The notes under the pieces were generated by a model that had not been told where the DNA came from, ran no database searches, and saw nothing but the letters and a program-made list of their open reading frames with translations. From a virus (lineage: Duplodnaviria; Caudoviricetes), in the IMG/VR virus record IMGVR_UViG_3300026541_000038, positions 1-49,129 of that record: 49,129 nt of DNA, one strand, 5' to 3'. Below are positions 1 to 49,129 of this stretch, piece after piece; positions within the stretch are counted from its first letter, which is position 1, and each line of letters opens with the position of its first letter. Made by a program: the position numbers and the translations under genes.

Positions 1-117
1 TACTGTGGCAATTGTTAGCTGTATTTTTCCAATCATTGTTGCCCTGTTTGCACTGGCCTCATCATAGAATAATGCATGAGGTAACTGCAAGCAAGCAACA
101 CAGTATTTTATTAGAGA
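1..117. repeat. Terminal direct repeat, left copy (circularisation overlap)
   Basis: Identical to 49013-49129; the portal ORF reads in frame through the junction. Confidence 0.97.
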
Positions 118-1407
118 CTCGTTCATTTTTACGAACTGGTCTACTTGTGGCTTGTAATCTACTGGATAATATACTATATCTTCAGGCTTTTCAATTAGTG
201 CATTAATTGCTGCAGGTACCATATTTCTTGATACTGCTTGATATTCTGCTTGCTTTTGTGCTGCAGTATTTCCTTGTGGTCTTACAATAAGTAATCCCAA
301 TCCAGCATAAGCTACTTCTGCCATCGCTCCAAAGTTTACACCGTTGTTCTTTCTAATTACTCTGAGAGCATCAATCATTGATATTGCCATTGAATCGCCA
401 TAGTTGTTTGCGTTGTGTGTGTTTGCTGCAAGAACTGAATTAAATAGATAAATTGAATCATAAGTTGGAACCATCTCAAATGCATTTCTCCATTGGAATG
501 ATTGTAATCTTCCAGTTTCAGGATTCTCTTTTATAATTCCCATATCTGCAGGATGAGCTGGTTTTATTGAGCTTGGAATTTCTGCCCATTTCTTACCGTT
601 TATCTCTACGGGTTTTTCATATCCAAAAACTAAAGCTCCTCGGTTGTATGTTAGTGCGTTTAAAATTAGTCCTGATATTTTTTCAGTAAATGAAACATCT
701 AGTTCTCCTGATTCATCAAATGATAACTGTCTATCAATAGATAATAAATCATGAATAATATTTTGATTCTCATCAATCTCTTTTTGATTTTTTTGTGAAT
801 CCTCATCGGGATTAATTAATTCTAGTTCTGGTTTGAATCCCTTTCCTACAATAAATTTCACTAGTGCCAAAAATAAAGATGAACCAATTGTAGAGCGTAG
901 CATTGCCTGAATTGCCCTGTAATCTAGTGACTGTAACGGATTAACTGAATATTGAAAATATGTTTTTGGATTTCTTCGTATTCTTGATTTTACTTGTGCA
1001 GCAGATAGAGGTATTCCAGTATTGGAGTTAACTGGTGATAATTGCATACTTGGAGTCCAGTTGTTCACTAGATCCTCATCGTACTCATCACCAAATCCCA
1101 TTACAGAATAATTAATTTTATTTCGTGTTCCTGTGATTGGTCCGCCTGCATGAGCAATCTGAATTTTTTTATCTCCCGTATTCTCATCTATTGTAGTTTC
1201 GACTAATCCATCAAAGCCTTGAGTTGTTGATGAAGTTCTTTTTGGTGTTCCCTCATTTTTATTAAATGGTGGTGTGTTTAGTGCCCTTCTAATTCTCCAG
1301 ACTTTAGTTCTATCTATCTTGAACTTTTTTGCAATCTCTGAATTTTTAATTAATGGATATTGTAAGATGTATGATTCAATTTTTTTATCTTGTTTAGTTT
1401 TGTTCAA
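1..1407 (-). CDS. Portal protein, N-terminal part, with N-terminal HTH (continues across the origin into 48647..49012); missed by ORF track
   Basis: Hand translation: open frame from TTG at 1407 (MNKTKQDKKIESYILQYPLIKNSEIAKKFKIDRTKVWRIRR...) to base 1, in frame with 48647..49102; ~590 aa in total; lies between TerL and protease; portal-like 'LQLPHALF..EASANRAT...INPMREWI' segment. Confidence 0.8.
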   Translation of the reverse strand, partial: MNKTKQDKKIESYILQYPLIKNSEIAKKFKIDRTKVWRIRRALNTPPFNKNEGTPKRTSSTTQGFDGLVETTIDENTGDKKIQIAHAGGPITGTRNKINYSVMGFGDEYDEDLVNNWTPSMQLSPVNSNTGIPLSAAQVKSRIRRNPKTYFQYSVNPLQSLDYRAIQAMLRSTIGSSLFLALVKFIVGKGFKPELELINPDEDSQKNQKEIDENQNIIHDLLSIDRQLSFDESGELDVSFTEKISGLILNALTYNRGALVFGYEKPVEINGKKWAEIPSSIKPAHPADMGIIKENPETGRLQSFQWRNAFEMVPTYDSIYLFNSVLAANTHNANNYGDSMAISMIDALRVIRKNNGVNFGAMAEVAYAGLGLLIVRPQGNTAAQKQAEYQAVSRNMVPAAINALIEKPEDIVYYPVDYKPQVDQFVKMNESLIKYCVACLQLPHALFYDEASANRATMIGKIQLTIATV

Positions 1408-1441
1408 TGAACGTTCACGAACTGTTTATGAGCAAACCATT

Positions 1442-1453
1442 AAGGAATTATTT
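1442..1453 (-). promoter_or_regulatory. Late-promoter motif (portal)
   Basis: AAATAATTCCTT 35 nt upstream of TTG 1407. Confidence 0.6.
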
Positions 1454-1548
1454 TGGACCATCTACTTCATACCATTCAGTTCCTCTTCTAACTAAAATTA
1501 ATGAAACATTTTCTGAAAGTTGAATATCTATCTTATGAATTAAATTTA

Positions 1549-1779
1549 TCAATTCCACATCTTATCCATTTGATATTTTATACTTGCAAACTTTTTGTGC
1601 CATAATGGATCATACTCAAAGAAAGCATAAGGCATCCAGTCTTTATCAGTTGAAATGTATGATCCAGTAGTGTATGATCCAGTAGTGTATGTTGTAGTTG
1701 ATGCATAAAATACACTTGGAGATCCCGTTAAGAAATAGTTAACAAAATTAGATCCATTTGTTAAATCGAAATTATCCAT
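1549..1779 (-). CDS. Hypothetical protein with TTGSY repeat
   Basis: ORF track; co-directional with neighbours. Confidence 0.6.
   Translation of the reverse strand: MDNFDLTNGSNFVNYFLTGSPSVFYASTTTYTTGSYTTGSYISTDKDWMPYAFFEYDPLWHKKFASIKYQMDKMWN
1656..1691. repeat. 15-bp tandem repeat (TGTATGATCCAGTAG x2.4)
   Basis: Seen directly; encodes YTTGS repeats. Confidence 0.85.
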
Positions 1780-1781
1780 TT

Positions 1782-1982
1782 CTATGCTACTGACTGTGCA
1801 GATACTACAAGAACTGCTTTTGTTTTTGTACCAGTTGGTGGAATTATTTGTATATGGACTAGTGGATAAGTTGCAATTGGGAACAATGCCGATGCAAAAG
1901 CTTGGATTACTGCTGTATCTGCTACTCCATCAGCATCCACAGTAATTGGAGATGTTGCAAGTACAATTTCTCCGGCTGCCAT
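1782..1982 (-). CDS. Small putative virion protein
   Basis: Ala/Val/Thr-rich; late-promoter motif 26 nt upstream. Confidence 0.65.
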   Translation of the reverse strand: MAAGEIVLATSPITVDADGVADTAVIQAFASALFPIATYPLVHIQIIPPTGTKTKAVLVVSAQSVA

Positions 1983-2007
1983 GAAATCTTATTTGTGTAA
2001 TTGTTTA

Positions 2008-2019
2008 AAGGAATTATTT
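2008..2019 (-). promoter_or_regulatory. Late-promoter motif
   Basis: 26 nt upstream of ATG 1982. Confidence 0.65.
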
Positions 2020-2169
2020 CTTGAAAGATTTTGGAAAATCCATTTTACCTAATTCTGAATAGAGAGCATCTAGAGACATATTTTTCGAAAGTTCAATTTC
2101 TTTTTCCGTTGCTATTTTTCTTTCTTCTGGAGACATTTTTTTATATTCTTCAATAGTATGCCATTTCAT
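2014..2169 (-). CDS. Hypothetical 51-aa protein (MKWHTIEEYKK...)
   Basis: Hand translation; below ORF-track cutoff. Confidence 0.55.
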   Translation of the reverse strand: MKWHTIEEYKKMSPEERKIATEKEIELSKNMSLDALYSELGKMDFPKSFKK

Positions 2170-2306
2170 AATTTATTGATACTCTTACTTGTTAAAATTA
2201 GTTACTAAAATGAGTCGTCCCCTTTCGTGTACACTACTAAGTTATTCGACTCTAGATACTATTGTCATAATACCTATGATTAGTGTAGATATTACTTGTT
2301 AAAAAA

Positions 2307-2456
2307 TTATTCGAATAATGACAATCCACGTTTGTCTAGTTTTACACCATTGATTAGATCATCTGATTTTGTAACCAGTGAGCCACCAACATGTGAGCCA
2401 TCACCTTTCTCAATCAGTCTCTTATTTTTAGTGAATTTTACTTCTGTTTCTTCCAT
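2307..2456 (-). CDS. 49-aa protein sharing a KG..HVGG.L motif with the TerL C-terminus
   Basis: Hand translation MEETEVKFTKNKRLIEKGDGSHVGGSLVTKSDD...; start abuts upstream stop. Confidence 0.6.
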   Translation of the reverse strand: MEETEVKFTKNKRLIEKGDGSHVGGSLVTKSDDLINGVKLDKRGLSLFE

Positions 2457-2457
2457 A

Positions 2458-2808
2458 TTACCACCACTTTAATTTCTCAGGGATTTCATTCTTTTCATAA
2501 ACTCGGCCTCTATTTTCTTCCTTGAAAAAATCTACCAGTTGTGATAATTTTTCAATCTTATTCAAAAAGTCAGATTCTGAGCCCTGTATTTCTGATAATA
2601 TTTCAACAAGTTTATCCTCATCAGGTATTTTGATGTGTGAATTTTTGCAAACATCAAGGGTCATTTGAATATTCTTTGAGAGTATTAGTCCCATAGAGTT
2701 TAGTGTTTGTCGTAACTTTAGAATCTCGATAAACATTTGATCTTTTTGTTCGTCTGTGAAATTACTCTCTTTAAACATTATTTTGTCCTGTTCAGTTCTT
2801 TTTCCCAT
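2458..2808 (-). CDS. Hypothetical protein
   Basis: ORF track; in the TerL operon. Confidence 0.65.
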   Translation of the reverse strand: MGKRTEQDKIMFKESNFTDEQKDQMFIEILKLRQTLNSMGLILSKNIQMTLDVCKNSHIKIPDEDKLVEILSEIQGSESDFLNKIEKLSQLVDFFKEENRGRVYEKNEIPEKLKWW

Positions 2809-2978
2809 TCTTCGGAAGTTCTACCAAAATAAGCATGTTCTAAAAATGGTGACAAATTCATATTCTTTAATTGTTCTAATGTTAACGTGTGAGTTTTTCG
2901 ATCTGGATTTGTTGGAATCTTGGAACTAATTCCTCTCATAATTTTATACGGATCAACAAAGTATGTTTTTTCCATCAT
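2778..2978 (-). CDS. Hypothetical protein
   Basis: Start overlaps TerL stop. Confidence 0.6.
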   Translation of the reverse strand: MMEKTYFVDPYKIMRGISSKIPTNPDRKTHTLTLEQLKNMNLSPFLEHAYFGRTSEEWEKELNRTK

Positions 2979-4804
2979 ACCATATCAGAAGCATCAAACC
3001 TATTTGTCTTTTTCGTCATGTCCAGTCCGCCACCAACATGTCCAGTATGTGATCCTTTGAAGATGTGCCAAGCAATCAAAGCATAGTTGCATGCTTGTAG
3101 TGCGTCATCAGGCCTACTATCTGCATGAATGTATTTGATGTATGTCTGACCACTTGATTTAACTCTAGCCTTTTCTCCCTCAATTGCAACAAATTGCTTT
3201 ACCAACCATTTGAGTTTTTCTTGGTCTTTTCCTGGTAAAATTATTCTGTTAGATACAAAGTCCTTATCCTTGTGTGGATGCTTTATCAAATGAATTACTC
3301 TGTCTATTGAGAATGATCTATCAATATTATATCTAAATTCTAAAGATTGTTTAATTTCTTCTTTTATTGTTGGTAATGGTGCTTCGGGTCTTTCTAAATA
3401 AAATATTCTTCGAGACCTATTACCATAACGTTTTACAATTTTTTGTACTCTGTCAGAAGCACCACCTATATCTACTCCAATAAAGTCAGGCTCATAGACA
3501 TCTATTAGATTTTTACATATTTCCCACTGTTCCTCGGTATCTCCTGTATCAACTTTTTCGACCCATAGTAATTTGAAGATAGGTGCTTTCTCATCAATGC
3601 ATTGCCATATCCATACGATAGTTTTACCACCACCACCCCAGTCGATTCCAACAATTACAGATCCTGCCTCGTAATCTACATCATCAGCTTTAGTTAGTGA
3701 CATGTTCTTATCAAATAATGCAATCATCATCTTTTCTGTAATTGGCTTTAACTCACCCTGTACATTTTCAGCTAGAATGTTTCGTCTGTATAATATCGAA
3801 TTAAAGTTTGGATCATGATACCTCTTCCATTGTATTGAAAATTCAGGTGATGTTTTGTAATCAGTTATTGCACTCTCCATAGTTAATGGTATTCTTGGGT
3901 TTTGTAATTGTGATAGATGGTACCCATGTCTTGAGTAATTCTTTGGCCTTTGTGGAACATACTCACCATCTAGTACGTCAAGCATATACTCATCATAAAT
4001 TATTCCCTCATCATTAAATTGTAAATCAGCCCTCCATGACATGTCAGGGTGTTTCATAAAATTCTCGCTTCTCTTGTAAACCCATTCTCGTTGATCTGTA
4101 GTTTTCCAAATGTTATCATATTCTGTATCAGTAAATCCACCCACTCCCCAAATATCCACATCACCAAATGTATCTGATTGTGCATCTCGTGCATTTTGAA
4201 ATCCATCCCAATCATGATCCTGTGCTTCATCTACTTTCATTTTCATAGGACTTTTTCCCTGAATGTTCTGCCATTGTGGTCCAGGCAACATCATATCTAT
4301 TACTGAACGTGTGTTAGTTACTACTCTCTCCATTGAACCTAGTCTGCCACTAGCTGATTTGATATATTTTGATAAGGGCCATGTACCAAATACATCTTGT
4401 CTGAATTTGTTTTCTGAGAATGTTTTGAGGTTAGGCTCTTTAAAATTTAGATACACTTGATCATAATCATAATGTGTTGTTGCATCATATGCTAAATCAG
4501 ATCCTATCATTGTAGTCTTAAACCACTGTCTAGCAATTACACCCATTCTAAACGGATGCTTGTCTTGAACTATTGCTTTTAGCATTGGTAAATATTTTAG
4601 CCTGTTAGGAAAACCCTTAATTTTAGGTCTGCAGTAATACTCCCATTCTAGTCTATCTTTAGGGAGAGGTGGTAATTCTGATTCTAACTCTTGCTGTGAC
4701 TTTTGATTGATTCTACGTTCTAAATTTCTTTTCTCAGTGATTTCGTCACGTTGATCAGATTTGATAGAACTATGTAAGATTGGCGAATAATCTAATTTTC
4801 TCAT
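2975..4804 (-). CDS. terL: Terminase large subunit
   Basis: Variant Walker A (IARQWFKTT), Walker B (MKVDEAQD), RNase H-like nuclease motifs (VGIDWGG, GVDIGG, PDDALQA); 609 aa. Confidence 0.88.
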   Translation of the reverse strand: MRKLDYSPILHSSIKSDQRDEITEKRNLERRINQKSQQELESELPPLPKDRLEWEYYCRPKIKGFPNRLKYLPMLKAIVQDKHPFRMGVIARQWFKTTMIGSDLAYDATTHYDYDQVYLNFKEPNLKTFSENKFRQDVFGTWPLSKYIKSASGRLGSMERVVTNTRSVIDMMLPGPQWQNIQGKSPMKMKVDEAQDHDWDGFQNARDAQSDTFGDVDIWGVGGFTDTEYDNIWKTTDQREWVYKRSENFMKHPDMSWRADLQFNDEGIIYDEYMLDVLDGEYVPQRPKNYSRHGYHLSQLQNPRIPLTMESAITDYKTSPEFSIQWKRYHDPNFNSILYRRNILAENVQGELKPITEKMMIALFDKNMSLTKADDVDYEAGSVIVGIDWGGGGKTIVWIWQCIDEKAPIFKLLWVEKVDTGDTEEQWEICKNLIDVYEPDFIGVDIGGASDRVQKIVKRYGNRSRRIFYLERPEAPLPTIKEEIKQSLEFRYNIDRSFSIDRVIHLIKHPHKDKDFVSNRIILPGKDQEKLKWLVKQFVAIEGEKARVKSSGQTYIKYIHADSRPDDALQACNYALIAWHIFKGSHTGHVGGGLDMTKKTNRFDASDMV

Positions 4805-5273
4805 TTAGTTGGTCCTCATCAATCTTTGTAAATTCCATTTCATTAATGTGGTATTTGCCATCGGTTGTAAGGTGATAGATTGTCTCCTCAAGTGATGCGA
4901 TTCTTTGGCCTAGTTCAATTTGTAAAATTTTGAATCTTGCACATGCTTGGAATTTACTATCCCCCTTAGCCTTGTTTAGCATTTCACGAATATCAATACG
5001 GTCATCTTGTAATCTGTCATGCTCATTTACTAAATTTGCTAGTCTGCCTCTGGTAATTGATGTTGCTCTTTCCTTTACTTTTGTGTTCATGATGTTTAGT
5101 TTGTAATAGTAAGATGATTTTGTAATTAGTTTGGTTGGATTCATTGTGAATAGTTCACCCTCTTTGATAACCTGATAGCCTAATCTTAAATTGACATAGT
5201 TTAGTTTTTCTTTTACTGTACGATAATCTCTTTCAGCAATTACGATATTTTTTTCAATATCATCTAATCTCAT
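4770..5273 (-). CDS. Putative terminase small subunit
   Basis: Directly upstream of and overlapping TerL; helical; late-promoter motif 26 nt upstream. Confidence 0.5.
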   Translation of the reverse strand: MRLDDIEKNIVIAERDYRTVKEKLNYVNLRLGYQVIKEGELFTMNPTKLITKSSYYYKLNIMNTKVKERATSITRGRLANLVNEHDRLQDDRIDIREMLNKAKGDSKFQACARFKILQIELGQRIASLEETIYHLTTDGKYHINEMEFTKIDEDQLNEKIRLFANLT

Positions 5274-5298
5274 GCCTATTTTTTAGGCTGAGTTCACA

Positions 5299-5310
5299 AA
5301 AGAATTATTT
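5299..5310 (-). promoter_or_regulatory. Late-promoter motif AAATAATTCTTT (terminase operon)
   Basis: 26 nt upstream of ATG 5273. Confidence 0.7.
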
Positions 5311-5399
5311 TGAATCTATTAGGAATTAATCATCTAGCTTGAAAAGTCTAGTGTGTGTAGGCGTGATATTATTTTGGATAAAAAAGAGAGTGTTAGTCT

Positions 5400-5789
5400 C
5401 TAGAGGTCTTTGATGTCTTTACCTGTAGCATTCTTAATTATACTTCCTAAAAAATTCATACCATCTAAATCAGTCACATTGTCTTTTTGAGAATTGTAGA
5501 ACTTTATTATCTCATCTACTATCTTTTGATTCTGATCTATCTTTTCATGTCGTTTTAGTTCCTCTTTGACGTATTTTTGTAATTCTATAGGATTTATGAT
5601 TTCAGGAAGAGGGATATTCTTAGAGTCTTGTATCTCCTGTATCTGTTTGTTTACTAGCTTTTCTTGTGTCTTTTTTACTGCTTGGAGTATTTGTTCTAAC
5701 ATGAAAGATTCTGTGTATTCAGTTTCATTTCCGCTAAAATCTAAAGGAGTAGTTATCATTCCTGTTTTATCGTCTATCTCGAATTTCAT
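5400..5789 (-). CDS. Hypothetical protein sharing modules with 7928..8158 and 14171..14617
   Basis: ILQAVKKTQ and NQ.IVDEI segments shared. Confidence 0.65.
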   Translation of the reverse strand: MKFEIDDKTGMITTPLDFSGNETEYTESFMLEQILQAVKKTQEKLVNKQIQEIQDSKNIPLPEIINPIELQKYVKEELKRHEKIDQNQKIVDEIIKFYNSQKDNVTDLDGMNFLGSIIKNATGKDIKDL

Positions 5790-5999
5790 TTCTTTAGATC
5801 CTCTAATTTTTTTTCTAAGAGTTGTTTTATGTTTGGAATATTCTTGTATGCACCAGGGATGATTAGTTGTACTTTATCTGTCCAGTATTTTGTTTTTTCA
5901 TTCATTTTTTTTCCTCAGACGATTCTATTGCAGTTCTTCACCACATAGATTATTATCCGATGTATAGAATTGGAATTACTCATTATTAAAAGATCAAGT

Positions 6000-6160
6000 A
6001 ACTATGGGGAACTCGTTAGCTATCCCCTATAGCGTGAGCAAGAGTTCAAAAATTTCACTTACGAGTTCCACGTAATATGATAGTTGTACTGTCTTAAAAG
6101 TAATGCCTGACACCCCACACTCACAAATTGTGGAACTCATAAGGAGTGAGGCATCAGACG
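6000..6160 (-). ncRNA. Candidate structured (pseudoknotted) ncRNA
   Basis: GC-rich intergenic island; two 14-bp helices that need G-U wobbles available only on the minus strand; TATA-like TTAAATA at 6186-6180. Confidence 0.6.
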
Positions 6161-6235
6161 TTTTTTATTGAAAAATTTCTATTTAACCTAATTATCTAAT
6201 TTAGTCGTAAAGTATTTCTAGTAAAGATGAACTTC

Positions 6236-7216
6236 TTAATTATTTACCTGGTCTAATATTATTTGAGGCAAATCTACTTTCACCTTACAATTAGGACATT
6301 TGTGAGTCTTGATGATATGCTGAATTCTCTCCTTGTATAATGGGATATGACAGTCACTGCATTTTGGTATGTGTTGTGGTGGCATCATATTATTGCAGTC
6401 AAAGCACACCCAAGAGGTAGTATGATCTGATGGTCTCACGTTAAAAGACATGCATTCACTACATCTTGTTCCTGTGTATCTTTCATAAAGTGCAAAGTCT
6501 CTATTTGTTGGTTTTAGTAGGTATAATTGAGATTGCGGTCCACCTGTTTGAAATTTAGTAGCTTGTTTTTGTGTTAGAAATTTATTTTGTTCCTTCATGT
6601 GCATTAAAATTACTTCTTGGAATATTAGTCCGCACTTGTTTGTATTGCCCATTACAGTAGCAAGGCATTCAAGTAAAAATAATTCGGTATTTTGTGGTAT
6701 CTTTGTTTTGTTGTCTATCACATTTTTACAGTTATACATCATTGTTTCTTGTTGAAAATAAAATTCTCTCATTTCTTTTTTTCCAAAAATATTTTCTAGT
6801 TCATCACAATTTTGTGATTTTTCTTTGATGGTTCTGCAAATGTCTATAATACTATCACAGAGTAACACCATCTTATCATTTTTAGTATTTATAGAACTAT
6901 TATCTGATTGCCCTAGGGCAATTTCTTCATTAACAGAATTTAAAACATAACCAGCTGTTCTTCCGGTTCTATAAAAATAACCAGACCTTGTCCAATTAAA
7001 ATCTTCTCTAACAACATCTTGATTGTATTTGTTCCATAAACTTTCTTCAATGTCATTTGCAACTTTAGCCCAAATTTTTTCTTTTTCATATCCTTCTACT
7101 TCTAATGCAACACCCATTTTTAGCCATAAATCTTGTGATGATAATGCTTTGTCATTTTCTAATTCTATTACTTGATTTAACAAGTGTACATAATCAGAAT
7201 TTAGTTTAAGACTCAT
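6236..7216 (-). CDS. Protein with C-terminal multi-CxxC zinc fingers (possible regulator)
   Basis: CSEC, CFDC, CSDC, CPNC motifs; last gene of the early block. Confidence 0.7.
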   Translation of the reverse strand: MSLKLNSDYVHLLNQVIELENDKALSSQDLWLKMGVALEVEGYEKEKIWAKVANDIEESLWNKYNQDVVREDFNWTRSGYFYRTGRTAGYVLNSVNEEIALGQSDNSSINTKNDKMVLLCDSIIDICRTIKEKSQNCDELENIFGKKEMREFYFQQETMMYNCKNVIDNKTKIPQNTELFLLECLATVMGNTNKCGLIFQEVILMHMKEQNKFLTQKQATKFQTGGPQSQLYLLKPTNRDFALYERYTGTRCSECMSFNVRPSDHTTSWVCFDCNNMMPPQHIPKCSDCHIPLYKERIQHIIKTHKCPNCKVKVDLPQIILDQVNN

Positions 7217-7231
7217 GCTCCCCGATGTTAG

Positions 7232-7726
7232 TTATGCTGTTTTAATTAATATGCGTTGACTTTTAGTTTTGTGATTTTGGTAATAGATTTTATTATTTTT
7301 CTTGAATCTCTTTTTGTTATTTGTTTGCCATGCTCTTACAGATATGTTTGAACAAATTCTGCATCTTCTTCCATTTTGTATAAGATATGTATTCTCAGGT
7401 GTAAATTCATGACCTCTAATGCAATGTGTTTTGCGTGAGTTGATTGCAGATGGTGCAGAGCTGTCATGGTCTAACACATTTTCTTTGTGGGTTCGTTGCT
7501 GTAGGTGTAGAGGGTTTGAACATGTACGATTATAACATAAATGATGAATCCTTAGATTATGAGTTATTTCTCCATGATAATATTCATAGATGAATCGATG
7601 GACGAGTGCCATTTTACCATCAACACTAAATCGTCCATATCCATTATTATTTTTACTAGATGTCCATTCCCAGCAACCTTTATCGTTTATTTGAATTTTG
7701 TTGAGGAATCTCTCAATTACAGACAA
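7232..7726 (-). CDS. HNH endonuclease with C-terminal KTHC..GH zinc/DNA-binding module
   Basis: CWEW...GYG...HR...HLCYNRTCSNPLHL...EN; KTHCIRGHEFTPENTY. Confidence 0.9.
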   Translation of the reverse strand: MSVIERFLNKIQINDKGCWEWTSSKNNNGYGRFSVDGKMALVHRFIYEYYHGEITHNLRIHHLCYNRTCSNPLHLQQRTHKENVLDHDSSAPSAINSRKTHCIRGHEFTPENTYLIQNGRRCRICSNISVRAWQTNNKKRFKKNNKIYYQNHKTKSQRILIKTA

Positions 7727-7931
7727 TGTTATCGATTCTCTCTTTGTGTTTAGCTTTGTATTTACTGTTTCGTGGTTTTGTTCTTAATCTAACTTTGCAA
7801 CAAGGACACAGTAAACCATTCCACTTTACAAAAATCTCACAGCTCTGGCATCTCTTCTGTCCACTGCTGTATCTTCCTTGAGATGGTGAACCTGTAGCCT
7901 TGTAATCTTTGCAAATTCCTCTACAACTCAA
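7713..7931 (-). CDS. Cys-rich zinc-finger protein of a family typical of Nitrososphaerota
   Basis: CxGxC...GRYxxGQKRCQxCEIFxKWxGLxCPCCxxRLRTKPR pattern, recognised from memory. Confidence 0.75.
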   Translation of the reverse strand: MSCRGICKDYKATGSPSQGRYSSGQKRCQSCEIFVKWNGLLCPCCKVRLRTKPRNSKYKAKHKERIDNIVCN

Positions 7932-8158
7932 TTATTTTCACCTTGAACTTTATTGTAATTCTGTCTTGCGTGGATTTCATTTTGTGTCTTTTTTACTGCT
8001 TGAAGTATTACTTCTAAATCTTTAAGATCGGGATGTAAAACTGCTACGTCATTTTTTCCAACTGGAATCTTACACATGAATCCATCCCTAGATATACGAA
8101 AATACAATACATTTTCATTCCATATTTTTTCATTCATTTTCTTTTTCCTCCTTAACAT
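7928..8158 (-). CDS. Hypothetical cassette protein (true start probably ATG ~8137)
   Basis: Bounded by dyads 7941 and 8149; GGAGG RBS. Confidence 0.65.
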   Translation of the reverse strand: MLRRKKKMNEKIWNENVLYFRISRDGFMCKIPVGKNDVAVLHPDLKDLEVILQAVKKTQNEIHARQNYNKVQGENN

Positions 8159-8429
8159 TTGTAAATAACTGTCTTGCGTGAGTCATGCTTTAGCTAATTC
8201 CTGTATTTCAAGTCTTATTTCTTCACAATATTTTTCATAATAATTTAATGTAGATTTCAATAATACTATTTTATTCCATCTAACATCAATGTCATCCATT
8301 ATTTTTCCTCCGAAATCTTTGGTTGGAACTGTTTTGCGTAAGCATTATTTATTCGAAGTTGAATTATAGAAGGAGGGGTAGGATCAACATTTAGAAGTGT
8401 TCTTACTTCATCTATTGAAATATAATCAC

Positions 8430-8639
8430 TCAATTCTCAACATCCTCCCCAGCATAAAATCCCACTAATGGAGAATTATCATAACCTTTAGGATAGGTTT
8501 TTGGTTCTATTGTTTTAGCATTCATTAGTTTGTATTCTATATTTTGTGGAACTGGTGCTTTGAAGTCTCCAGTCGTTTCTATAGTAACAAAAGCAAATTT
8601 GTCTATTTTTTCACCTGCATCAAATCCGTATGTAATCAA
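8430..8639 (-). CDS. Hypothetical cassette protein
   Basis: Starts immediately after dyad 8640-8669. Confidence 0.6.
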   Translation of the reverse strand: MITYGFDAGEKIDKFAFVTIETTGDFKAPVPQNIEYKLMNAKTIEPKTYPKGYDNSPLVGFYAGEDVEN

Positions 8640-9082
8640 TTCTCTACATTCTCCTGGGAAGGTATTGCGTAAGGTGTATCTTCATACAATACAAGTTTTA
8701 CTCTGCAAATTTTATCACCATCGTTATAGTTCATTTGTTGTAATAGATATTTATGACCAAATAATTCAATTTCATTCTTAATTTGCTCTTTGAGGTATTG
8801 TTCATGAATATCTTCTACATTTGCTTCTAGTTCAATTATGGTTTTTACTTTATGTTTTTCACTCATTCCTTTACATTCTCCAACATATGTCATCGTGTAT
8901 GGTTTCGTATTAGATTTATAAAAATTAGGATATGATCCGGTACAATCCATTGTCCAATTTGAAGGTAATACTAGAGTTTTGTCTAGGGTGAGAGGTTCAG
9001 TAACTGCGAATGGTTTAGCAATTTCATAGGTAGTAGAAGTTTCAATCAAATATCCTTCACTTACAAGTTCCTCAAGATTCAA
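8636..9082 (-). CDS. Fusion of two cassette ORFs; C-terminal half is a paralog of 9079..9309
   Basis: Internal dyad 8867-8896 with RBS and ATG at 8866 (MSEKHKVKTIIELEA). Confidence 0.7.
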   Translation of the reverse strand: MNLEELVSEGYLIETSTTYEIAKPFAVTEPLTLDKTLVLPSNWTMDCTGSYPNFYKSNTKPYTMTYVGECKGMSEKHKVKTIIELEANVEDIHEQYLKEQIKNEIELFGHKYLLQQMNYNDGDKICRVKLVLYEDTPYAIPSQENVEN

Positions 9083-9309
9083 TTCTTTTCATTCTCCTGA
9101 GACTGTATTGCGTAAGGCGTATCATCATACAATACTAATTTTACTCTACAAATTTTTTCTTTATCATCATAATCAAAGTGCTGTAATAGATATTTATGAC
9201 CAAATAATTCAATTTCATTCTTAATTTGCTCTTTGAGGTATTGTTCATGAATATTTTTGATGTCTGCATCTAGTTCAATTATGGTTTTTACTCTTAGTTT
9301 TTCATCCAT
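9079..9309 (-). CDS. Hypothetical cassette protein (duplicated)
   Basis: Near-identical to 8636..8866. Confidence 0.75.
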   Translation of the reverse strand: MDEKLRVKTIIELDADIKNIHEQYLKEQIKNEIELFGHKYLLQHFDYDDKEKICRVKLVLYDDTPYAIQSQENEKN

Positions 9310-9491
9310 TCTTTACATTCTCCATATTCTGTTTTGCGGGAAGAGGGTAATCAATTGTAAAAATATTTGAACTTAGGACTTCTTTTACAGTGACTGTTGC
9401 ATCATAATCAGCAATAATATCATCATGTCGTGTTGGCCAATCTTCTATTCTTTTTTTCAATCTTCCTTCTCCATAAAGTGTATTGCGTGAA

Positions 9492-9818
9492 TCATGCAGA
9501 ACACCAACCGCCTACAACACATCCTTCTTTATCATCTGCATTATAAAATACTCCTACTATGGGATCCCATTTTGATTTTTGTTCTTCACTAATCACAGAT
9601 TTTGCTTCTTGCTCAGTATGTACAATTTTTTCAGACCATTGAATTTTGTCGTAACTGTGTTGTGCAATAGTTCCAGAGTATTCACATCCATTAACTGATA
9701 TGGCTTCTTGGGAATCAGAATAAAATAATTCTTGTATTTCATCTTTTGTGTGTACTCCCTCATAAGTTCTTGAATCAAATTCTCCACCCATTAGTTTTCT
9801 ATCTCCTTCTCCATACAT
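9492..9818 (-). CDS. Hypothetical protein (GG...YSGTI...GGWCS)
   Basis: ORF track; start probably at MGGEF. Confidence 0.65.
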   Translation of the reverse strand: MYGEGDRKLMGGEFDSRTYEGVHTKDEIQELFYSDSQEAISVNGCEYSGTIAQHSYDKIQWSEKIVHTEQEAKSVISEEQKSKWDPIVGVFYNADDKEGCVVGGWCSA

Positions 9819-9840
9819 TCTCTACGAATGTTAAAATGTT

Positions 9841-9966
9841 TCAATCTATATCAAACCTCTTTCCACAACCTTTGCATTGAACTGATTCTGTTTTTTCAGT
9901 ATGAATTGATTTTCCACACTCTGGACAGTTTGCATCATAGCATATTCTTTTTTTGCCTTTAACCAT
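9841..9966 (-). CDS. 41-aa zinc-ribbon microprotein
   Basis: Hand translation; CPEC and CKGC. Confidence 0.65.
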   Translation of the reverse strand: MVKGKKRICYDANCPECGKSIHTEKTESVQCKGCGKRFDID

Positions 9967-9967
9967 A

Positions 9968-10294
9968 TCATTTGAATCCCTTTTCCTTTTTTGCATCTCT
10001 CATGATGTTATCTATTGCTAACTTTATGTTTGATTTTGATGCACCTAAAGCTAATTCACCTTCAATGAACTCTTCAATAGAGTCAGATAGTTTTACAGTA
10101 AACTCATTATCTCTACCTGGAGCATACACGCCCATTTCAAGGAATTTTACTTTACCGTCAAGTATTTCTTGTAGTTTAGTTTGAGGTATATCAAAAAATT
10201 CTGAAAGATCTTTCAGAGTAGAAGGTCCTTCTTCTATTGATTCTTTTATTTCTTTTTTGTAAACCCTGTTTGGATATTTTTCTTCGTTCTTCAT
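9968..10294 (-). CDS. HTH-containing protein
   Basis: STLKDLSEFFDIPQTKLQEILDG. Confidence 0.6.
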   Translation of the reverse strand: MKNEEKYPNRVYKKEIKESIEEGPSTLKDLSEFFDIPQTKLQEILDGKVKFLEMGVYAPGRDNEFTVKLSDSIEEFIEGELALGASKSNIKLAIDNIMRDAKKEKGFK

Positions 10295-10527
10295 TTCTTA
10301 TCACCTGTGTTACTGGTAACAAGTATATTAATATTGTTACTGGTAACAGATTGGAGTTCTTTAAGATGTGCTTCGTCTTTTACTTTTCCTTTTTCTGCAC
10401 AATACAGTTGAGTTTTACCATTGTATAATGTGATTTCATAGTACAATTCCCCATCCTTTCTTGATGTACTGAATTTTACATATTCTGAACTAAAATAATT
10501 CTCATCTGGAGTTCTTATCGTTTTCAT
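10291..10527 (-). CDS. Hypothetical cassette protein
   Basis: Follows dyad 10538-10567. Confidence 0.6.
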   Translation of the reverse strand: MKTIRTPDENYFSSEYVKFSTSRKDGELYYEITLYNGKTQLYCAEKGKVKDEAHLKELQSVTSNNINILVTSNTGDKK

Positions 10528-10757
10528 ATCATTCTCATCCTATACGTTTGCTTTATTGTGTCGTGTATTAGGTGTGATGTCAAGTGGATCAATTTCGCAC
10601 TAAACACTTTAGTCAAGTTTCATTTCCTCGAAGTGTTTTTTACATAATCTCATTTTAACGGCTTTACTTTTAGGTTCATCTTCTTTTCGATATAAAACTC
10701 CTACCGTGTATTGATTACCACAAAAATAACAATTCTTTGTAAACATCATATCATATT

Positions 10758-11006
10758 TCATTTTGATTTCACAACTCCACCTTTTCGTCTAGTTTCACGA
10801 TTGATTCCTTTACCTATTACACTCATCATGGTTTCACCTAGTAATTCATCTAGTAATTGTAAGTCAGTTGATTCAGTACCAATAGGAGTAAACTTTGATT
10901 CCATAAGGGAATTATCTATCAGTATTTTCAAATCTTGAGCATCCATAGTTGATTCCTTAGCAGAAAACCAACCTACTAACATACAAATTAGATTATTTCT
11001 TTCCAT
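10758..11006 (-). CDS. Hypothetical protein
   Basis: ORF track; GGAG RBS. Confidence 0.6.
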   Translation of the reverse strand: MERNNLICMLVGWFSAKESTMDAQDLKILIDNSLMESKFTPIGTESTDLQLLDELLGETMMSVIGKGINRETRRKGGVVKSK

Positions 11007-11240
11007 TGATTAACTCCATAGCCCTTTGACAACATTGTAAATCTCTAATGTCATTTTTGATTTGGTCTAATTCTTCACGAATTTTTTTATCCAATATCAT
11101 CATCTCCTTGTTTACATTCTTCAAGAAAGTCTTTCAAATCTTTACCAATAGATTCAATCAGATCTAATGCTTGTTCATTATATCCACATTGGATTTGCGA
11201 TTTGACTAGATCAATATAAGGCAGTAATGTTGTAGGGTTT

Positions 11241-11447
11241 TTACTCATCATATTCTCCCGCAATACAGTTACCTCGGATTGTATCTAGGCATTTTATGAT
11301 ATGTTGAACAGTTTGAGTTCTACTCATACAAAAGAAATTGAAGTGATTACAAACAGGACAGTTTTGATTAGGATTAGAACAAGCACATCCTTTTCTCGTA
11401 GTATGTTCACATATAGTACATTTCCTAGTTAAAGTTCCAAATCTCAT
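11241..11447 (-). CDS. Cys-rich zinc-finger microprotein
   Basis: CTIC, CACS, CPVC; bounded by dyads 11259 and 11447. Confidence 0.65.
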   Translation of the reverse strand: MRFGTLTRKCTICEHTTRKGCACSNPNQNCPVCNHFNFFCMSRTQTVQHIIKCLDTIRGNCIAGEYDE

Positions 11448-11563
11448 GCTAAACCTTTTCTCCTGAATGTTCGTTGGCAGTTAAGACATTGTATTTCTAA
11501 ACCATCTACACTTAGACAAATAGGGCATAATTCTTGTCCCCATCTGAATGTTAATCTAGTCAT
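11444..11563 (-). CDS. 39-aa zinc-finger microprotein
   Basis: Hand translation; CPIC and CLNC; bounded by dyads 11447 and 11559. Confidence 0.6.
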   Translation of the reverse strand: MTRLTFRWGQELCPICLSVDGLEIQCLNCQRTFRRKGLA

Positions 11564-11689
11564 TGCCGTTTCTCCTTTTTGTTAACCAACGAACACAATA
11601 ATTATTGAACTCAATATCAGAACAGTTTACTAAAAATTCATAATTGTGTTCCTCCAATACCATTTGATTATTTTGTTTTGGATTAGTGG

Positions 11690-11806
11690 TCATTTAGGAT
11701 TATCTCCAATTGGTTTACCTCTACATCTAAAACACTTGCCCGCTTTTACAGAATTATAAACATAGATTCCATTTCCACACTCTGAACATAATAATGAATT
11801 TGTCAA
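11690..11806 (-). CDS. 38-aa zinc-finger microprotein (paralog of 12175..12273)
   Basis: CSECGNGIY...KCFRCRG; TTG start directly after dyad 11807. Confidence 0.6.
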   Translation of the reverse strand: MTNSLLCSECGNGIYVYNSVKAGKCFRCRGKPIGDNPK

Positions 11807-12057
11807 GGGATAACTCCATCGTAATAATGTTTAACTCGAGCTTTGTATTCTTCTGCTGTTTCATCTGCTTGCCAATTCATAGTTCTTTCGTTTGGTGGAA
11901 TAATGGGTCTAACAGGTCTATTACAATCTTGATAACAAAGATGAGTCCAAGTGTTAGAATTTGGAGTATGTTCTTTTATTGGATTACCACATCCGTAACA
12001 GGTGTCTATACGACACTCTAATTCATCTGTCATTTTGGTTTTGTCTCCGCATAACAT
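11803..12057 (-). CDS. Cys/His-rich hypothetical protein (start probably at MTDELE)
   Basis: CYGC...HLC; bounded by dyads 11807 and 12048. Confidence 0.6.
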   Translation of the reverse strand: MLCGDKTKMTDELECRIDTCYGCGNPIKEHTPNSNTWTHLCYQDCNRPVRPIIPPNERTMNWQADETAEEYKARVKHYYDGVIP

Positions 12058-12174
12058 CTTCTACATACATATCCCTGAATTTCGGTCTTACCGTTATTAC
12101 GTACAAAATGGCTATTTTTATGACCAAAAATTTTACAGAGTAAACAATCCATTATTCACACTTCCTTTCAGATG

Positions 12175-12273
12175 TCATGTACGAAAACCTCTACATCTGT
12201 AACATTTACTAACTTTGATAGAATTGTGAGCATAGATAGGATTGTTACACTCAGAACAATAATGCCAAATCAT
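12175..12273 (-). CDS. 32-aa zinc-finger microprotein
   Basis: MIWHYCSECNNPIYAHNSIKVSKCYRCRGFRT; bounded by dyads 12152 and 12276. Confidence 0.6.
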   Translation of the reverse strand: MIWHYCSECNNPIYAHNSIKVSKCYRCRGFRT

Positions 12274-12500
12274 TACGAACTACCTCCCCTCGATACTGTT
12301 TTGCGTGGATTTGTATTTTTTCTACCCACGATATTATTTATTTTTTCAACTAGTTCTAATGTTAACCAAGATTGTTCAGGCAAAATATTTTGGTTACTGT
12401 ATTCCATTTGTATTAAATTAAGTTTAGATATACCAGTTTTTTTAGTTACCATTCCCCAGAATATGTTAAACCATACATCTACTGGATGCTTTTTACTCAT
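12273..12500 (-). CDS. Hypothetical cassette protein
   Basis: Bounded by dyads 12276 and 12497. Confidence 0.6.
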   Translation of the reverse strand: MSKKHPVDVWFNIFWGMVTKKTGISKLNLIQMEYSNQNILPEQSWLTLELVEKINNIVGRKNTNPRKTVSRGGSS

Positions 12501-13055
12501 TTACCTAATACCTCAAATGTTTTGGAGTATTGTTCACTTCTAATTCCATGCTGTGTTTGAATCCAATTAATACAAAATACAATCTCCGTTAGAGTATGAT
12601 CAGGGAATTGTTTTTGACACCACAAACAAGCCATTACTTTTCTACCTCAACTGTCATAATCCAAGTCCTTGTACTATTGTAATCCAGATTAATGCTTGTA
12701 GATTTATTACAATTACCCAACCTGTTGAATCCTTCATGCTGAACCTCTTTCTTTTTTTGTATCGCAGTAACGACATAGAAAGTGTAATAGTTTGAAAGCA
12801 TCATCATCTCTTGGTTCCCAAACAGATTCTACATAGATTGTACCTAACTTAGTTTTACATACTTCACAGTTTAATGGTCTGAACATTATGACACATCACC
12901 TTTGTTTGATTCTGTATCGCATGGATTCAAAGTATTTTTAGAAAAATGTTCAAACTCTAGAATAGTCATTACTCTTCTAAATTCATGATCATCAATCAAT
13001 GCTAAAACTTCAATAGTATTTGCAGTTTGTTTTGAAAACTTGTAAAATATTTCAC

Positions 13056-13466
13056 TCATGATTTATCTCCCGTGAAACCGTTTGTTTGAAGTATAGTTTT
13101 CACTTTGTCTTTTGGTTCTAATGGAATGTATTGTCCAAATTTAGTTTTGACAACTTTCTTGTATCCATTATTTGTCATGTTTGCAACTAAGATTCTGTTA
13201 TCTGGAACGTTCTTTTTGACTTGTGCAAGTGTCATGACTTCACCAAAATATGTCCAAGGAGAATAATTCGTTGATTTACCCTTCAAAATTTCCCCTGTAT
13301 CTAGATGGGAAAATTCATTTCTATCATAGAACCTATAACCAAAACAATAATTTCCAATTTTTACTTCTGAATAATCTCTAGAGTTTACTTCCTTAGAACT
13401 GGATTCACTCATAAAAACACCAGGAGATAAAAATTCAACAAAGTGTTTTGTATAAATTACAGTCAT
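13056..13466 (-). CDS. Hypothetical phage protein flanked by identical-core dyads
   Basis: 19-bp direct repeat GAAACCGTTTGTTTGAAGT at 13074 and 13478. Confidence 0.75.
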   Translation of the reverse strand: MTVIYTKHFVEFLSPGVFMSESSSKEVNSRDYSEVKIGNYCFGYRFYDRNEFSHLDTGEILKGKSTNYSPWTYFGEVMTLAQVKKNVPDNRILVANMTNNGYKKVVKTKFGQYIPLEPKDKVKTILQTNGFTGDKS

Positions 13467-13506
13467 TTTGTTCCCCCGAAACCGTTTGTTTGAAGTGTTG
13501 TGCGTG

Positions 13507-14193
13507 TCATGAGAATGCCTCCAATGTCTTTGATTTTTTAGAATTAGTAATTCTCTTTTCTACCAAATTAACATATTTTTTTTCTATATCTATCCCAATG
13601 AAACTACGATTAAGATTCTTACATGCTATTCCTGTAGAACCCGAACCCATGTATGGATCTAATACTATATCACCCTCCTCAGAACACCATGTTACTATGT
13701 CTTCTAAAATTTCTAGTGGTTTTTGTGCCGGATGTCCTGTGTTTTCTGATTCTGGTGAATCTTTGATATAGCAATCGTGTTTAACTTTGGCTTTAATATC
13801 ATTACTGTAAAATGGTTTATCTTGACCATTAATAAAAAAACAAACTGGATCTGTTGTCTGCATCCACCCCATCCATCTATGAGCATTGCCCCAACGTCTA
13901 TACAAGTAAATTGATTTTCTATAAACTAAGTCTGTTCCTCTTGCAGCATCAAACAATACCGGGAGTATTCTATTATCATAAAATGTAACTAAGAATTTAT
14001 TTTTTTTCAAAACTCGTGTAACTTCTGGAAATAGTTTATAGATACTTGCTACATTTCTTAAATTATCAGCATCTACACCACTCCCATAATTTTGAGATAC
14101 TTTGTAAGGTGGATCCATTACAACTAAATCTACGGAATTATCATCCATTTTTCGTAATTCATCAAAAGAATCACCATGAATGAATTGATTCAT
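13507..14193 (-). CDS. Amino (N6-A/N4-C) DNA methyltransferase, beta class
   Basis: DPPY catalytic motif precedes HPAQKP and VLDPYMGSGST SAM motif; start moved to ATG 14193. Confidence 0.92.
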   Translation of the reverse strand: MNQFIHGDSFDELRKMDDNSVDLVVMDPPYKVSQNYGSGVDADNLRNVASIYKLFPEVTRVLKKNKFLVTFYDNRILPVLFDAARGTDLVYRKSIYLYRRWGNAHRWMGWMQTTDPVCFFINGQDKPFYSNDIKAKVKHDCYIKDSPESENTGHPAQKPLEILEDIVTWCSEEGDIVLDPYMGSGSTGIACKNLNRSFIGIDIEKKYVNLVEKRITNSKKSKTLEAFS

Positions 14194-14617
14194 TTCCTTC
14201 CCCCTGAACACTTTGAATGATATGTAGTTTTTCTAGAAATTGTTTACAAATAGAACCAATAGTAATATCTCTATAATTCATGGCATATTTTTGTACTCTT
14301 TTAATCTCATCTACTATTGCCTGATTGTTTCTAATCTGATTAATCAGATTGTCTTTATCATCTAGTTTTCCATTTGCTAACCAAACATGATTACAGTTAC
14401 AACATCTAAGATTTGGTAAATATTCATCATCTCCGTACGGAGTAACTTCAATCTCACCACAAATAGGACATTTGATTATTCCTACTCGTTCATATTCATC
14501 TATTTTATCTTGATTCTCTAGGATTTGTTGTTTGATTTCTTTAGTACAATGTAATTCGTATTCCCCTAAAGGGCTTCCACATTTAATGAAGTCTTTCTCC
14601 GCAATACCGTTATTCAA
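14171..14617 (-). CDS. Zinc-ribbon hypothetical protein
   Basis: CPIC and CCNC; dyads 14202 and 14600. Confidence 0.65.
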   Translation of the reverse strand: MNNGIAEKDFIKCGSPLGEYELHCTKEIKQQILENQDKIDEYERVGIIKCPICGEIEVTPYGDDEYLPNLRCCNCNHVWLANGKLDDKDNLINQIRNNQAIVDEIKRVQKYAMNYRDITIGSICKQFLEKLHIIQSVQGEGNESIHSW

Positions 14618-14741
14618 TACTGTTCTTCTCCTGTTGGTTGATCTTCCATGTCACAATCATAACATAATTTTTGTGAGTCCGTTTTCACTATTGTAAACCA
14701 AGTATCACAGTTAGGGCATTGTCTGCCTTCTAAATCGTCTT

Positions 14742-14987
14742 TCATTTTTGTATTTCTCCTGTCTTTCTAGTTAGACGATTCCAGCATTTGTCACAATGCA
14801 TCCCATAAGTCACACCTGTATCAACTACATAATCGCAAGAACAAATGATGTAACCTTTGGCAGTCCAACCGTATTCTTGTTCATGAAAAATTAAATGATA
14901 TGGTAATTGAACTATGAATGATAACCAGTTATAGAAATTATACCATTTGAAATGTAACCAAGAACTACAGTCTTTTACAAGTGTCAT
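14742..14987 (-). CDS. Hypothetical Cys/His protein
   Basis: ORF track. Confidence 0.55.
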   Translation of the reverse strand: MTLVKDCSSWLHFKWYNFYNWLSFIVQLPYHLIFHEQEYGWTAKGYIICSCDYVVDTGVTYGMHCDKCWNRLTRKTGEIQK

Positions 14988-15208
14988 TTTTCAACTCCTT
15001 TAAGATATGATTCACCTGCAAGTTTTCTGATTTCTGTTTTAATCTCATTTATGGCTCTATTACAATCTCCAATAACAAACTGTACACCATGATTTACTCT
15101 ATTGAGTTCTTTTACAACATTCTTTAGAATTATTAAATCTCTTTGAAGAGTTTCCATTTCAGATATTTCTGGACCTTTTAATTGAAATCTATATTCATCT
15201 GATTTCAT
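14984..15208 (-). CDS. Hypothetical coiled-coil protein
   Basis: Follows dyad 15220 with GGAG. Confidence 0.6.
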   Translation of the reverse strand: MKSDEYRFQLKGPEISEMETLQRDLIILKNVVKELNRVNHGVQFVIGDCNRAINEIKTEIRKLAGESYLKGVEK

Positions 15209-15247
15209 TTCTTATCTCCCGCAAAACACTTTAGATTAGATGTCATG

Positions 15248-15727
15248 CTAAAGGATGCCTCCTAATGGTTTTTTTATTCTCTTGACAATCTCTGGCCAAA
15301 TTTCTGGAACTGTAGCTGAACGATCCTCATGTATTCCTAGATTGTGAAGTAATAGTAACTCGTTAATTATGATGTGATTTATTCCTGATAATTCATAGTG
15401 TTCATTTCTCATCTTGTCTTTTTCAATCACATGAGTTTTGTGATCATGAATCCAACCGTCAATCTCCATTATCCATGTAGTATTGTTAATGTATAGTAGC
15501 AAGTCTGGAACGTGAATAATGTATGAGTGATATTCTGTTTCTGTAATTGAATTAGTGATTTTTACAATCTTGCATGTGTTTTTATCAAATAGAATTATTG
15601 GCTCCCTTAATACTTGAATATTATATCTAGTTCTTAGTAGTGTAGCTAAATGGATTAGTTTTTCATTATCTGGTTTATTTTGTCTCATCATTTGCTGACG
15701 GAATTGATTGTATTTTGCGGAGGTCAT
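15248..15727 (-). CDS. PD-(D/E)xK / DUF559 (Vsr-like) endonuclease
   Basis: VPDLL...IMEIDGWIH...D..RNE. Confidence 0.75.
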   Translation of the reverse strand: MTSAKYNQFRQQMMRQNKPDNEKLIHLATLLRTRYNIQVLREPIILFDKNTCKIVKITNSITETEYHSYIIHVPDLLLYINNTTWIMEIDGWIHDHKTHVIEKDKMRNEHYELSGINHIIINELLLLHNLGIHEDRSATVPEIWPEIVKRIKKPLGGIL

Positions 15728-15872
15728 GATACATCTCCATAAGAATAACCTTCAATCTGCGTGATACCATCTAAAGCAGTGCAAAGTAGTTTAACGCAAG
15801 GTCGACATGTACCATATTCATTATTAGTTAATCTTCCACAACCGTTACTACAAATTACTGTACAAGTATGAC

Positions 15873-16079
15873 TCAAGGTGTAATCCCCGATTCTTTGATG
15901 GCATTCTCTTTTGCAATTTCAAAAGTATGTGATTTTAATTGTGGTACTAACTCTTGACCGCTTGCAGTAGTTTCTCTCATGTATTGTCTAAGGACTGTAA
16001 ATGGCTGACGATTATTATGATAGCACCATTTTTCAAATTCATCCCACTCGTAACAATGTCTTAATCTAAAAGTTTTCAA
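15873..16079 (-). CDS. Ribbon-helix-helix-like regulator
   Basis: KTFRLR strand followed by WDEFEKWC...VLRQYM helices. Confidence 0.5.
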   Translation of the reverse strand: MKTFRLRHCYEWDEFEKWCYHNNRQPFTVLRQYMRETTASGQELVPQLKSHTFEIAKENAIKESGITP

Positions 16080-16300
16080 TTTGAAATTTTCTCCCTTAAA
16101 TTAGACTCCTGTTGGTATTTTTTTCTATAAGGTTCTGCAGCTTCATCAATGTAGGATATAGCTGTCACTCTTGCCACATCTAAATGAGTTTTACAAAAAT
16201 CATGTAGTTGTTGCATTGTCCAACCAGAAAGAATTTTTTTTCTAAGATCTAAAACTCTTGAATGTCTTATCTGATTCTCTCTATGCCCCATTATTCCCAC
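16076..16300 (-). CDS. HTH-like protein
   Basis: GWTMQQL...DVARVTAISYIDEA. Confidence 0.5.
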   Translation of the reverse strand: MGIMGHRENQIRHSRVLDLRKKILSGWTMQQLHDFCKTHLDVARVTAISYIDEAAEPYRKKYQQESNLREKISN

Positions 16301-16411
16301 TCCAGTAACAAAGAATTAAAAATAAAAAAAGAATTAATTAATAATAATAATAATGTAATACAGACAGACATACACACACACAGACATACAACAGAATTAT
16401 CTAAAATTTTT

Positions 16412-16756
16412 TTAGACAAGTGTTTGTACCTCGTAGCGTTTGTCTTTTTTCATTTGGAGTGCCATGAGAAAACCATCAATTTGATCAGAAGATAGAGTTT
16501 CAACCCAATCAAAGACTTCTTCATTTTTTAGCATGTCCTGCATTTTTTGCCTAAACTCGTTTGCTTTCTCAGGATCTTTCATCATTTCCTGATAGTTGTG
16601 GACTTTTACCCCTACCTTTGCACACTCTCTTATTGCCTCAGAAGTGTTATTGAAAGGAGCTTTGAAGTTAAGTGGTGATTTTACTAATACCTCAATAGAA
16701 TCTAAATCTATCAAATCCCATCTTGTACTTACTAGTGTGGTTCGTTTAACAGGCAA
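16412..16756 (-). CDS. RHH/CopG-like regulator
   Basis: LVSTR strand ... FNNTSEAIRE. Confidence 0.5.
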   Translation of the reverse strand: MPVKRTTLVSTRWDLIDLDSIEVLVKSPLNFKAPFNNTSEAIRECAKVGVKVHNYQEMMKDPEKANEFRQKMQDMLKNEEVFDWVETLSSDQIDGFLMALQMKKDKRYEVQTLV

Positions 16757-18475
16757 TTATAGCAACTCCATTAAAATATGCTGATAGAGATTTTCTATTT
16801 CTTGATCAGTTGCATTATGATTTCCTAGAAGTAGTTTTATTCTATTTTTAAGTTCAGGGTAAAATCTTCCAGAATTATCTTTTTTGGTTACTTCTATTGT
16901 AACAAGTTCAAGAGCATGTTTACCTGTTGCTCTGTTTGTGGGTCCAGTTTTTTTAAGAAAACATTTGGTGACTAATTCATTAACTGTGACTTGTTTACCT
17001 TGTGATTCAATGTACTTTAGAATTTTTTTAGATTCATCGGATAGAGATGCAATATCAAATAATATTTTTTGTTTGCATTCTTCCAAGAATTCCTTTTGTA
17101 TCTTCTCTAAAGGTGATACTTCATAGACTTGGTTGCCTGTAGATTTTGGAATCTTGGATAGAATAGTTCTAGTTATTGATTCAATATCTAAAGAAGAACC
17201 TTGTGTAGTAGGTATTTTTTGTAATACTTTTGATACTAAAACATCCTCGTCAATCTCAGGCGTTGAGGTTTTAATTTGTGCAATATCTACAAATACTTTG
17301 TTAATTTGATCTTGCAAGTCACCAATTTTATTAAAAAAGTCAGTTCTCATGTCTAGTAATTCTTTATTGATTAGGGTCTTGAGATCTTTTACTTCTTGAT
17401 TATTTTCATTGGAATCATTTCCCTGTGTGACAACTGAAATTTTATTTTGTGCAATTTGTTTTGGTGCATCAATTTCAGATATTTTCAATTCGCCTTTGGC
17501 TATTTGGATAGCTTTATCGTCATCGAGCCAGAATGGTTGGACGTATAATTTTGTAGTTAGATCTCTACTCGCATAGTAAAAGATTCCTGTACCTAGCATC
17601 ATAATGTCTTCTTCTTTTGGCTTGTTTGCTTTTGGTAGTGGGATTTGATCTAGGGTATGTTTTACTTCATTCTTTTCTGATTGATAGCCTAAAATCCATT
17701 CGGATATTTGTTTAAGTGGTATCTTGTCTACTCCTGTCATGTCCTGAGAATCAATCCAAAGATAGTTGTGATTAGTAGCTCCTTGCCTGATAAATTCCTC
17801 TACAATATTTTTACATGGACTTCCTCGTTGTTGTGGAATAAACTTCCAGGCTTCAGGTATTATTATTACTACATCTTTATGGTTGTGTAGAACTTCCTCA
17901 AGAACACTGGCAATAATTAAACTTTGAACTTCTGTATCTCTAGAAAATCTTTCTAAATTTATTATGTTCAAGCCATTGACTAACTCTAAAGTATTTGAGA
18001 ATTGAATTGTTTGTAGCTTTGGCAAAACAATTTCAAGATATGCTTGTAGATTTGTCAGTAACATTGACTCGAATGTTCCTATTTTTTCTTCTAGTCTGTT
18101 ATCTACTACCTTTTTAAAATCAAGTAATGACTTTCCGTTTGTTAATTTAGATAGTTTGATGATTACAGCTCTGTCAAGTTTTCCAACCTTCTCTTTCATT
18201 GTGGCCTCTATGAGTGATTCAATGTATTGCCAGTCTGATTTTTCCTTAAAGTATGGTGGAATTATTGTTCCATCAAGAAATGATTTTTCTCCTATCTTGG
18301 TTCTAAATACAATAGCCTTGGAACCACTTCTTTTGATAAATGATTCAAGTGCAGTAGTTTTTCCTGCCTTTTGGGATAATCCAGTAACCATGAGATGTGA
18401 AGGGGAAATATTAATTTCTTTACCTGTACCTATTTCATAACCAAGTTTAATTTTAGATTTCAAAATTTGAGCCAT
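16757..18475 (-). CDS. HerA/FtsK-superfamily ATPase with coiled coil and C-terminal wHTH
   Basis: HLMVTGLSQKAGKTT Walker A; IIIPEAWKF Walker B variant; RQG and DSQ motifs. Confidence 0.8.
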   Translation of the reverse strand: MAQILKSKIKLGYEIGTGKEINISPSHLMVTGLSQKAGKTTALESFIKRSGSKAIVFRTKIGEKSFLDGTIIPPYFKEKSDWQYIESLIEATMKEKVGKLDRAVIIKLSKLTNGKSLLDFKKVVDNRLEEKIGTFESMLLTNLQAYLEIVLPKLQTIQFSNTLELVNGLNIINLERFSRDTEVQSLIIASVLEEVLHNHKDVVIIIPEAWKFIPQQRGSPCKNIVEEFIRQGATNHNYLWIDSQDMTGVDKIPLKQISEWILGYQSEKNEVKHTLDQIPLPKANKPKEEDIMMLGTGIFYYASRDLTTKLYVQPFWLDDDKAIQIAKGELKISEIDAPKQIAQNKISVVTQGNDSNENNQEVKDLKTLINKELLDMRTDFFNKIGDLQDQINKVFVDIAQIKTSTPEIDEDVLVSKVLQKIPTTQGSSLDIESITRTILSKIPKSTGNQVYEVSPLEKIQKEFLEECKQKILFDIASLSDESKKILKYIESQGKQVTVNELVTKCFLKKTGPTNRATGKHALELVTIEVTKKDNSGRFYPELKNRIKLLLGNHNATDQEIENLYQHILMELL

Positions 18476-18765
18476 TAGACAACCCTCCAAGTGAGAACAG
18501 TCTTGCCAGTTACTTTACAAGTTCTTTTTAATCCCTGAATTACTTTACCAGCTTTGACTAATTCATTTGTACGTGGTGTGATTGCATTGATTGGTATTCC
18601 CATGAATTTACTAATCTCACTGTTTGTCGGATTTTTCAAATATCTAATTACATCTAATACTGCACGCTGTCTTTCTCCAAGTCCTTTCTTCTTTATCTCT
18701 CTGTATGCAATCCTTGAGGTATCTTGAATCATCATTGTAATTCCACCCACTGGCATTTGTGACAA
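18475..18765 (-). CDS. Winged-HTH protein
   Basis: PTNSEISKFMGIPINAITPRTNELVKAG. Confidence 0.8.
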   Translation of the reverse strand: MSQMPVGGITMMIQDTSRIAYREIKKKGLGERQRAVLDVIRYLKNPTNSEISKFMGIPINAITPRTNELVKAGKVIQGLKRTCKVTGKTVLTWRVV

Positions 18766-18886
18766 ATAGAGAATAGATCAATTGGGTCTTTTGCTGTAGA
18801 GACAAAAAATCTACTATCATTTTCAGCACAGAAATAACAAGGCCATTCCTCTGTCTCTTTAGTTATGGTTTGATATTGGGATAGAG

Positions 18887-19480
18887 TCATTTTTCTTCCT
18901 CTCTAAGTTTCAAACAGATCTGACATGTCTTACCGTCAGTCATTGCATTAGGAATAGAATTTTTACAAACGCAATATTTTTCAGGATCTTTAGGTTCTTT
19001 TTTTATTTCGGTGAATCCAATAGTCTCATGACTTTCTTTTAGAGTATCAATAATATGATTTGAAAACTTTCCAACTTGAGCTCCATTTGGTGAAGGCTCA
19101 CCTAAGAAATTCTTTAGAGTATTTGTAATTTCCTGATCAACAAGATATAGTCTGATGGTTTCTTCTTTGATGTGTTTTTTTAATCCATCAGTCAGTGAGT
19201 ATGTTGATGTTATTTTATTTTGAAGTTCACTTTGTTTTTCTTTAAGATAATCTTCGGATGTAGTAGCAGTTGGTGCATTAGCTGAAGTATCTTTTTCATC
19301 CTCTGTTGGAATAACACATTCAAAGTTTTTACCGTCATTAGTTTTGTAATGAGCAGTTCCATCAAAGTTTTGCCACTGTAATTTTGGTTTGTAATCTCCA
19401 CCATAATCTTTTAGTCTGCAAATTAAATCAGTCTGACAATTCAGACATGTCATGGTTGCACCTTCTTTCTTTTCTACCAT
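18887..19480 (-). CDS. Hypothetical zinc-binding early protein
   Basis: CLNC...H...C at N-terminus; CVC...CQIC at C-terminus. Confidence 0.65.
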   Translation of the reverse strand: MVEKKEGATMTCLNCQTDLICRLKDYGGDYKPKLQWQNFDGTAHYKTNDGKNFECVIPTEDEKDTSANAPTATTSEDYLKEKQSELQNKITSTYSLTDGLKKHIKEETIRLYLVDQEITNTLKNFLGEPSPNGAQVGKFSNHIIDTLKESHETIGFTEIKKEPKDPEKYCVCKNSIPNAMTDGKTCQICLKLREEEK

Positions 19481-20080
19481 TAGTATTCATCCTCACGATA
19501 AACAAATTCTTCACAATCTTCACAGACATCTCCTAAATCAGTAGGATAGGTTATTGGATTTTCACATGTGCAAGTCAAATTTTTGCTATCTCCTGTTGGG
19601 CTAAATCAAATGTTTTGTCACATGTAGGACAGTAAGCATTATTTGGATTGATTTTTGGAACTGTTGATTTTTTTTCTTTATCGTAAATATTGGCAAATAC
19701 TGAGCATAATGAAGTGCCACAAATTTTACATGACATTTTAGGCAAGTGTAACATCCTCCGATGAGTTTAGAAATTTAGTGAGGTTTGGTAATTTTTGAAG
19801 TTTAATAATTTTTGAAGCGTTTTTAGTTAGAATTTTTACTTTAGAAATGAATTGGTTGTTGTATGCCTCTGAATGAAGGTGATCTTCGCATACGTCTTTG
19901 GTGTCATTAATCTCATTGTCTTGAGTTAGTTTATGATAATATGTGATTTGAAGTAGTTTTTCATTATCGTCATCACATGACTTTGAAAAGGTCTGAAGGC
20001 TCAGTTAAAAGAGCCCCCAGGATTTTGCGAACCTGGGATCATAAATGAATTAGTGACAAGTCTAACCGAAGTTTTCCTAT

Positions 20081-20259
20081 GATCGACTATATTTACGATT
20101 CCCATTCTAGACAAATACTGTTAAAATATACTGATTAATAAATATGACTTTTATTATAATAAAATATCTTTAATAGTTAATGGATAAATAACAGGAAATT
20201 AATCATAACTATGTTGCATGAGAGATCGATTTTGACGAACCTATTCTAGACAAATATTG
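20081..20259. repeat. Degenerate direct repeat pair (core ATTCTAGACAAATA at 20104 and 20243) in the non-coding region next to the integrase; candidate att arm or origin sites
   Basis: Seen directly; each copy preceded by GATCGA...ACGA. Confidence 0.65.
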
Positions 20260-20438
20260 ATTTTTCGGAGTCATCTTGTGCAACACTTTTATTTCATTTT
20301 GCAACAATTCGGTGTCATCGTACAACATAGCGATCAATAATATTACATGCATTAAAGTATTCATCAAATCTTAAAACAGCGCTTAAGAAATCTTAATGAT
20401 CAGGTTCAATAATTATTGACAGATCTTTTTTATAGAAC

Positions 20439-21611
20439 TTATTTTGAGGATTTTTCTCTTTGCATAAAAAGATCAAATGCCTTGATGCTTTCTTGCATGC
20501 TTGCAATAGTTTCTTTTTGTTCTTCTACCTTTTTGTTTGCCTCCTCTAACTTGCGTATCTTTTCTTTGTTTTTAGCTTGATCAAAAATCAAGATGTACGG
20601 TGCCACATCTACAAAGAGTTCTAGTTTTTCCTCATCTGTTCTTCTCTGGTATGTCTGCAGATATGCACCATGTCCAACCATTGCATGAACCACATCTCCA
20701 TCCAATACTTTTAGAGCTTTGGTGATAAATCGAGCTCGTAAAGAATAAAGTGTAATTTTATGTTCCCCTGTAGATTCATATTTCATGTCTAACCCTAATT
20801 TCTCAAGGACTAGATTGAAAGAGATTCTTAATGTAGCTAACATGTATGTGGCAAAAGTTTTGATAGCTTTAATTTTTGCCTTCTCTTCTTTTAGATGAGA
20901 GTATTTGTTAAAAAATGATTGAGGAATTACTTTACGTTTGGTCCAAACAAATTCTTCTAGTTCTATCTCTTTGAGTAATCTTGTAATGTATGGAGTAGCT
21001 TCAACAGATGCAAATACGGTTCGTGAGATTCTTTTCTTTGTAAGATAGTATGGGATTTCTATTTTGTATTGTTTGTTAATTAACGTGTAATGTTTTTTCT
21101 GAGTACCCATTAATTCTACTGGACGCATCCCTACACTTGATTGAGTTAAAGTGAATCCTTGATTCTTCCAGTTTAGCTGTGATATGATGGAAATAAATTC
21201 ATCTTCTGATGGTGCGTACTTTTCTTCCTGGATATGTTCAGGCCACTCTAGCTCTTCTTTCATATCATGAGCTGTGACTTTGATTTTTTTGTACCAGAGA
21301 TACTTGTTTAGTCTTGAAAATGATTGTTTTACACTACCATGAGATAGATCAAATTTTTCAGAAAGATGATCTATGAAATCCTGTAGTATTGGGTATAGTT
21401 CATCTTCTCTCTCATCTTCTGGAAGTGATTTTAAATGTTCAATAAATTTGTCAGTATCTAGGTTGTTATACTCTGAATAAAGAAAATCATCAAATCTAGT
21501 TTTGGCAAGAGTACATGCACTGATGATGCTATCACTCATTTTATCTAGTCTATCTTTTTTGAATGTGTTCCATGTTCGTTTCTTTTGGAGTGATAGTTTT
21601 TGAGATGTCAT
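20439..21611 (-). CDS. int: Tyrosine recombinase/integrase
   Basis: R (GMRPVEL), K (TKKR), YxxR (YSLR), H and Y (MVGHGAYLQTY). Confidence 0.92.
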   Translation of the reverse strand: MTSQKLSLQKKRTWNTFKKDRLDKMSDSIISACTLAKTRFDDFLYSEYNNLDTDKFIEHLKSLPEDEREDELYPILQDFIDHLSEKFDLSHGSVKQSFSRLNKYLWYKKIKVTAHDMKEELEWPEHIQEEKYAPSEDEFISIISQLNWKNQGFTLTQSSVGMRPVELMGTQKKHYTLINKQYKIEIPYYLTKKRISRTVFASVEATPYITRLLKEIELEEFVWTKRKVIPQSFFNKYSHLKEEKAKIKAIKTFATYMLATLRISFNLVLEKLGLDMKYESTGEHKITLYSLRARFITKALKVLDGDVVHAMVGHGAYLQTYQRRTDEEKLELFVDVAPYILIFDQAKNKEKIRKLEEANKKVEEQKETIASMQESIKAFDLFMQREKSSK

Positions 21612-21638
21612 TTAACATTTACCTCGAGCTGTATTTTC
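21609..21638 (-). other. Dyad site overlapping the integrase start codon
   Basis: GAAAATACAG-CTCGAGGTAA-ATGTTAAATG; core CGAGGT shared with site 11259. Confidence 0.55.
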
Positions 21639-21842
21639 AAACAATAAATCTATCTCATCAAATAATTGTCGTGCATGATAATCGCTTCCATCATGTGTTT
21701 TTATCAAGTCTCTTACTTTCTTCATGTCTTTAACGCACCAAGGACAAACACATTCTAGAATTGCACCCTCTTCACTCTCTTGGATTAGCCATCCTTGAGG
21801 ATCTACAGGTTCACATTCACAAACAATACATGCGTCACCCAA
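21612..21842 (-). CDS. Zinc-finger cassette protein upstream of the integrase
   Basis: CIVC and CPWC; bounded by dyads 21609 and 21838. Confidence 0.65.
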   Translation of the reverse strand: MGDACIVCECEPVDPQGWLIQESEEGAILECVCPWCVKDMKKVRDLIKTHDGSDYHARQLFDEIDLLFENTARGKC

Positions 21843-21867
21843 GACGTTCTCTCCTTTCGGTTAACAG
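21838..21867 (-). other. Dyad site
   Basis: CTGTTAACCG-AAAGGAGAGA-ACGTCTTGGG; core AGGAGA shared with 11447 and 11559. Confidence 0.55.
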
Positions 21868-22301
21868 TGATTGAATAAATTTACACATTCGGACACAATC
21901 TTCAGGTGCATCTAAATCAACATTAATCCAATTCCACTCTGTTTCTATTTCATCCAATATCGTTTGATTAGAATGTAATTTTTCCATATTTTATTCAGGC
22001 ACAAACTCCTTTAAAATGATAGCTTTTGTACTCTCATTTTCTTGTAAATGGATGTGTAAAAGCTCTCATTTACAGAGATTTTTAACTCACTAGTTACTAA
22101 TAAAATTTATAAAAAATATTGTGTGGAAAGATAGAAAATAACTATGATCCCGTACTATTAATCAGTGCAATTATTGCCACTGCTAATGCAGCAATACTAA
22201 GTACACCATTTGAGAGATTTAAATCTGCCATAAAATGAGCTGATTTTAACGAGTTATAAGAACAAAATTAGTTATCTATAATTAATAAATTTAAAAAAAA
22301 A

Positions 22302-22565
22302 TTAAAGGATTTTGAAACATTGTCCATTTCTTTGACGTCTTCGGATCAGAATCTTTAAAGCTCTAATTTGTCGTTTTGTAGTTGCAATTCCATTAGAATA
22401 TGCCTTGTAGGATGTTGATTTGCAAAATGGTTTTTTTAATAGTTTACACCATTTTTTTGCTTGACTCATACCTTGTTGTTCTGTTTTAAGATCAGATTCC
22501 AACCAAGATAATCTTCCTTTTAGATTCTTAGTCATTGCTGTTTTGGCTCTTGTACTATGCTTCAA
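22302..22565 (-). CDS. Basic hypothetical protein
   Basis: ORF track; K/R-rich. Confidence 0.55.
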   Translation of the reverse strand: MKHSTRAKTAMTKNLKGRLSWLESDLKTEQQGMSQAKKWCKLLKKPFCKSTSYKAYSNGIATTKRQIRALKILIRRRQRNGQCFKIL

Positions 22566-22893
22566 TTTTTTCTTCTCCTATTTTTTTAGTTTTTGGGATT
22601 TGCACTAATTTTCGAGCTGCAGTACTGATAGATTCACTTTTCATTACTATGATTATCTGACCTGTAATTAGCGGTAAGATTATCATTTCATTATAGTCTG
22701 TAGGTATTGCATCAATTACTGGTGCCACTAATCCAACTGATACAATTATTCCAATCATATATGACAAAATTACTGTATTAATGTTGAATTTTGATGTTGG
22801 ATTTTTGATTTTACCAATGTACACTCTTAATCCTATTCCAATAATACAGATTATTAGCGTTAGAGTTATCGGACTAAGACCCAGTATCTCCAT
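22555..22893 (-). CDS. 3-TM membrane protein, holin-like
   Basis: Three hydrophobic segments and a basic C-tail; after the tail genes. Confidence 0.5.
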   Translation of the reverse strand: MEILGLSPITLTLIICIIGIGLRVYIGKIKNPTSKFNINTVILSYMIGIIVSVGLVAPVIDAIPTDYNEMIILPLITGQIIIVMKSESISTAARKLVQIPKTKKIGEEKIEA

Positions 22894-22946
22894 TGAATTA
22901 TCCCCTTTATTCTAGTCATTGTATAGGAAATATAATTTTGTGTAAA

Positions 22947-22958
22947 AAAGAATTATTT
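22947..22958 (-). promoter_or_regulatory. Late-promoter motif (holin-like gene, with leader)
   Basis: Exact consensus match. Confidence 0.6.
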
Positions 22959-23234
22959 TGAAAAATCTATACCAAAGTGATTTAGTAATAAATTAAGTTT
23001 TGATTCTAATGATGTAATACGATTTCCTTGATCATCAATTTTTTTGTAAAAATCACCATGTATATCGTGTGAATCTGAATCAGATTCAGATAATTCTTCT
23101 ATTTTTTGTTTCATTAGAATAAAACATTTCTCTTTTTTCCAAAAATATCTAATTAACATTCCTGATACTGGAACAAGTGGAATCAGTATTGCCAGTATTA
23201 TTTCTATAGACACTTTAATTATCACTTCTTCCAT
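22953..23234 (-). CDS. 1-TM coiled-coil protein, possibly lysis-related
   Basis: N-terminal TM followed by coiled coil. Confidence 0.5.
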   Translation of the reverse strand: MEEVIIKVSIEIILAILIPLVPVSGMLIRYFWKKEKCFILMKQKIEELSESDSDSHDIHGDFYKKIDDQGNRITSLESKLNLLLNHFGIDFSK

Positions 23235-23311
23235 TTTTTCCCCCTTGTAGAATATTTGAGATACTACACAAAAGAATTAAAGTTGATTTTATGAAATTTT
23301 GTAATTACTAT

Positions 23312-23363
23312 GTGTCAAGACTGCAGTACTACAGCCTTGCCACCGACTAAGGGGATAGTCAAC
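23312..23363 (-). ncRNA. Candidate two-hairpin sRNA with UCCCCU loop
   Basis: Stems 23363-23356/23349-23342 and 23339-23329/23326-23316, with G-U pairs on the minus strand. Confidence 0.4.
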
Positions 23364-23486
23364 ATGAATTTCAACTATAAAGTATTAAGAAATAACTTGT
23401 ACTCCACTCATCACTTTTTCTCCTTGAGAGTGATTGTTTTTTATATCCAATGTCATAACCTGTTTATGGAATGAGTCACATAGATT

Positions 23487-24920
23487 ATGATGATGTTTGA
23501 GAATTTAACACAACACTTGCAAAAAATTAGCATTACTCATATAATTTTAATTGTGTTTTCTGTTCACATGCTTTTGATTTCAAGACCTATTTTTGAAATT
23601 CTGGATGAAACAATTTTTACAAATATTACAAGGTGGTTTATGGTAGGCTTGGATCACACCCCTTACCAATTGCCGGGATTATCTTTAATCACATCTCCTT
23701 TTGTTTATATTTTTGGCGATAATTGGTTCTCATGGCGATTTCCCATCATCATATTTGGAATGATATTTTTATTTTATTATTATAAGGTAATCAACCACCT
23801 AACAAGTAAAAATATTGCAATATTGACCACCATAATATTATCTCTTAGTACCACGATATTTACTCATTCATCACTTTTGTTAAGAGATATACCAGTTATG
23901 GCATTAGGATTTTTGGCAATTTATCTTTATTTGAAGCAAAGATATTATTTTACAGCCCTTGTAATTGGAATTTCAGCAATAATCAAAGAAACTGCAATAT
24001 TTTTTGTTATATTCATTGTATTACATTATGTCCTCAATAACCGAGAAAAAATAATCATGCAAATCTCATCTAGTCTGTACAAACAGTGTTTTGGATTTAT
24101 CAAAACACCATTAATTACCGCATTAATTATTATAGCATCATTTCTTATTCCTTTAGCAATTTATGACAATACAATTGAAGTTTTAGAATACAAACAAAGA
24201 ATCCCCGTATACTATATTCATGATCAATCAACCAATATTGGAAATGGAACGTTTACAACAACCTTAACTCCATTAATAATACAAGAAACAAAATTAGAAA
24301 TGTTTGATAGTGATTTACGGTTTGTTCCTGAAAACAAAATAAAAGATCCGATACATCATATAAGATCAATGTTTTTCAATGGATATTATTTACAAAATAC
24401 AAGTAATAATCCAAATCAATTTAATTTCATTAATACTTTTATTCCAAAATTAAAAACTGCTGAGATAAGCTCAAGTAATAGCGGTCAGTATTTGTTAATA
24501 ACAGCAGAACGACCAGATAGTAAGGGGATTTATAGTGAATCTGAAGAAAAACATGGGGTTGTTTTTGATACTAAATGGTATCAAGCACAAGTAAATTATT
24601 CTTGGTGGTTTATGGGATTTTGGAGTTGTATTGCTCTTGTAGGATATTTTATATTTAGAAAATTTAGAAATAATATACCAATTTCAAAAGATATGATTTT
24701 CATAATCTGCGGGTTTGTGTTTTTTGTTCCTTATTTATTAGTAAATATGATGAGGGATAGTTATGCATATTACATGATTTACTTTTTACCATTCATGGCA
24801 TTTGGATTAATCACCATAATTTATAAAATACAAAACAATACTCGAAGACATATTATTTTACTTGGATTATTAGCAGCTATTTTGTTTAACTTTGTATATT
24901 TTTTCCCGATAAGATTTTGA
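23487..24920 (+). CDS. GT-C fold glycosyltransferase (PMT/ArnT, GT39/83-like), multi-TM
   Basis: DE motif after TM1 (ILDE), QLPG, WRFP, LLRD, SAIIKETA; about 10 TM segments. Confidence 0.82.
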   Translation: MMMFENLTQHLQKISITHIILIVFSVHMLLISRPIFEILDETIFTNITRWFMVGLDHTPYQLPGLSLITSPFVYIFGDNWFSWRFPIIIFGMIFLFYYYKVINHLTSKNIAILTTIILSLSTTIFTHSSLLLRDIPVMALGFLAIYLYLKQRYYFTALVIGISAIIKETAIFFVIFIVLHYVLNNREKIIMQISSSLYKQCFGFIKTPLITALIIIASFLIPLAIYDNTIEVLEYKQRIPVYYIHDQSTNIGNGTFTTTLTPLIIQETKLEMFDSDLRFVPENKIKDPIHHIRSMFFNGYYLQNTSNNPNQFNFINTFIPKLKTAEISSSNSGQYLLITAERPDSKGIYSESEEKHGVVFDTKWYQAQVNYSWWFMGFWSCIALVGYFIFRKFRNNIPISKDMIFIICGFVFFVPYLLVNMMRDSYAYYMIYFLPFMAFGLITIIYKIQNNTRRHIILLGLLAAILFNFVYFFPIRF

Positions 24921-24987
24921 AACTATAAAAACATTCAATCATCATCTATTCACTTTCTTATTTTGATCATAGTATTTATATCAAAGA

Positions 24988-25236
24988 ATGATTTTCTTTA
25001 TTATATTGCAAAGAAAAATGTTGATTATAATGTTGAGTATTATATTTGTCAGTAGTATTTCTATAAGTACAGTTTATGGAATGAATCACATAGATTATGA
25101 TGATTCAGATTGGCAATGTAAAAAAACAGTTGGTATGTGGGAATTAGCAAAACAAGATTATCCGAATTTTGTAGATGAAACAAAATGGCTAGCTGATAAA
25201 AAATGTGGTTTTGATGTTAATTCATTAATAACATAA
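24988..25236 (+). CDS. Small secreted or membrane-anchored protein
   Basis: Signal-like N-terminus; two Cys. Confidence 0.55.
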   Translation: MIFFIILQRKMLIIMLSIIFVSSISISTVYGMNHIDYDDSDWQCKKTVGMWELAKQDYPNFVDETKWLADKKCGFDVNSLIT

Positions 25237-25242
25237 TTGTTT

Positions 25243-27612
25243 CTAAACTGTAACAGTAAAATCAACATCAAATCTGAACCAATCACCATTATTTGATCTT
25301 ACAAATAGATGAGGTAGTAATCCAGTATCAATTCCCATTGCACCTTTATGAGTTCCATAAAATCCATCAAGGTCTGCTTTAGTTGGAACAACTGGAGGAA
25401 TTGCTTGAGGCATTGCCAACATTCCAGCACTCCCAGTAGTTGAAGCTGCATCATCTAGTTGTATTCCAAATTCTACAGATGATGTAGAGAGTATTTTTCC
25501 AAATGTAATAGTAAGATCTTGAATATCTATAATCTTTCCACCAAACATGTCAATATCTCCACCAACCATGTTAAGTTCACTAGTACCACCACTTGCTTGT
25601 AAAGTATCAAATCCTGTAATATCTCCACCATTGACATTCATTACAGATCCTGCACCATTGAAAGTAGTATCTCCCAAATTAATCAAATTGTTATTGGCTG
25701 CATCAATTTGACTTACCCAGGGTGTTTGAGCACTAGGTCCTAATGGTCCAATCTCAACACCGTTTGATTGAACATAGAATACTTTTGTATTTCCTCCTTC
25801 TTCTTTTGCATAAAGTCTAGCAGTATTAGCTAATCCAGCAGGTGTTGAAATTTCGGTAAGTTGGATATAATTATTAGTGACATCTAAATTACTAAGTAAT
25901 TTTATATTTCCATCATTTGTGTCATTTATTCTAATAAAATCATTTTGAATTCCATTTTGTGCTACTCCAATTTGTGCAGAACCACTTCCACCTGAAGTAA
26001 CATCAACAATACTTCCTGCATAAAATGCCATTGTAAGCTGAGTTGGTGTGTCATTATCTGCACTTAATTCAAACGCACCAATACCTCCTATAGCTACTGG
26101 TGATATGTGATTTACAATTCTAGAAAATGATGAGCTATTATCATCTTGTATTTCAAATATTCCACCCATAAAAGAGGCTTTTAATTCATTTTGAACAGAC
26201 CATCCCCATCCATCATTTACATTAACATTAGAAATTAAATCGCCTGTTGAATCAATATACCATACAACATCATTTACACTAGTAGCCGATGTTGTACCTC
26301 CTGATAATTGAAGTCTATCTACATTAATTACATCATTACTATTATGATCCACATCTCTAAACATATCGACTAAATTATTTTTTCCATCATTGAATCTCAT
26401 GAATATATTTTGAGAACCAATTTGGTTAACCTGAAATGCCATTCCACCTTCAAATGTTGTGTTGCCAGTATCTTCTGCAGTAAATGAAATAATTGATGCA
26501 AGTGTCTCACCCCCTGTTGTTCTGGGATATAATCCTCTAATGTCTGCTATTGATGTTCCTGCTGCTGGAACCGTTCCCTCTCTTACAATTTGTATTATGG
26601 GAAGTCCATTGGTTCTTGATTTTCGAAGTGTTGATACTGTATCTTGTAAACCAATTACATTAGAGTGAGTAAAAATTATTGCCTCAGTATCTATATTATT
26701 AATTACAAGATCACCAGCTCCAATATTATCAACATAAATTTGGGGAACGTTTACACCAGCAACTACCCCTGAATTTTGAACAAATATCGCTCTATCAATA
26801 TTTACAATATCTAAAGTTTTTATATCAATTTGAGTAGCAGATAATTCTAATACATTATTTCCAGCATTAATATTGAAAATCATTTTGTCATTGGTATCGA
26901 CACTTATTCCCAAGTAATCATCATTAGCTGTATTACTCCATGCGATTCCAATTACATTATTTGGAATGTTTAGTTGTGCAGCAGTAGGAGAGTTTGCACC
27001 AAATGCTAATTTTTGTTGTGCTACCCAATCAAGTGCAGCATTAGCTTCTAAATGTTGATATTGTGCAGTTGCAGCAGGTACATTTACAGTTCCTCCAGTT
27101 GATGAAAGAAAAATTTTATACGCTCCGCCTGTAACTCCTGTTTCTGTTTCTGAGTGTTTTACTAATTCATAAAATTCTGTATCAGTAATTGTAATATCAT
27201 TAGAAGTTAGTATGTCACCCCCTGACTTTATTATTAGAGTTCTTCCAATCTTTGGAGTAATTTTTATTCTTGCACCATCTTTTGCTGTACCTTGAATAAA
27301 TCGTAACTCCATATCAACTGCAGGAGTTACAAAATCTACTATTATCATAGAAGATATGAGATTAATCTTATCAAATACACCAGTAGATGATCCTGAACTA
27401 TCTACATCTGTAATTTGATGTATTATTGGCTCGTTTGATCTGACACCGCCAGCATCTCCTGATGCATCGTTTCTAGATCCACGTGTTGAATCTATTGATA
27501 TATCCTCATTTCCACCAACAGAGCTAATTTGAGAATCAATAATATCATCGAGTTGTCTTTGTAACTCGTCTATCTTTTCATTATCTGATCCTGTTTCAAA
27601 TCCTCTTACCAT
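25243..27612 (-). CDS. Tail fibre/spike protein
   Basis: Gly/Asn/Asp-rich beta repeats, STPA...ARLYAKE motif; last tail gene. Confidence 0.7.
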   Translation of the reverse strand: MVRGFETGSDNEKIDELQRQLDDIIDSQISSVGGNEDISIDSTRGSRNDASGDAGGVRSNEPIIHQITDVDSSGSSTGVFDKINLISSMIIVDFVTPAVDMELRFIQGTAKDGARIKITPKIGRTLIIKSGGDILTSNDITITDTEFYELVKHSETETGVTGGAYKIFLSSTGGTVNVPAATAQYQHLEANAALDWVAQQKLAFGANSPTAAQLNIPNNVIGIAWSNTANDDYLGISVDTNDKMIFNINAGNNVLELSATQIDIKTLDIVNIDRAIFVQNSGVVAGVNVPQIYVDNIGAGDLVINNIDTEAIIFTHSNVIGLQDTVSTLRKSRTNGLPIIQIVREGTVPAAGTSIADIRGLYPRTTGGETLASIISFTAEDTGNTTFEGGMAFQVNQIGSQNIFMRFNDGKNNLVDMFRDVDHNSNDVINVDRLQLSGGTTSATSVNDVVWYIDSTGDLISNVNVNDGWGWSVQNELKASFMGGIFEIQDDNSSSFSRIVNHISPVAIGGIGAFELSADNDTPTQLTMAFYAGSIVDVTSGGSGSAQIGVAQNGIQNDFIRINDTNDGNIKLLSNLDVTNNYIQLTEISTPAGLANTARLYAKEEGGNTKVFYVQSNGVEIGPLGPSAQTPWVSQIDAANNNLINLGDTTFNGAGSVMNVNGGDITGFDTLQASGGTSELNMVGGDIDMFGGKIIDIQDLTITFGKILSTSSVEFGIQLDDAASTTGSAGMLAMPQAIPPVVPTKADLDGFYGTHKGAMGIDTGLLPHLFVRSNNGDWFRFDVDFTVTV

Positions 27613-27620
27613 AATATCAC

Positions 27621-30503
27621 CTATGTTATAACAAACTTCCTAACTAAGAATAATCTGGTGTTTGTTCCCTTGTTATCATAAATTTCCTCTTTGTATGACA
27701 CGACACTTGTTAAACTTCCACCTGGAACCCTTGAACCAGTTTCTGTAACTTCCTGGCCGTATTGAATATCAAGATTAGTTCCAATTGCAACGTGTCTCTC
27801 GTTTGGATAAAAGTCATTTTTGATTACTGCAGAATTTCCTTTAGCTCTTGCTGTCAGATAATCAGTTTCTTCTTGCATCTGAATCCAGTCAGTTCTAGGA
27901 TCATCTACTGGTGTAGTTGGAAATATTGCATATCCTTCTTTGACATAGTATTCCTCATCAGTTGTCAGTGTAGTGTGATCAATATCAGATGAGGATGTAA
28001 CAAAAGCCCCTACATCATTTCCATTAAACACATCATCAATAAACTCTAAAATATCTGGAATCAGTTGTGTTCCAGCCTCTATGTATCTGTCAATATAGTT
28101 TTTGTAATTTCCTGTGTACATTCCAATATCATTGTATGAGCCTTTCATAAAATAACCCCAAGAGTCATTTCGTCTGAATTCGTATTTTACACCGCTAAAC
28201 TCTTTTTCCTGTATGTTAAAGTCAAACGGTAATGTGAATCCATAAACTTCGAATAGCTCATCTATTCTATTAAAATAAAGATTGGTTGGTCCAAAAGGTG
28301 GAAGCTTAACATCTACTGTGAAAAATACATTGTTCTCAGGTATTGAAAAGTCCTTAAAGAAAAATCTTGAATTGCTGTCTTTTCGCCAGTACACCATTGG
28401 AATATTTTTCTTACCCTTTGATTTTTCTGATTCGTCTGAACTTCTAAAAATTCCTAATTTTGTCTTAAAGGAGTGCTCTGTAATTCTCCCCATATCTTCT
28501 GAGTCCAATCCACGATTATACCCTATCAGCCCTTTTCTATTACGATTAAGATTGATGTGATCTATTCTTGGATTATTAGGAAAGTTTGTACCATCTCCAC
28601 CATATGCTCCACCTAGATTTGTACTAATAGAATCACTAATTGGTTTTGGGTACATATCGTGATACCATGCACCTCTACTAGTTCTGTTATTATCCTCTCC
28701 ACCTTCTATGAAATCTTTCCAGTCAAATCTTTGTTCTAATGCCTGACTTGGTATTCCACTAGATCCTTTTACTAACTGCATGGATCTTACTAGATGAACT
28801 GGTGCAGGTTTAGCATTGTCAGCTATTGTCCAAACTGTAACCCAATTAGCACCATTAAATCTTAATGCATTTCCTGTTTGATGATTTAGAGGAATATTGT
28901 CATTTGTAATTGGATCATCTGAGAATTCCCAATGTGGAGAAATCCCTTGAAATAAATCCCTTACAAATTCTGCAATCTGATTTGCATGTCCTACAAATTC
29001 TCCAACAGGAGAGGTTCCAACCAATACTCTAAACCCATCATGCAATTCTCTTGATGGTGGTAGTGGTGGATTGTTCTCTATTCGTCTAATGCTTTTTCCA
29101 GTTACAATTTTGAATCGATTAGTATAGTCTGGAATATCATTTAGTATTCGTTCATAGTTCCAATCTAATGCATATCCCACATATCCTGCAGGTGGAGAAT
29201 CAATTGCAGCAAGATTTCTTTGTGAATTAAACAAGTCATTTGTAAATGGAGTGTACGTTGTAAATCCCACATATCTGCTAGCTGGTCGTGCAAACTGTGT
29301 TGGTGTCCAGTCTGAACTAAGATTAGGAGTTACTGGACTAGGACCATTGGCAGTATTTGCAAAGAAATAGTTTACTGCTCCACCTGTCTCAAATGTTACA
29401 ACTTCATTTACTGTGTAAAATGCATTTGCACTAAATGGAGGAATTACTGAAAAATCCTCAAACCAGTTTGTATTATCCTCATCAGGTGTAGTAGTTGATG
29501 TAACGTCAAATGATGCTTCAAAAAATCTAATGATATTTGGACTGATTGCATTGTCTGTGAGTTTTACAACATCGCCTGCCAAGTATGCCTGACTTGGAAC
29601 CCATTCAGCTCTGTTTGATGCGTGAATAAAGCTTGATGCAAATCTTGTATGCTCCATTCTTAGAGAGCCAGAACGTAATCCAAACTTTACAAGTGCTATC
29701 TTTTTCCTCTTTTTGTTTGAAGTCATTATTGCCTTGTCGTTTGGTGAAGCATCCTGATCATTGTCTGGATCTATTACTACACCTGAATTAATCAGACCAA
29801 ACTCTTGAAAGAATATGTTAACTACATTTGTAGAAATAGGATCAGCAAATGTATGATAAAAAAAGTTCTTGAAAACTCCGCCTAGTGGACCAGCTTGCTC
29901 TATTCTATCAATCACCTTATCTAATAATTCTCCAATTGGTTTGGGTGAAGTTGGCTTGTAATCAAACTGTAATGCATCATTATTTGGAATATCAATATCT
30001 ACTAAATCAAATGCTAGTGTAACGTTTTGTGATCCACCTTGTCCATTGTTATAGGTGAGGACATTAACTACTCTTTGCTGAGGTGTTACAAGCTCATCAT
30101 TTAATGCACATCTAGTTTCTTTTAGTGCATTGTACGCTATACTTTCTAATGGTATCTGCATAATTTCACCTAAATCTGGATCATCTGTAAATGTAGGAGT
30201 TGATAGTCTATACCTTTGAAGCTCTGATGCTTTACCGTCCTGCTTCATCTCTATCTGGATTAGGTATTTGTCAGGTGCATCTTTATCAATTAAAATTGGT
30301 GCTGCTCTTACAAACTGCCCATCTAGATCAATATACAAAGAGAGTACTGCAGACGGAACCAGTCCATCACCTTCCTTTTCTGTAAGTCTAGCATAGAAAG
30401 GTTTTAGATCACCGTCAATCAATCCCCCCTCTGTTATTCCAGTAGGCGTTGACTGTGTTTTGTCAATTAATTGAATTAACGAATCATCAAAATTATAGGT
30501 CAA
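27621..30503 (-). CDS. Baseplate/tail-tip protein with carbohydrate-binding-module-like repeats
   Basis: WVPSQAYLAGDVV and FSANAFYTVNEVV (CBM5/12-like); 960 aa. Confidence 0.65.
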   Translation of the reverse strand: MTYNFDDSLIQLIDKTQSTPTGITEGGLIDGDLKPFYARLTEKEGDGLVPSAVLSLYIDLDGQFVRAAPILIDKDAPDKYLIQIEMKQDGKASELQRYRLSTPTFTDDPDLGEIMQIPLESIAYNALKETRCALNDELVTPQQRVVNVLTYNNGQGGSQNVTLAFDLVDIDIPNNDALQFDYKPTSPKPIGELLDKVIDRIEQAGPLGGVFKNFFYHTFADPISTNVVNIFFQEFGLINSGVVIDPDNDQDASPNDKAIMTSNKKRKKIALVKFGLRSGSLRMEHTRFASSFIHASNRAEWVPSQAYLAGDVVKLTDNAISPNIIRFFEASFDVTSTTTPDEDNTNWFEDFSVIPPFSANAFYTVNEVVTFETGGAVNYFFANTANGPSPVTPNLSSDWTPTQFARPASRYVGFTTYTPFTNDLFNSQRNLAAIDSPPAGYVGYALDWNYERILNDIPDYTNRFKIVTGKSIRRIENNPPLPPSRELHDGFRVLVGTSPVGEFVGHANQIAEFVRDLFQGISPHWEFSDDPITNDNIPLNHQTGNALRFNGANWVTVWTIADNAKPAPVHLVRSMQLVKGSSGIPSQALEQRFDWKDFIEGGEDNNRTSRGAWYHDMYPKPISDSISTNLGGAYGGDGTNFPNNPRIDHINLNRNRKGLIGYNRGLDSEDMGRITEHSFKTKLGIFRSSDESEKSKGKKNIPMVYWRKDSNSRFFFKDFSIPENNVFFTVDVKLPPFGPTNLYFNRIDELFEVYGFTLPFDFNIQEKEFSGVKYEFRRNDSWGYFMKGSYNDIGMYTGNYKNYIDRYIEAGTQLIPDILEFIDDVFNGNDVGAFVTSSSDIDHTTLTTDEEYYVKEGYAIFPTTPVDDPRTDWIQMQEETDYLTARAKGNSAVIKNDFYPNERHVAIGTNLDIQYGQEVTETGSRVPGGSLTSVVSYKEEIYDNKGTNTRLFLVRKFVIT

Positions 30504-30985
30504 ATATCCCCACCATAACTCACAGTTACTGAAAAATCAAAAATCTCTTTTGTAATTCCTACGTGCTTTCCTTGTCGATCCATTATCATAAATCCTGTCG
30601 TAGATGTAGCATCTTTGTTTAGATAACTTGGTCCATTTGGATACGATATTCCAAAGACTCCAAATGGTAATTCTGTAATTCCCTGCGGAATATTCATAAA
30701 AGCAAAAAGTTTGTCTGCTGATTCAACATTGGAATCAATAATATAATTTCCAGATAGCGTTAATATCCATGACGCAAATCCCTCATCTGTTTGAATTATT
30801 CTTCTGCCTGATGGTTTTGGTGGGACTTTTCTTACTATATTATTCTTCTGCCCTTCATCAATTCCAGATGCAAGATCATTAGGTGGCGTGAATAACAATT
30901 TCTGTGCATCAGGAAGATTAACAGGAAGTGGAATAGCAGCTTGAAGTGTAGATGCTGTTCTAAAGAATAACATTGCATTAGCCAT
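30500..30985 (-). CDS. Distal-tail-like protein
   Basis: Lies between TMP-like and hub genes. Confidence 0.45.
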   Translation of the reverse strand: MANAMLFFRTASTLQAAIPLPVNLPDAQKLLFTPPNDLASGIDEGQKNNIVRKVPPKPSGRRIIQTDEGFASWILTLSGNYIIDSNVESADKLFAFMNIPQGITELPFGVFGISYPNGPSYLNKDATSTTGFMIMDRQGKHVGITKEIFDFSVTVSYGGDI

Positions 30986-31683
30986 TATTTGCCTAACTCC
31001 TGTGATGTGTAACGAATATGCTCATATCTCAAATTTAATGTGTTTGATGTCTCAGGTGCTTTTTGTGCCATTCTCAAATCAGATGTTAGAAACTTTGTTC
31101 CACTTCTTACATCAATTACATAATCAATATCTACAATATTTTTTTCACGTTCTGTAATTTTTAGTGCAGTTGAAAATATTCCCCCTCTTTCAAATTCTTG
31201 AAAGAATTGTGTAGTTATTGCAGTTACTGCAGATGCAATTAGTAATCCAATGGGTCCAAATCTTGCAGCTATCCCACCAAATACACCCAAAGCACCACCT
31301 GAAATAGATCCAGAAGTTAGAAATGATTCAGCACCCTCTAATTTATCTACGAACTTGTCCTGAAAGTCATCTATCTTTTTTAGTGCCTTTTTCTGTTTTT
31401 TTTCTAGTTCTTTGATTTTCTTCTGCATGTCAGTAAATGCACTTGCTGTTTTTTGTCCAGATATTGCACCAGTTCTTGTCTGTTTTTTTGCCTCACTTTT
31501 TGGAAGTATATCTTTAGGATCTCCGATAAATGAAATTGGTGCAGTGCTTGTAGTGAGTTGTTTTTGTATCTTGTCATTTGCTTTTTTAATTCTTTGAGCC
31601 TCTTTGAGTTTTTTAGCTTCTTCTACAAGCTGACGTGTATCAACTAGATGAAGCTCTACTTCCTCATCAACTATCCCAGACAT
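30985..31683 (-). CDS. Very short tape-measure-like protein
   Basis: Coiled coil plus GGIAARFGPIGLLIASAVTA hydrophobic segment; position. Confidence 0.5.
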   Translation of the reverse strand: MSGIVDEEVELHLVDTRQLVEEAKKLKEAQRIKKANDKIQKQLTTSTAPISFIGDPKDILPKSEAKKQTRTGAISGQKTASAFTDMQKKIKELEKKQKKALKKIDDFQDKFVDKLEGAESFLTSGSISGGALGVFGGIAARFGPIGLLIASAVTAITTQFFQEFERGGIFSTALKITEREKNIVDIDYVIDVRSGTKFLTSDLRMAQKAPETSNTLNLRYEHIRYTSQELGK

Positions 31684-31708
31684 GAATAATTTTTCATGTC
31701 ATATACAA

Positions 31709-31720
31709 AAAGAATTATTT
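31709..31720 (-). promoter_or_regulatory. Late-promoter motif
   Basis: 26 nt upstream of ATG 31683. Confidence 0.7.
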
Positions 31721-31730
31721 TAGAAATAAT

Positions 31731-32021
31731 TTATCTATTCAAAACTTGTTTGCATCTTTGTACATCTTCTAACTGATAACTGGTATGAGATGCTAACACT
31801 TTTTTACATATTTCTGTCTCTTCATTTCTTATTTCTAGATTATTTTTGATACACTCTAAATCACTAATATTAATACACCACTTTTTACGAGTATTTTCTT
31901 CTATTTTTTGCCATTTTTTATCATTTTCAATCATTTGATTTATGATGATTCCAGAGAAAACAGAGAAAAATAACAAAACTATTGCAGATATTGCAATTAG
32001 TATTATTTTCTTTTTACTCAT
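31731..32021 (-). CDS. Membrane-anchored protein inserted in the tail module (moron-like)
   Basis: N-terminal TM; lower GC; four Cys. Confidence 0.6.
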   Translation of the reverse strand: MSKKKIILIAISAIVLLFFSVFSGIIINQMIENDKKWQKIEENTRKKWCINISDLECIKNNLEIRNEETEICKKVLASHTSYQLEDVQRCKQVLNR

Positions 32022-32064
32022 AATATTTGGAAAATTTAGGTAGTTATTTTAATTTATGCCATTA

Positions 32065-32607
32065 TTATGATCTTAGAACCTTACTCATCCATTTTTTTGT
32101 TTCTTGGTTTATTCTTTTTTGAACTCTTCCAATATTTTTCTCTATAACAATTTTCACATTTTTCTGAGCTGGGAATACAGGAATCTCTACTTTTTTTAAA
32201 AATTTTTTCTCTCCACCAATAATTGGTGTAAGATGAGGTCGTGGTCTATCTGATGTTGGTTCAGGGGAAGATATTGTATAAGCTTCTCGTCCATCTTCAA
32301 ACATTACGGCAACTTCAAATCCGGTATCTGAATCTTTGTAAGTTGATTTTATCTTGAAAATAAACAGGTTTCCAATTATGAATACATTTGGATCTAAAAA
32401 TGTTTCATTAATTACTTTAAGAGATACATTATTGTTTCTCATTCTTTGTTGTATTTTATCAACGATTTCCACATTAATTATAGTAGTAAGTGAAAAAACA
32501 ATAAATGATTCGTATTGTAATATTATCTGTGCAATTTTAGATTCTAATTCTTGAATATCTTTTTGGGTTTTGATTATTATCTTGTTTCCCTTTAGCTGTA
32601 ATACCAT
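32065..32607 (-). CDS. Neck/tail-completion-like protein
   Basis: AVMFEDGREAYTI...FLKKVEIP pattern resembles HK97 gp10-like proteins. Confidence 0.5.
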   Translation of the reverse strand: MVLQLKGNKIIIKTQKDIQELESKIAQIILQYESFIVFSLTTIINVEIVDKIQQRMRNNNVSLKVINETFLDPNVFIIGNLFIFKIKSTYKDSDTGFEVAVMFEDGREAYTISSPEPTSDRPRPHLTPIIGGEKKFLKKVEIPVFPAQKNVKIVIEKNIGRVQKRINQETKKWMSKVLRS

Positions 32608-33098
32608 TAACTTGTATCACGAACAAAGGATATTGTGCCAGGTAAGATTCTGCCTGTAGTATTAAAGAATACATCACCATCTCCATTAACTCTAGGTAAT
32701 CCAAATTCCTCCATTTCATAGGTGTAATTTAATCTCATAACGTTTGGACTAGGTGCATCTTTTGCAACATATACACATGAAACCTCTACTTGTACTGAGT
32801 TTCTTTGATCCTTTTGAAAGATAAACCAAGATATTGTTTTAGTGTCAGTTGGTGGAGTAACTGTATCTACTTCACTTGTTGTTAGTACCATTGTTTGATT
32901 ATGAATGCTTTTTGATACTTCAGGAGTCAAATGTAATGTTCCATCATCTGCTATACGATCAAGATTTGGATAGATGAATGATGGTTCTGATTCCTGTAAA
33001 GATTTTAGTCTGTATCTGTTAGCACCTGATATTAACTGTAAAAAACTATCATAAACCTGAGCTCTATTTTCTAACAGACTTGTATTAAAATCAGTCAT
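32607..33098 (-). CDS. Putative tail tube protein
   Basis: Beta-rich 163 aa; position after terminator-like gene. Confidence 0.4.
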   Translation of the reverse strand: MTDFNTSLLENRAQVYDSFLQLISGANRYRLKSLQESEPSFIYPNLDRIADDGTLHLTPEVSKSIHNQTMVLTTSEVDTVTPPTDTKTISWFIFQKDQRNSVQVEVSCVYVAKDAPSPNVMRLNYTYEMEEFGLPRVNGDGDVFFNTTGRILPGTISFVRDTS

Positions 33099-33289
33099 TT
33101 CTTTACCCCTCGCTTTGGAAGTAATTTTACTGTTATTTTAGAATCTTTTATTCCAAGTATCATGTATTCTCTTTTTTTATAATCAAATGACATTCCAACA
33201 TTTGGCATTTCATCCCATTTCAAATTACATAATTTCTCATCATTGATAAAACATGAAACATCCATAATCTTTTTTGTTTGATTAGTCAT
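33095..33289 (-). CDS. Hypothetical protein
   Basis: ORF track; coupled to neighbours. Confidence 0.55.
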   Translation of the reverse strand: MTNQTKKIMDVSCFINDEKLCNLKWDEMPNVGMSFDYKKREYMILGIKDSKITVKLLPKRGVKK

Positions 33290-33296
33290 AATAGAA

Positions 33297-34136
33297 TTAA
33301 GCAGTTTCCCTGTTAACTTGTAAAAATACTGTTCTTATTCCATCAAATCTTTCTGATTGTCTTTGATATTCAAGTTTGGCAGTGTATGTTATGTTGCCTG
33401 ATGGGTATTGTAATGTAAGATTAAGTGTATTATCTGCAATAATTAAATTCTCTAAACTTTCAAAAGTAGCAGTACTGTATTCATATTCAAAGAACCTAGT
33501 TCCTACAAATGCTCCTTTTGATCTTTTTGTATTGCCTTCATCATTTGATACAGTAGTATTATTTCGTCCATCATCACCTGTATCTGAAATAATATCCAAA
33601 TCACCAAATCCAGGAATTGTAATTACTAAAGTAATTCCTATTGTTGCAATTATTGTAAATGTAATTGATGTAATTAACTGTCCTTTTGTTTTAGGATCCC
33701 ATCCTGCATCATTTACTATACTTCTTGTAAATATAGGATCAGTTCCAGGATTTGGTAAATTTGGAGGAATTACAAATGTTGGATTATTATCAAAAAGATT
33801 TCTAAGATTTGTCATAAGTGCATATAGTTGCTTTTGTGATAGTTCGGTTTTTGCTTTTGATACTGCTAATAATACAATATCATATTGAACTGTAATTTGA
33901 TTTACATTTCCAGATTTTTCTTTTCCAAATGGATACCTTGTTGATTGAATACTATTTCTTGTAGTAACATAAACTGCTGGCTTTTGTTTTATAGAGATTT
34001 TATCATTGTTATTTGGATCACCAAAATTAACTTCTCTTAGTTTTCCTACAGTTACACCATCATCAAAAACATTGGTATCAGCTTTGATTACATCAACAAT
34101 TCTTTGAATATTTTTATTATGATCTACTGTTACCAA
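33297..34136 (-). CDS. Tail-terminator-like protein with extra C-terminal domain
   Basis: KPAVYV...ITVQYDIVL...SITFTI pattern. Confidence 0.5.
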   Translation of the reverse strand: MVTVDHNKNIQRIVDVIKADTNVFDDGVTVGKLREVNFGDPNNNDKISIKQKPAVYVTTRNSIQSTRYPFGKEKSGNVNQITVQYDIVLLAVSKAKTELSQKQLYALMTNLRNLFDNNPTFVIPPNLPNPGTDPIFTRSIVNDAGWDPKTKGQLITSITFTIIATIGITLVITIPGFGDLDIISDTGDDGRNNTTVSNDEGNTKRSKGAFVGTRFFEYEYSTATFESLENLIIADNTLNLTLQYPSGNITYTAKLEYQRQSERFDGIRTVFLQVNRETA

Positions 34137-34475
34137 TTATACCACCCAGAAAATAAGCCGTGTACTGGCTTCTGCTAAATCACCATCAATTAATTCTACT
34201 TTTCCAGTATATTCCCAACCATTTCTTAAATCAAGTATTGATGCTTCTGGTGATGAGTTTTGATATTCAATAAAAAATTGTCCCGGATTATTAGGTAAAT
34301 CTTCAACCAAAACACCTTGTTTTTCAAATCTTGTACCATCTGATTTGTAAAATACAATAAATTGATCAACTACATCTGTCAAATCAAATGGTGTAATTGC
34401 CTGACAATCAATTATTTTAGCTCTAAAAACTGATCCAGTATTACCTAGTGCTATCATTCTAGCCATTACATACAC
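34137..34475 (-). CDS. BppU-N-like Ig-fold virion protein
   Basis: PFDLT...FYKSDG...G.WEY.GKVEL. Confidence 0.55.
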   Translation of the reverse strand: MYVMARMIALGNTGSVFRAKIIDCQAITPFDLTDVVDQFIVFYKSDGTRFEKQGVLVEDLPNNPGQFFIEYQNSSPEASILDLRNGWEYTGKVELIDGDLAEASTRLIFWVV

Positions 34476-35302
34476 ACATCTCCTGACAAATTATCACTTA
34501 GACATACTTCACCTGATAATGTTTTAGTACTAATTCCAGGATCAGGTATCAATTGACTATCAAATAGACCTTGTTTTTGGAAAATACCAGTAAGAATAGT
34601 ATCTGTAAAAAATATTTTTTGCATTATTATTAATAATATAGAATTAGATAGAAAAGATTTTTGAATTGTTTCTAATAATAATGAATCACTAAAAAATACT
34701 TTAACATTTAATTGTGTTAATATGCTATCTGACGTAAATAATTTGGTAAAACTAAAAACTAGTGATGAATCTGCAGTGAAAAATTTTTGAAATGTTTGTT
34801 GTAATAATGAATTAGATGTGAATGTCTTTTCAAATGTTTTTTGTAATAATGAATCTGTAAGAAATTGTTTTTGCTCTCCTTGTAATACCTGTGAATCGGC
34901 AGTAAATCCTTTTTGAACATCACCAAAAAGAAAAGAATCCACTAAGACAAATTTATTTTTAATTGCTAGTAGTGAATCAGCAGCAAATGCTTTTTGTACA
35001 ATTAATATTACTCTTGAATCTGCTGTGAATAATTTTTGTAATCTAAATGCAAGAATTGAATCGTTAGTGAATACTTTTGTAATTGTTTGTATTAGTATAG
35101 AATCTGATGTAAATGCTTTTTGAAAAATATTAACTAAAATAGAATCTGTGTTACTTGGCTTTAGAAAACTCTTTAAAAGTATTCCATCTGATGTGAATTG
35201 TTTTTGTATAGTTGCTGCTAATACTGAATCTACTAAGAGTGTTTTAATATTGAAGATAAATGTTGTAATGTCGTGAATATGTGCTAAAGATGGACCTGAC
35301 AT
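34466..35302 (-). CDS. Repeat protein (~14-15-aa K.FT.DS.L repeats), putative fibre
   Basis: More than 12 tandem repeats visible. Confidence 0.75.
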   Translation of the reverse strand: MSGPSLAHIHDITTFIFNIKTLLVDSVLAATIQKQFTSDGILLKSFLKPSNTDSILVNIFQKAFTSDSILIQTITKVFTNDSILAFRLQKLFTADSRVILIVQKAFAADSLLAIKNKFVLVDSFLFGDVQKGFTADSQVLQGEQKQFLTDSLLQKTFEKTFTSNSLLQQTFQKFFTADSSLVFSFTKLFTSDSILTQLNVKVFFSDSLLLETIQKSFLSNSILLIIMQKIFFTDTILTGIFQKQGLFDSQLIPDPGISTKTLSGEVCLSDNLSGDVCM

Positions 35303-35303
35303 A

Positions 35304-35630
35304 TCATGCTGTGTATAATGCCCATCCTATAGTTCTAAATGTGCCTTCAGTGGATTGAGTACAAGATACTCTGTATTTGTTAGTACCTATCCAATTCAAA
35401 ATTAAAGCTGGAGCTACTTGCGGTCCTACTACTCTGATAGGTCTGTTTTTTTTACGAGTGCCAGTATTAGGATCATTAACCTCAATTTGGACAGTAATTT
35501 GTTCATTATCTTGTAGTTCATCAAAGAATAGTATTGTCTGGTACTGTTGGGAAACAGTTTTCTCAGGAAAGAGAAATTGCTCAGAGCCATCCATAAGTAG
35601 AGTACTAAAAGAATCCTCGCTAAAGGTCAA
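35304..35630 (-). CDS. Virion beta-sandwich protein
   Basis: ORF track; structural block. Confidence 0.55.
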   Translation of the reverse strand: MTFSEDSFSTLLMDGSEQFLFPEKTVSQQYQTILFFDELQDNEQITVQIEVNDPNTGTRKKNRPIRVVGPQVAPALILNWIGTNKYRVSCTQSTEGTFRTIGWALYTA

Positions 35631-36193
35631 TTTACGGATACTCCACTTTCTTTTGTATTATGAGTATCTTGACCTGTTAATACTGCTGCATGAGTATCAG
35701 TTAATGTTACTTCTGTGACATGTAATATTCCTCCTGAATTATCATTAGTATTTTGTGGTATTATTCCACCAGTTCCAGTTCTAGCAGTTTGTTCTAAAGT
35801 ATAAGTTACAGAACCCGATTGACCAGTATCAACTACACGTCCACTACCAACTCCTGCTTCAGTAGATGTATGAGTAGCCACAAAAGTACCTAACACTGTA
35901 GCACCTCGCTTTATGGAAAAGGTCGTATCACTTGAACTATTTGAAGTATTTCCCATAGCTACAAAACCTGAAATAACTATTATTGAATTAGTATCTGCAA
36001 TGGTTATAACAACAGTAGCAACTACTGTTCCATTACTTGTAACATCAACTCGCATATCACTAACGAAATCGGATGCCGAGAAAGTACCTTCAATATCATT
36101 ATTTCCTTCTGCTATACTACTTGCTCCCGTTAAATCAGCTGCTTGAGTATTAGATCCATCAAGTTTATCTTTTGCGTTAACTGCTACACTCAA
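35627..36193 (-). CDS. Virion/fibre protein
   Basis: S/T/G-rich; GSVTYTL. Confidence 0.6.
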   Translation of the reverse strand: MSVAVNAKDKLDGSNTQAADLTGASSIAEGNNDIEGTFSASDFVSDMRVDVTSNGTVVATVVITIADTNSIIVISGFVAMGNTSNSSSDTTFSIKRGATVLGTFVATHTSTEAGVGSGRVVDTGQSGSVTYTLEQTARTGTGGIIPQNTNDNSGGILHVTEVTLTDTHAAVLTGQDTHNTKESGVSVN

Positions 36194-36546
36194 AATGATC
36201 TGTCCTCTCTTCTTTGATTGTAGCCTATGTTTACTGAAGCAGCTGCACCACTATCTAAAGTAATTCTCATATCTTCTCCCCCTCCATCTAATACATAGAT
36301 TAAACCTGTTACGCCAGCATCAAAATTAGTAGGAAATATCTTATTTGAGGTAACATGATCAACTACTCCGTTTATGGTCTCTTTTACTTTAATTGTTGTA
36401 GGATTTACTAGGTTAGTAGTAGAGATATGGACTATAATCTTATCTTTCAAATTAGTAAATGTGAGCCAGTCTACATCAGCACCAGTTGCTACATATGCTT
36501 GATTCTTTTTAATAAAAGTAGTTTTTACTTCTCCACCATCTACCAT
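36190..36546 (-). CDS. Virion beta-sandwich protein
   Basis: ORF track. Confidence 0.55.
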   Translation of the reverse strand: MVDGGEVKTTFIKKNQAYVATGADVDWLTFTNLKDKIIVHISTTNLVNPTTIKVKETINGVVDHVTSNKIFPTNFDAGVTGLIYVLDGGGEDMRITLDSGAAASVNIGYNQRREDRSF

Positions 36547-36548
36547 GA

Positions 36549-37046
36549 TTAAGCACCCTTCATCAAATGTTCTAGTTCTTCTGGAAATAATTCCAAAGGA
36601 AGATAAGGTGATTTATCTCCAAAGTCATTTCTTTTTTGTATAGTGCCATCTTCAAAAATATAATAAATTTCTGACAATTCAGGATCAAAGCAATAATTAC
36701 TGTATTGTTTATTTTTTGTATCATCTTTGTTTCTTTGTAGTAATGCTGTTATTCTAATACGTTTTTTAATTATAACTGGCATTGATTTTGTTTTTCTTGT
36801 CTTTCTATCAAATGATGCTTTAACTGTTGATGTTCCTTTAGATTTTAATCTGTGAATTAGAGTTTTTTTATTTATGTTTAATCTAAATGAAGAAAATTTA
36901 GATCTGAATAATGTTCGTTTTTTGTATGTTAATTCAAAAGTATCTGATTTGTCTCGATTTATGTCATTATAATTTTCAGTTATAGTACCATCAGAGTTTG
37001 TTACTTTCCATGAAGCATCATCTAAGACTAACTGACAAATTGTCAT
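36549..37046 (-). CDS. Hypothetical protein
   Basis: ORF track. Confidence 0.6.
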   Translation of the reverse strand: MTICQLVLDDASWKVTNSDGTITENYNDINRDKSDTFELTYKKRTLFRSKFSSFRLNINKKTLIHRLKSKGTSTVKASFDRKTRKTKSMPVIIKKRIRITALLQRNKDDTKNKQYSNYCFDPELSEIYYIFEDGTIQKRNDFGDKSPYLPLELFPEELEHLMKGA

Positions 37047-37378
37047 ACAACATTCACTTTTTGACTTTTTTTGGTACCATTTACTGTAACTTTTACGTTA
37101 ATAATATCACCTTTCTTTAATGGCTTGGTGTATTGTGCTTTTTCTTCGTCAAGTGATTCTGGTCTAAACATATATGCTGAAATTTCTTTACATCTACCAT
37201 TTATTTTTCCAGTTCTAAACGGTTCTGTTTCACCATCTAAAGTAAATGATATTGAGGCATCATTTGTAGGTGGATGAAATAGACAAGTAAGAATTTTTGT
37301 ATGTTCTACTTGTTTTGGTATAACAATTTTAACACTCTTCATCTTAGATTTCGTCCCATTCCCATGTAAATGTCTCAT
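37043..37378 (-). CDS. Hypothetical protein (start probably at MKSVK)
   Basis: ORF track. Confidence 0.55.
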   Translation of the reverse strand: MRHLHGNGTKSKMKSVKIVIPKQVEHTKILTCLFHPPTNDASISFTLDGETEPFRTGKINGRCKEISAYMFRPESLDEEKAQYTKPLKKGDIINVKVTVNGTKKSQKVNVV

Positions 37379-37913
37379 CAGCTAAATCGCCTGGTGAAGC
37401 AGTGTTAATAATTTCCATTTGTGTTATTAGATAATCTGTAGTTTCGCCTATTGCGTTAATAATTGCACCAGCTTCTGAAATTGTAACTGTCTTTGGTGAT
37501 CCAGATGTAAATGTAAAAAAGTCAGTGACACCAGTAATATCAACATGATTAACTAATGGATCATCATTTGTGTCTGCTGGATCATACCCAGTTGTAGCAC
37601 CAGAATTATGTGTTGGTGTTTCATCACCGACTTGAACTGTAATTCCAGTACCAAATCCTACACCATCAGTGTAGATTTTTACATTATTTACTTGGGTATC
37701 AGGTGCAGTAGTAGCAATAAGGAATATTTGTTTCCATCTTGAGAATGAAATTCCTGCTGATGGAATAATGTCAGGGTCATTGTTATCTATAGTAGGATCA
37801 TCTGCACGTTTGTATCTTAAATTTGGTGGACCTAATGGATCAGTATTAGTAGATAAGCCTGGATTATCTACTGTTCCACCAGTATCTAAATTTACATTGA
37901 ATACTGCTACCAT
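37344..37913 (-). CDS. Structural protein (tail/collar)
   Basis: Acidic, G/T-rich, ends ETFTWEWDEI; late-promoter motif 26 nt upstream. Confidence 0.65.
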   Translation of the reverse strand: MVAVFNVNLDTGGTVDNPGLSTNTDPLGPPNLRYKRADDPTIDNNDPDIIPSAGISFSRWKQIFLIATTAPDTQVNNVKIYTDGVGFGTGITVQVGDETPTHNSGATTGYDPADTNDDPLVNHVDITGVTDFFTFTSGSPKTVTISEAGAIINAIGETTDYLITQMEIINTASPGDLADETFTWEWDEI

Positions 37914-37938
37914 GAATTGGTTCTTTAAAAATACATAA

Positions 37939-37950
37939 AAAGAATTATTT
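37939..37950 (-). promoter_or_regulatory. Late-promoter motif
   Basis: 26 nt upstream of ATG 37913. Confidence 0.7.
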
Positions 37951-37959
37951 GGAAAAAAA

Positions 37960-38265
37960 TTAGGATTGAGTTGTTGGTGGTGTTTCTAACTCTGGTTCAG
38001 GTGTTGGAACTACTGCTGTATTCTCTGGCAATTTTACAGGTTCTACAGGAAGTATGAATTGGATACCATTTTTTCTTAACAATTCTTGTAGTCTAAGGAT
38101 TTCTGTAGCTTGTTTGTTGCTGTTTTCTGCAAACTGTAAAAGCATAGTTGCAAGTGTTTTATACCAACTAGATGATGTATTGTTTGCCTTTGCCTGAGTT
38201 TTTAGAGTTTCAGTTTCACCCTGTTCAATTATTTCCATAATAGTTGGGGGTTTTTGATTGCTCAC
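37960..38265 (-). CDS. Hypothetical coiled-coil protein
   Basis: Late-promoter motif 27 nt upstream of GTG. Confidence 0.6.
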   Translation of the reverse strand: MSNQKPPTIMEIIEQGETETLKTQAKANNTSSSWYKTLATMLLQFAENSNKQATEILRLQELLRKNGIQFILPVEPVKLPENTAVVPTPEPELETPPTTQS

Positions 38266-38291
38266 TAATTATTTCGTTAATTATTTGAAGA

Positions 38292-38303
38292 TAAGAATTA
38301 TTT
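38292..38303 (-). promoter_or_regulatory. Late-promoter motif
   Basis: 27 nt upstream of GTG 38265. Confidence 0.65.
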
Positions 38304-38322
38304 ATTCCATGCCCTAAATCGA

Positions 38323-41300
38323 TTATGCCCTCTCCGCATATACGATATTTGCCTGCGATACTGAAATATCTGCTGTTCCACTGAAATTCACAACTGCAAT
38401 ATCTACTGTATCATTTTCTGCAAGTTCTAAAATTCGTGTTGCAGATATTTGTATGATTCCAGCATTTACTGAATGTGGTATTTCAAATGTATTTGTTAAT
38501 ACCAATGAGCCGTTCTTGATTAGTAATAATCCAATATCTGTTGCTCCACCTCCTACTTTTTCAATTAGTCCACTAAATGTAATGTTGTATCTTTGAGTCT
38601 TTTTAGATAGGTTTGTAATTTCTCCTCCGGTTGTAGCAGAAGATCTTTCAAGTTCTGATGAGATAAATTGTGTCCCACCAATAATTACAGGTACGTCTTG
38701 TATACCTATGGTAACTACAATGGGTGTGGTTATATTTGTAAATCCGATCTGAGCTGATGCCATACTGTCTTCAATGTCAATGTTAATGTTAGATAGTATT
38801 CGTGGGTCTGTCTGGTCTAGTCCAGCAGCATCAAATATTATTCCGGCAGGTCTAGCTGTATTTGATACTATCTCTATACGAGAGTTTGCAGTTAACGTGT
38901 TTTTAATGTCAAATACAGTTCCCAATGACTGTACAGGGAAATCACATCCCGTAAATTTTGCAATAGTTGTAGCAACAGGTGAATCTATTGTTATGAATGT
39001 CTTTGTGACATCATTAAATGAAAGAAACACGTTTCTAGTGACATTTATGTTTCCAACATTTTTGTAGATTATTCCAGTAGTGAAAAAGTTACCATAAAAG
39101 TTATCAAAGTCTGTAACAAATGCTGCATCCTCAATTAGTGGCATGTCAATAAATCCATCAATGATACTGCCAACTGCTGCATAAAATGCAAATGTAAAAG
39201 TTGAGAATGTACCTGTATTGAATTTTTTGGAATTATTACCTATTAGACCTACATTTGTAAGTCTCAATGCCTCAGCATTTACAAATCGGAACATGGATGG
39301 AGAATTCCCTTCATATTTTATAGTGTCAAATGTTGGGTTTTTGCCTATCAGGTATAATCCGATATTATCAATTAGTATTTGTTCAGCTAGTACAATTCTT
39401 GATTGTATTTCATAAGCGACATCTATTACTGCAAAGTTACCAGTTTCTGATCCGACAAATGTTATGGGTAAGGTGAATGTGTTAGTTGTTACTGCTGTTG
39501 TCTTTAATGAACTACCATTATACGAAGTAGTATCAGTGATTTTTACTCTGTCATTTACTAATAATTTGTTATTTACAGATGTAAAGATAGATGTTCCACC
39601 ACCGCCATCAGCAACTGCAGTTATTGCACCAGATAAAAATGGCAGAATCTTTCGTACATCAGCAGTCCATGTACCGGTTCCAGTTGTGGTAAATGTTTCT
39701 GAGAACTCAAAAGTATCATCATCTATTTTTGTAATCAAATATGTTATTCCATCGTATGGAGTACCACCACTAAAAACTACGCTGTTGTTTGTGTCTAGTT
39801 CGTGATTAATACTTGTTACATTGATTTCCCCAGCACCAACATCTGTAAATGCTGTAATGTTTGACTTTGTAAGAATAGGTGCAATGTCATCGGCTGTTTT
39901 TGCCTGAATGTATCTTGTTGGTAAATTAAGATTAGCAGTAACGTTTACTGCATCAATTTGAGTCTGTATGGATGATGTTACACCATTTAATGTTTGAAAC
40001 TCTGTATCATCAACTGACCCATCAGCTATATTTGTAGCTGGGATTGCAGTATCAGGTATTCCAATGTTGTTAGATGTGAAAACTCTGGAATCTGTTTGGT
40101 CTAATCCAGGAGAGACAAACTTTGTAGTTATTGCAGTTCCGTAATCACCACCTATTATTTGAAATTGTGAATTGAGACTTGTAGCAGTTGGAATTTGAAA
40201 TGCAAATCCTCCTGTTGGTACGTTCATCGTTGGATGATAAATTTTGTATGTACCTGCTGAGAAATCTGTGTTGATTGTTTTTACTTTATTATTGGCTTGA
40301 TCAACTATTACAAGATTCCCATCTAGATTTATGGCTATACCACGAGGTGTTTGAAATTGATTATCATTACTACCTATAGATCCAAATTCATCTAAGAAAG
40401 TGAAATCAGATTGGAATTTTTGTATTCGGTTATTGCCTGAATCAGTAATATACATATTTTCTGCAGCATCCAAGGCAATTCCTATAGGATCAATAAATTC
40501 TCCATTCGCAGTACCGAAAGATCCAAACTCTCCTAAAAAGTTAAACCCAGAATCTAATTTCTGTATTCTAGCATTTCCAAAATCAGTAATAATATAATTT
40601 CCTGCAGCATCCACTATAACATCATGGGGAGTATCAAACTGACCGTTCCCAGTACCAGTTGTTCCAAATTCTGCTGAAAATGTAGGTGTTGATGTAAATA
40701 TCTGTATTCTGTCATTATTTCCATCTGCAACAAGAATATTTCCATTTGTTGGATGAATGCGTGCCCCTCTTGGATTATCAAACTGACCATCACCATTACC
40801 TGCAATCCCTGCCTGACTTCCACTAAAGCTAACCTGAAATACAGGTGACCCATTACCTACACCAAATCCAAATGTAAATACAAAATTACCGCTAGAATCA
40901 AACTTTGATACTCTATGATTGTTTCTTTCTACAACAAAACTATTATCAGAAGAATCTATTGCTATCCCTACAGGATTATTTAATTGTCCTGCTCCAGTAC
41001 CAAAAGATCCAAATTGTAATAGGAATTCCCCTTTAGGACTAAACTTTTGAATTCTATTATTACCTGAATCAACAACTAAATAATTACCTACACTGTCAAC
41101 AACCACTCTATGTGGACTGTTTAACTGACCGTCACCTGATCCACTAATTCCAAATCCGCTAATAATTGTCTCTAGAAATTCTACAAATGGTGATGCTCCT
41201 ACTGCACTATCTGGTTCCCAGTCACCAGTATGAATCCTCAAGTCTTTACAGTTTGTAACTTTTAGTCCGTCCTTGTTTCCTGTATAAGATGGTCTATCAA

Positions 41301-42081
41301 TATCCATGATTGATGTATTTTTAACATCAGGTAATGCAAAGCCATCAAACTTGCAACCTTTTTCTAAATAAGATGAAGATGCTATTGGATCCATTAAAGC
41401 TACTATAGATGCAACGTCTGCTGCCTTTAGGGTGGAATTTGCAACAAGGTGTAAATTTTCAAGAGACAGTAATGATGCTTCACCATTATTCACTTGTATT
41501 GGTGCATCTAATGCTACATCAGTATATGTAACATTAAATGGATGCAAGTTAACATCCTCAACTATTAGTTTTGCTGTACCAACAGAACCTGTACCTTTTG
41601 TAAATAATACCGGTACATCCCAATCAAAGGATTTCATTATTTGAAATATGTTAGCACCTATTGCTTGTCTTTTTAGTGCAGTTGCTGTCCCTGTTCCTGT
41701 AACTGTGAATGTTCCAGCAATTTCAAAACTGTCTGCATCAGTTCTAGTAATGTCATGGTCTCCATCTTGTGCTGTACCTCCTGATATTGTCACTCTTTGA
41801 CCAGTGAAATAATCATTAGTCCCAATAGTGACATTCACTTGAATTCTAGTACCTGGGGATGTTGGTGAATCCTCAATGGATATTATGGTTAGTGGTGCAG
41901 GAATTAGTCCAATGTCATCCATTGATTTTACATAAACTAATTGTCCGTCAAAGTTTGGTAATCTTGATAGAGCAAACTTTTCTGATGCATCACTATTATC
42001 AGGATTTGTGCCATCAATTTCAAATGTAGGTAATACATTTCCCACTACATCTGGCAGATCTGATTTTTCTATGGTGCTCAT
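38323..42081 (-). CDS. Large adhesin/receptor-binding protein with NHL-repeat beta-propeller
   Basis: Six GQ(F/L)xxPxGIAxD...DSGNNRIQKF repeats; beta-helix-like and C1q-like C-terminal segments. Confidence 0.85.
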   Translation of the reverse strand: MSTIEKSDLPDVVGNVLPTFEIDGTNPDNSDASEKFALSRLPNFDGQLVYVKSMDDIGLIPAPLTIISIEDSPTSPGTRIQVNVTIGTNDYFTGQRVTISGGTAQDGDHDITRTDADSFEIAGTFTVTGTGTATALKRQAIGANIFQIMKSFDWDVPVLFTKGTGSVGTAKLIVEDVNLHPFNVTYTDVALDAPIQVNNGEASLLSLENLHLVANSTLKAADVASIVALMDPIASSSYLEKGCKFDGFALPDVKNTSIMDIDRPSYTGNKDGLKVTNCKDLRIHTGDWEPDSAVGASPFVEFLETIISGFGISGSGDGQLNSPHRVVVDSVGNYLVVDSGNNRIQKFSPKGEFLLQFGSFGTGAGQLNNPVGIAIDSSDNSFVVERNNHRVSKFDSSGNFVFTFGFGVGNGSPVFQVSFSGSQAGIAGNGDGQFDNPRGARIHPTNGNILVADGNNDRIQIFTSTPTFSAEFGTTGTGNGQFDTPHDVIVDAAGNYIITDFGNARIQKLDSGFNFLGEFGSFGTANGEFIDPIGIALDAAENMYITDSGNNRIQKFQSDFTFLDEFGSIGSNDNQFQTPRGIAINLDGNLVIVDQANNKVKTINTDFSAGTYKIYHPTMNVPTGGFAFQIPTATSLNSQFQIIGGDYGTAITTKFVSPGLDQTDSRVFTSNNIGIPDTAIPATNIADGSVDDTEFQTLNGVTSSIQTQIDAVNVTANLNLPTRYIQAKTADDIAPILTKSNITAFTDVGAGEINVTSINHELDTNNSVVFSGGTPYDGITYLITKIDDDTFEFSETFTTTGTGTWTADVRKILPFLSGAITAVADGGGGTSIFTSVNNKLLVNDRVKITDTTSYNGSSLKTTAVTTNTFTLPITFVGSETGNFAVIDVAYEIQSRIVLAEQILIDNIGLYLIGKNPTFDTIKYEGNSPSMFRFVNAEALRLTNVGLIGNNSKKFNTGTFSTFTFAFYAAVGSIIDGFIDMPLIEDAAFVTDFDNFYGNFFTTGIIYKNVGNINVTRNVFLSFNDVTKTFITIDSPVATTIAKFTGCDFPVQSLGTVFDIKNTLTANSRIEIVSNTARPAGIIFDAAGLDQTDPRILSNINIDIEDSMASAQIGFTNITTPIVVTIGIQDVPVIIGGTQFISSELERSSATTGGEITNLSKKTQRYNITFSGLIEKVGGGATDIGLLLIKNGSLVLTNTFEIPHSVNAGIIQISATRILELAENDTVDIAVVNFSGTADISVSQANIVYAERA

Positions 42082-44081
42082 ACTGGAACCACCGCCAATA
42101 TTTCCAAGCCAGACTTAGTTAGTAATTGTGGTGTAGAACCAGGCTGTAGCTGAGATGTTCCCTGTGAATAAAATGTATCAGGTGCACTTTCAGAATCAAA
42201 CATAGCTGTTTCCTCAATGTCTGTAAAAACATGTTTGCCAACTTGCAAATGTGCCATAGTACCAGTGTGATCAACAGAATTTGGAAATGCTATATCCAAG
42301 TCAATTCCGGTACTATCAGCTAATGGTGTAGAGTTTAATTGTGCAACACTTCCCTCAAGGGTATCATCTACTTTACAATCATAACTATCATTAATCCAAG
42401 TCCATACTATTTTGTGCCATGTAGTACCAGGGATTATAGTTGTACCGTCAGAGTTAAAAGTAACTGTTGTTCGTTGCCTTCCTCTTGGTTCACCGCTACC
42501 TTTTATGGTGTTTTGATAGGAAAACGGCTGAGCACTAGCTACTGTAGCATCTTTTCTAAGAAGAGCAGTACCACCATTAGGATCCTTAACCCATATTGCA
42601 ATTCTTGATTGGTTTGTAATTCTTATTGATAAATCATCAGATATGGTAAAACCTGCATCATCAGAACCGGCACCTGTTGGGTTGAATTCTACTCCAAAAC
42701 CAAAACCGTTAATTCCTGCAACTCTTACCTCTAACCCGCTTCCTAATGGTGTGGCAGTGTTATTATTTGCTGTACTATCAGCACTTCCTGCTAAATCATA
42801 ATCGGCTTCCGTAAATCCATAACGTGCACCAAACTCTGTTATTGGAAATACACCATTTGGATTTTCTGTATTAGTTGCCAGAGGATCGTTATGAATTAAT
42901 TCTATTATATCTCCATCTTGTATCGGATCAGATAGTGTGTTATAGGTTAGAACAATATCACCATCTCCTGGTGAGCTTTCTAATACATGTGGTATTATAT
43001 TGCCATTAAATTTTACAACAAAAGTTTCATTTGGTTGTGCTGTTAGTGTAGTGGTTACTGCAAGTCTCAAAGGAGTATCAGTTACAGGAGTTGGCAGTTT
43101 TCCTGTATCAACTGTGAATGGTGTGATAGTTAGTCCACCCAAAACAACAGCTAACAGATTCGGAGTGAGTGGTACTGGTATAATGGCTGTAGCTTCGTTT
43201 GATGGAATAGATTCTCCTAGTGCGTTAATTGCGATACTACGATACCCAAATGTAATCCCTTTTGTTGGAGATATATCCAAGTGTGATGTTATAGTTGGAC
43301 CTAAAGTTATCAAATCAGAGAATGCACCGCCATTCTCATTTCTTTGTAGCTTGATGTTAGTTAGCGGTAATTCTCCAGTATTGATTGGTAGTAACCATTG
43401 TACAAAAATATCTAAAGATTGTACTGTTGCAGTTAATGCAGTTGGTGCATCTGGTACATCTGCTGTGATTATGGTTTCAATGTTTGATGGCGGTCCTTCT
43501 CCCTTTGCAGTAACTGCCAATACACGAAAGTCGTATAATTCGCCGGGTACCAGACCTGTAACTGTTGCAAATAGATTTGTAGATACGCCGTCAGAAAATA
43601 TAGTAAATGTACTGTCAACAGTTAGTTTGAACTGTACGATATAATCTGTAATTGGTGAACCACCATCATCAGCAGGTACTTGCCAAGTAAGATCAATCTC
43701 TCCAAATGTTGGAACTACAGATGCTACTAATGATACAGGAGCAGTTGGGAGTATTGCAAGTAATGTTCCTAATTCATTTGATACTCCAGTGAGTACGCCA
43801 CGAATGGCTGCAATTCTATATGTGTAAAAATTACCTGTGATTAATGCACCATCTGAATCTGTAAATGTTAGATCGGTGTTTCCAGTATCTGAAACTATTA
43901 TTCCAAATGCACCCAGATTTTCACTTCGTTCTATTTGGTATCCGGTAATTGCAGGACCTTCTGTATTTGGTGCAAGCCAGTCTAACTCAATAGTGGTTTT
44001 TGTAAGTGCTGTTACTGAAACTAGTAATGGTTCCTCTCTTTTTATCTCACCAATTCCTTGGGGAGGTGGTATTATTGGCAT
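42078..44081 (-). CDS. Virion protein with three fibronectin type III domains and a C-terminal LamG/ConA-like domain
   Basis: LxWxxPxxxGxPITxY...YxFRVxAxxxxGxGxPSN x3; WHKIVWTW. Confidence 0.85.
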   Translation of the reverse strand: MPIIPPPQGIGEIKREEPLLVSVTALTKTTIELDWLAPNTEGPAITGYQIERSENLGAFGIIVSDTGNTDLTFTDSDGALITGNFYTYRIAAIRGVLTGVSNELGTLLAILPTAPVSLVASVVPTFGEIDLTWQVPADDGGSPITDYIVQFKLTVDSTFTIFSDGVSTNLFATVTGLVPGELYDFRVLAVTAKGEGPPSNIETIITADVPDAPTALTATVQSLDIFVQWLLPINTGELPLTNIKLQRNENGGAFSDLITLGPTITSHLDISPTKGITFGYRSIAINALGESIPSNEATAIIPVPLTPNLLAVVLGGLTITPFTVDTGKLPTPVTDTPLRLAVTTTLTAQPNETFVVKFNGNIIPHVLESSPGDGDIVLTYNTLSDPIQDGDIIELIHNDPLATNTENPNGVFPITEFGARYGFTEADYDLAGSADSTANNNTATPLGSGLEVRVAGINGFGFGVEFNPTGAGSDDAGFTISDDLSIRITNQSRIAIWVKDPNGGTALLRKDATVASAQPFSYQNTIKGSGEPRGRQRTTVTFNSDGTTIIPGTTWHKIVWTWINDSYDCKVDDTLEGSVAQLNSTPLADSTGIDLDIAFPNSVDHTGTMAHLQVGKHVFTDIEETAMFDSESAPDTFYSQGTSQLQPGSTPQLLTKSGLEILAVVPV

Positions 44082-44206
44082 GTATGGCCTTCCTGTAATT
44101 CCTAGTGATTGTTCAGGTGTAAATCCCTGAGGTGGTGGTATTATCCACGAAGACAGTTAGGGAACCTCACATATTTTGTGACTATTCCCCTAAGTTGTGT
44201 AACCAT

Positions 44207-44545
44207 CTATGGCACACTCACTACTACTCTGTTTATATTTCCAGCAGCCTTTGCTCTAAAATTTACTAAATTACCATCAGTTACACGAATAAATCTACTC
44301 TGACCTCCAATAACTGGTACTCCACCATTAAATGAATTCCAAGTGTTTCCACTATCTAAAGTATATTCTATGATACTTAATATGTCATAAGAAAAATCTA
44401 CAACAATTGGTGCAATAACTGTAGCACTAGATAAATTAATTGTAATATCTTCTGCAAACCATTCTACATCAATACCTTTTGCAGTTACCACTAGAATTGA
44501 ATCAGCTATTTTTCGAACGCCTTCATTAATTCTGTATGTAACCAT
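44207..44545 (-). CDS. Structural protein
   Basis: EYTLDSGNTW motif; late-promoter motif 26 nt upstream. Confidence 0.6.
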   Translation of the reverse strand: MVTYRINEGVRKIADSILVVTAKGIDVEWFAEDITINLSSATVIAPIVVDFSYDILSIIEYTLDSGNTWNSFNGGVPVIGGQSRFIRVTDGNLVNFRAKAAGNINRVVVSVP

Positions 44546-44570
44546 GAATTATTTCATCTCTAATGATTAA

Positions 44571-44582
44571 AGAGAATTATTG
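44571..44582 (-). promoter_or_regulatory. Late-promoter motif (variant)
   Basis: 26 nt upstream of ATG 44545. Confidence 0.6.
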
Positions 44583-45035
44583 GAATCTCTCCGAACTAGC
44601 CAAGTCTAATTGTGATGGTAACACAACCTTCCATAGTCTAGGATCATAGTTTGCTAATACTACTTCAGTTCTGTTAGTTCTTGCTGCAATTAATTCTTGG
44701 ATTAGTCCGCCAGCCATTGGGATTGATTCTGTTCCACCTGCACCGTATAATTCTATGTTATATTTTTCCAGATAGTTTTTTGATTTTTCGATTAGTTCAA
44801 TATCTTCTGCTTGTAATGAACGAGCATAAGATAATGCAGCATTTTTACATCTGGACCAATAAACAGAACCAGTACCAATTGGTGTGTCAATGTATCTAGA
44901 TATTGCTGTCTGTACCTTACTATTACTATCATCTACAAATTGCAAAAATGAATCATCATCTTGGTCATCTGTAGTTCTAAACAATTTTTTGAGAAGATTT
45001 AGTGTAAGAAATTGATCTATTGGTTGAGCACTCAT
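44577..45035 (-). CDS. Head-tail adaptor-like protein
   Basis: FLTL..LK..F...D..DD.FL pattern; two genes after MCP. Confidence 0.55.
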   Translation of the reverse strand: MSAQPIDQFLTLNLLKKLFRTTDDQDDDSFLQFVDDSNSKVQTAISRYIDTPIGTGSVYWSRCKNAALSYARSLQAEDIELIEKSKNYLEKYNIELYGAGGTESIPMAGGLIQELIAARTNRTEVVLANYDPRLWKVVLPSQLDLASSERFQ

Positions 45036-45044
45036 GATATTATC

Positions 45045-45251
45045 CTAAGGTGGTGGAAAATTGTACCTCTCGTTATAGTCTGCTTGTACTCTGTCTAACT
45101 CCTCGTTAATTCTATCTGCTACTTGTTGATAGTCATATTGCCATACTTCCATATCAGTCTCACCAATTGAAGCTAGTACAACAGGATTAACGATATTTGT
45201 TGCTTTTAGTTCTTCTAATCGATTTCTGAATTGTCCAAAATTTACTCCCAT
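45045..45251 (-). CDS. Hypothetical protein
   Basis: Late-promoter variant 26 nt upstream. Confidence 0.6.
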   Translation of the reverse strand: MGVNFGQFRNRLEELKATNIVNPVVLASIGETDMEVWQYDYQQVADRINEELDRVQADYNERYNFPPP

Positions 45252-45286
45252 GAGTGTAATTATTCTTTAAGAAACAAAAGAACTTT

Positions 45287-46423
45287 CTAAACAGGTGGAT
45301 CAAATGTTACAGTGTATCCGAATTTTCTTGTGAGTTTGGTAATCTGTTCATTTACTGCTAGATATTCGTTAAAGTCAATTGCTTTGATTGCCTCTGCATC
45401 CTTAAAGTTGTCCTCGTATCTTTTCATCATTTTTGGACCCTCACCAAGTCTGAGTGCATTAGGTTTGTTAATCATGACCATTGTATTATCTGTCATTTGA
45501 GTATCTACGATAGCCTCAATGTCAGTAATTCCAGGGAATCCATAAACTCCACCTTGGTTTCTGTCATGTTTCATTCCAGTTGGACCACCACCTCTGCCCC
45601 AAGTGTTATCATTTAATTGGTCAAAGAGTGTAGTATTCATAACTGCGTGAGTAATTTTAACATCATTTGCTCTCAAGAACTGGTTGTTTAGATCGTTAAC
45701 CTGATCTGCTGTTCTATTAGTAGAATGGAAGTTTGATCCAATATCTGCAGGACTGCCCAGTGTTCCTTGTGAATTTCCAACAAGTAAGATGTGTTTGAGG
45801 GCTTCAAGATTTCGTTTATACTTCATACCCCATCTGATTTGTTGCATGTCAATTTCTTGTGGGTTAATGATAGTTCTAAGAATATCCTCAATTGGTGTGT
45901 AGACGTTATCAGATAATTTCTTTAGATTATAATCAATCTCATCATACTTTGTTACAGTTGCTTTTGATTCCTCTAATCTATCATAGTAACGTGCAGTTGC
46001 TGTAGTATCATAGAATGTTTCTCTGAATTGTAATGCAGGAATATCCCTAGATATGTATGCGTTATCCAAGTGGAAATACTCATCTGGTGTTCCTTGTGCT
46101 TCTGGAAATAGTCTGATTAATTGTAAGTGTGTAAGGTTTGCAGAGTTTGCAATTGAAGTTGCACCTTTCATTGCTCCAATGAAAGTATCAATGTCTTTGA
46201 TGTCTTCCTCGTAAGATGAGACCTTTCCGAGTAATCCACCTAGTTTAGAATTAGGATAATCTTGTGACTTTGCATATAATCCGTTTCCTTGAATTTGTGG
46301 TTTTTTGACATTACCAATAATTTCACCAGTAAGTGTTGGTTTTTCTTCATCTTGTGAAGCCTTTAGCACTTGACCATTTGGCATAATAACAATAGAGTGA
46401 TGGTAATCAGAGTAATCAGCCAT
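45287..46423 (-). CDS. Major capsid protein (HK97 fold, inferred)
   Basis: 378 aa; follows protease and decoration genes; HAVMN..F..L and G..AIVD..M...MVMI patterns. Confidence 0.75.
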   Translation of the reverse strand: MADYSDYHHSIVIMPNGQVLKASQDEEKPTLTGEIIGNVKKPQIQGNGLYAKSQDYPNSKLGGLLGKVSSYEEDIKDIDTFIGAMKGATSIANSANLTHLQLIRLFPEAQGTPDEYFHLDNAYISRDIPALQFRETFYDTTATARYYDRLEESKATVTKYDEIDYNLKKLSDNVYTPIEDILRTIINPQEIDMQQIRWGMKYKRNLEALKHILLVGNSQGTLGSPADIGSNFHSTNRTADQVNDLNNQFLRANDVKITHAVMNTTLFDQLNDNTWGRGGGPTGMKHDRNQGGVYGFPGITDIEAIVDTQMTDNTMVMINKPNALRLGEGPKMMKRYEDNFKDAEAIKAIDFNEYLAVNEQITKLTRKFGYTVTFDPPV

Positions 46424-46878
46424 TATGCTTGCACTGTCTCCACTATGACTTTATCGCCAACTGCTGTTAGATATTTTTGTGATATATTGTCAGATGCTAA
46501 ATTGTAAATTTCAAATATTTTTCCTACATAAAGTACACTTGTTTTTGATCCACCAATAATATCAGTAGTACTTACAACATAGATAACATCTTCACCCACC
46601 TTAAGATTTGCTGTTTGTGTAGTGAACATCATTCTAGTTCTTGGACCAGCGACTTGAACAAGGTCTGCTCCTGCTGCACCTGAAACTGCAGGTGGAGTAA
46701 CCATTGCTTGGAAAAATCCATTAGATAGATCTGTTGCTGCAATTAGATTTGCAGAAGCATCAGCCTCATAGAGTCTGCCTTTGTTAATTTGTAATGCAGC
46801 ACTAATTGGTTCTGTAGTTACTACTGCATATTTTGGATAAACTAAATCTCCTGGATTTGCTGGATTAAAGTCAGGCAT
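46423..46878 (-). CDS. Capsid decoration/cement protein
   Basis: Between scaffold and MCP; LKVGEDVIY...YVGKI beta-tulip-like; start moved to ATG 46878. Confidence 0.6.
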   Translation of the reverse strand: MPDFNPANPGDLVYPKYAVVTTEPISAALQINKGRLYEADASANLIAATDLSNGFFQAMVTPPAVSGAAGADLVQVAGPRTRMMFTTQTANLKVGEDVIYVVSTTDIIGGSKTSVLYVGKIFEIYNLASDNISQKYLTAVGDKVIVETVQA

Positions 46879-46879
46879 A

Positions 46880-48325
46880 TTATTTCTGAGCCTCCGCAAT
46901 AATTTCATCTGAGGATTTTCCTTTCAATGCAGTTACATTATCTGCCATCTCAAATCTTTCTTCTGTTGATTGTACAGATTTTGCAGGTAATCCTTTAATT
47001 ATAATTTCATCATTAGAGTATAATATTTCAACTTCACTGAATGTTTTTCCTAGTAATGCTGTATGATATTCTCTAAGTATTTTTTGATCTACACCAGTAG
47101 AAGCTTTTAGTGCAATTAATCCGTCAATATATGTTGGCAAGTTTAATTTTTCCATTTTATCCACTCTTGCTTTTAGTTTAGTAATAGTAGTATCATTTCC
47201 TTCACCATCTTCTTTGGCTTTCATTTCTTTATGGACTTCCTCCATTGCTTTCATGTTTTCTTCATCCTCAACTCCCTTGAGTTTTGCTTTCATTTCTTCA
47301 CGTTCATCTTCTGACATGCCCTTAAACATTGCAGAGAATTTTGCTTTTAGTTTTGCTTTAAGATTATTATCATGTTTTTCATCTTCCATGCCTTTTAATT
47401 TTGCCTTCATATCTTTATTTTCGTCATCAGTAGCTTTTAGTTTTGCTTCAAGTTCTTTGTAGGATTCAGCATCAGTAGGCATTTCGTTCTGTTTAGCATC
47501 ACATGTGCAAGTCTTAAAGGAAGTTTTTGCTTTATTTGATTCTCCTGCTTCAGAATACGCAATTGCAATAGCTTGATCATCAATTTTAATTCCAGCTTCT
47601 TTTTTCTTTTTTATTATTTCCTGAACCTTTTCAGATGCAGATAGATAGTGTAGGTGTCCTTGATGTTTTACAATCATTGGAAATTCTTTTTGTGGTGGTG
47701 ATGTATTATTTTGTAACGAAAAATCAATTAGTTGTTTAGCTGACAACATTTGCATTTGGCAGTTATCACCCTCACACATCGCCTTGATGTTTGCTTTATC
47801 CTCTCCAAATGCAGGATCTTTAGTCAGATATGCCTTGTGTACCCAATGCCAATCCCAAGCATCAATAATTCTTTGTCCTGTGATTGGATCTATACCAATT
47901 ACCTCATAGCCTCCACTATATGGCCAAATTAATGGAGATACATATTTTATCTCACCGCTTTGTAGTTTTTCCCAAAACTCATCATCATGAACCTCGTCAA
48001 TCGTATCTGCAGATAGATTAATCTCATCTAGAACATAATCAATTGTAGTTGCTCTTTTGTATGGTTTTTGCTTTTCTACTAATCCCTTGAATGTTTCTGC
48101 CTCAACATGATCCAGATCACATTCACCACCTTCACATTTCATAAATTCAATTCCAGGATAGCCAATAGATGTCTCAATATTTTTTACAATACTATCCCAG
48201 GTAACTCTCCATTTGTTCTTGTTTCGAGTTGTATCAATTGCAAAGGTTCGTACAAATCTACCCTTTCTTCCCTTCCATTCAGTTAGTAATGATGTCTTGG
48301 GAATTTCTTTAGCTGAAAGATACAT
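46880..48325 (-). CDS. Prohead protease-scaffold fusion (Mu gpI-like)
   Basis: DLDH, LQSGEIKYVSP, PAF motifs; C-terminal charged coiled coil. Confidence 0.75.
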   Translation of the reverse strand: MYLSAKEIPKTSLLTEWKGRKGRFVRTFAIDTTRNKNKWRVTWDSIVKNIETSIGYPGIEFMKCEGGECDLDHVEAETFKGLVEKQKPYKRATTIDYVLDEINLSADTIDEVHDDEFWEKLQSGEIKYVSPLIWPYSGGYEVIGIDPITGQRIIDAWDWHWVHKAYLTKDPAFGEDKANIKAMCEGDNCQMQMLSAKQLIDFSLQNNTSPPQKEFPMIVKHQGHLHYLSASEKVQEIIKKKKEAGIKIDDQAIAIAYSEAGESNKAKTSFKTCTCDAKQNEMPTDAESYKELEAKLKATDDENKDMKAKLKGMEDEKHDNNLKAKLKAKFSAMFKGMSEDEREEMKAKLKGVEDEENMKAMEEVHKEMKAKEDGEGNDTTITKLKARVDKMEKLNLPTYIDGLIALKASTGVDQKILREYHTALLGKTFSEVEILYSNDEIIIKGLPAKSVQSTEERFEMADNVTALKGKSSDEIIAEAQK

Positions 48326-48365
48326 TATTTAAAAAATAGAACTATAAAATAAAAGAAGAAAGAAG

Positions 48366-48611
48366 TTATGCTTCTATTTCTAGTGGTGCGGGTTCAATAT
48401 CTAGATTTTCAGTAGATATGCCATTTTTCTTAAAGGCTTTAATCTGATCTGGAGTGTATTTGTTTGAATATTTCAAACCAAGCTTGACTCGTCTTGGTGG
48501 TGGTTGAGTCTTTGCAACTGATTCTGCTAGTTCAATAATCTTTTTATTTTTTTCTTCAAGTTCATTTTTAAGATCTTTTATAGTTTGTTCAGTTTGTTTA
48601 TTATTATCCAT
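48366..48611 (-). CDS. Coiled-coil hypothetical protein
   Basis: Start moved to ATG 48611 (late-promoter motif 27 nt upstream). Confidence 0.6.
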   Translation of the reverse strand: MDNNKQTEQTIKDLKNELEEKNKKIIELAESVAKTQPPPRRVKLGLKYSNKYTPDQIKAFKKNGISTENLDIEPAPLEIEA

Positions 48612-48637
48612 TGAAGTTATTTTCCACAAGAAGCATT

Positions 48638-48649
48638 TAGGAATTATTA
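48638..48649 (-). promoter_or_regulatory. Late-promoter motif (variant)
   Basis: 27 nt upstream of ATG 48611. Confidence 0.55.
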
Positions 48650-49129
48650 CTTTATAGAAGTTTTGGAGTTGTCTTTGATTTCAAATCCACCCTTTCCATC
48701 TTGGTCTGCTCCAAACTTCATAGACTTTGATGAAGAGCCACCTGGGATAGTTTCGGCCTCTGTTTCAACATCTCCAGTATAATTATCAATTCCAGCCTTT
48801 TCACCAAATGCCTTGTCAGTTAGTTGCTTTCTTGAATCAAGTGCAAGTGTTGCCTCTATCTTATCAAACCATTCCTCAATGTGTAAATCCTCAAAGACCA
48901 TTTTGATTTTGAATTTCTTTACAATCTCTGTATCCTTATACATTAATCTAAACCATCTATCATACCACTGATCACTGATAGAACGTCCAATCCATTCCCT
49001 CATTGGGTTAATTACTGTGGCAATTGTTAGCTGTATTTTTCCAATCATTGTTGCCCTGTTTGCACTGGCCTCATCATAGAATAATGCATGAGGTAACTGC
49101 AAGCAAGCAACACAGTATTTTATTAGAGA
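48647..49129 (-). CDS. Portal protein, C-terminal part
   Basis: Continuation of the 1..1407 frame; stop at 48647. Confidence 0.8.
   Translation of the reverse strand, partial: SLIKYCVACLQLPHALFYDEASANRATMIGKIQLTIATVINPMREWIGRSISDQWYDRWFRLMYKDTEIVKKFKIKMVFEDLHIEEWFDKIEATLALDSRKQLTDKAFGEKAGIDNYTGDVETEAETIPGGSSSKSMKFGADQDGKGGFEIKDNSKTSIK
49013..49129. repeat. Terminal direct repeat, right copy
   Basis: Identical to 1-117. Confidence 0.97.

Follow-up and report, generated by a model that had tools for sequence, protein, structure and literature searches.

A conserved two-part RNA element beside the terminase region of a virus of probable archaeal host, with possible antisense pairing over start codons

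A conserved, strand-specific RNA-level structure was found on the minus strand of the virus record IMGVR_UViG_3300026541_000038, a complete tailed virus record with direct terminal repeats, whose 49,129 nt were analyzed in full and are referred to here as the window. The element lies just upstream of the terminase region, as its first-pass annotation as an RNA near the terminase genes had indicated, and consists of two modules, A and B, each of which probably gives rise to a small RNA of its own, with tandem TATA-like boxes as promoters. A segment in the interior of B, overlooked in that annotation (6052-6034), is complementary to start codons in four relatives and points to antisense control of translation. 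On the basis of the modeled pairings, an antisense relay is tentatively favored, with slightly less than even confidence, in which A would open B and B would then pair over a start codon and repress its target. The helix P1, the helix X:X' and the guide:start pairings were computed directly together with their covariation, as were the separation of A from B and the distant target in one relative, L039; two transcripts, leaderless targets, repression and the switching on of B by A are what we infer.

The virus, its likely host and the neighboring genes

The terminase large subunit of the window was of the RNase H type. Its relatives were found on a contig of Nitrosopumilus sp. (103 kb, 57% identity), in Nitrosopumilales, and on a third contig labeled Deltaproteobacteria, while a profile of the 326-aa gene upstream of the element had matches in 15 of the 401 genomes of the order containing Nitrosopumilus. 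Given the terminase relatives on Nitrosopumilus contigs and the upstream-gene matches in that order, the host is likely an archaeon, probably a marine ammonia oxidizer of the Nitrosopumilus type. The DNA of the window had no match among GenBank phages, and its terminase reached only about 23% against those of Bacillus phages.

By present evidence the upstream gene stands outside the RNA system, with A and B behind it in only 4 of the 29 records that retain its 3' end and a further 400 nt. The protein had no usable match in Atlas, NCBIfam or PDB; its structural model, consisting of helices and zinc ribbons, had no PDB match at E 0.001, which is a weak test at a pTM of 0.34. One relative of this gene (E 2e-70) was located within a 1.9-Mb host contig (G313:C1:1262239-1263231), with no terminase match and no A or B in the 20 kb around it.

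Several other features of the genome were recorded. A 390-aa ORF at 21611 resembles a tyrosine recombinase in its motifs, an identity confirmed by no library searched. Among the few plus-strand genes was a membrane glycosyltransferase (23487-24920; PF13231, E 5.7e-10). A 236-nt tandem duplication (8636-9314, 85% identical) gave two related ORF ends, and a direct repeat of 36 nt (5664-5699 and 7982-8017, 92% identical) was common to two unrelated ORFs. A strong hairpin (-29.4) was present on the plus strand at 37-101 and at G002:26696-26760, inside a 590-aa ORF spanning the ends of the circular record.

Structure of the two modules

The features of the element are collected in Table 1. The outer stem P1, the helix X:X', the terminal hairpin with its competing segment X2, and the box ahead of A had all been reported previously, and each was recovered on the minus strand in the same place. 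The strand X, which had been described as a loop, is not free, since it pairs with Y in the free hairpin and forms an upper stem of 10 bp (6143-6130 with 6129-6120).

Table 1. Features of the RNA element and of its surroundings in the window.
Feature	Position	Strand	Remarks
Terminase large subunit	4804-2975	minus	phrog_675 E 1.9e-33; PF17289 E 1.6e-4
Conserved upstream gene, 326 aa, helical with C-terminal zinc ribbons	6236..7216	minus	RNA element in the gap after the gene
TATA-like box 1, putative promoter of module A	6179..6186	minus	begins 27 nt before A
Module A, 55-nt hairpin, putative small RNA	6105..6159	minus	outer stem P1 and upper stem X:Y
P1, outer stem of A	6159-6146/6118-6105	minus	14 bp, 4 G-U, -21.3 kcal/mol
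X, segment of A complementary to the 5' end of B	6130..6143	minus	X:X' pairing
Y, wobble-rich internal partner of X in free A	6120..6129	minus	10-bp upper stem
U-tract after A, coinciding with TATA-like box 2	6092..6099	minus	putative end of A and promoter of B
Module B, putative second small RNA	5995..6071	minus	closed by X':X2, guide inside; 3' end approximate
X', predicted 5' end of B	6058..6071	minus	pairs with X of A or X2 of B
Guide segment	6034..6052	minus	U-run 6052-6046 and Z 6044-6034; start-codon complementary in relatives
Terminal hairpin	6002..6032	minus	contains GGGGA segment (6029-6020) and X2 (6016-6008); predicted to form once A takes X'
Degenerate third box	5992..6002	minus	in relatives, TATA-like box 27-28 nt before methyltransferase GUG
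Possible distant target, GUG of 101-aa ORF	38246..38265	minus	15 bp with guide, not significant

Hairpin A alone folded at -29.6 on the minus strand (z -5.56; 0/200 shuffles) versus -16.2 on the plus strand, and was the most stable of the 35 local folds at or below -19 kcal/mol across the whole window; the hairpin scan covered 23 of 33 records. The strand specificity claimed earlier for the RNA thus held for the hairpin but not for the 211-nt region as a whole (z -2.92 on the minus strand, -3.00 on the plus strand). The helix X:X', of 14 bp with one G-U (-20.6), crosses P1. When the region 5990-6200 was shuffled by dinucleotides (n = 500), one such helix appeared in a single shuffle and two in none, and the plus strand of the same region contained no helix longer than 10 bp.

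Four related segments are present, X and Y in A and X' and X2 in B, and the mutually exclusive pairings among them bore out the proposal of a switch-like alternative pairing. A further pairing suggested in the first-pass annotation, GUGAGU with GCUCAC, was present over 6 bp but was weak (-6.7). A leader peptide was considered and rejected: although short ORFs run across the element, L003 and L039 alone have ATG at the position in X2 where such a peptide would start. The second match to X' in the window, at 25356, fell within a coding region.

Homologs and covariation

When the upstream gene and the terminase were used as queries, 51 distinct related records were obtained, many of which were fragmentary. 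Both modules were found in five of these: L001 (genome G001), L003 (G003), L007 (G004), L039 (G015), and L015. All covariation counts refer to six sequences including the window, with pairing registers set by hand at the helix ends, and the rows are not independent, since B of the window and B of L007 are 94% identical.

In the outer 12 pairs of P1, 71 of 72 cells were paired and both sides had changed in six pairs, whereas slid-register controls paired only 29-33 of 72 cells. The cells of P1 included 18 G-U and no A-C, which together with the covariation supported the earlier view that the structure is formed by RNA rather than by DNA. For X:X', 72 of 78 cells were paired, with both-side changes in six of 13 pairs, three of which depend solely on the uncertain register of L001; for X':X2, 54 of 66 cells were paired, gaps excluded. 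The cognate X:X' pairing was the best or within 1 kcal/mol of the best in all six sequences. X' was also the best partner of X over the whole record, on either strand, in four of the five records, the exception being L001, which fits poorly, X' not being among the best partners of its X. The expectation of covariation across homologs was accordingly sustained with the hand-set registers, but a MAFFT alignment, in which two rows were misplaced, exceeded shuffles in pairing (2/500) and not in both-side changes (156/500). In a leave-one-out profile, A of L001 was recovered at E 0.0033 and its B was not found, and A and B of L039 were recovered at E 1.3 and E 0.0092, respectively.

Wider searches for the element gave little. 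A covariance model of A run over 71 sources returned below E 0.36 only the six input sequences. A loose pattern gave about 1,700 matches in viral contigs, and none of the 120 loci listed had the upstream gene or the terminase; with a pattern of B, two of 12 loci were known homologs and 10 were unrelated. Among the host-order genomes the pattern occurred in 9 of 401, compared with 12 for the control, and neither A nor B was found near 20 upstream-gene matches. No RNA run was listed with the element among the sequencing runs searched; four DNA runs were, with small shares, and their contigs did not reach X' or B. One contig of a sequencing run (run X2) carried a further variant of A and another carried the same kind of methyltransferase start, with no contig joining both.

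Other hairpins in this and related genomes

Hairpins at the same position in G005, G022, L005, L035, L053, L189, and L190 had no clear partner. In more distant relatives, the interval from the upstream gene to the terminase contained strong hairpins of other kinds (L046:6310-6365, L053:1808-1860, L190:6662-6704, L189:7630-7685, L035:933-983, and L005:70-112), for which a partner was searched and none was found.

Between the element and the terminase, a leader hairpin (5913-5961, minus strand; also in L007, L027, L039, L243, and L245) with about 91% identity in three relatives (z -3.28) has a variable loop and ends beside GAGG, upstream of the unit of a 129-aa gene; it is independent of A and B. 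A second candidate small RNA was noted at the end of the late genes (23310-23365, plus strand; G002:2916-3020, G003:3478-3589, and G005:43864-43975), consisting of a long hairpin followed by a short one with a GGGGA loop. The loop is constant and the stems vary, with G-U pairs favoring its strand in three relatives; the copy in the window folds no better than shuffles (z -0.81). The letters GGGGA are common to this candidate, to module B, and to the regions upstream of two late genes.

Probably two units rather than one RNA

The distance from A to X' was 33-38 nt in five sequences and 1,130 nt in L039, where three ORFs of at least 70 aa lie between A and B and X:X' still comprises 16 bp (-22.1). 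A TATA-like box was located 26-29 nt before A in four of six homologs, and 26-29 nt before the GG of X' in all six, including L039, where no A precedes it. Such a box also stood ahead of the target 5' ends in 7 of 7 cases against a background of 5.2%; the pattern was devised after the sites had been seen, and the offset of -9 for the G015 target was the choice of the analyst. The separation in L039 and the box belonging to each half argue against the single pseudoknotted RNA of about 160 nt proposed at first. Transcription of B would begin at X', and the U-tract after A may have a dual role, as the end of A and as the promoter of B. Formation of a helix of 14-16 bp by a strand enclosed in a hairpin should require that its partner have a free end, which the 5' end of a transcript would supply.

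Pairing of the guide with start codons

The gene that follows B in L003, L007, and L015 encodes a DNA methyltransferase (PF01555 or PF05869) with a GUG start. Segment Z of the guide pairs with this start in all three (36/36 cells over 12 pairs), and in L015 one pair was retained through a change on both sides inside codon 2. The guide of L007 paired with the start of its Dam gene at -25.4, the best of 45 starts, and none of 200 shuffles was as good at either window setting. In L003, pairing with the start of a ParB-type methylase (-19.8) was the best of 105, with 1/200 shuffles as good; with a wider window 18/200 were as good, which is not significant. A third TATA-like box precedes the methyltransferase start by 27-28 nt in L001, L003, L007, and L015, and also in L030 and L042, which have no A or B; from this spacing the methyltransferase mRNA is likely leaderless. 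Native leaderless GUG starts have been reported in Haloferax (PMC4983044).

In G015 (L039) no methyltransferase follows B and the interior letters of B differ. Its guide is complementary instead to the start region of an LVIVD-repeat gene of 1,297 aa that lies 21 kb off at 23113; this pairing reached -27.1 compared with -19.0 for the next of 70 starts (0/200 shuffles, and 0/100 in a separate set). This distant target is a result from one genome, with 1/31 shuffles matching genome-wide and 22/200 with a shorter guide window. The interior of B in L001 had no good start partner; in that record the anti-start strand, Z, directly precedes the GUG.

The methyltransferase gene that adjoins B in relatives is missing from the window, whose guide had no significant target among the starts of that genome. 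The best of 116 start-anchored pairings was with the GUG at 38265 (-16.4), and 17/200 and 166/200 shuffles were as good. The ATG at 5983 pairs weakly with Z and was not counted as a target, since it belongs to the next promoter region. With the known target gone, the element may be orphaned or retargeted in this genome.

Two further observations concern these genes and their upstream regions. The first 17 residues of the Dam-family methylase L015:1003 and of the ParB-type methylases L001:3089 and L003:5445 are nearly identical, which suggests that methylase genes have been swapped behind a common start. An AT-rich motif, AATAATTC, occurs ahead of the TATA-like boxes or starts of several late genes of the window (upstream regions of 37913, 38265, 44545, and 45251) and also ahead of the methylase box in L001, L003, and L042; it is a possible late-promoter element.

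Proposed mechanism

In the relay, hairpin A would seize the 5' end of B through X:X', thereby opening the closing stem X':X2 and exposing the interior guide. The exposed guide would pair over the start codon of a target mRNA that is likely leaderless, and the resulting duplex would likely block translation. The likely purpose would be to keep a methyltransferase or a late gene silent while the promoter of A is active. The same pairings could arise in cis on a read-through RNA, and both modes may therefore operate at this locus.

Predicted net binding of A to the 5' end of B was favorable in the window (-7.6), L007 (-4.5), L015 (-8.3), and L003 (-8.0), weak in L001 (-0.7), and unfavorable in L039 (+2.8) once B had folded, so that in this relative A would need to engage X' ahead of X2 synthesis. 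Folding placed X2 in the terminal hairpin when X' was held. In nested co-folding, the target was bound better with X' held than with X' free in 4 of 4 cases (-11.8 vs -9.9, -21.8 vs -17.8, -17.5 vs -11.7, and -18.2 vs -7.5). When loop-type binding was allowed, the outcome was split, with free B the stronger binder in L007 and L039 and the weaker one in L003 and L015. When X' was blocked on a continuous RNA, the helix that masks the start became easier to reach: the barrier in L007 was 10.6 instead of 21.4 and that in L003 was 5.4 instead of 19.3, and L015 had no kinetic trap (6.3 vs 5.7), all along refolding paths that exclude pseudoknots. Capture of the guide by the 3' arm of A was unfavorable in the window and L007 (+7.8 or worse).

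A broader and more doubtful proposal is that the element constitutes a retargetable two-RNA switch working by strand displacement, in which each RNA would engage the free 5' end of the next transcript. B would serve as a scaffold with a 5' handle, a swappable guide and a 3' clamp, and A as a dedicated trigger, with no protein effector encoded. Should the relay prove true, it would offer a compact and testable case in which one small RNA of an archaeal virus acts on another and leaderless 5' ends come under antisense control. The way in which small RNAs gain their targets would be illustrated by a guide that differs in target from one related virus to the next, and such a guide would lend itself as a natural template for riboregulators in archaea; the RNAs involved are shorter than 100 nt, and the key predictions are accessible in vitro.

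Alternative explanations

The main rival, which we consider unlikely, is a leader of the T4 gene e type acting only in cis on read-through RNA. Here X:X' would be a pseudoknot and the guide would bury the methyltransferase GUG in early transcripts, while later transcripts from the inner promoter, lacking the upstream strand, would be translated. The start codon is indeed paired in the full leader of L003, L007, and L015 (P unpaired 0.0), the box 27-28 nt before the GUG could provide the inner promoter, and the U-tracts are short. L001 is explained best in this way, with its anti-start strand right before the GUG (a 5-bp hairpin, -4.4) and a spacer after A that pairs with the tail (-17.2), which is possible only in a read-through RNA. 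Nevertheless, the gap of 1,130 nt in L039 and the match of its guide to a gene 21 kb distant speak against this reading, and the window and L039 retain an X:X' helix of 14 and 16 bp, respectively, without an adjacent methyltransferase. In addition, masking of the start does not depend on the state of X', free or held, and A would therefore have no equilibrium role in cis.

In a second alternative, differing from the relay only in the sign of the effect of A, free B would repress with its guide in a closed ring, and A would act as a sponge, opening B so that X2 refolds and B is inactivated or destabilized. This seems quite improbable. Free B bound targets at -14 to -21 kcal/mol when loop-type binding was allowed, surpassing held B in two relatives, L007 and L039, in the second of which X2, once released, folds back over part of the guide; anti-sRNAs of phages have also been described (PMC4104026). 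Yet all four nested calculations favored held B, and the guide was still exposed with X' held in L003 and L015.

A single structural or catalytic RNA, such as the ribozyme or the pRNA-like multimer suggested in the first-pass annotation, is very improbable. The long crossing helices, an X:X' pairing that could join molecules hand in hand, and the nearby terminase gene would suit it; however, neither A nor B has an invariant unpaired core or an Rfam match in the window or the five homolog loci, the halves lie apart in L039, the guide:start complementarity would go unexplained, and a packaging component would not be expected to occur as patchily as in five of 51 related records. Scarcely credible either is a reading of X, X' and X2 as DNA repeats that bind protein among closely spaced promoters, with incidental RNA folds: a TATA-like box near each copy and the Watson-Crick inverted repeat that spans two promoter spacers in L001 agree with it, but the letters of P1 vary freely while its pairs persist with G-U and without A-C, X and X' change together, and the guide:target helices contain bulges and wobbles.

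Comparison with known RNAs

The window and the five homolog loci gave no Rfam match (six hits at E 1.6-9.9 were far below the gathering score), in keeping with the earlier designation as a novel non-coding RNA. The core of the hammerhead ribozyme comprises invariant unpaired CUGAnGA and GAAA at a three-stem junction; the letters that resemble it, at 6157-6151, lie within P1 as paired positions and differ among homologs. A phi29-type pRNA, which should occur as one RNA in every member of a phi29-like packaging system, was discarded on account of the RNase H-type terminase, the occurrence in 5 of 51 related records and the distance of 1,130 nt between the halves in L039. A match to a known terminator or attachment structure, named at the outset as grounds for refutation, was looked for and not found: the region 5200-6400 contained no bacterial intrinsic terminator in a scan for a G+C stem followed by at least five U, which does not cover archaeal oligo-U, and the element is single-copy in the genome and absent from the 20 largest repeat families listed. 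ARAGORN detected no tRNA or tmRNA gene in the window. A tracrRNA:crRNA or OMEGA guide, which calls for direct repeats and a linked RuvC or HNH effector, was rejected, as X' and X2 are inverted and the upstream protein, modeled as helices and zinc ribbons, occurs without A and B in 25 of 29 records.

The literature searched, mostly open-access, contained no description of the element, nor of post-transcriptional control in viruses of ammonia-oxidizing archaea. Four record ids were absent from six of the supplementary files of the IMG/VR candidate RNA set (PMC10690425), a set in which the element may nonetheless already be listed.

The closest systems found differ from the element in several respects. 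IsrK, from the Salmonella prophage Gifsy-1, binds an mRNA and activates its translation (PMC4825925). Like A, it is viral, is encoded upstream and on the same strand as its RNA partner and refolds a structured downstream RNA, and its short and read-through forms, as described there, were taken as a further likeness (PMC4825925). Upstream same-strand complementarity to a downstream RNA is present here as X:X'; however, folding indicated that binding of A exposes no start, against an activating sign of the IsrK type. The partner of A, unlike that of IsrK, appears to be another small RNA, transcribed from a promoter of its own and carrying an anti-start segment, the host is archaeal, and the sequences are unrelated.

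In Methanosarcina mazei, a single-stranded segment of sRNA162 masks the start region of one near and one distant target (PMC3510493). Comparable complementarity to start regions was found in L003, L007, L015, and G015, and not in the interior of B of the window or L001. sRNA162 is chromosomal and masks an internal ribosome-binding site, and its abstract names no trigger RNA (PMC3510493), whereas the targets here are likely leaderless and the guide varies between viruses. The leaders of T4 e, soc, 49 and I-TevI bury the start with an upstream strand in long transcripts and have an inner promoter (PMC3014915). At the level of the motif, a helix over the start whose 5' strand lies ahead of the start site of an inner promoter is present in L001, L003, L007, and L015, the comparison being inapplicable to the window and L039. 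The T4 hairpins, as described, are purely local and in cis, with no counterpart of module A or of a distant target (PMC3014915). By sequence, the element belongs to none of these three systems.

Several other RNAs are comparable in part. The c4 RNA of phage P1 is a same-strand RNA that pairs with a nearby transcript, RNA-OUT of IS10 is a stable hairpin, encoded on the opposite strand, whose weak upper stem engages a 5' end, and phage anti-sRNAs of pathogenic E. coli reportedly act on host sRNAs. The CI RNA of P4 is likewise a same-strand phage RNA pairing with a nearby transcript, cut from a leader and causing premature termination (PMC4825925). Unlike the element, P4 CI and RNA-OUT have no second, guide-bearing RNA as their target. 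The phage anti-sRNAs of pathogenic E. coli, described in an Hfq context, do pair with another small RNA (PMC4104026); in contrast to them, both RNAs of the element are viral and adjacent.

Follow-up and report, generated by a model that had tools for sequence, protein, structure and literature searches.

A ladder of about 30 imperfect dyads, most having one of about 20 six-base cores, lies among the small genes of a tailed virus genome stretch of 49,129 nucleotides (the window), a virus that likely infects ammonia-oxidizing archaea, although this host is itself inferred. Judged from sequence comparisons, the sites are probably crossover points at which a tyrosine recombinase, probably the viral integrase, exchanges DNA between matching cores. 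The best reading is a slot-by-slot exchange like a natural recombinase-mediated cassette exchange rather than integron-style shuffling. The repeated dyads at small-gene junctions reported in the initial annotation were confirmed, and its interpretation of them was partly supported.

The dyad sites

The sequences reported for 26 dyads were present at all 26 positions, and the count of those having exact AC-N14-GT spacing (20 of 26) was correct. Upstream of start codons, AC-N14-GT was found at 16 of 35 array junctions in the window, 11 of 21 in the related virus L012 and 9 of 15 in L014, and thus at 36/71 array junctions versus 9/108 control junctions, which confirmed the enrichment (Fisher p = 2.6e-10 pooled, 3.3e-6 for the window alone). 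Each alternative AC/GT spacing (8-20) was found at only 1-8 of the 35 window array junctions. A symmetric site matrix trained solely on the relatives' sites gave 30 window hits, of which 24 were inside the array, with 11.3 hits expected genome-wide. Within the whole genome 12 of 14 matches to CGCAANACAG (≤1 mismatch) fell within 7.9-15.3 kb, the interval of the original finding. The proposed consensus CGCAANACAG/CTGTNTTGCG describes the strongest arms but not the remaining sites (mean arm complementarity 5.3/12). The common consensus is approximately YGC-N3-ACA-N-W / core6 / W-N-NGT-N3-GCR, the 12-bp arms being a graded consensus with nearly fixed AC...GT and preferred outer GC.

The site list was sound in the main and required revision in part (Table 1). 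The dyad at 12048 lacks both AC and a partner core, two others (11807 and 11559) score poorly, four sites within gene starts had been overlooked and two degenerate sites (12631 and 10613) were added. The sites are indeed at gene junctions but are not intergenic, most being inside the coding sequence of translationally coupled genes. They sit within gene ends and gene starts with the reading frame preserved within core classes, and provide the stop codon, the ribosome-binding site and in many cases the start codon as well. Some sites enclose just a peptide of 8-18 residues.

Table 1 Sites and associated features of the window
Feature	Position	Strand	Core	Remarks
Conserved non-coding element	22013..22071	-	AAATGA	inverted repeats and weak dyad (22022-22051); lies upstream of integrase operon; candidate attP or operator
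Site	21838..21867	-	AGGAGA	pre-integrase copy
Site	21609..21638	-	CGAGGT	overlaps integrase RBS and start
Tyrosine recombinase, 390 aa	20439..21611	-		R163, K192, Y289-x-x-R292, G313-H314, Y321
Site	15220..15249	-	AATCTA	13-aa mini-ORF; in L012 AATCTA begins 50-aa gene
Site in gene start	14961..14990	-	GTAAAA	overlooked initially
Site	14600..14629	-	TTGAAT	common to L012:4910 at positions 6-20 only
Site	14202..14231	-	CATTCA	upstream of N6/N4 DNA methylase gene 13507-14193
Site	13475..13504	-	CAAACA	15-aa mini-ORF; 19-bp direct repeat with site 13071
Passenger gene, 136 aa	13056..13466	-		between two CAAACA sites; homologues diverge at residue 123, the site start
Site	13071..13100	-	CAAACA	second copy
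Site	12892..12921	-	TCAAAC
Site	12737..12766	-	AAAGAA
Degenerate site	12631..12660	-	GAGGTA	GT out of register
Site	12497..12526	-	GAGGTA
Site	12276..12305	-	TCGAGG
Site	12152..12181	-	GAAAGG	partner not found; 8-aa mini-ORF
Site in gene start	12007..12036	-	GAATTA	overlooked initially
Weak site	11807..11836	-	TTACGA	score 3.9; without partner
Site in gene start	11780..11809	-	TCATTA	overlooked initially
Site in gene start	11653..11682	-	TAATCA	overlooked initially
Weak site	11559..11588	-	AGGAGA	score 3.8
Site	11447..11476	-	AGGAGA
Site	11259..11288	-	CGAGGT
Degenerate site	10613..10642	-	CGAGGA	one change from CGAGGT
Site	10538..10567	-	TAAAGC
Site	9458..9487	-	TATGGA
Site	9309..9338	-	TATGGA
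Site	9083..9112	-	TCAGGA
Site	8867..8896	-	GTTGGA	without partner; upstream of second copy of duplicated gene
Site	8640..8669	-	CCAGGA
Site	8309..8338	-	CCAACC
Site	8149..8178	-	ATTTAC	without partner; 18-aa mini-ORF, its start matching an L014 gene start as far as site position 9
Site	7941..7970	-	TTACAA	versus L012:8339, same upstream gene, different downstream gene

The central hexamer

The 12-6-12 tyrosine-recombinase layout that had been proposed is supported by where homology to the relatives begins and ends. The central hexamer was common to two or more sites in 59 of 63 cases (6.3 ± 2.9 by chance), whereas the flanking hexamers gave 47 and 49, and leave-one-out identity was 0.93-1.00 at positions 13-18, 0.51 at position 12 and 0.76 at position 19. 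Homology edges clustered at the 6-bp core with linkage falling at both hexamer edges, sharply on the left and more softly on the right. Exact-match runs started at position 13 in 24 cases, at position 12 in four and at position 14 in five, and none ended at positions 15-17. When every AC-N14-GT occurrence (38 in the window and 27 in L012) was used as input to a matrix-free test, hexamer 13-18 gave 17 collinear matches versus 10 and 13 for the adjacent hexamers.

In other viruses AC plus four nucleotides plus a window core had GT after it 46 times out of 72 (background 4.8%). Where the right arm was no more than 50% like that of the window, GT was retained in 24 of 45 cases. Between viruses the core is conserved whereas the arms vary. 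No core is its own reverse complement, nor do any two cores form a reverse-complementary pair. Some breakpoints fall outside the core, because some sites of the same core keep the right arm and start codon yet the downstream gene differs (AAAGAA sites share positions 13-34 and CCAACC sites positions 12-25). The sites have the inverted arms and the asymmetric core of tyrosine-recombinase core sites, with cores matched between partners as judged by genome comparison. They are likely core sites of such an enzyme, with candidate binding and cleavage at the core edges.

Order and contents of the slots

Three viruses (the window, L012 and L014) have about 20 recurring cores in the same order. Theirs are the three dense ladders that were compared; as these share ancestry, counts of site pairs are not independent. 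The order gave rho = 1 computed on mean positions, with the exception that L012 has TATGGA after CCAGGA. Two further loci, L020 and L034, have repeated core classes in an order unlike that of the window. Gene content was expected to change at the sites and does so: the contents of 26 of the 31 compared slots were non-homologous, and homologues of the passenger gene had 73-81% identity through residue 122 but differed beyond it. In one of these (P0079) the C-terminal peptide, at the protein level only, is one that another core at this place would encode. The shuffling and free excision of cassettes that had been suggested are not supported, because the cores change from slot to slot and their order is kept in three viruses. 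Neither are promoterless single-gene cassettes between the sites supported, as the sites cut into genes and the slots hold no gene, one gene or several.

The integrase

Identification of the integrase as a tyrosine recombinase was upheld by its catalytic residues, fold and homologues. The catalytic set R163, K192, R292, G313-H314 and Y321 is conserved, with Y289 replacing the histidine of HxxR. The structure model (pLDDT 86.8) matched IntI, XerA, XerH and Cre at E values of 1e-6 to 1e-5, IntI (2a3v) being the top match, level with the others. The homologues bear PF00589; the protein itself gave no Pfam, PHROG or NCBIfam model matches. Its ATG comprises positions 28-30 of site 21609, and the integrase start is also inside the right arm of a site in L034, the integrase of which is 39% identical. 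A search for the attP and attB of the window integrase found neither, so that there is no target of this enzyme with which to compare the dyad.

Genome comparisons indicate that integrase and ladder stay together even where the virion backbones are unrelated. Genomes G406 and G407 have the integrase (81-88%) and ladder in common with the window and essentially nothing else, virion genes not being shared. Conversely, G404, in which the terminase and six head-region proteins are 74-95% identical to those of the window, lacks both the integrase and the ladder (0/41 junctions), and the complete genome G403, also without integrase, has sites at 1/35 junctions. Several loci encoding integrases of 34-46% identity had no site excess (L018 0/27, L059 0/24, L062 0/20), and L020 and L058 had only two sites each. 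From this co-occurrence only, the viral integrase is probably the enzyme of the ladder.

Alternative explanations

Recombination at the same 6-bp cores might be catalyzed by an enzyme provided in trans by the host or another mobile element, the viral integrase being a passenger. This would accommodate the three cores in the window's order in L009 (a contig 86% complete that lacks the integrase), the isolated cores of integrase-less G404, the presence of the same cores in viruses with integrases just 37-46% identical and the integrase start within a site. Moreover, 38 of 61 genomes of the inferred host genus had some tyrosine-recombinase match. However, host XerA, the other recombinase suggested initially, was above the family cut-off (NF040815) in none of these 61 genomes, a MAG-rich set, and the host genomes had no conserved or shared non-coding dif-like dyad; Thaumarchaea lack xerA (PMC2958812). 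Given also that dense ladders accompany the close integrase subfamily only and that integrase-less relatives are rich in small coupled genes without a ladder, we consider a trans-acting enzyme unlikely. General or single-strand-annealing recombination on short ribosome-site, stop and start homologies, as at PeSL-like linkers, would make the dyad a matter of descent or an operator. Many cores do include a ribosome-binding site, some shared blocks (13-34) include the start codon and the available text of PMC2839356 documents PeSL-mediated exchange. Such recombination is nonetheless quite improbable, as the shared block is often just 8-12 bp in a register fixed to the dyad, seven core classes are not at a ribosome-binding site but span a start or fall in N-terminal coding sequence, AC and GT persist where the arms are otherwise unrelated, and third-codon positions are invariant in the core with non-synonymous changes right beside it.

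The same cores and order would also be predicted if a nuclease read the dyad and made staggered cuts having 6-nt overhangs, with compatible ends then ligated between genomes in a natural Golden-Gate-like process, and the window encodes an HNH endonuclease as well as a DNA methylase. We regard this as very doubtful, since the graded arms are not a strict recognition word, the best-shared protein of all three ladder-bearing viruses is a tyrosine recombinase and no such nuclease was identified. Finally, the dyads could be operators or start-associated sequences (SAS/ESAS or stoperator-like) bound by a winged-helix protein and having no role in recombination. The position at translation starts, the inverted arms and a MarR-like winged-helix gene (18475-18756) common to the window and L012/L014 would fit, and ESAS offer a precedent (PMC3203893, in its available text). 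However, operators should have conserved arms and a free spacer, the opposite of what is seen between viruses, the enrichment is at the 6-bp spacer only rather than at the 4-13 bp of ESAS and the winged-helix gene is also present in the site-less L002-L005, which renders a purely regulatory role highly improbable.

Comparison with known systems

The ladder is neither an integron nor Xer/dif. The analogy with pdif modules holds: as in the pdif/xrs sites of XerC/XerD, a mobile element has several tyrosine-recombinase sites with differing central regions, and genome comparison indicates that the 6-bp central region decides compatibility. The available text of PMC11705084 describes plasmid-plasmid recombination in Acinetobacter only at closely related central regions, and cointegration followed by resolution rather than excision. 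Unlike pdif, the ladder is in a virus, has about 20 cores that are all oriented alike and keep a conserved order, has arms that do not match the XerC/XerD consensus ATAA-core-TTAT given there and places its sites inside coding sequence, where they supply start, ribosome-binding site and stop. Xer/dif identity was rejected given the XerA result for the likely host genus, and the ladder enzyme is probably element-encoded.

Integron attC sites have the layout RYYYAAC/GTTRRRY, which the ladder sites lack. As in integrons, archaeal integrons and CALINs, small co-oriented ORFs have recombination sites between them and a tyrosine recombinase nearby (PMC9668308, in its available text). An integron-like character is unsupported because no attC-type hairpins form (none of 29 window sites had z < -2 on either strand, and z averaged +0.46 and +0.30 for the two strands) and the integrase (P0001) matches no integron-integrase family. 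No attI-like site was identified, and the slot-specific cores keep their order, so integron cassette reordering was not seen. T4-type PeSL cassettes resemble the ladder in that elements repeated at junctions of a hyperplastic region are places where ORFans are gained, lost or replaced, and are described in the available text of PMC2839356 as ~100-bp promoter-terminator units with homologous recombination, variable crossovers and no known recombinase. They were rejected as the ladder sites are 30 bp, lie mostly within overlapping ORFs without stem-loops and have 6-bp cores in fixed register within the dyad. The mycobacteriophage SAS/ESAS and halovirus HF2 repeats are likewise tied to the starts of small non-structural genes, but in the available texts of PMC3203893 and PMC8707807 they are near-identical repeats, those of HF2 being promoters. 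SAS/ESAS, which consist of a start repeat of 13 bp and of inverted repeats of 17 bp whose spacer varies, were also rejected, the ladder having a fixed 6-bp spacer and slot-specific cores. In engineered recombinase-mediated cassette exchange (heterospecific lox or FRT sites, integrase overlap variants) the arms are common, the spacers differ and the segment between non-matching sites is replaced. The ladder differs in being natural, in having about 20 specificities in series and in its degenerate arms.

Proposed mechanism and significance

In the slot-by-slot exchange that we favor, the enzyme would read the arms loosely and strand exchange would demand identical 6-bp cores. Two genomes in one cell (a co-infecting virus, a provirus or another element) would cross over at core i, with resolution at core j swapping the slots in between. 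As neighboring sites of one genome usually differ in core, the intervening genes would not be deleted. Resolution at the same core would give a new gene flanked by two core copies (CAAACA, AGGAGA and TATGGA each occur as such pairs), whereas an in-frame mini-ORF would be what remains after loss between duplicate cores, or after loss between one site in a gene start and another in a gene end. Exchanged DNA would keep its reading frame and its translational coupling, since the stop codon, the ribosome-binding site and in many cases the start codon are part of the sites. The least supported step is the entry of new genes, which may be via pseudo-sites that donor DNA contains by chance, perhaps through a break at the core edge instead of full core identity.

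On balance we lean slightly toward a Nitrososphaerota virus family having self-encoded multi-slot cassette exchange by a relaxed-arm recombinase with at least 20 incompatible in-coding cores. If so, gene bodies would be captured and swapped slot by slot and in frame, with no deletion, inversion or loss of coupling. Integrons and pdif modules would then be joined by the ladder as a third type of gene array driven by a recombinase, and the ladder would provide a targeted route to viral mosaicism at gene boundaries.

Junction sites in the viral array

The record is complete and circular, with 117-bp terminal repeats; it encodes a terminase and carries nearly all of its genes on the minus strand. 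Given the homologues of its integrase in Nitrosopumilus genomes (35-52% identity), we infer that the host is a Nitrosopumilus-like archaeon. The initial annotation listed 26 dyad sites at junctions of the tiny genes, each a 30-bp imperfect inverted repeat having two 12-bp arms and a 6-bp core (positions 13-18). All 26 sequences were as quoted and 20 had exact AC-N14-GT spacing; site 12048 found no support and four sites at gene starts had been overlooked. The claimed junction enrichment was confirmed, AC-N14-GT being found in 16 of 35 junction windows of the array, 11 of 21 in L012 and 9 of 15 in L014 (two relatives with dense rows, or ladders, of sites) versus 9 of 108 controls (p 2.6e-10). 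Other spacings were near background.

When a symmetric matrix trained on L012 and L014 sites alone was applied to the window, 24 of 30 matches fell in the array (11.3 expected). The window-trained matrix gave 16 matches in L012 (3.8 expected; 13 in the array) and 12 in L014 (4.2 expected; 11 in the array), with chance numbers only in L001-L004, L007-L009, L015, L016 (other loci compared) and L057 (a host locus). The arms are loose, complementarity averaging 5.3 of 12 positions. A7, C8, G23 and T24 hardly vary, in part owing to how sites were selected, and C3 and G28 occur in 36 and 41 of 63 sites.

Features of the window and related sequences
Feature	Sequence	Position	Strand	Description
Tiny-gene array	window	7.9-15.3 kb	minus	~35 tiny ORFs, most overlapping a neighbour by 1-8 bases
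Integrase	window	20439-21611	minus	390 aa
Dyad in HNH motif	window	7406		high score; treated as chance
Dyad outside array	window	38909-38938		score 16.7; inside 1252-aa NHL-repeat tail gene; treated as chance
Passenger gene	window	13056-13466		between copies of a 19-bp direct repeat
Mini-ORFs	window	sites 15220, 13475, 12152, 8149		13, 15, 8 and 18 aa, respectively, spanning the sites
Tandem gene duplication	window	8636-8871; 9079-9314		85% DNA identity; flanking cores differ by 1-2 bases (TATGGA/GTTGGA, TCAGGA/CCAGGA)
Mid-ORF sites	L012	5874; 7565		known cores
Palindromic AT-rich element	L014	4750-4800; 17700-17745		two copies, 13 kb apart
Small gene (MDSYNITYVP...)	L014	5031; 18253		two copies, 13 kb apart
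Mini-ORF	L026	60-125		core TATGAA (one change from TATGGA); directly before 40% identical integrase
Conserved element before integrase operon	window; L012; L014	22013-22071; 8930-8990; 9528-9600		also in L015, L016; outer inverted repeat; perfect TTTACA-N12-TGTAAA dyad in L012/L014
G+C-rich hairpin	window	~20015-20040		non-coding stretch after integrase; like tRNA T-arm, 10-base loop
Start of 159-aa gene	window	15700-15711		just before array; 12 bases in register with purM dyad
purM dyad	L075-L078 (host)	1501-1530		near-perfect, 30 bp; four genomes
Integrase remnant	L057 (Nitrosopumilus chromosome)	9930-11124		frameshifted, 52% identical; no flanking repeats
Membrane glycosyltransferase (PMT_2)	window	23487-24920	plus	477 aa; sole long plus-strand gene; possible surface-modification gene
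36-base repeat (92%)	window	5664-5699; 7982-8017		in two otherwise unrelated genes

A slot-specific six-base core

We pooled 63 sites (29 window, 20 L012, 13 L014 and 1 L009), leaving out the low-confidence window matches 9862 and 8991. The hexamer at 13-18 was common to another site in 59 of these, forming 20 classes (column shuffles gave 6.3+-2.9), versus 47 for hexamer 12-17 and 49 for 14-19. With five core positions matching, the sixth matched in 93-100% of pairs, as compared with 51% for position 12 and 76% for position 19. Of the exact-match runs, 24 started at position 13 and none had its end at 15-17. In the 18 window/L012 pairs, mismatches per position numbered 8-10 at 10-12, zero at 13-18 (by the definition of pairing), 4-8 at 19-22, one each at 23 and 24, and 14 at 25 and 26; site pairs among window, L012 and L014 are not independent. 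A matrix-free check of every AC-N14-GT gave 17 collinear shared hexamers at 13-18 versus 10 and 13 at the adjoining positions. The core edges coincide with those of the 6-bp spacer of dif-type sites, the ends of which are the cleavage points (PMC8371274). For the array regions of other viruses, 46 of 72 occurrences of AC plus 4 nt plus a window core were followed by GT (background 4.8%), as were 24 of the 45 having a right arm at most 50% like that of the window. Hence, unrelated arms meet the consensus independently.

Core classes follow one order (18 common to window and L012, 11 to window and L014, 9 to L012 and L014; rank correlation of mean positions 1.0), the exception being one L012 TATGGA after CCAGGA. 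Extra AGGAGA/CGAGGT copies precede the integrase in the window and L014. No core is palindromic and no two are reverse-complementary. Reading frame is constant within each class. Shared cores delimit 35 intervals; leaving aside 4 that were empty or overlapping, 26 of 31 lacked local similarity. Turnover of gene content at the sites, as initially proposed, is supported by the core edges and the unrelated slot DNA.

Three homologues of the passenger gene diverge from residue 123, the site start; a passenger-gene search matched L014 only. The core of the 15220 mini-ORF is also in a 50-aa L012 gene and the start of the 8149 mini-ORF in an L014 gene. From such sequence comparisons, we read mini-ORFs and full genes at the same site as putative empty and filled states of a slot. 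The near-alike cores around the duplicated gene suggest a route by which new cores arise. The L012 ORFs around the mid-ORF sites look like fused genes.

The viral integrase and the host

The integrase ORF itself matched no library model. Its identification as a tyrosine recombinase stands, given homologues carrying PF00589, conserved catalytic residues (YxxR replacing HxxR) and a predicted structure (pLDDT 86.8) resembling IntI, XerA, XerH and Cre. The case that it acts on the ladder sites is circumstantial. The L012 and L014 integrases are 88% and 81% identical to it, and virus genomes G406 and G407 have integrase and ladder in common with the window and almost none of the larger proteins. 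Genome G404, with head-region proteins and terminase at 74-95% to those of the window, has no integrase, 0 of 41 junction matches and stray cores; the complete G403 also lacks the integrase and has 1 of 35. In the window and contig L034 the right arm of a site contains the integrase start, and some window cores are also in L034, L020, L058 and L047 (integrases 37-46% identical). Against this role, L009 (86% complete, integrase-less) has TTGAAT, CATTCA and CAAACA in order, G404 has its stray cores, L018, L059 and L062 encode distant integrases with no junction excess, and attP was not found. A PF00589 search of five virus records matched nothing, even integrase-bearing G406, and hence was uninformative.

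No tRNA was found in the integrase region of the window or in L001, L007-L009, L012 and L014, and Rfam gave no match at gathering score in window 19.5-22.4 kb. DNA flanking the integrase matched the host only weakly, and the best dyad scores in integrase flanks were at most 7.8. The 401 family genomes yielded a single close chromosomal homologue, the L057 remnant. The conserved upstream element, with no host match found, is a candidate operator or attP. The hairpin matched nothing in Rfam or the host. Apart from a chance match, L067, scans for the patterns of junction cores and of the upstream element found only the contigs of L012 and L014; no relatives were found among GenBank phages or, by sequence, in PDB.

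Host XerA, the other enzyme initially proposed, seems unlikely, as 0 of 61 host-genus genomes reach the family cut-off, Thaumarchaea are described as lacking xerA (PMC2958812), and no shared dif-like dyad was found. A strict dyad occurred in 13 of 61 genomes; among the 12 loci inspected, ORFs contained 10 (purM in four cases), and the 2 intergenic ones each occurred in a single genome. A second pattern occurred in 6 of 61 genomes versus 8 of 61 for the control. The purM dyad match to the window is probably chance, although it would fit an attB-like match.

Mechanism and alternatives

We consider it likely that segments are swapped between genomes by a tyrosine recombinase that tolerates variation in the arms and demands that cores match. 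Two genomes would cointegrate at one core and resolve at another. As the cores are distinct and co-oriented, the array would be neither deleted nor inverted and its order would persist; resolution at the same core would give tandem duplicates and mini-ORFs. New genes may plausibly first enter through chance pseudo-sites, the weakest step. The C-terminus of P0079, a passenger-gene homologue known as protein sequence only, would suit another core in that place, hinting that joining may sometimes occur even when core identity is incomplete. Breakpoints are also found past the right arm in some cases, so recombination of other kinds takes place at the junctions too.

Supply of the enzyme in trans, by host or another element, would fit the ordered cores of L009 and sits badly with the lack of XerA matches in the host-genus genomes; we judge it improbable. 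Homology at linkers, with or without operator function, is more doubtful still. PeSLs are junction repeats without slot-specific cores (PMC2839356). A staggered nuclease plus ligase could also act at a core, and the dyads could be regulatory operators only; we give each of these very little weight.

The ladder functions most like the Acinetobacter pdif/xrs modules, in which recombination between plasmids requires closely related central regions, with no excision seen (PMC11705084); arm sequence and the lack of a host Xer match set it apart. The integron-like character first proposed was not upheld, since core order is conserved and none of 29 sites formed hairpins, by which a hairpin reading was rejected. 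Canonical attC sites and IntI characterise archaeal integrons (PMC9668308), and phage-borne integrons are reported (PMC9892861). HF2 repeats (PMC8707807) and SAS/ESAS (PMC3203893) are also junction repeats without slot-specific cores. A survey of thaumarchaeal mobile elements describes short att sites and, in its accessible part, names integrons only as a bacterial class (PMC6563490). The ladder is a real arrangement, not reported before in the literature searched; that search, mostly of the main text of openly accessible papers, found no account of an ordered heterospecific ladder.

It has long been asked how viruses come by mosaic strings of tiny unrelated genes joined exactly at gene boundaries. 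The usual answers invoke either illegitimate recombination followed by selection or linker repeats that serve homologous recombination. The breakpoints in this array indicate a 6-bp core within a fixed dyad, so that the enzyme class can be named and the cut positions predicted to the base. The ladder probably belongs with the recombinase-punctuated gene arrays and would come near to being a kind of its own should the viral integrase prove to be the enzyme. If confirmed, it would be an array for ordered cassette exchange that arose naturally in an archaeal virus, and genome engineers would have an interest in a recombinase that has loose arms and ~20 orthogonal cores shaped by natural selection.
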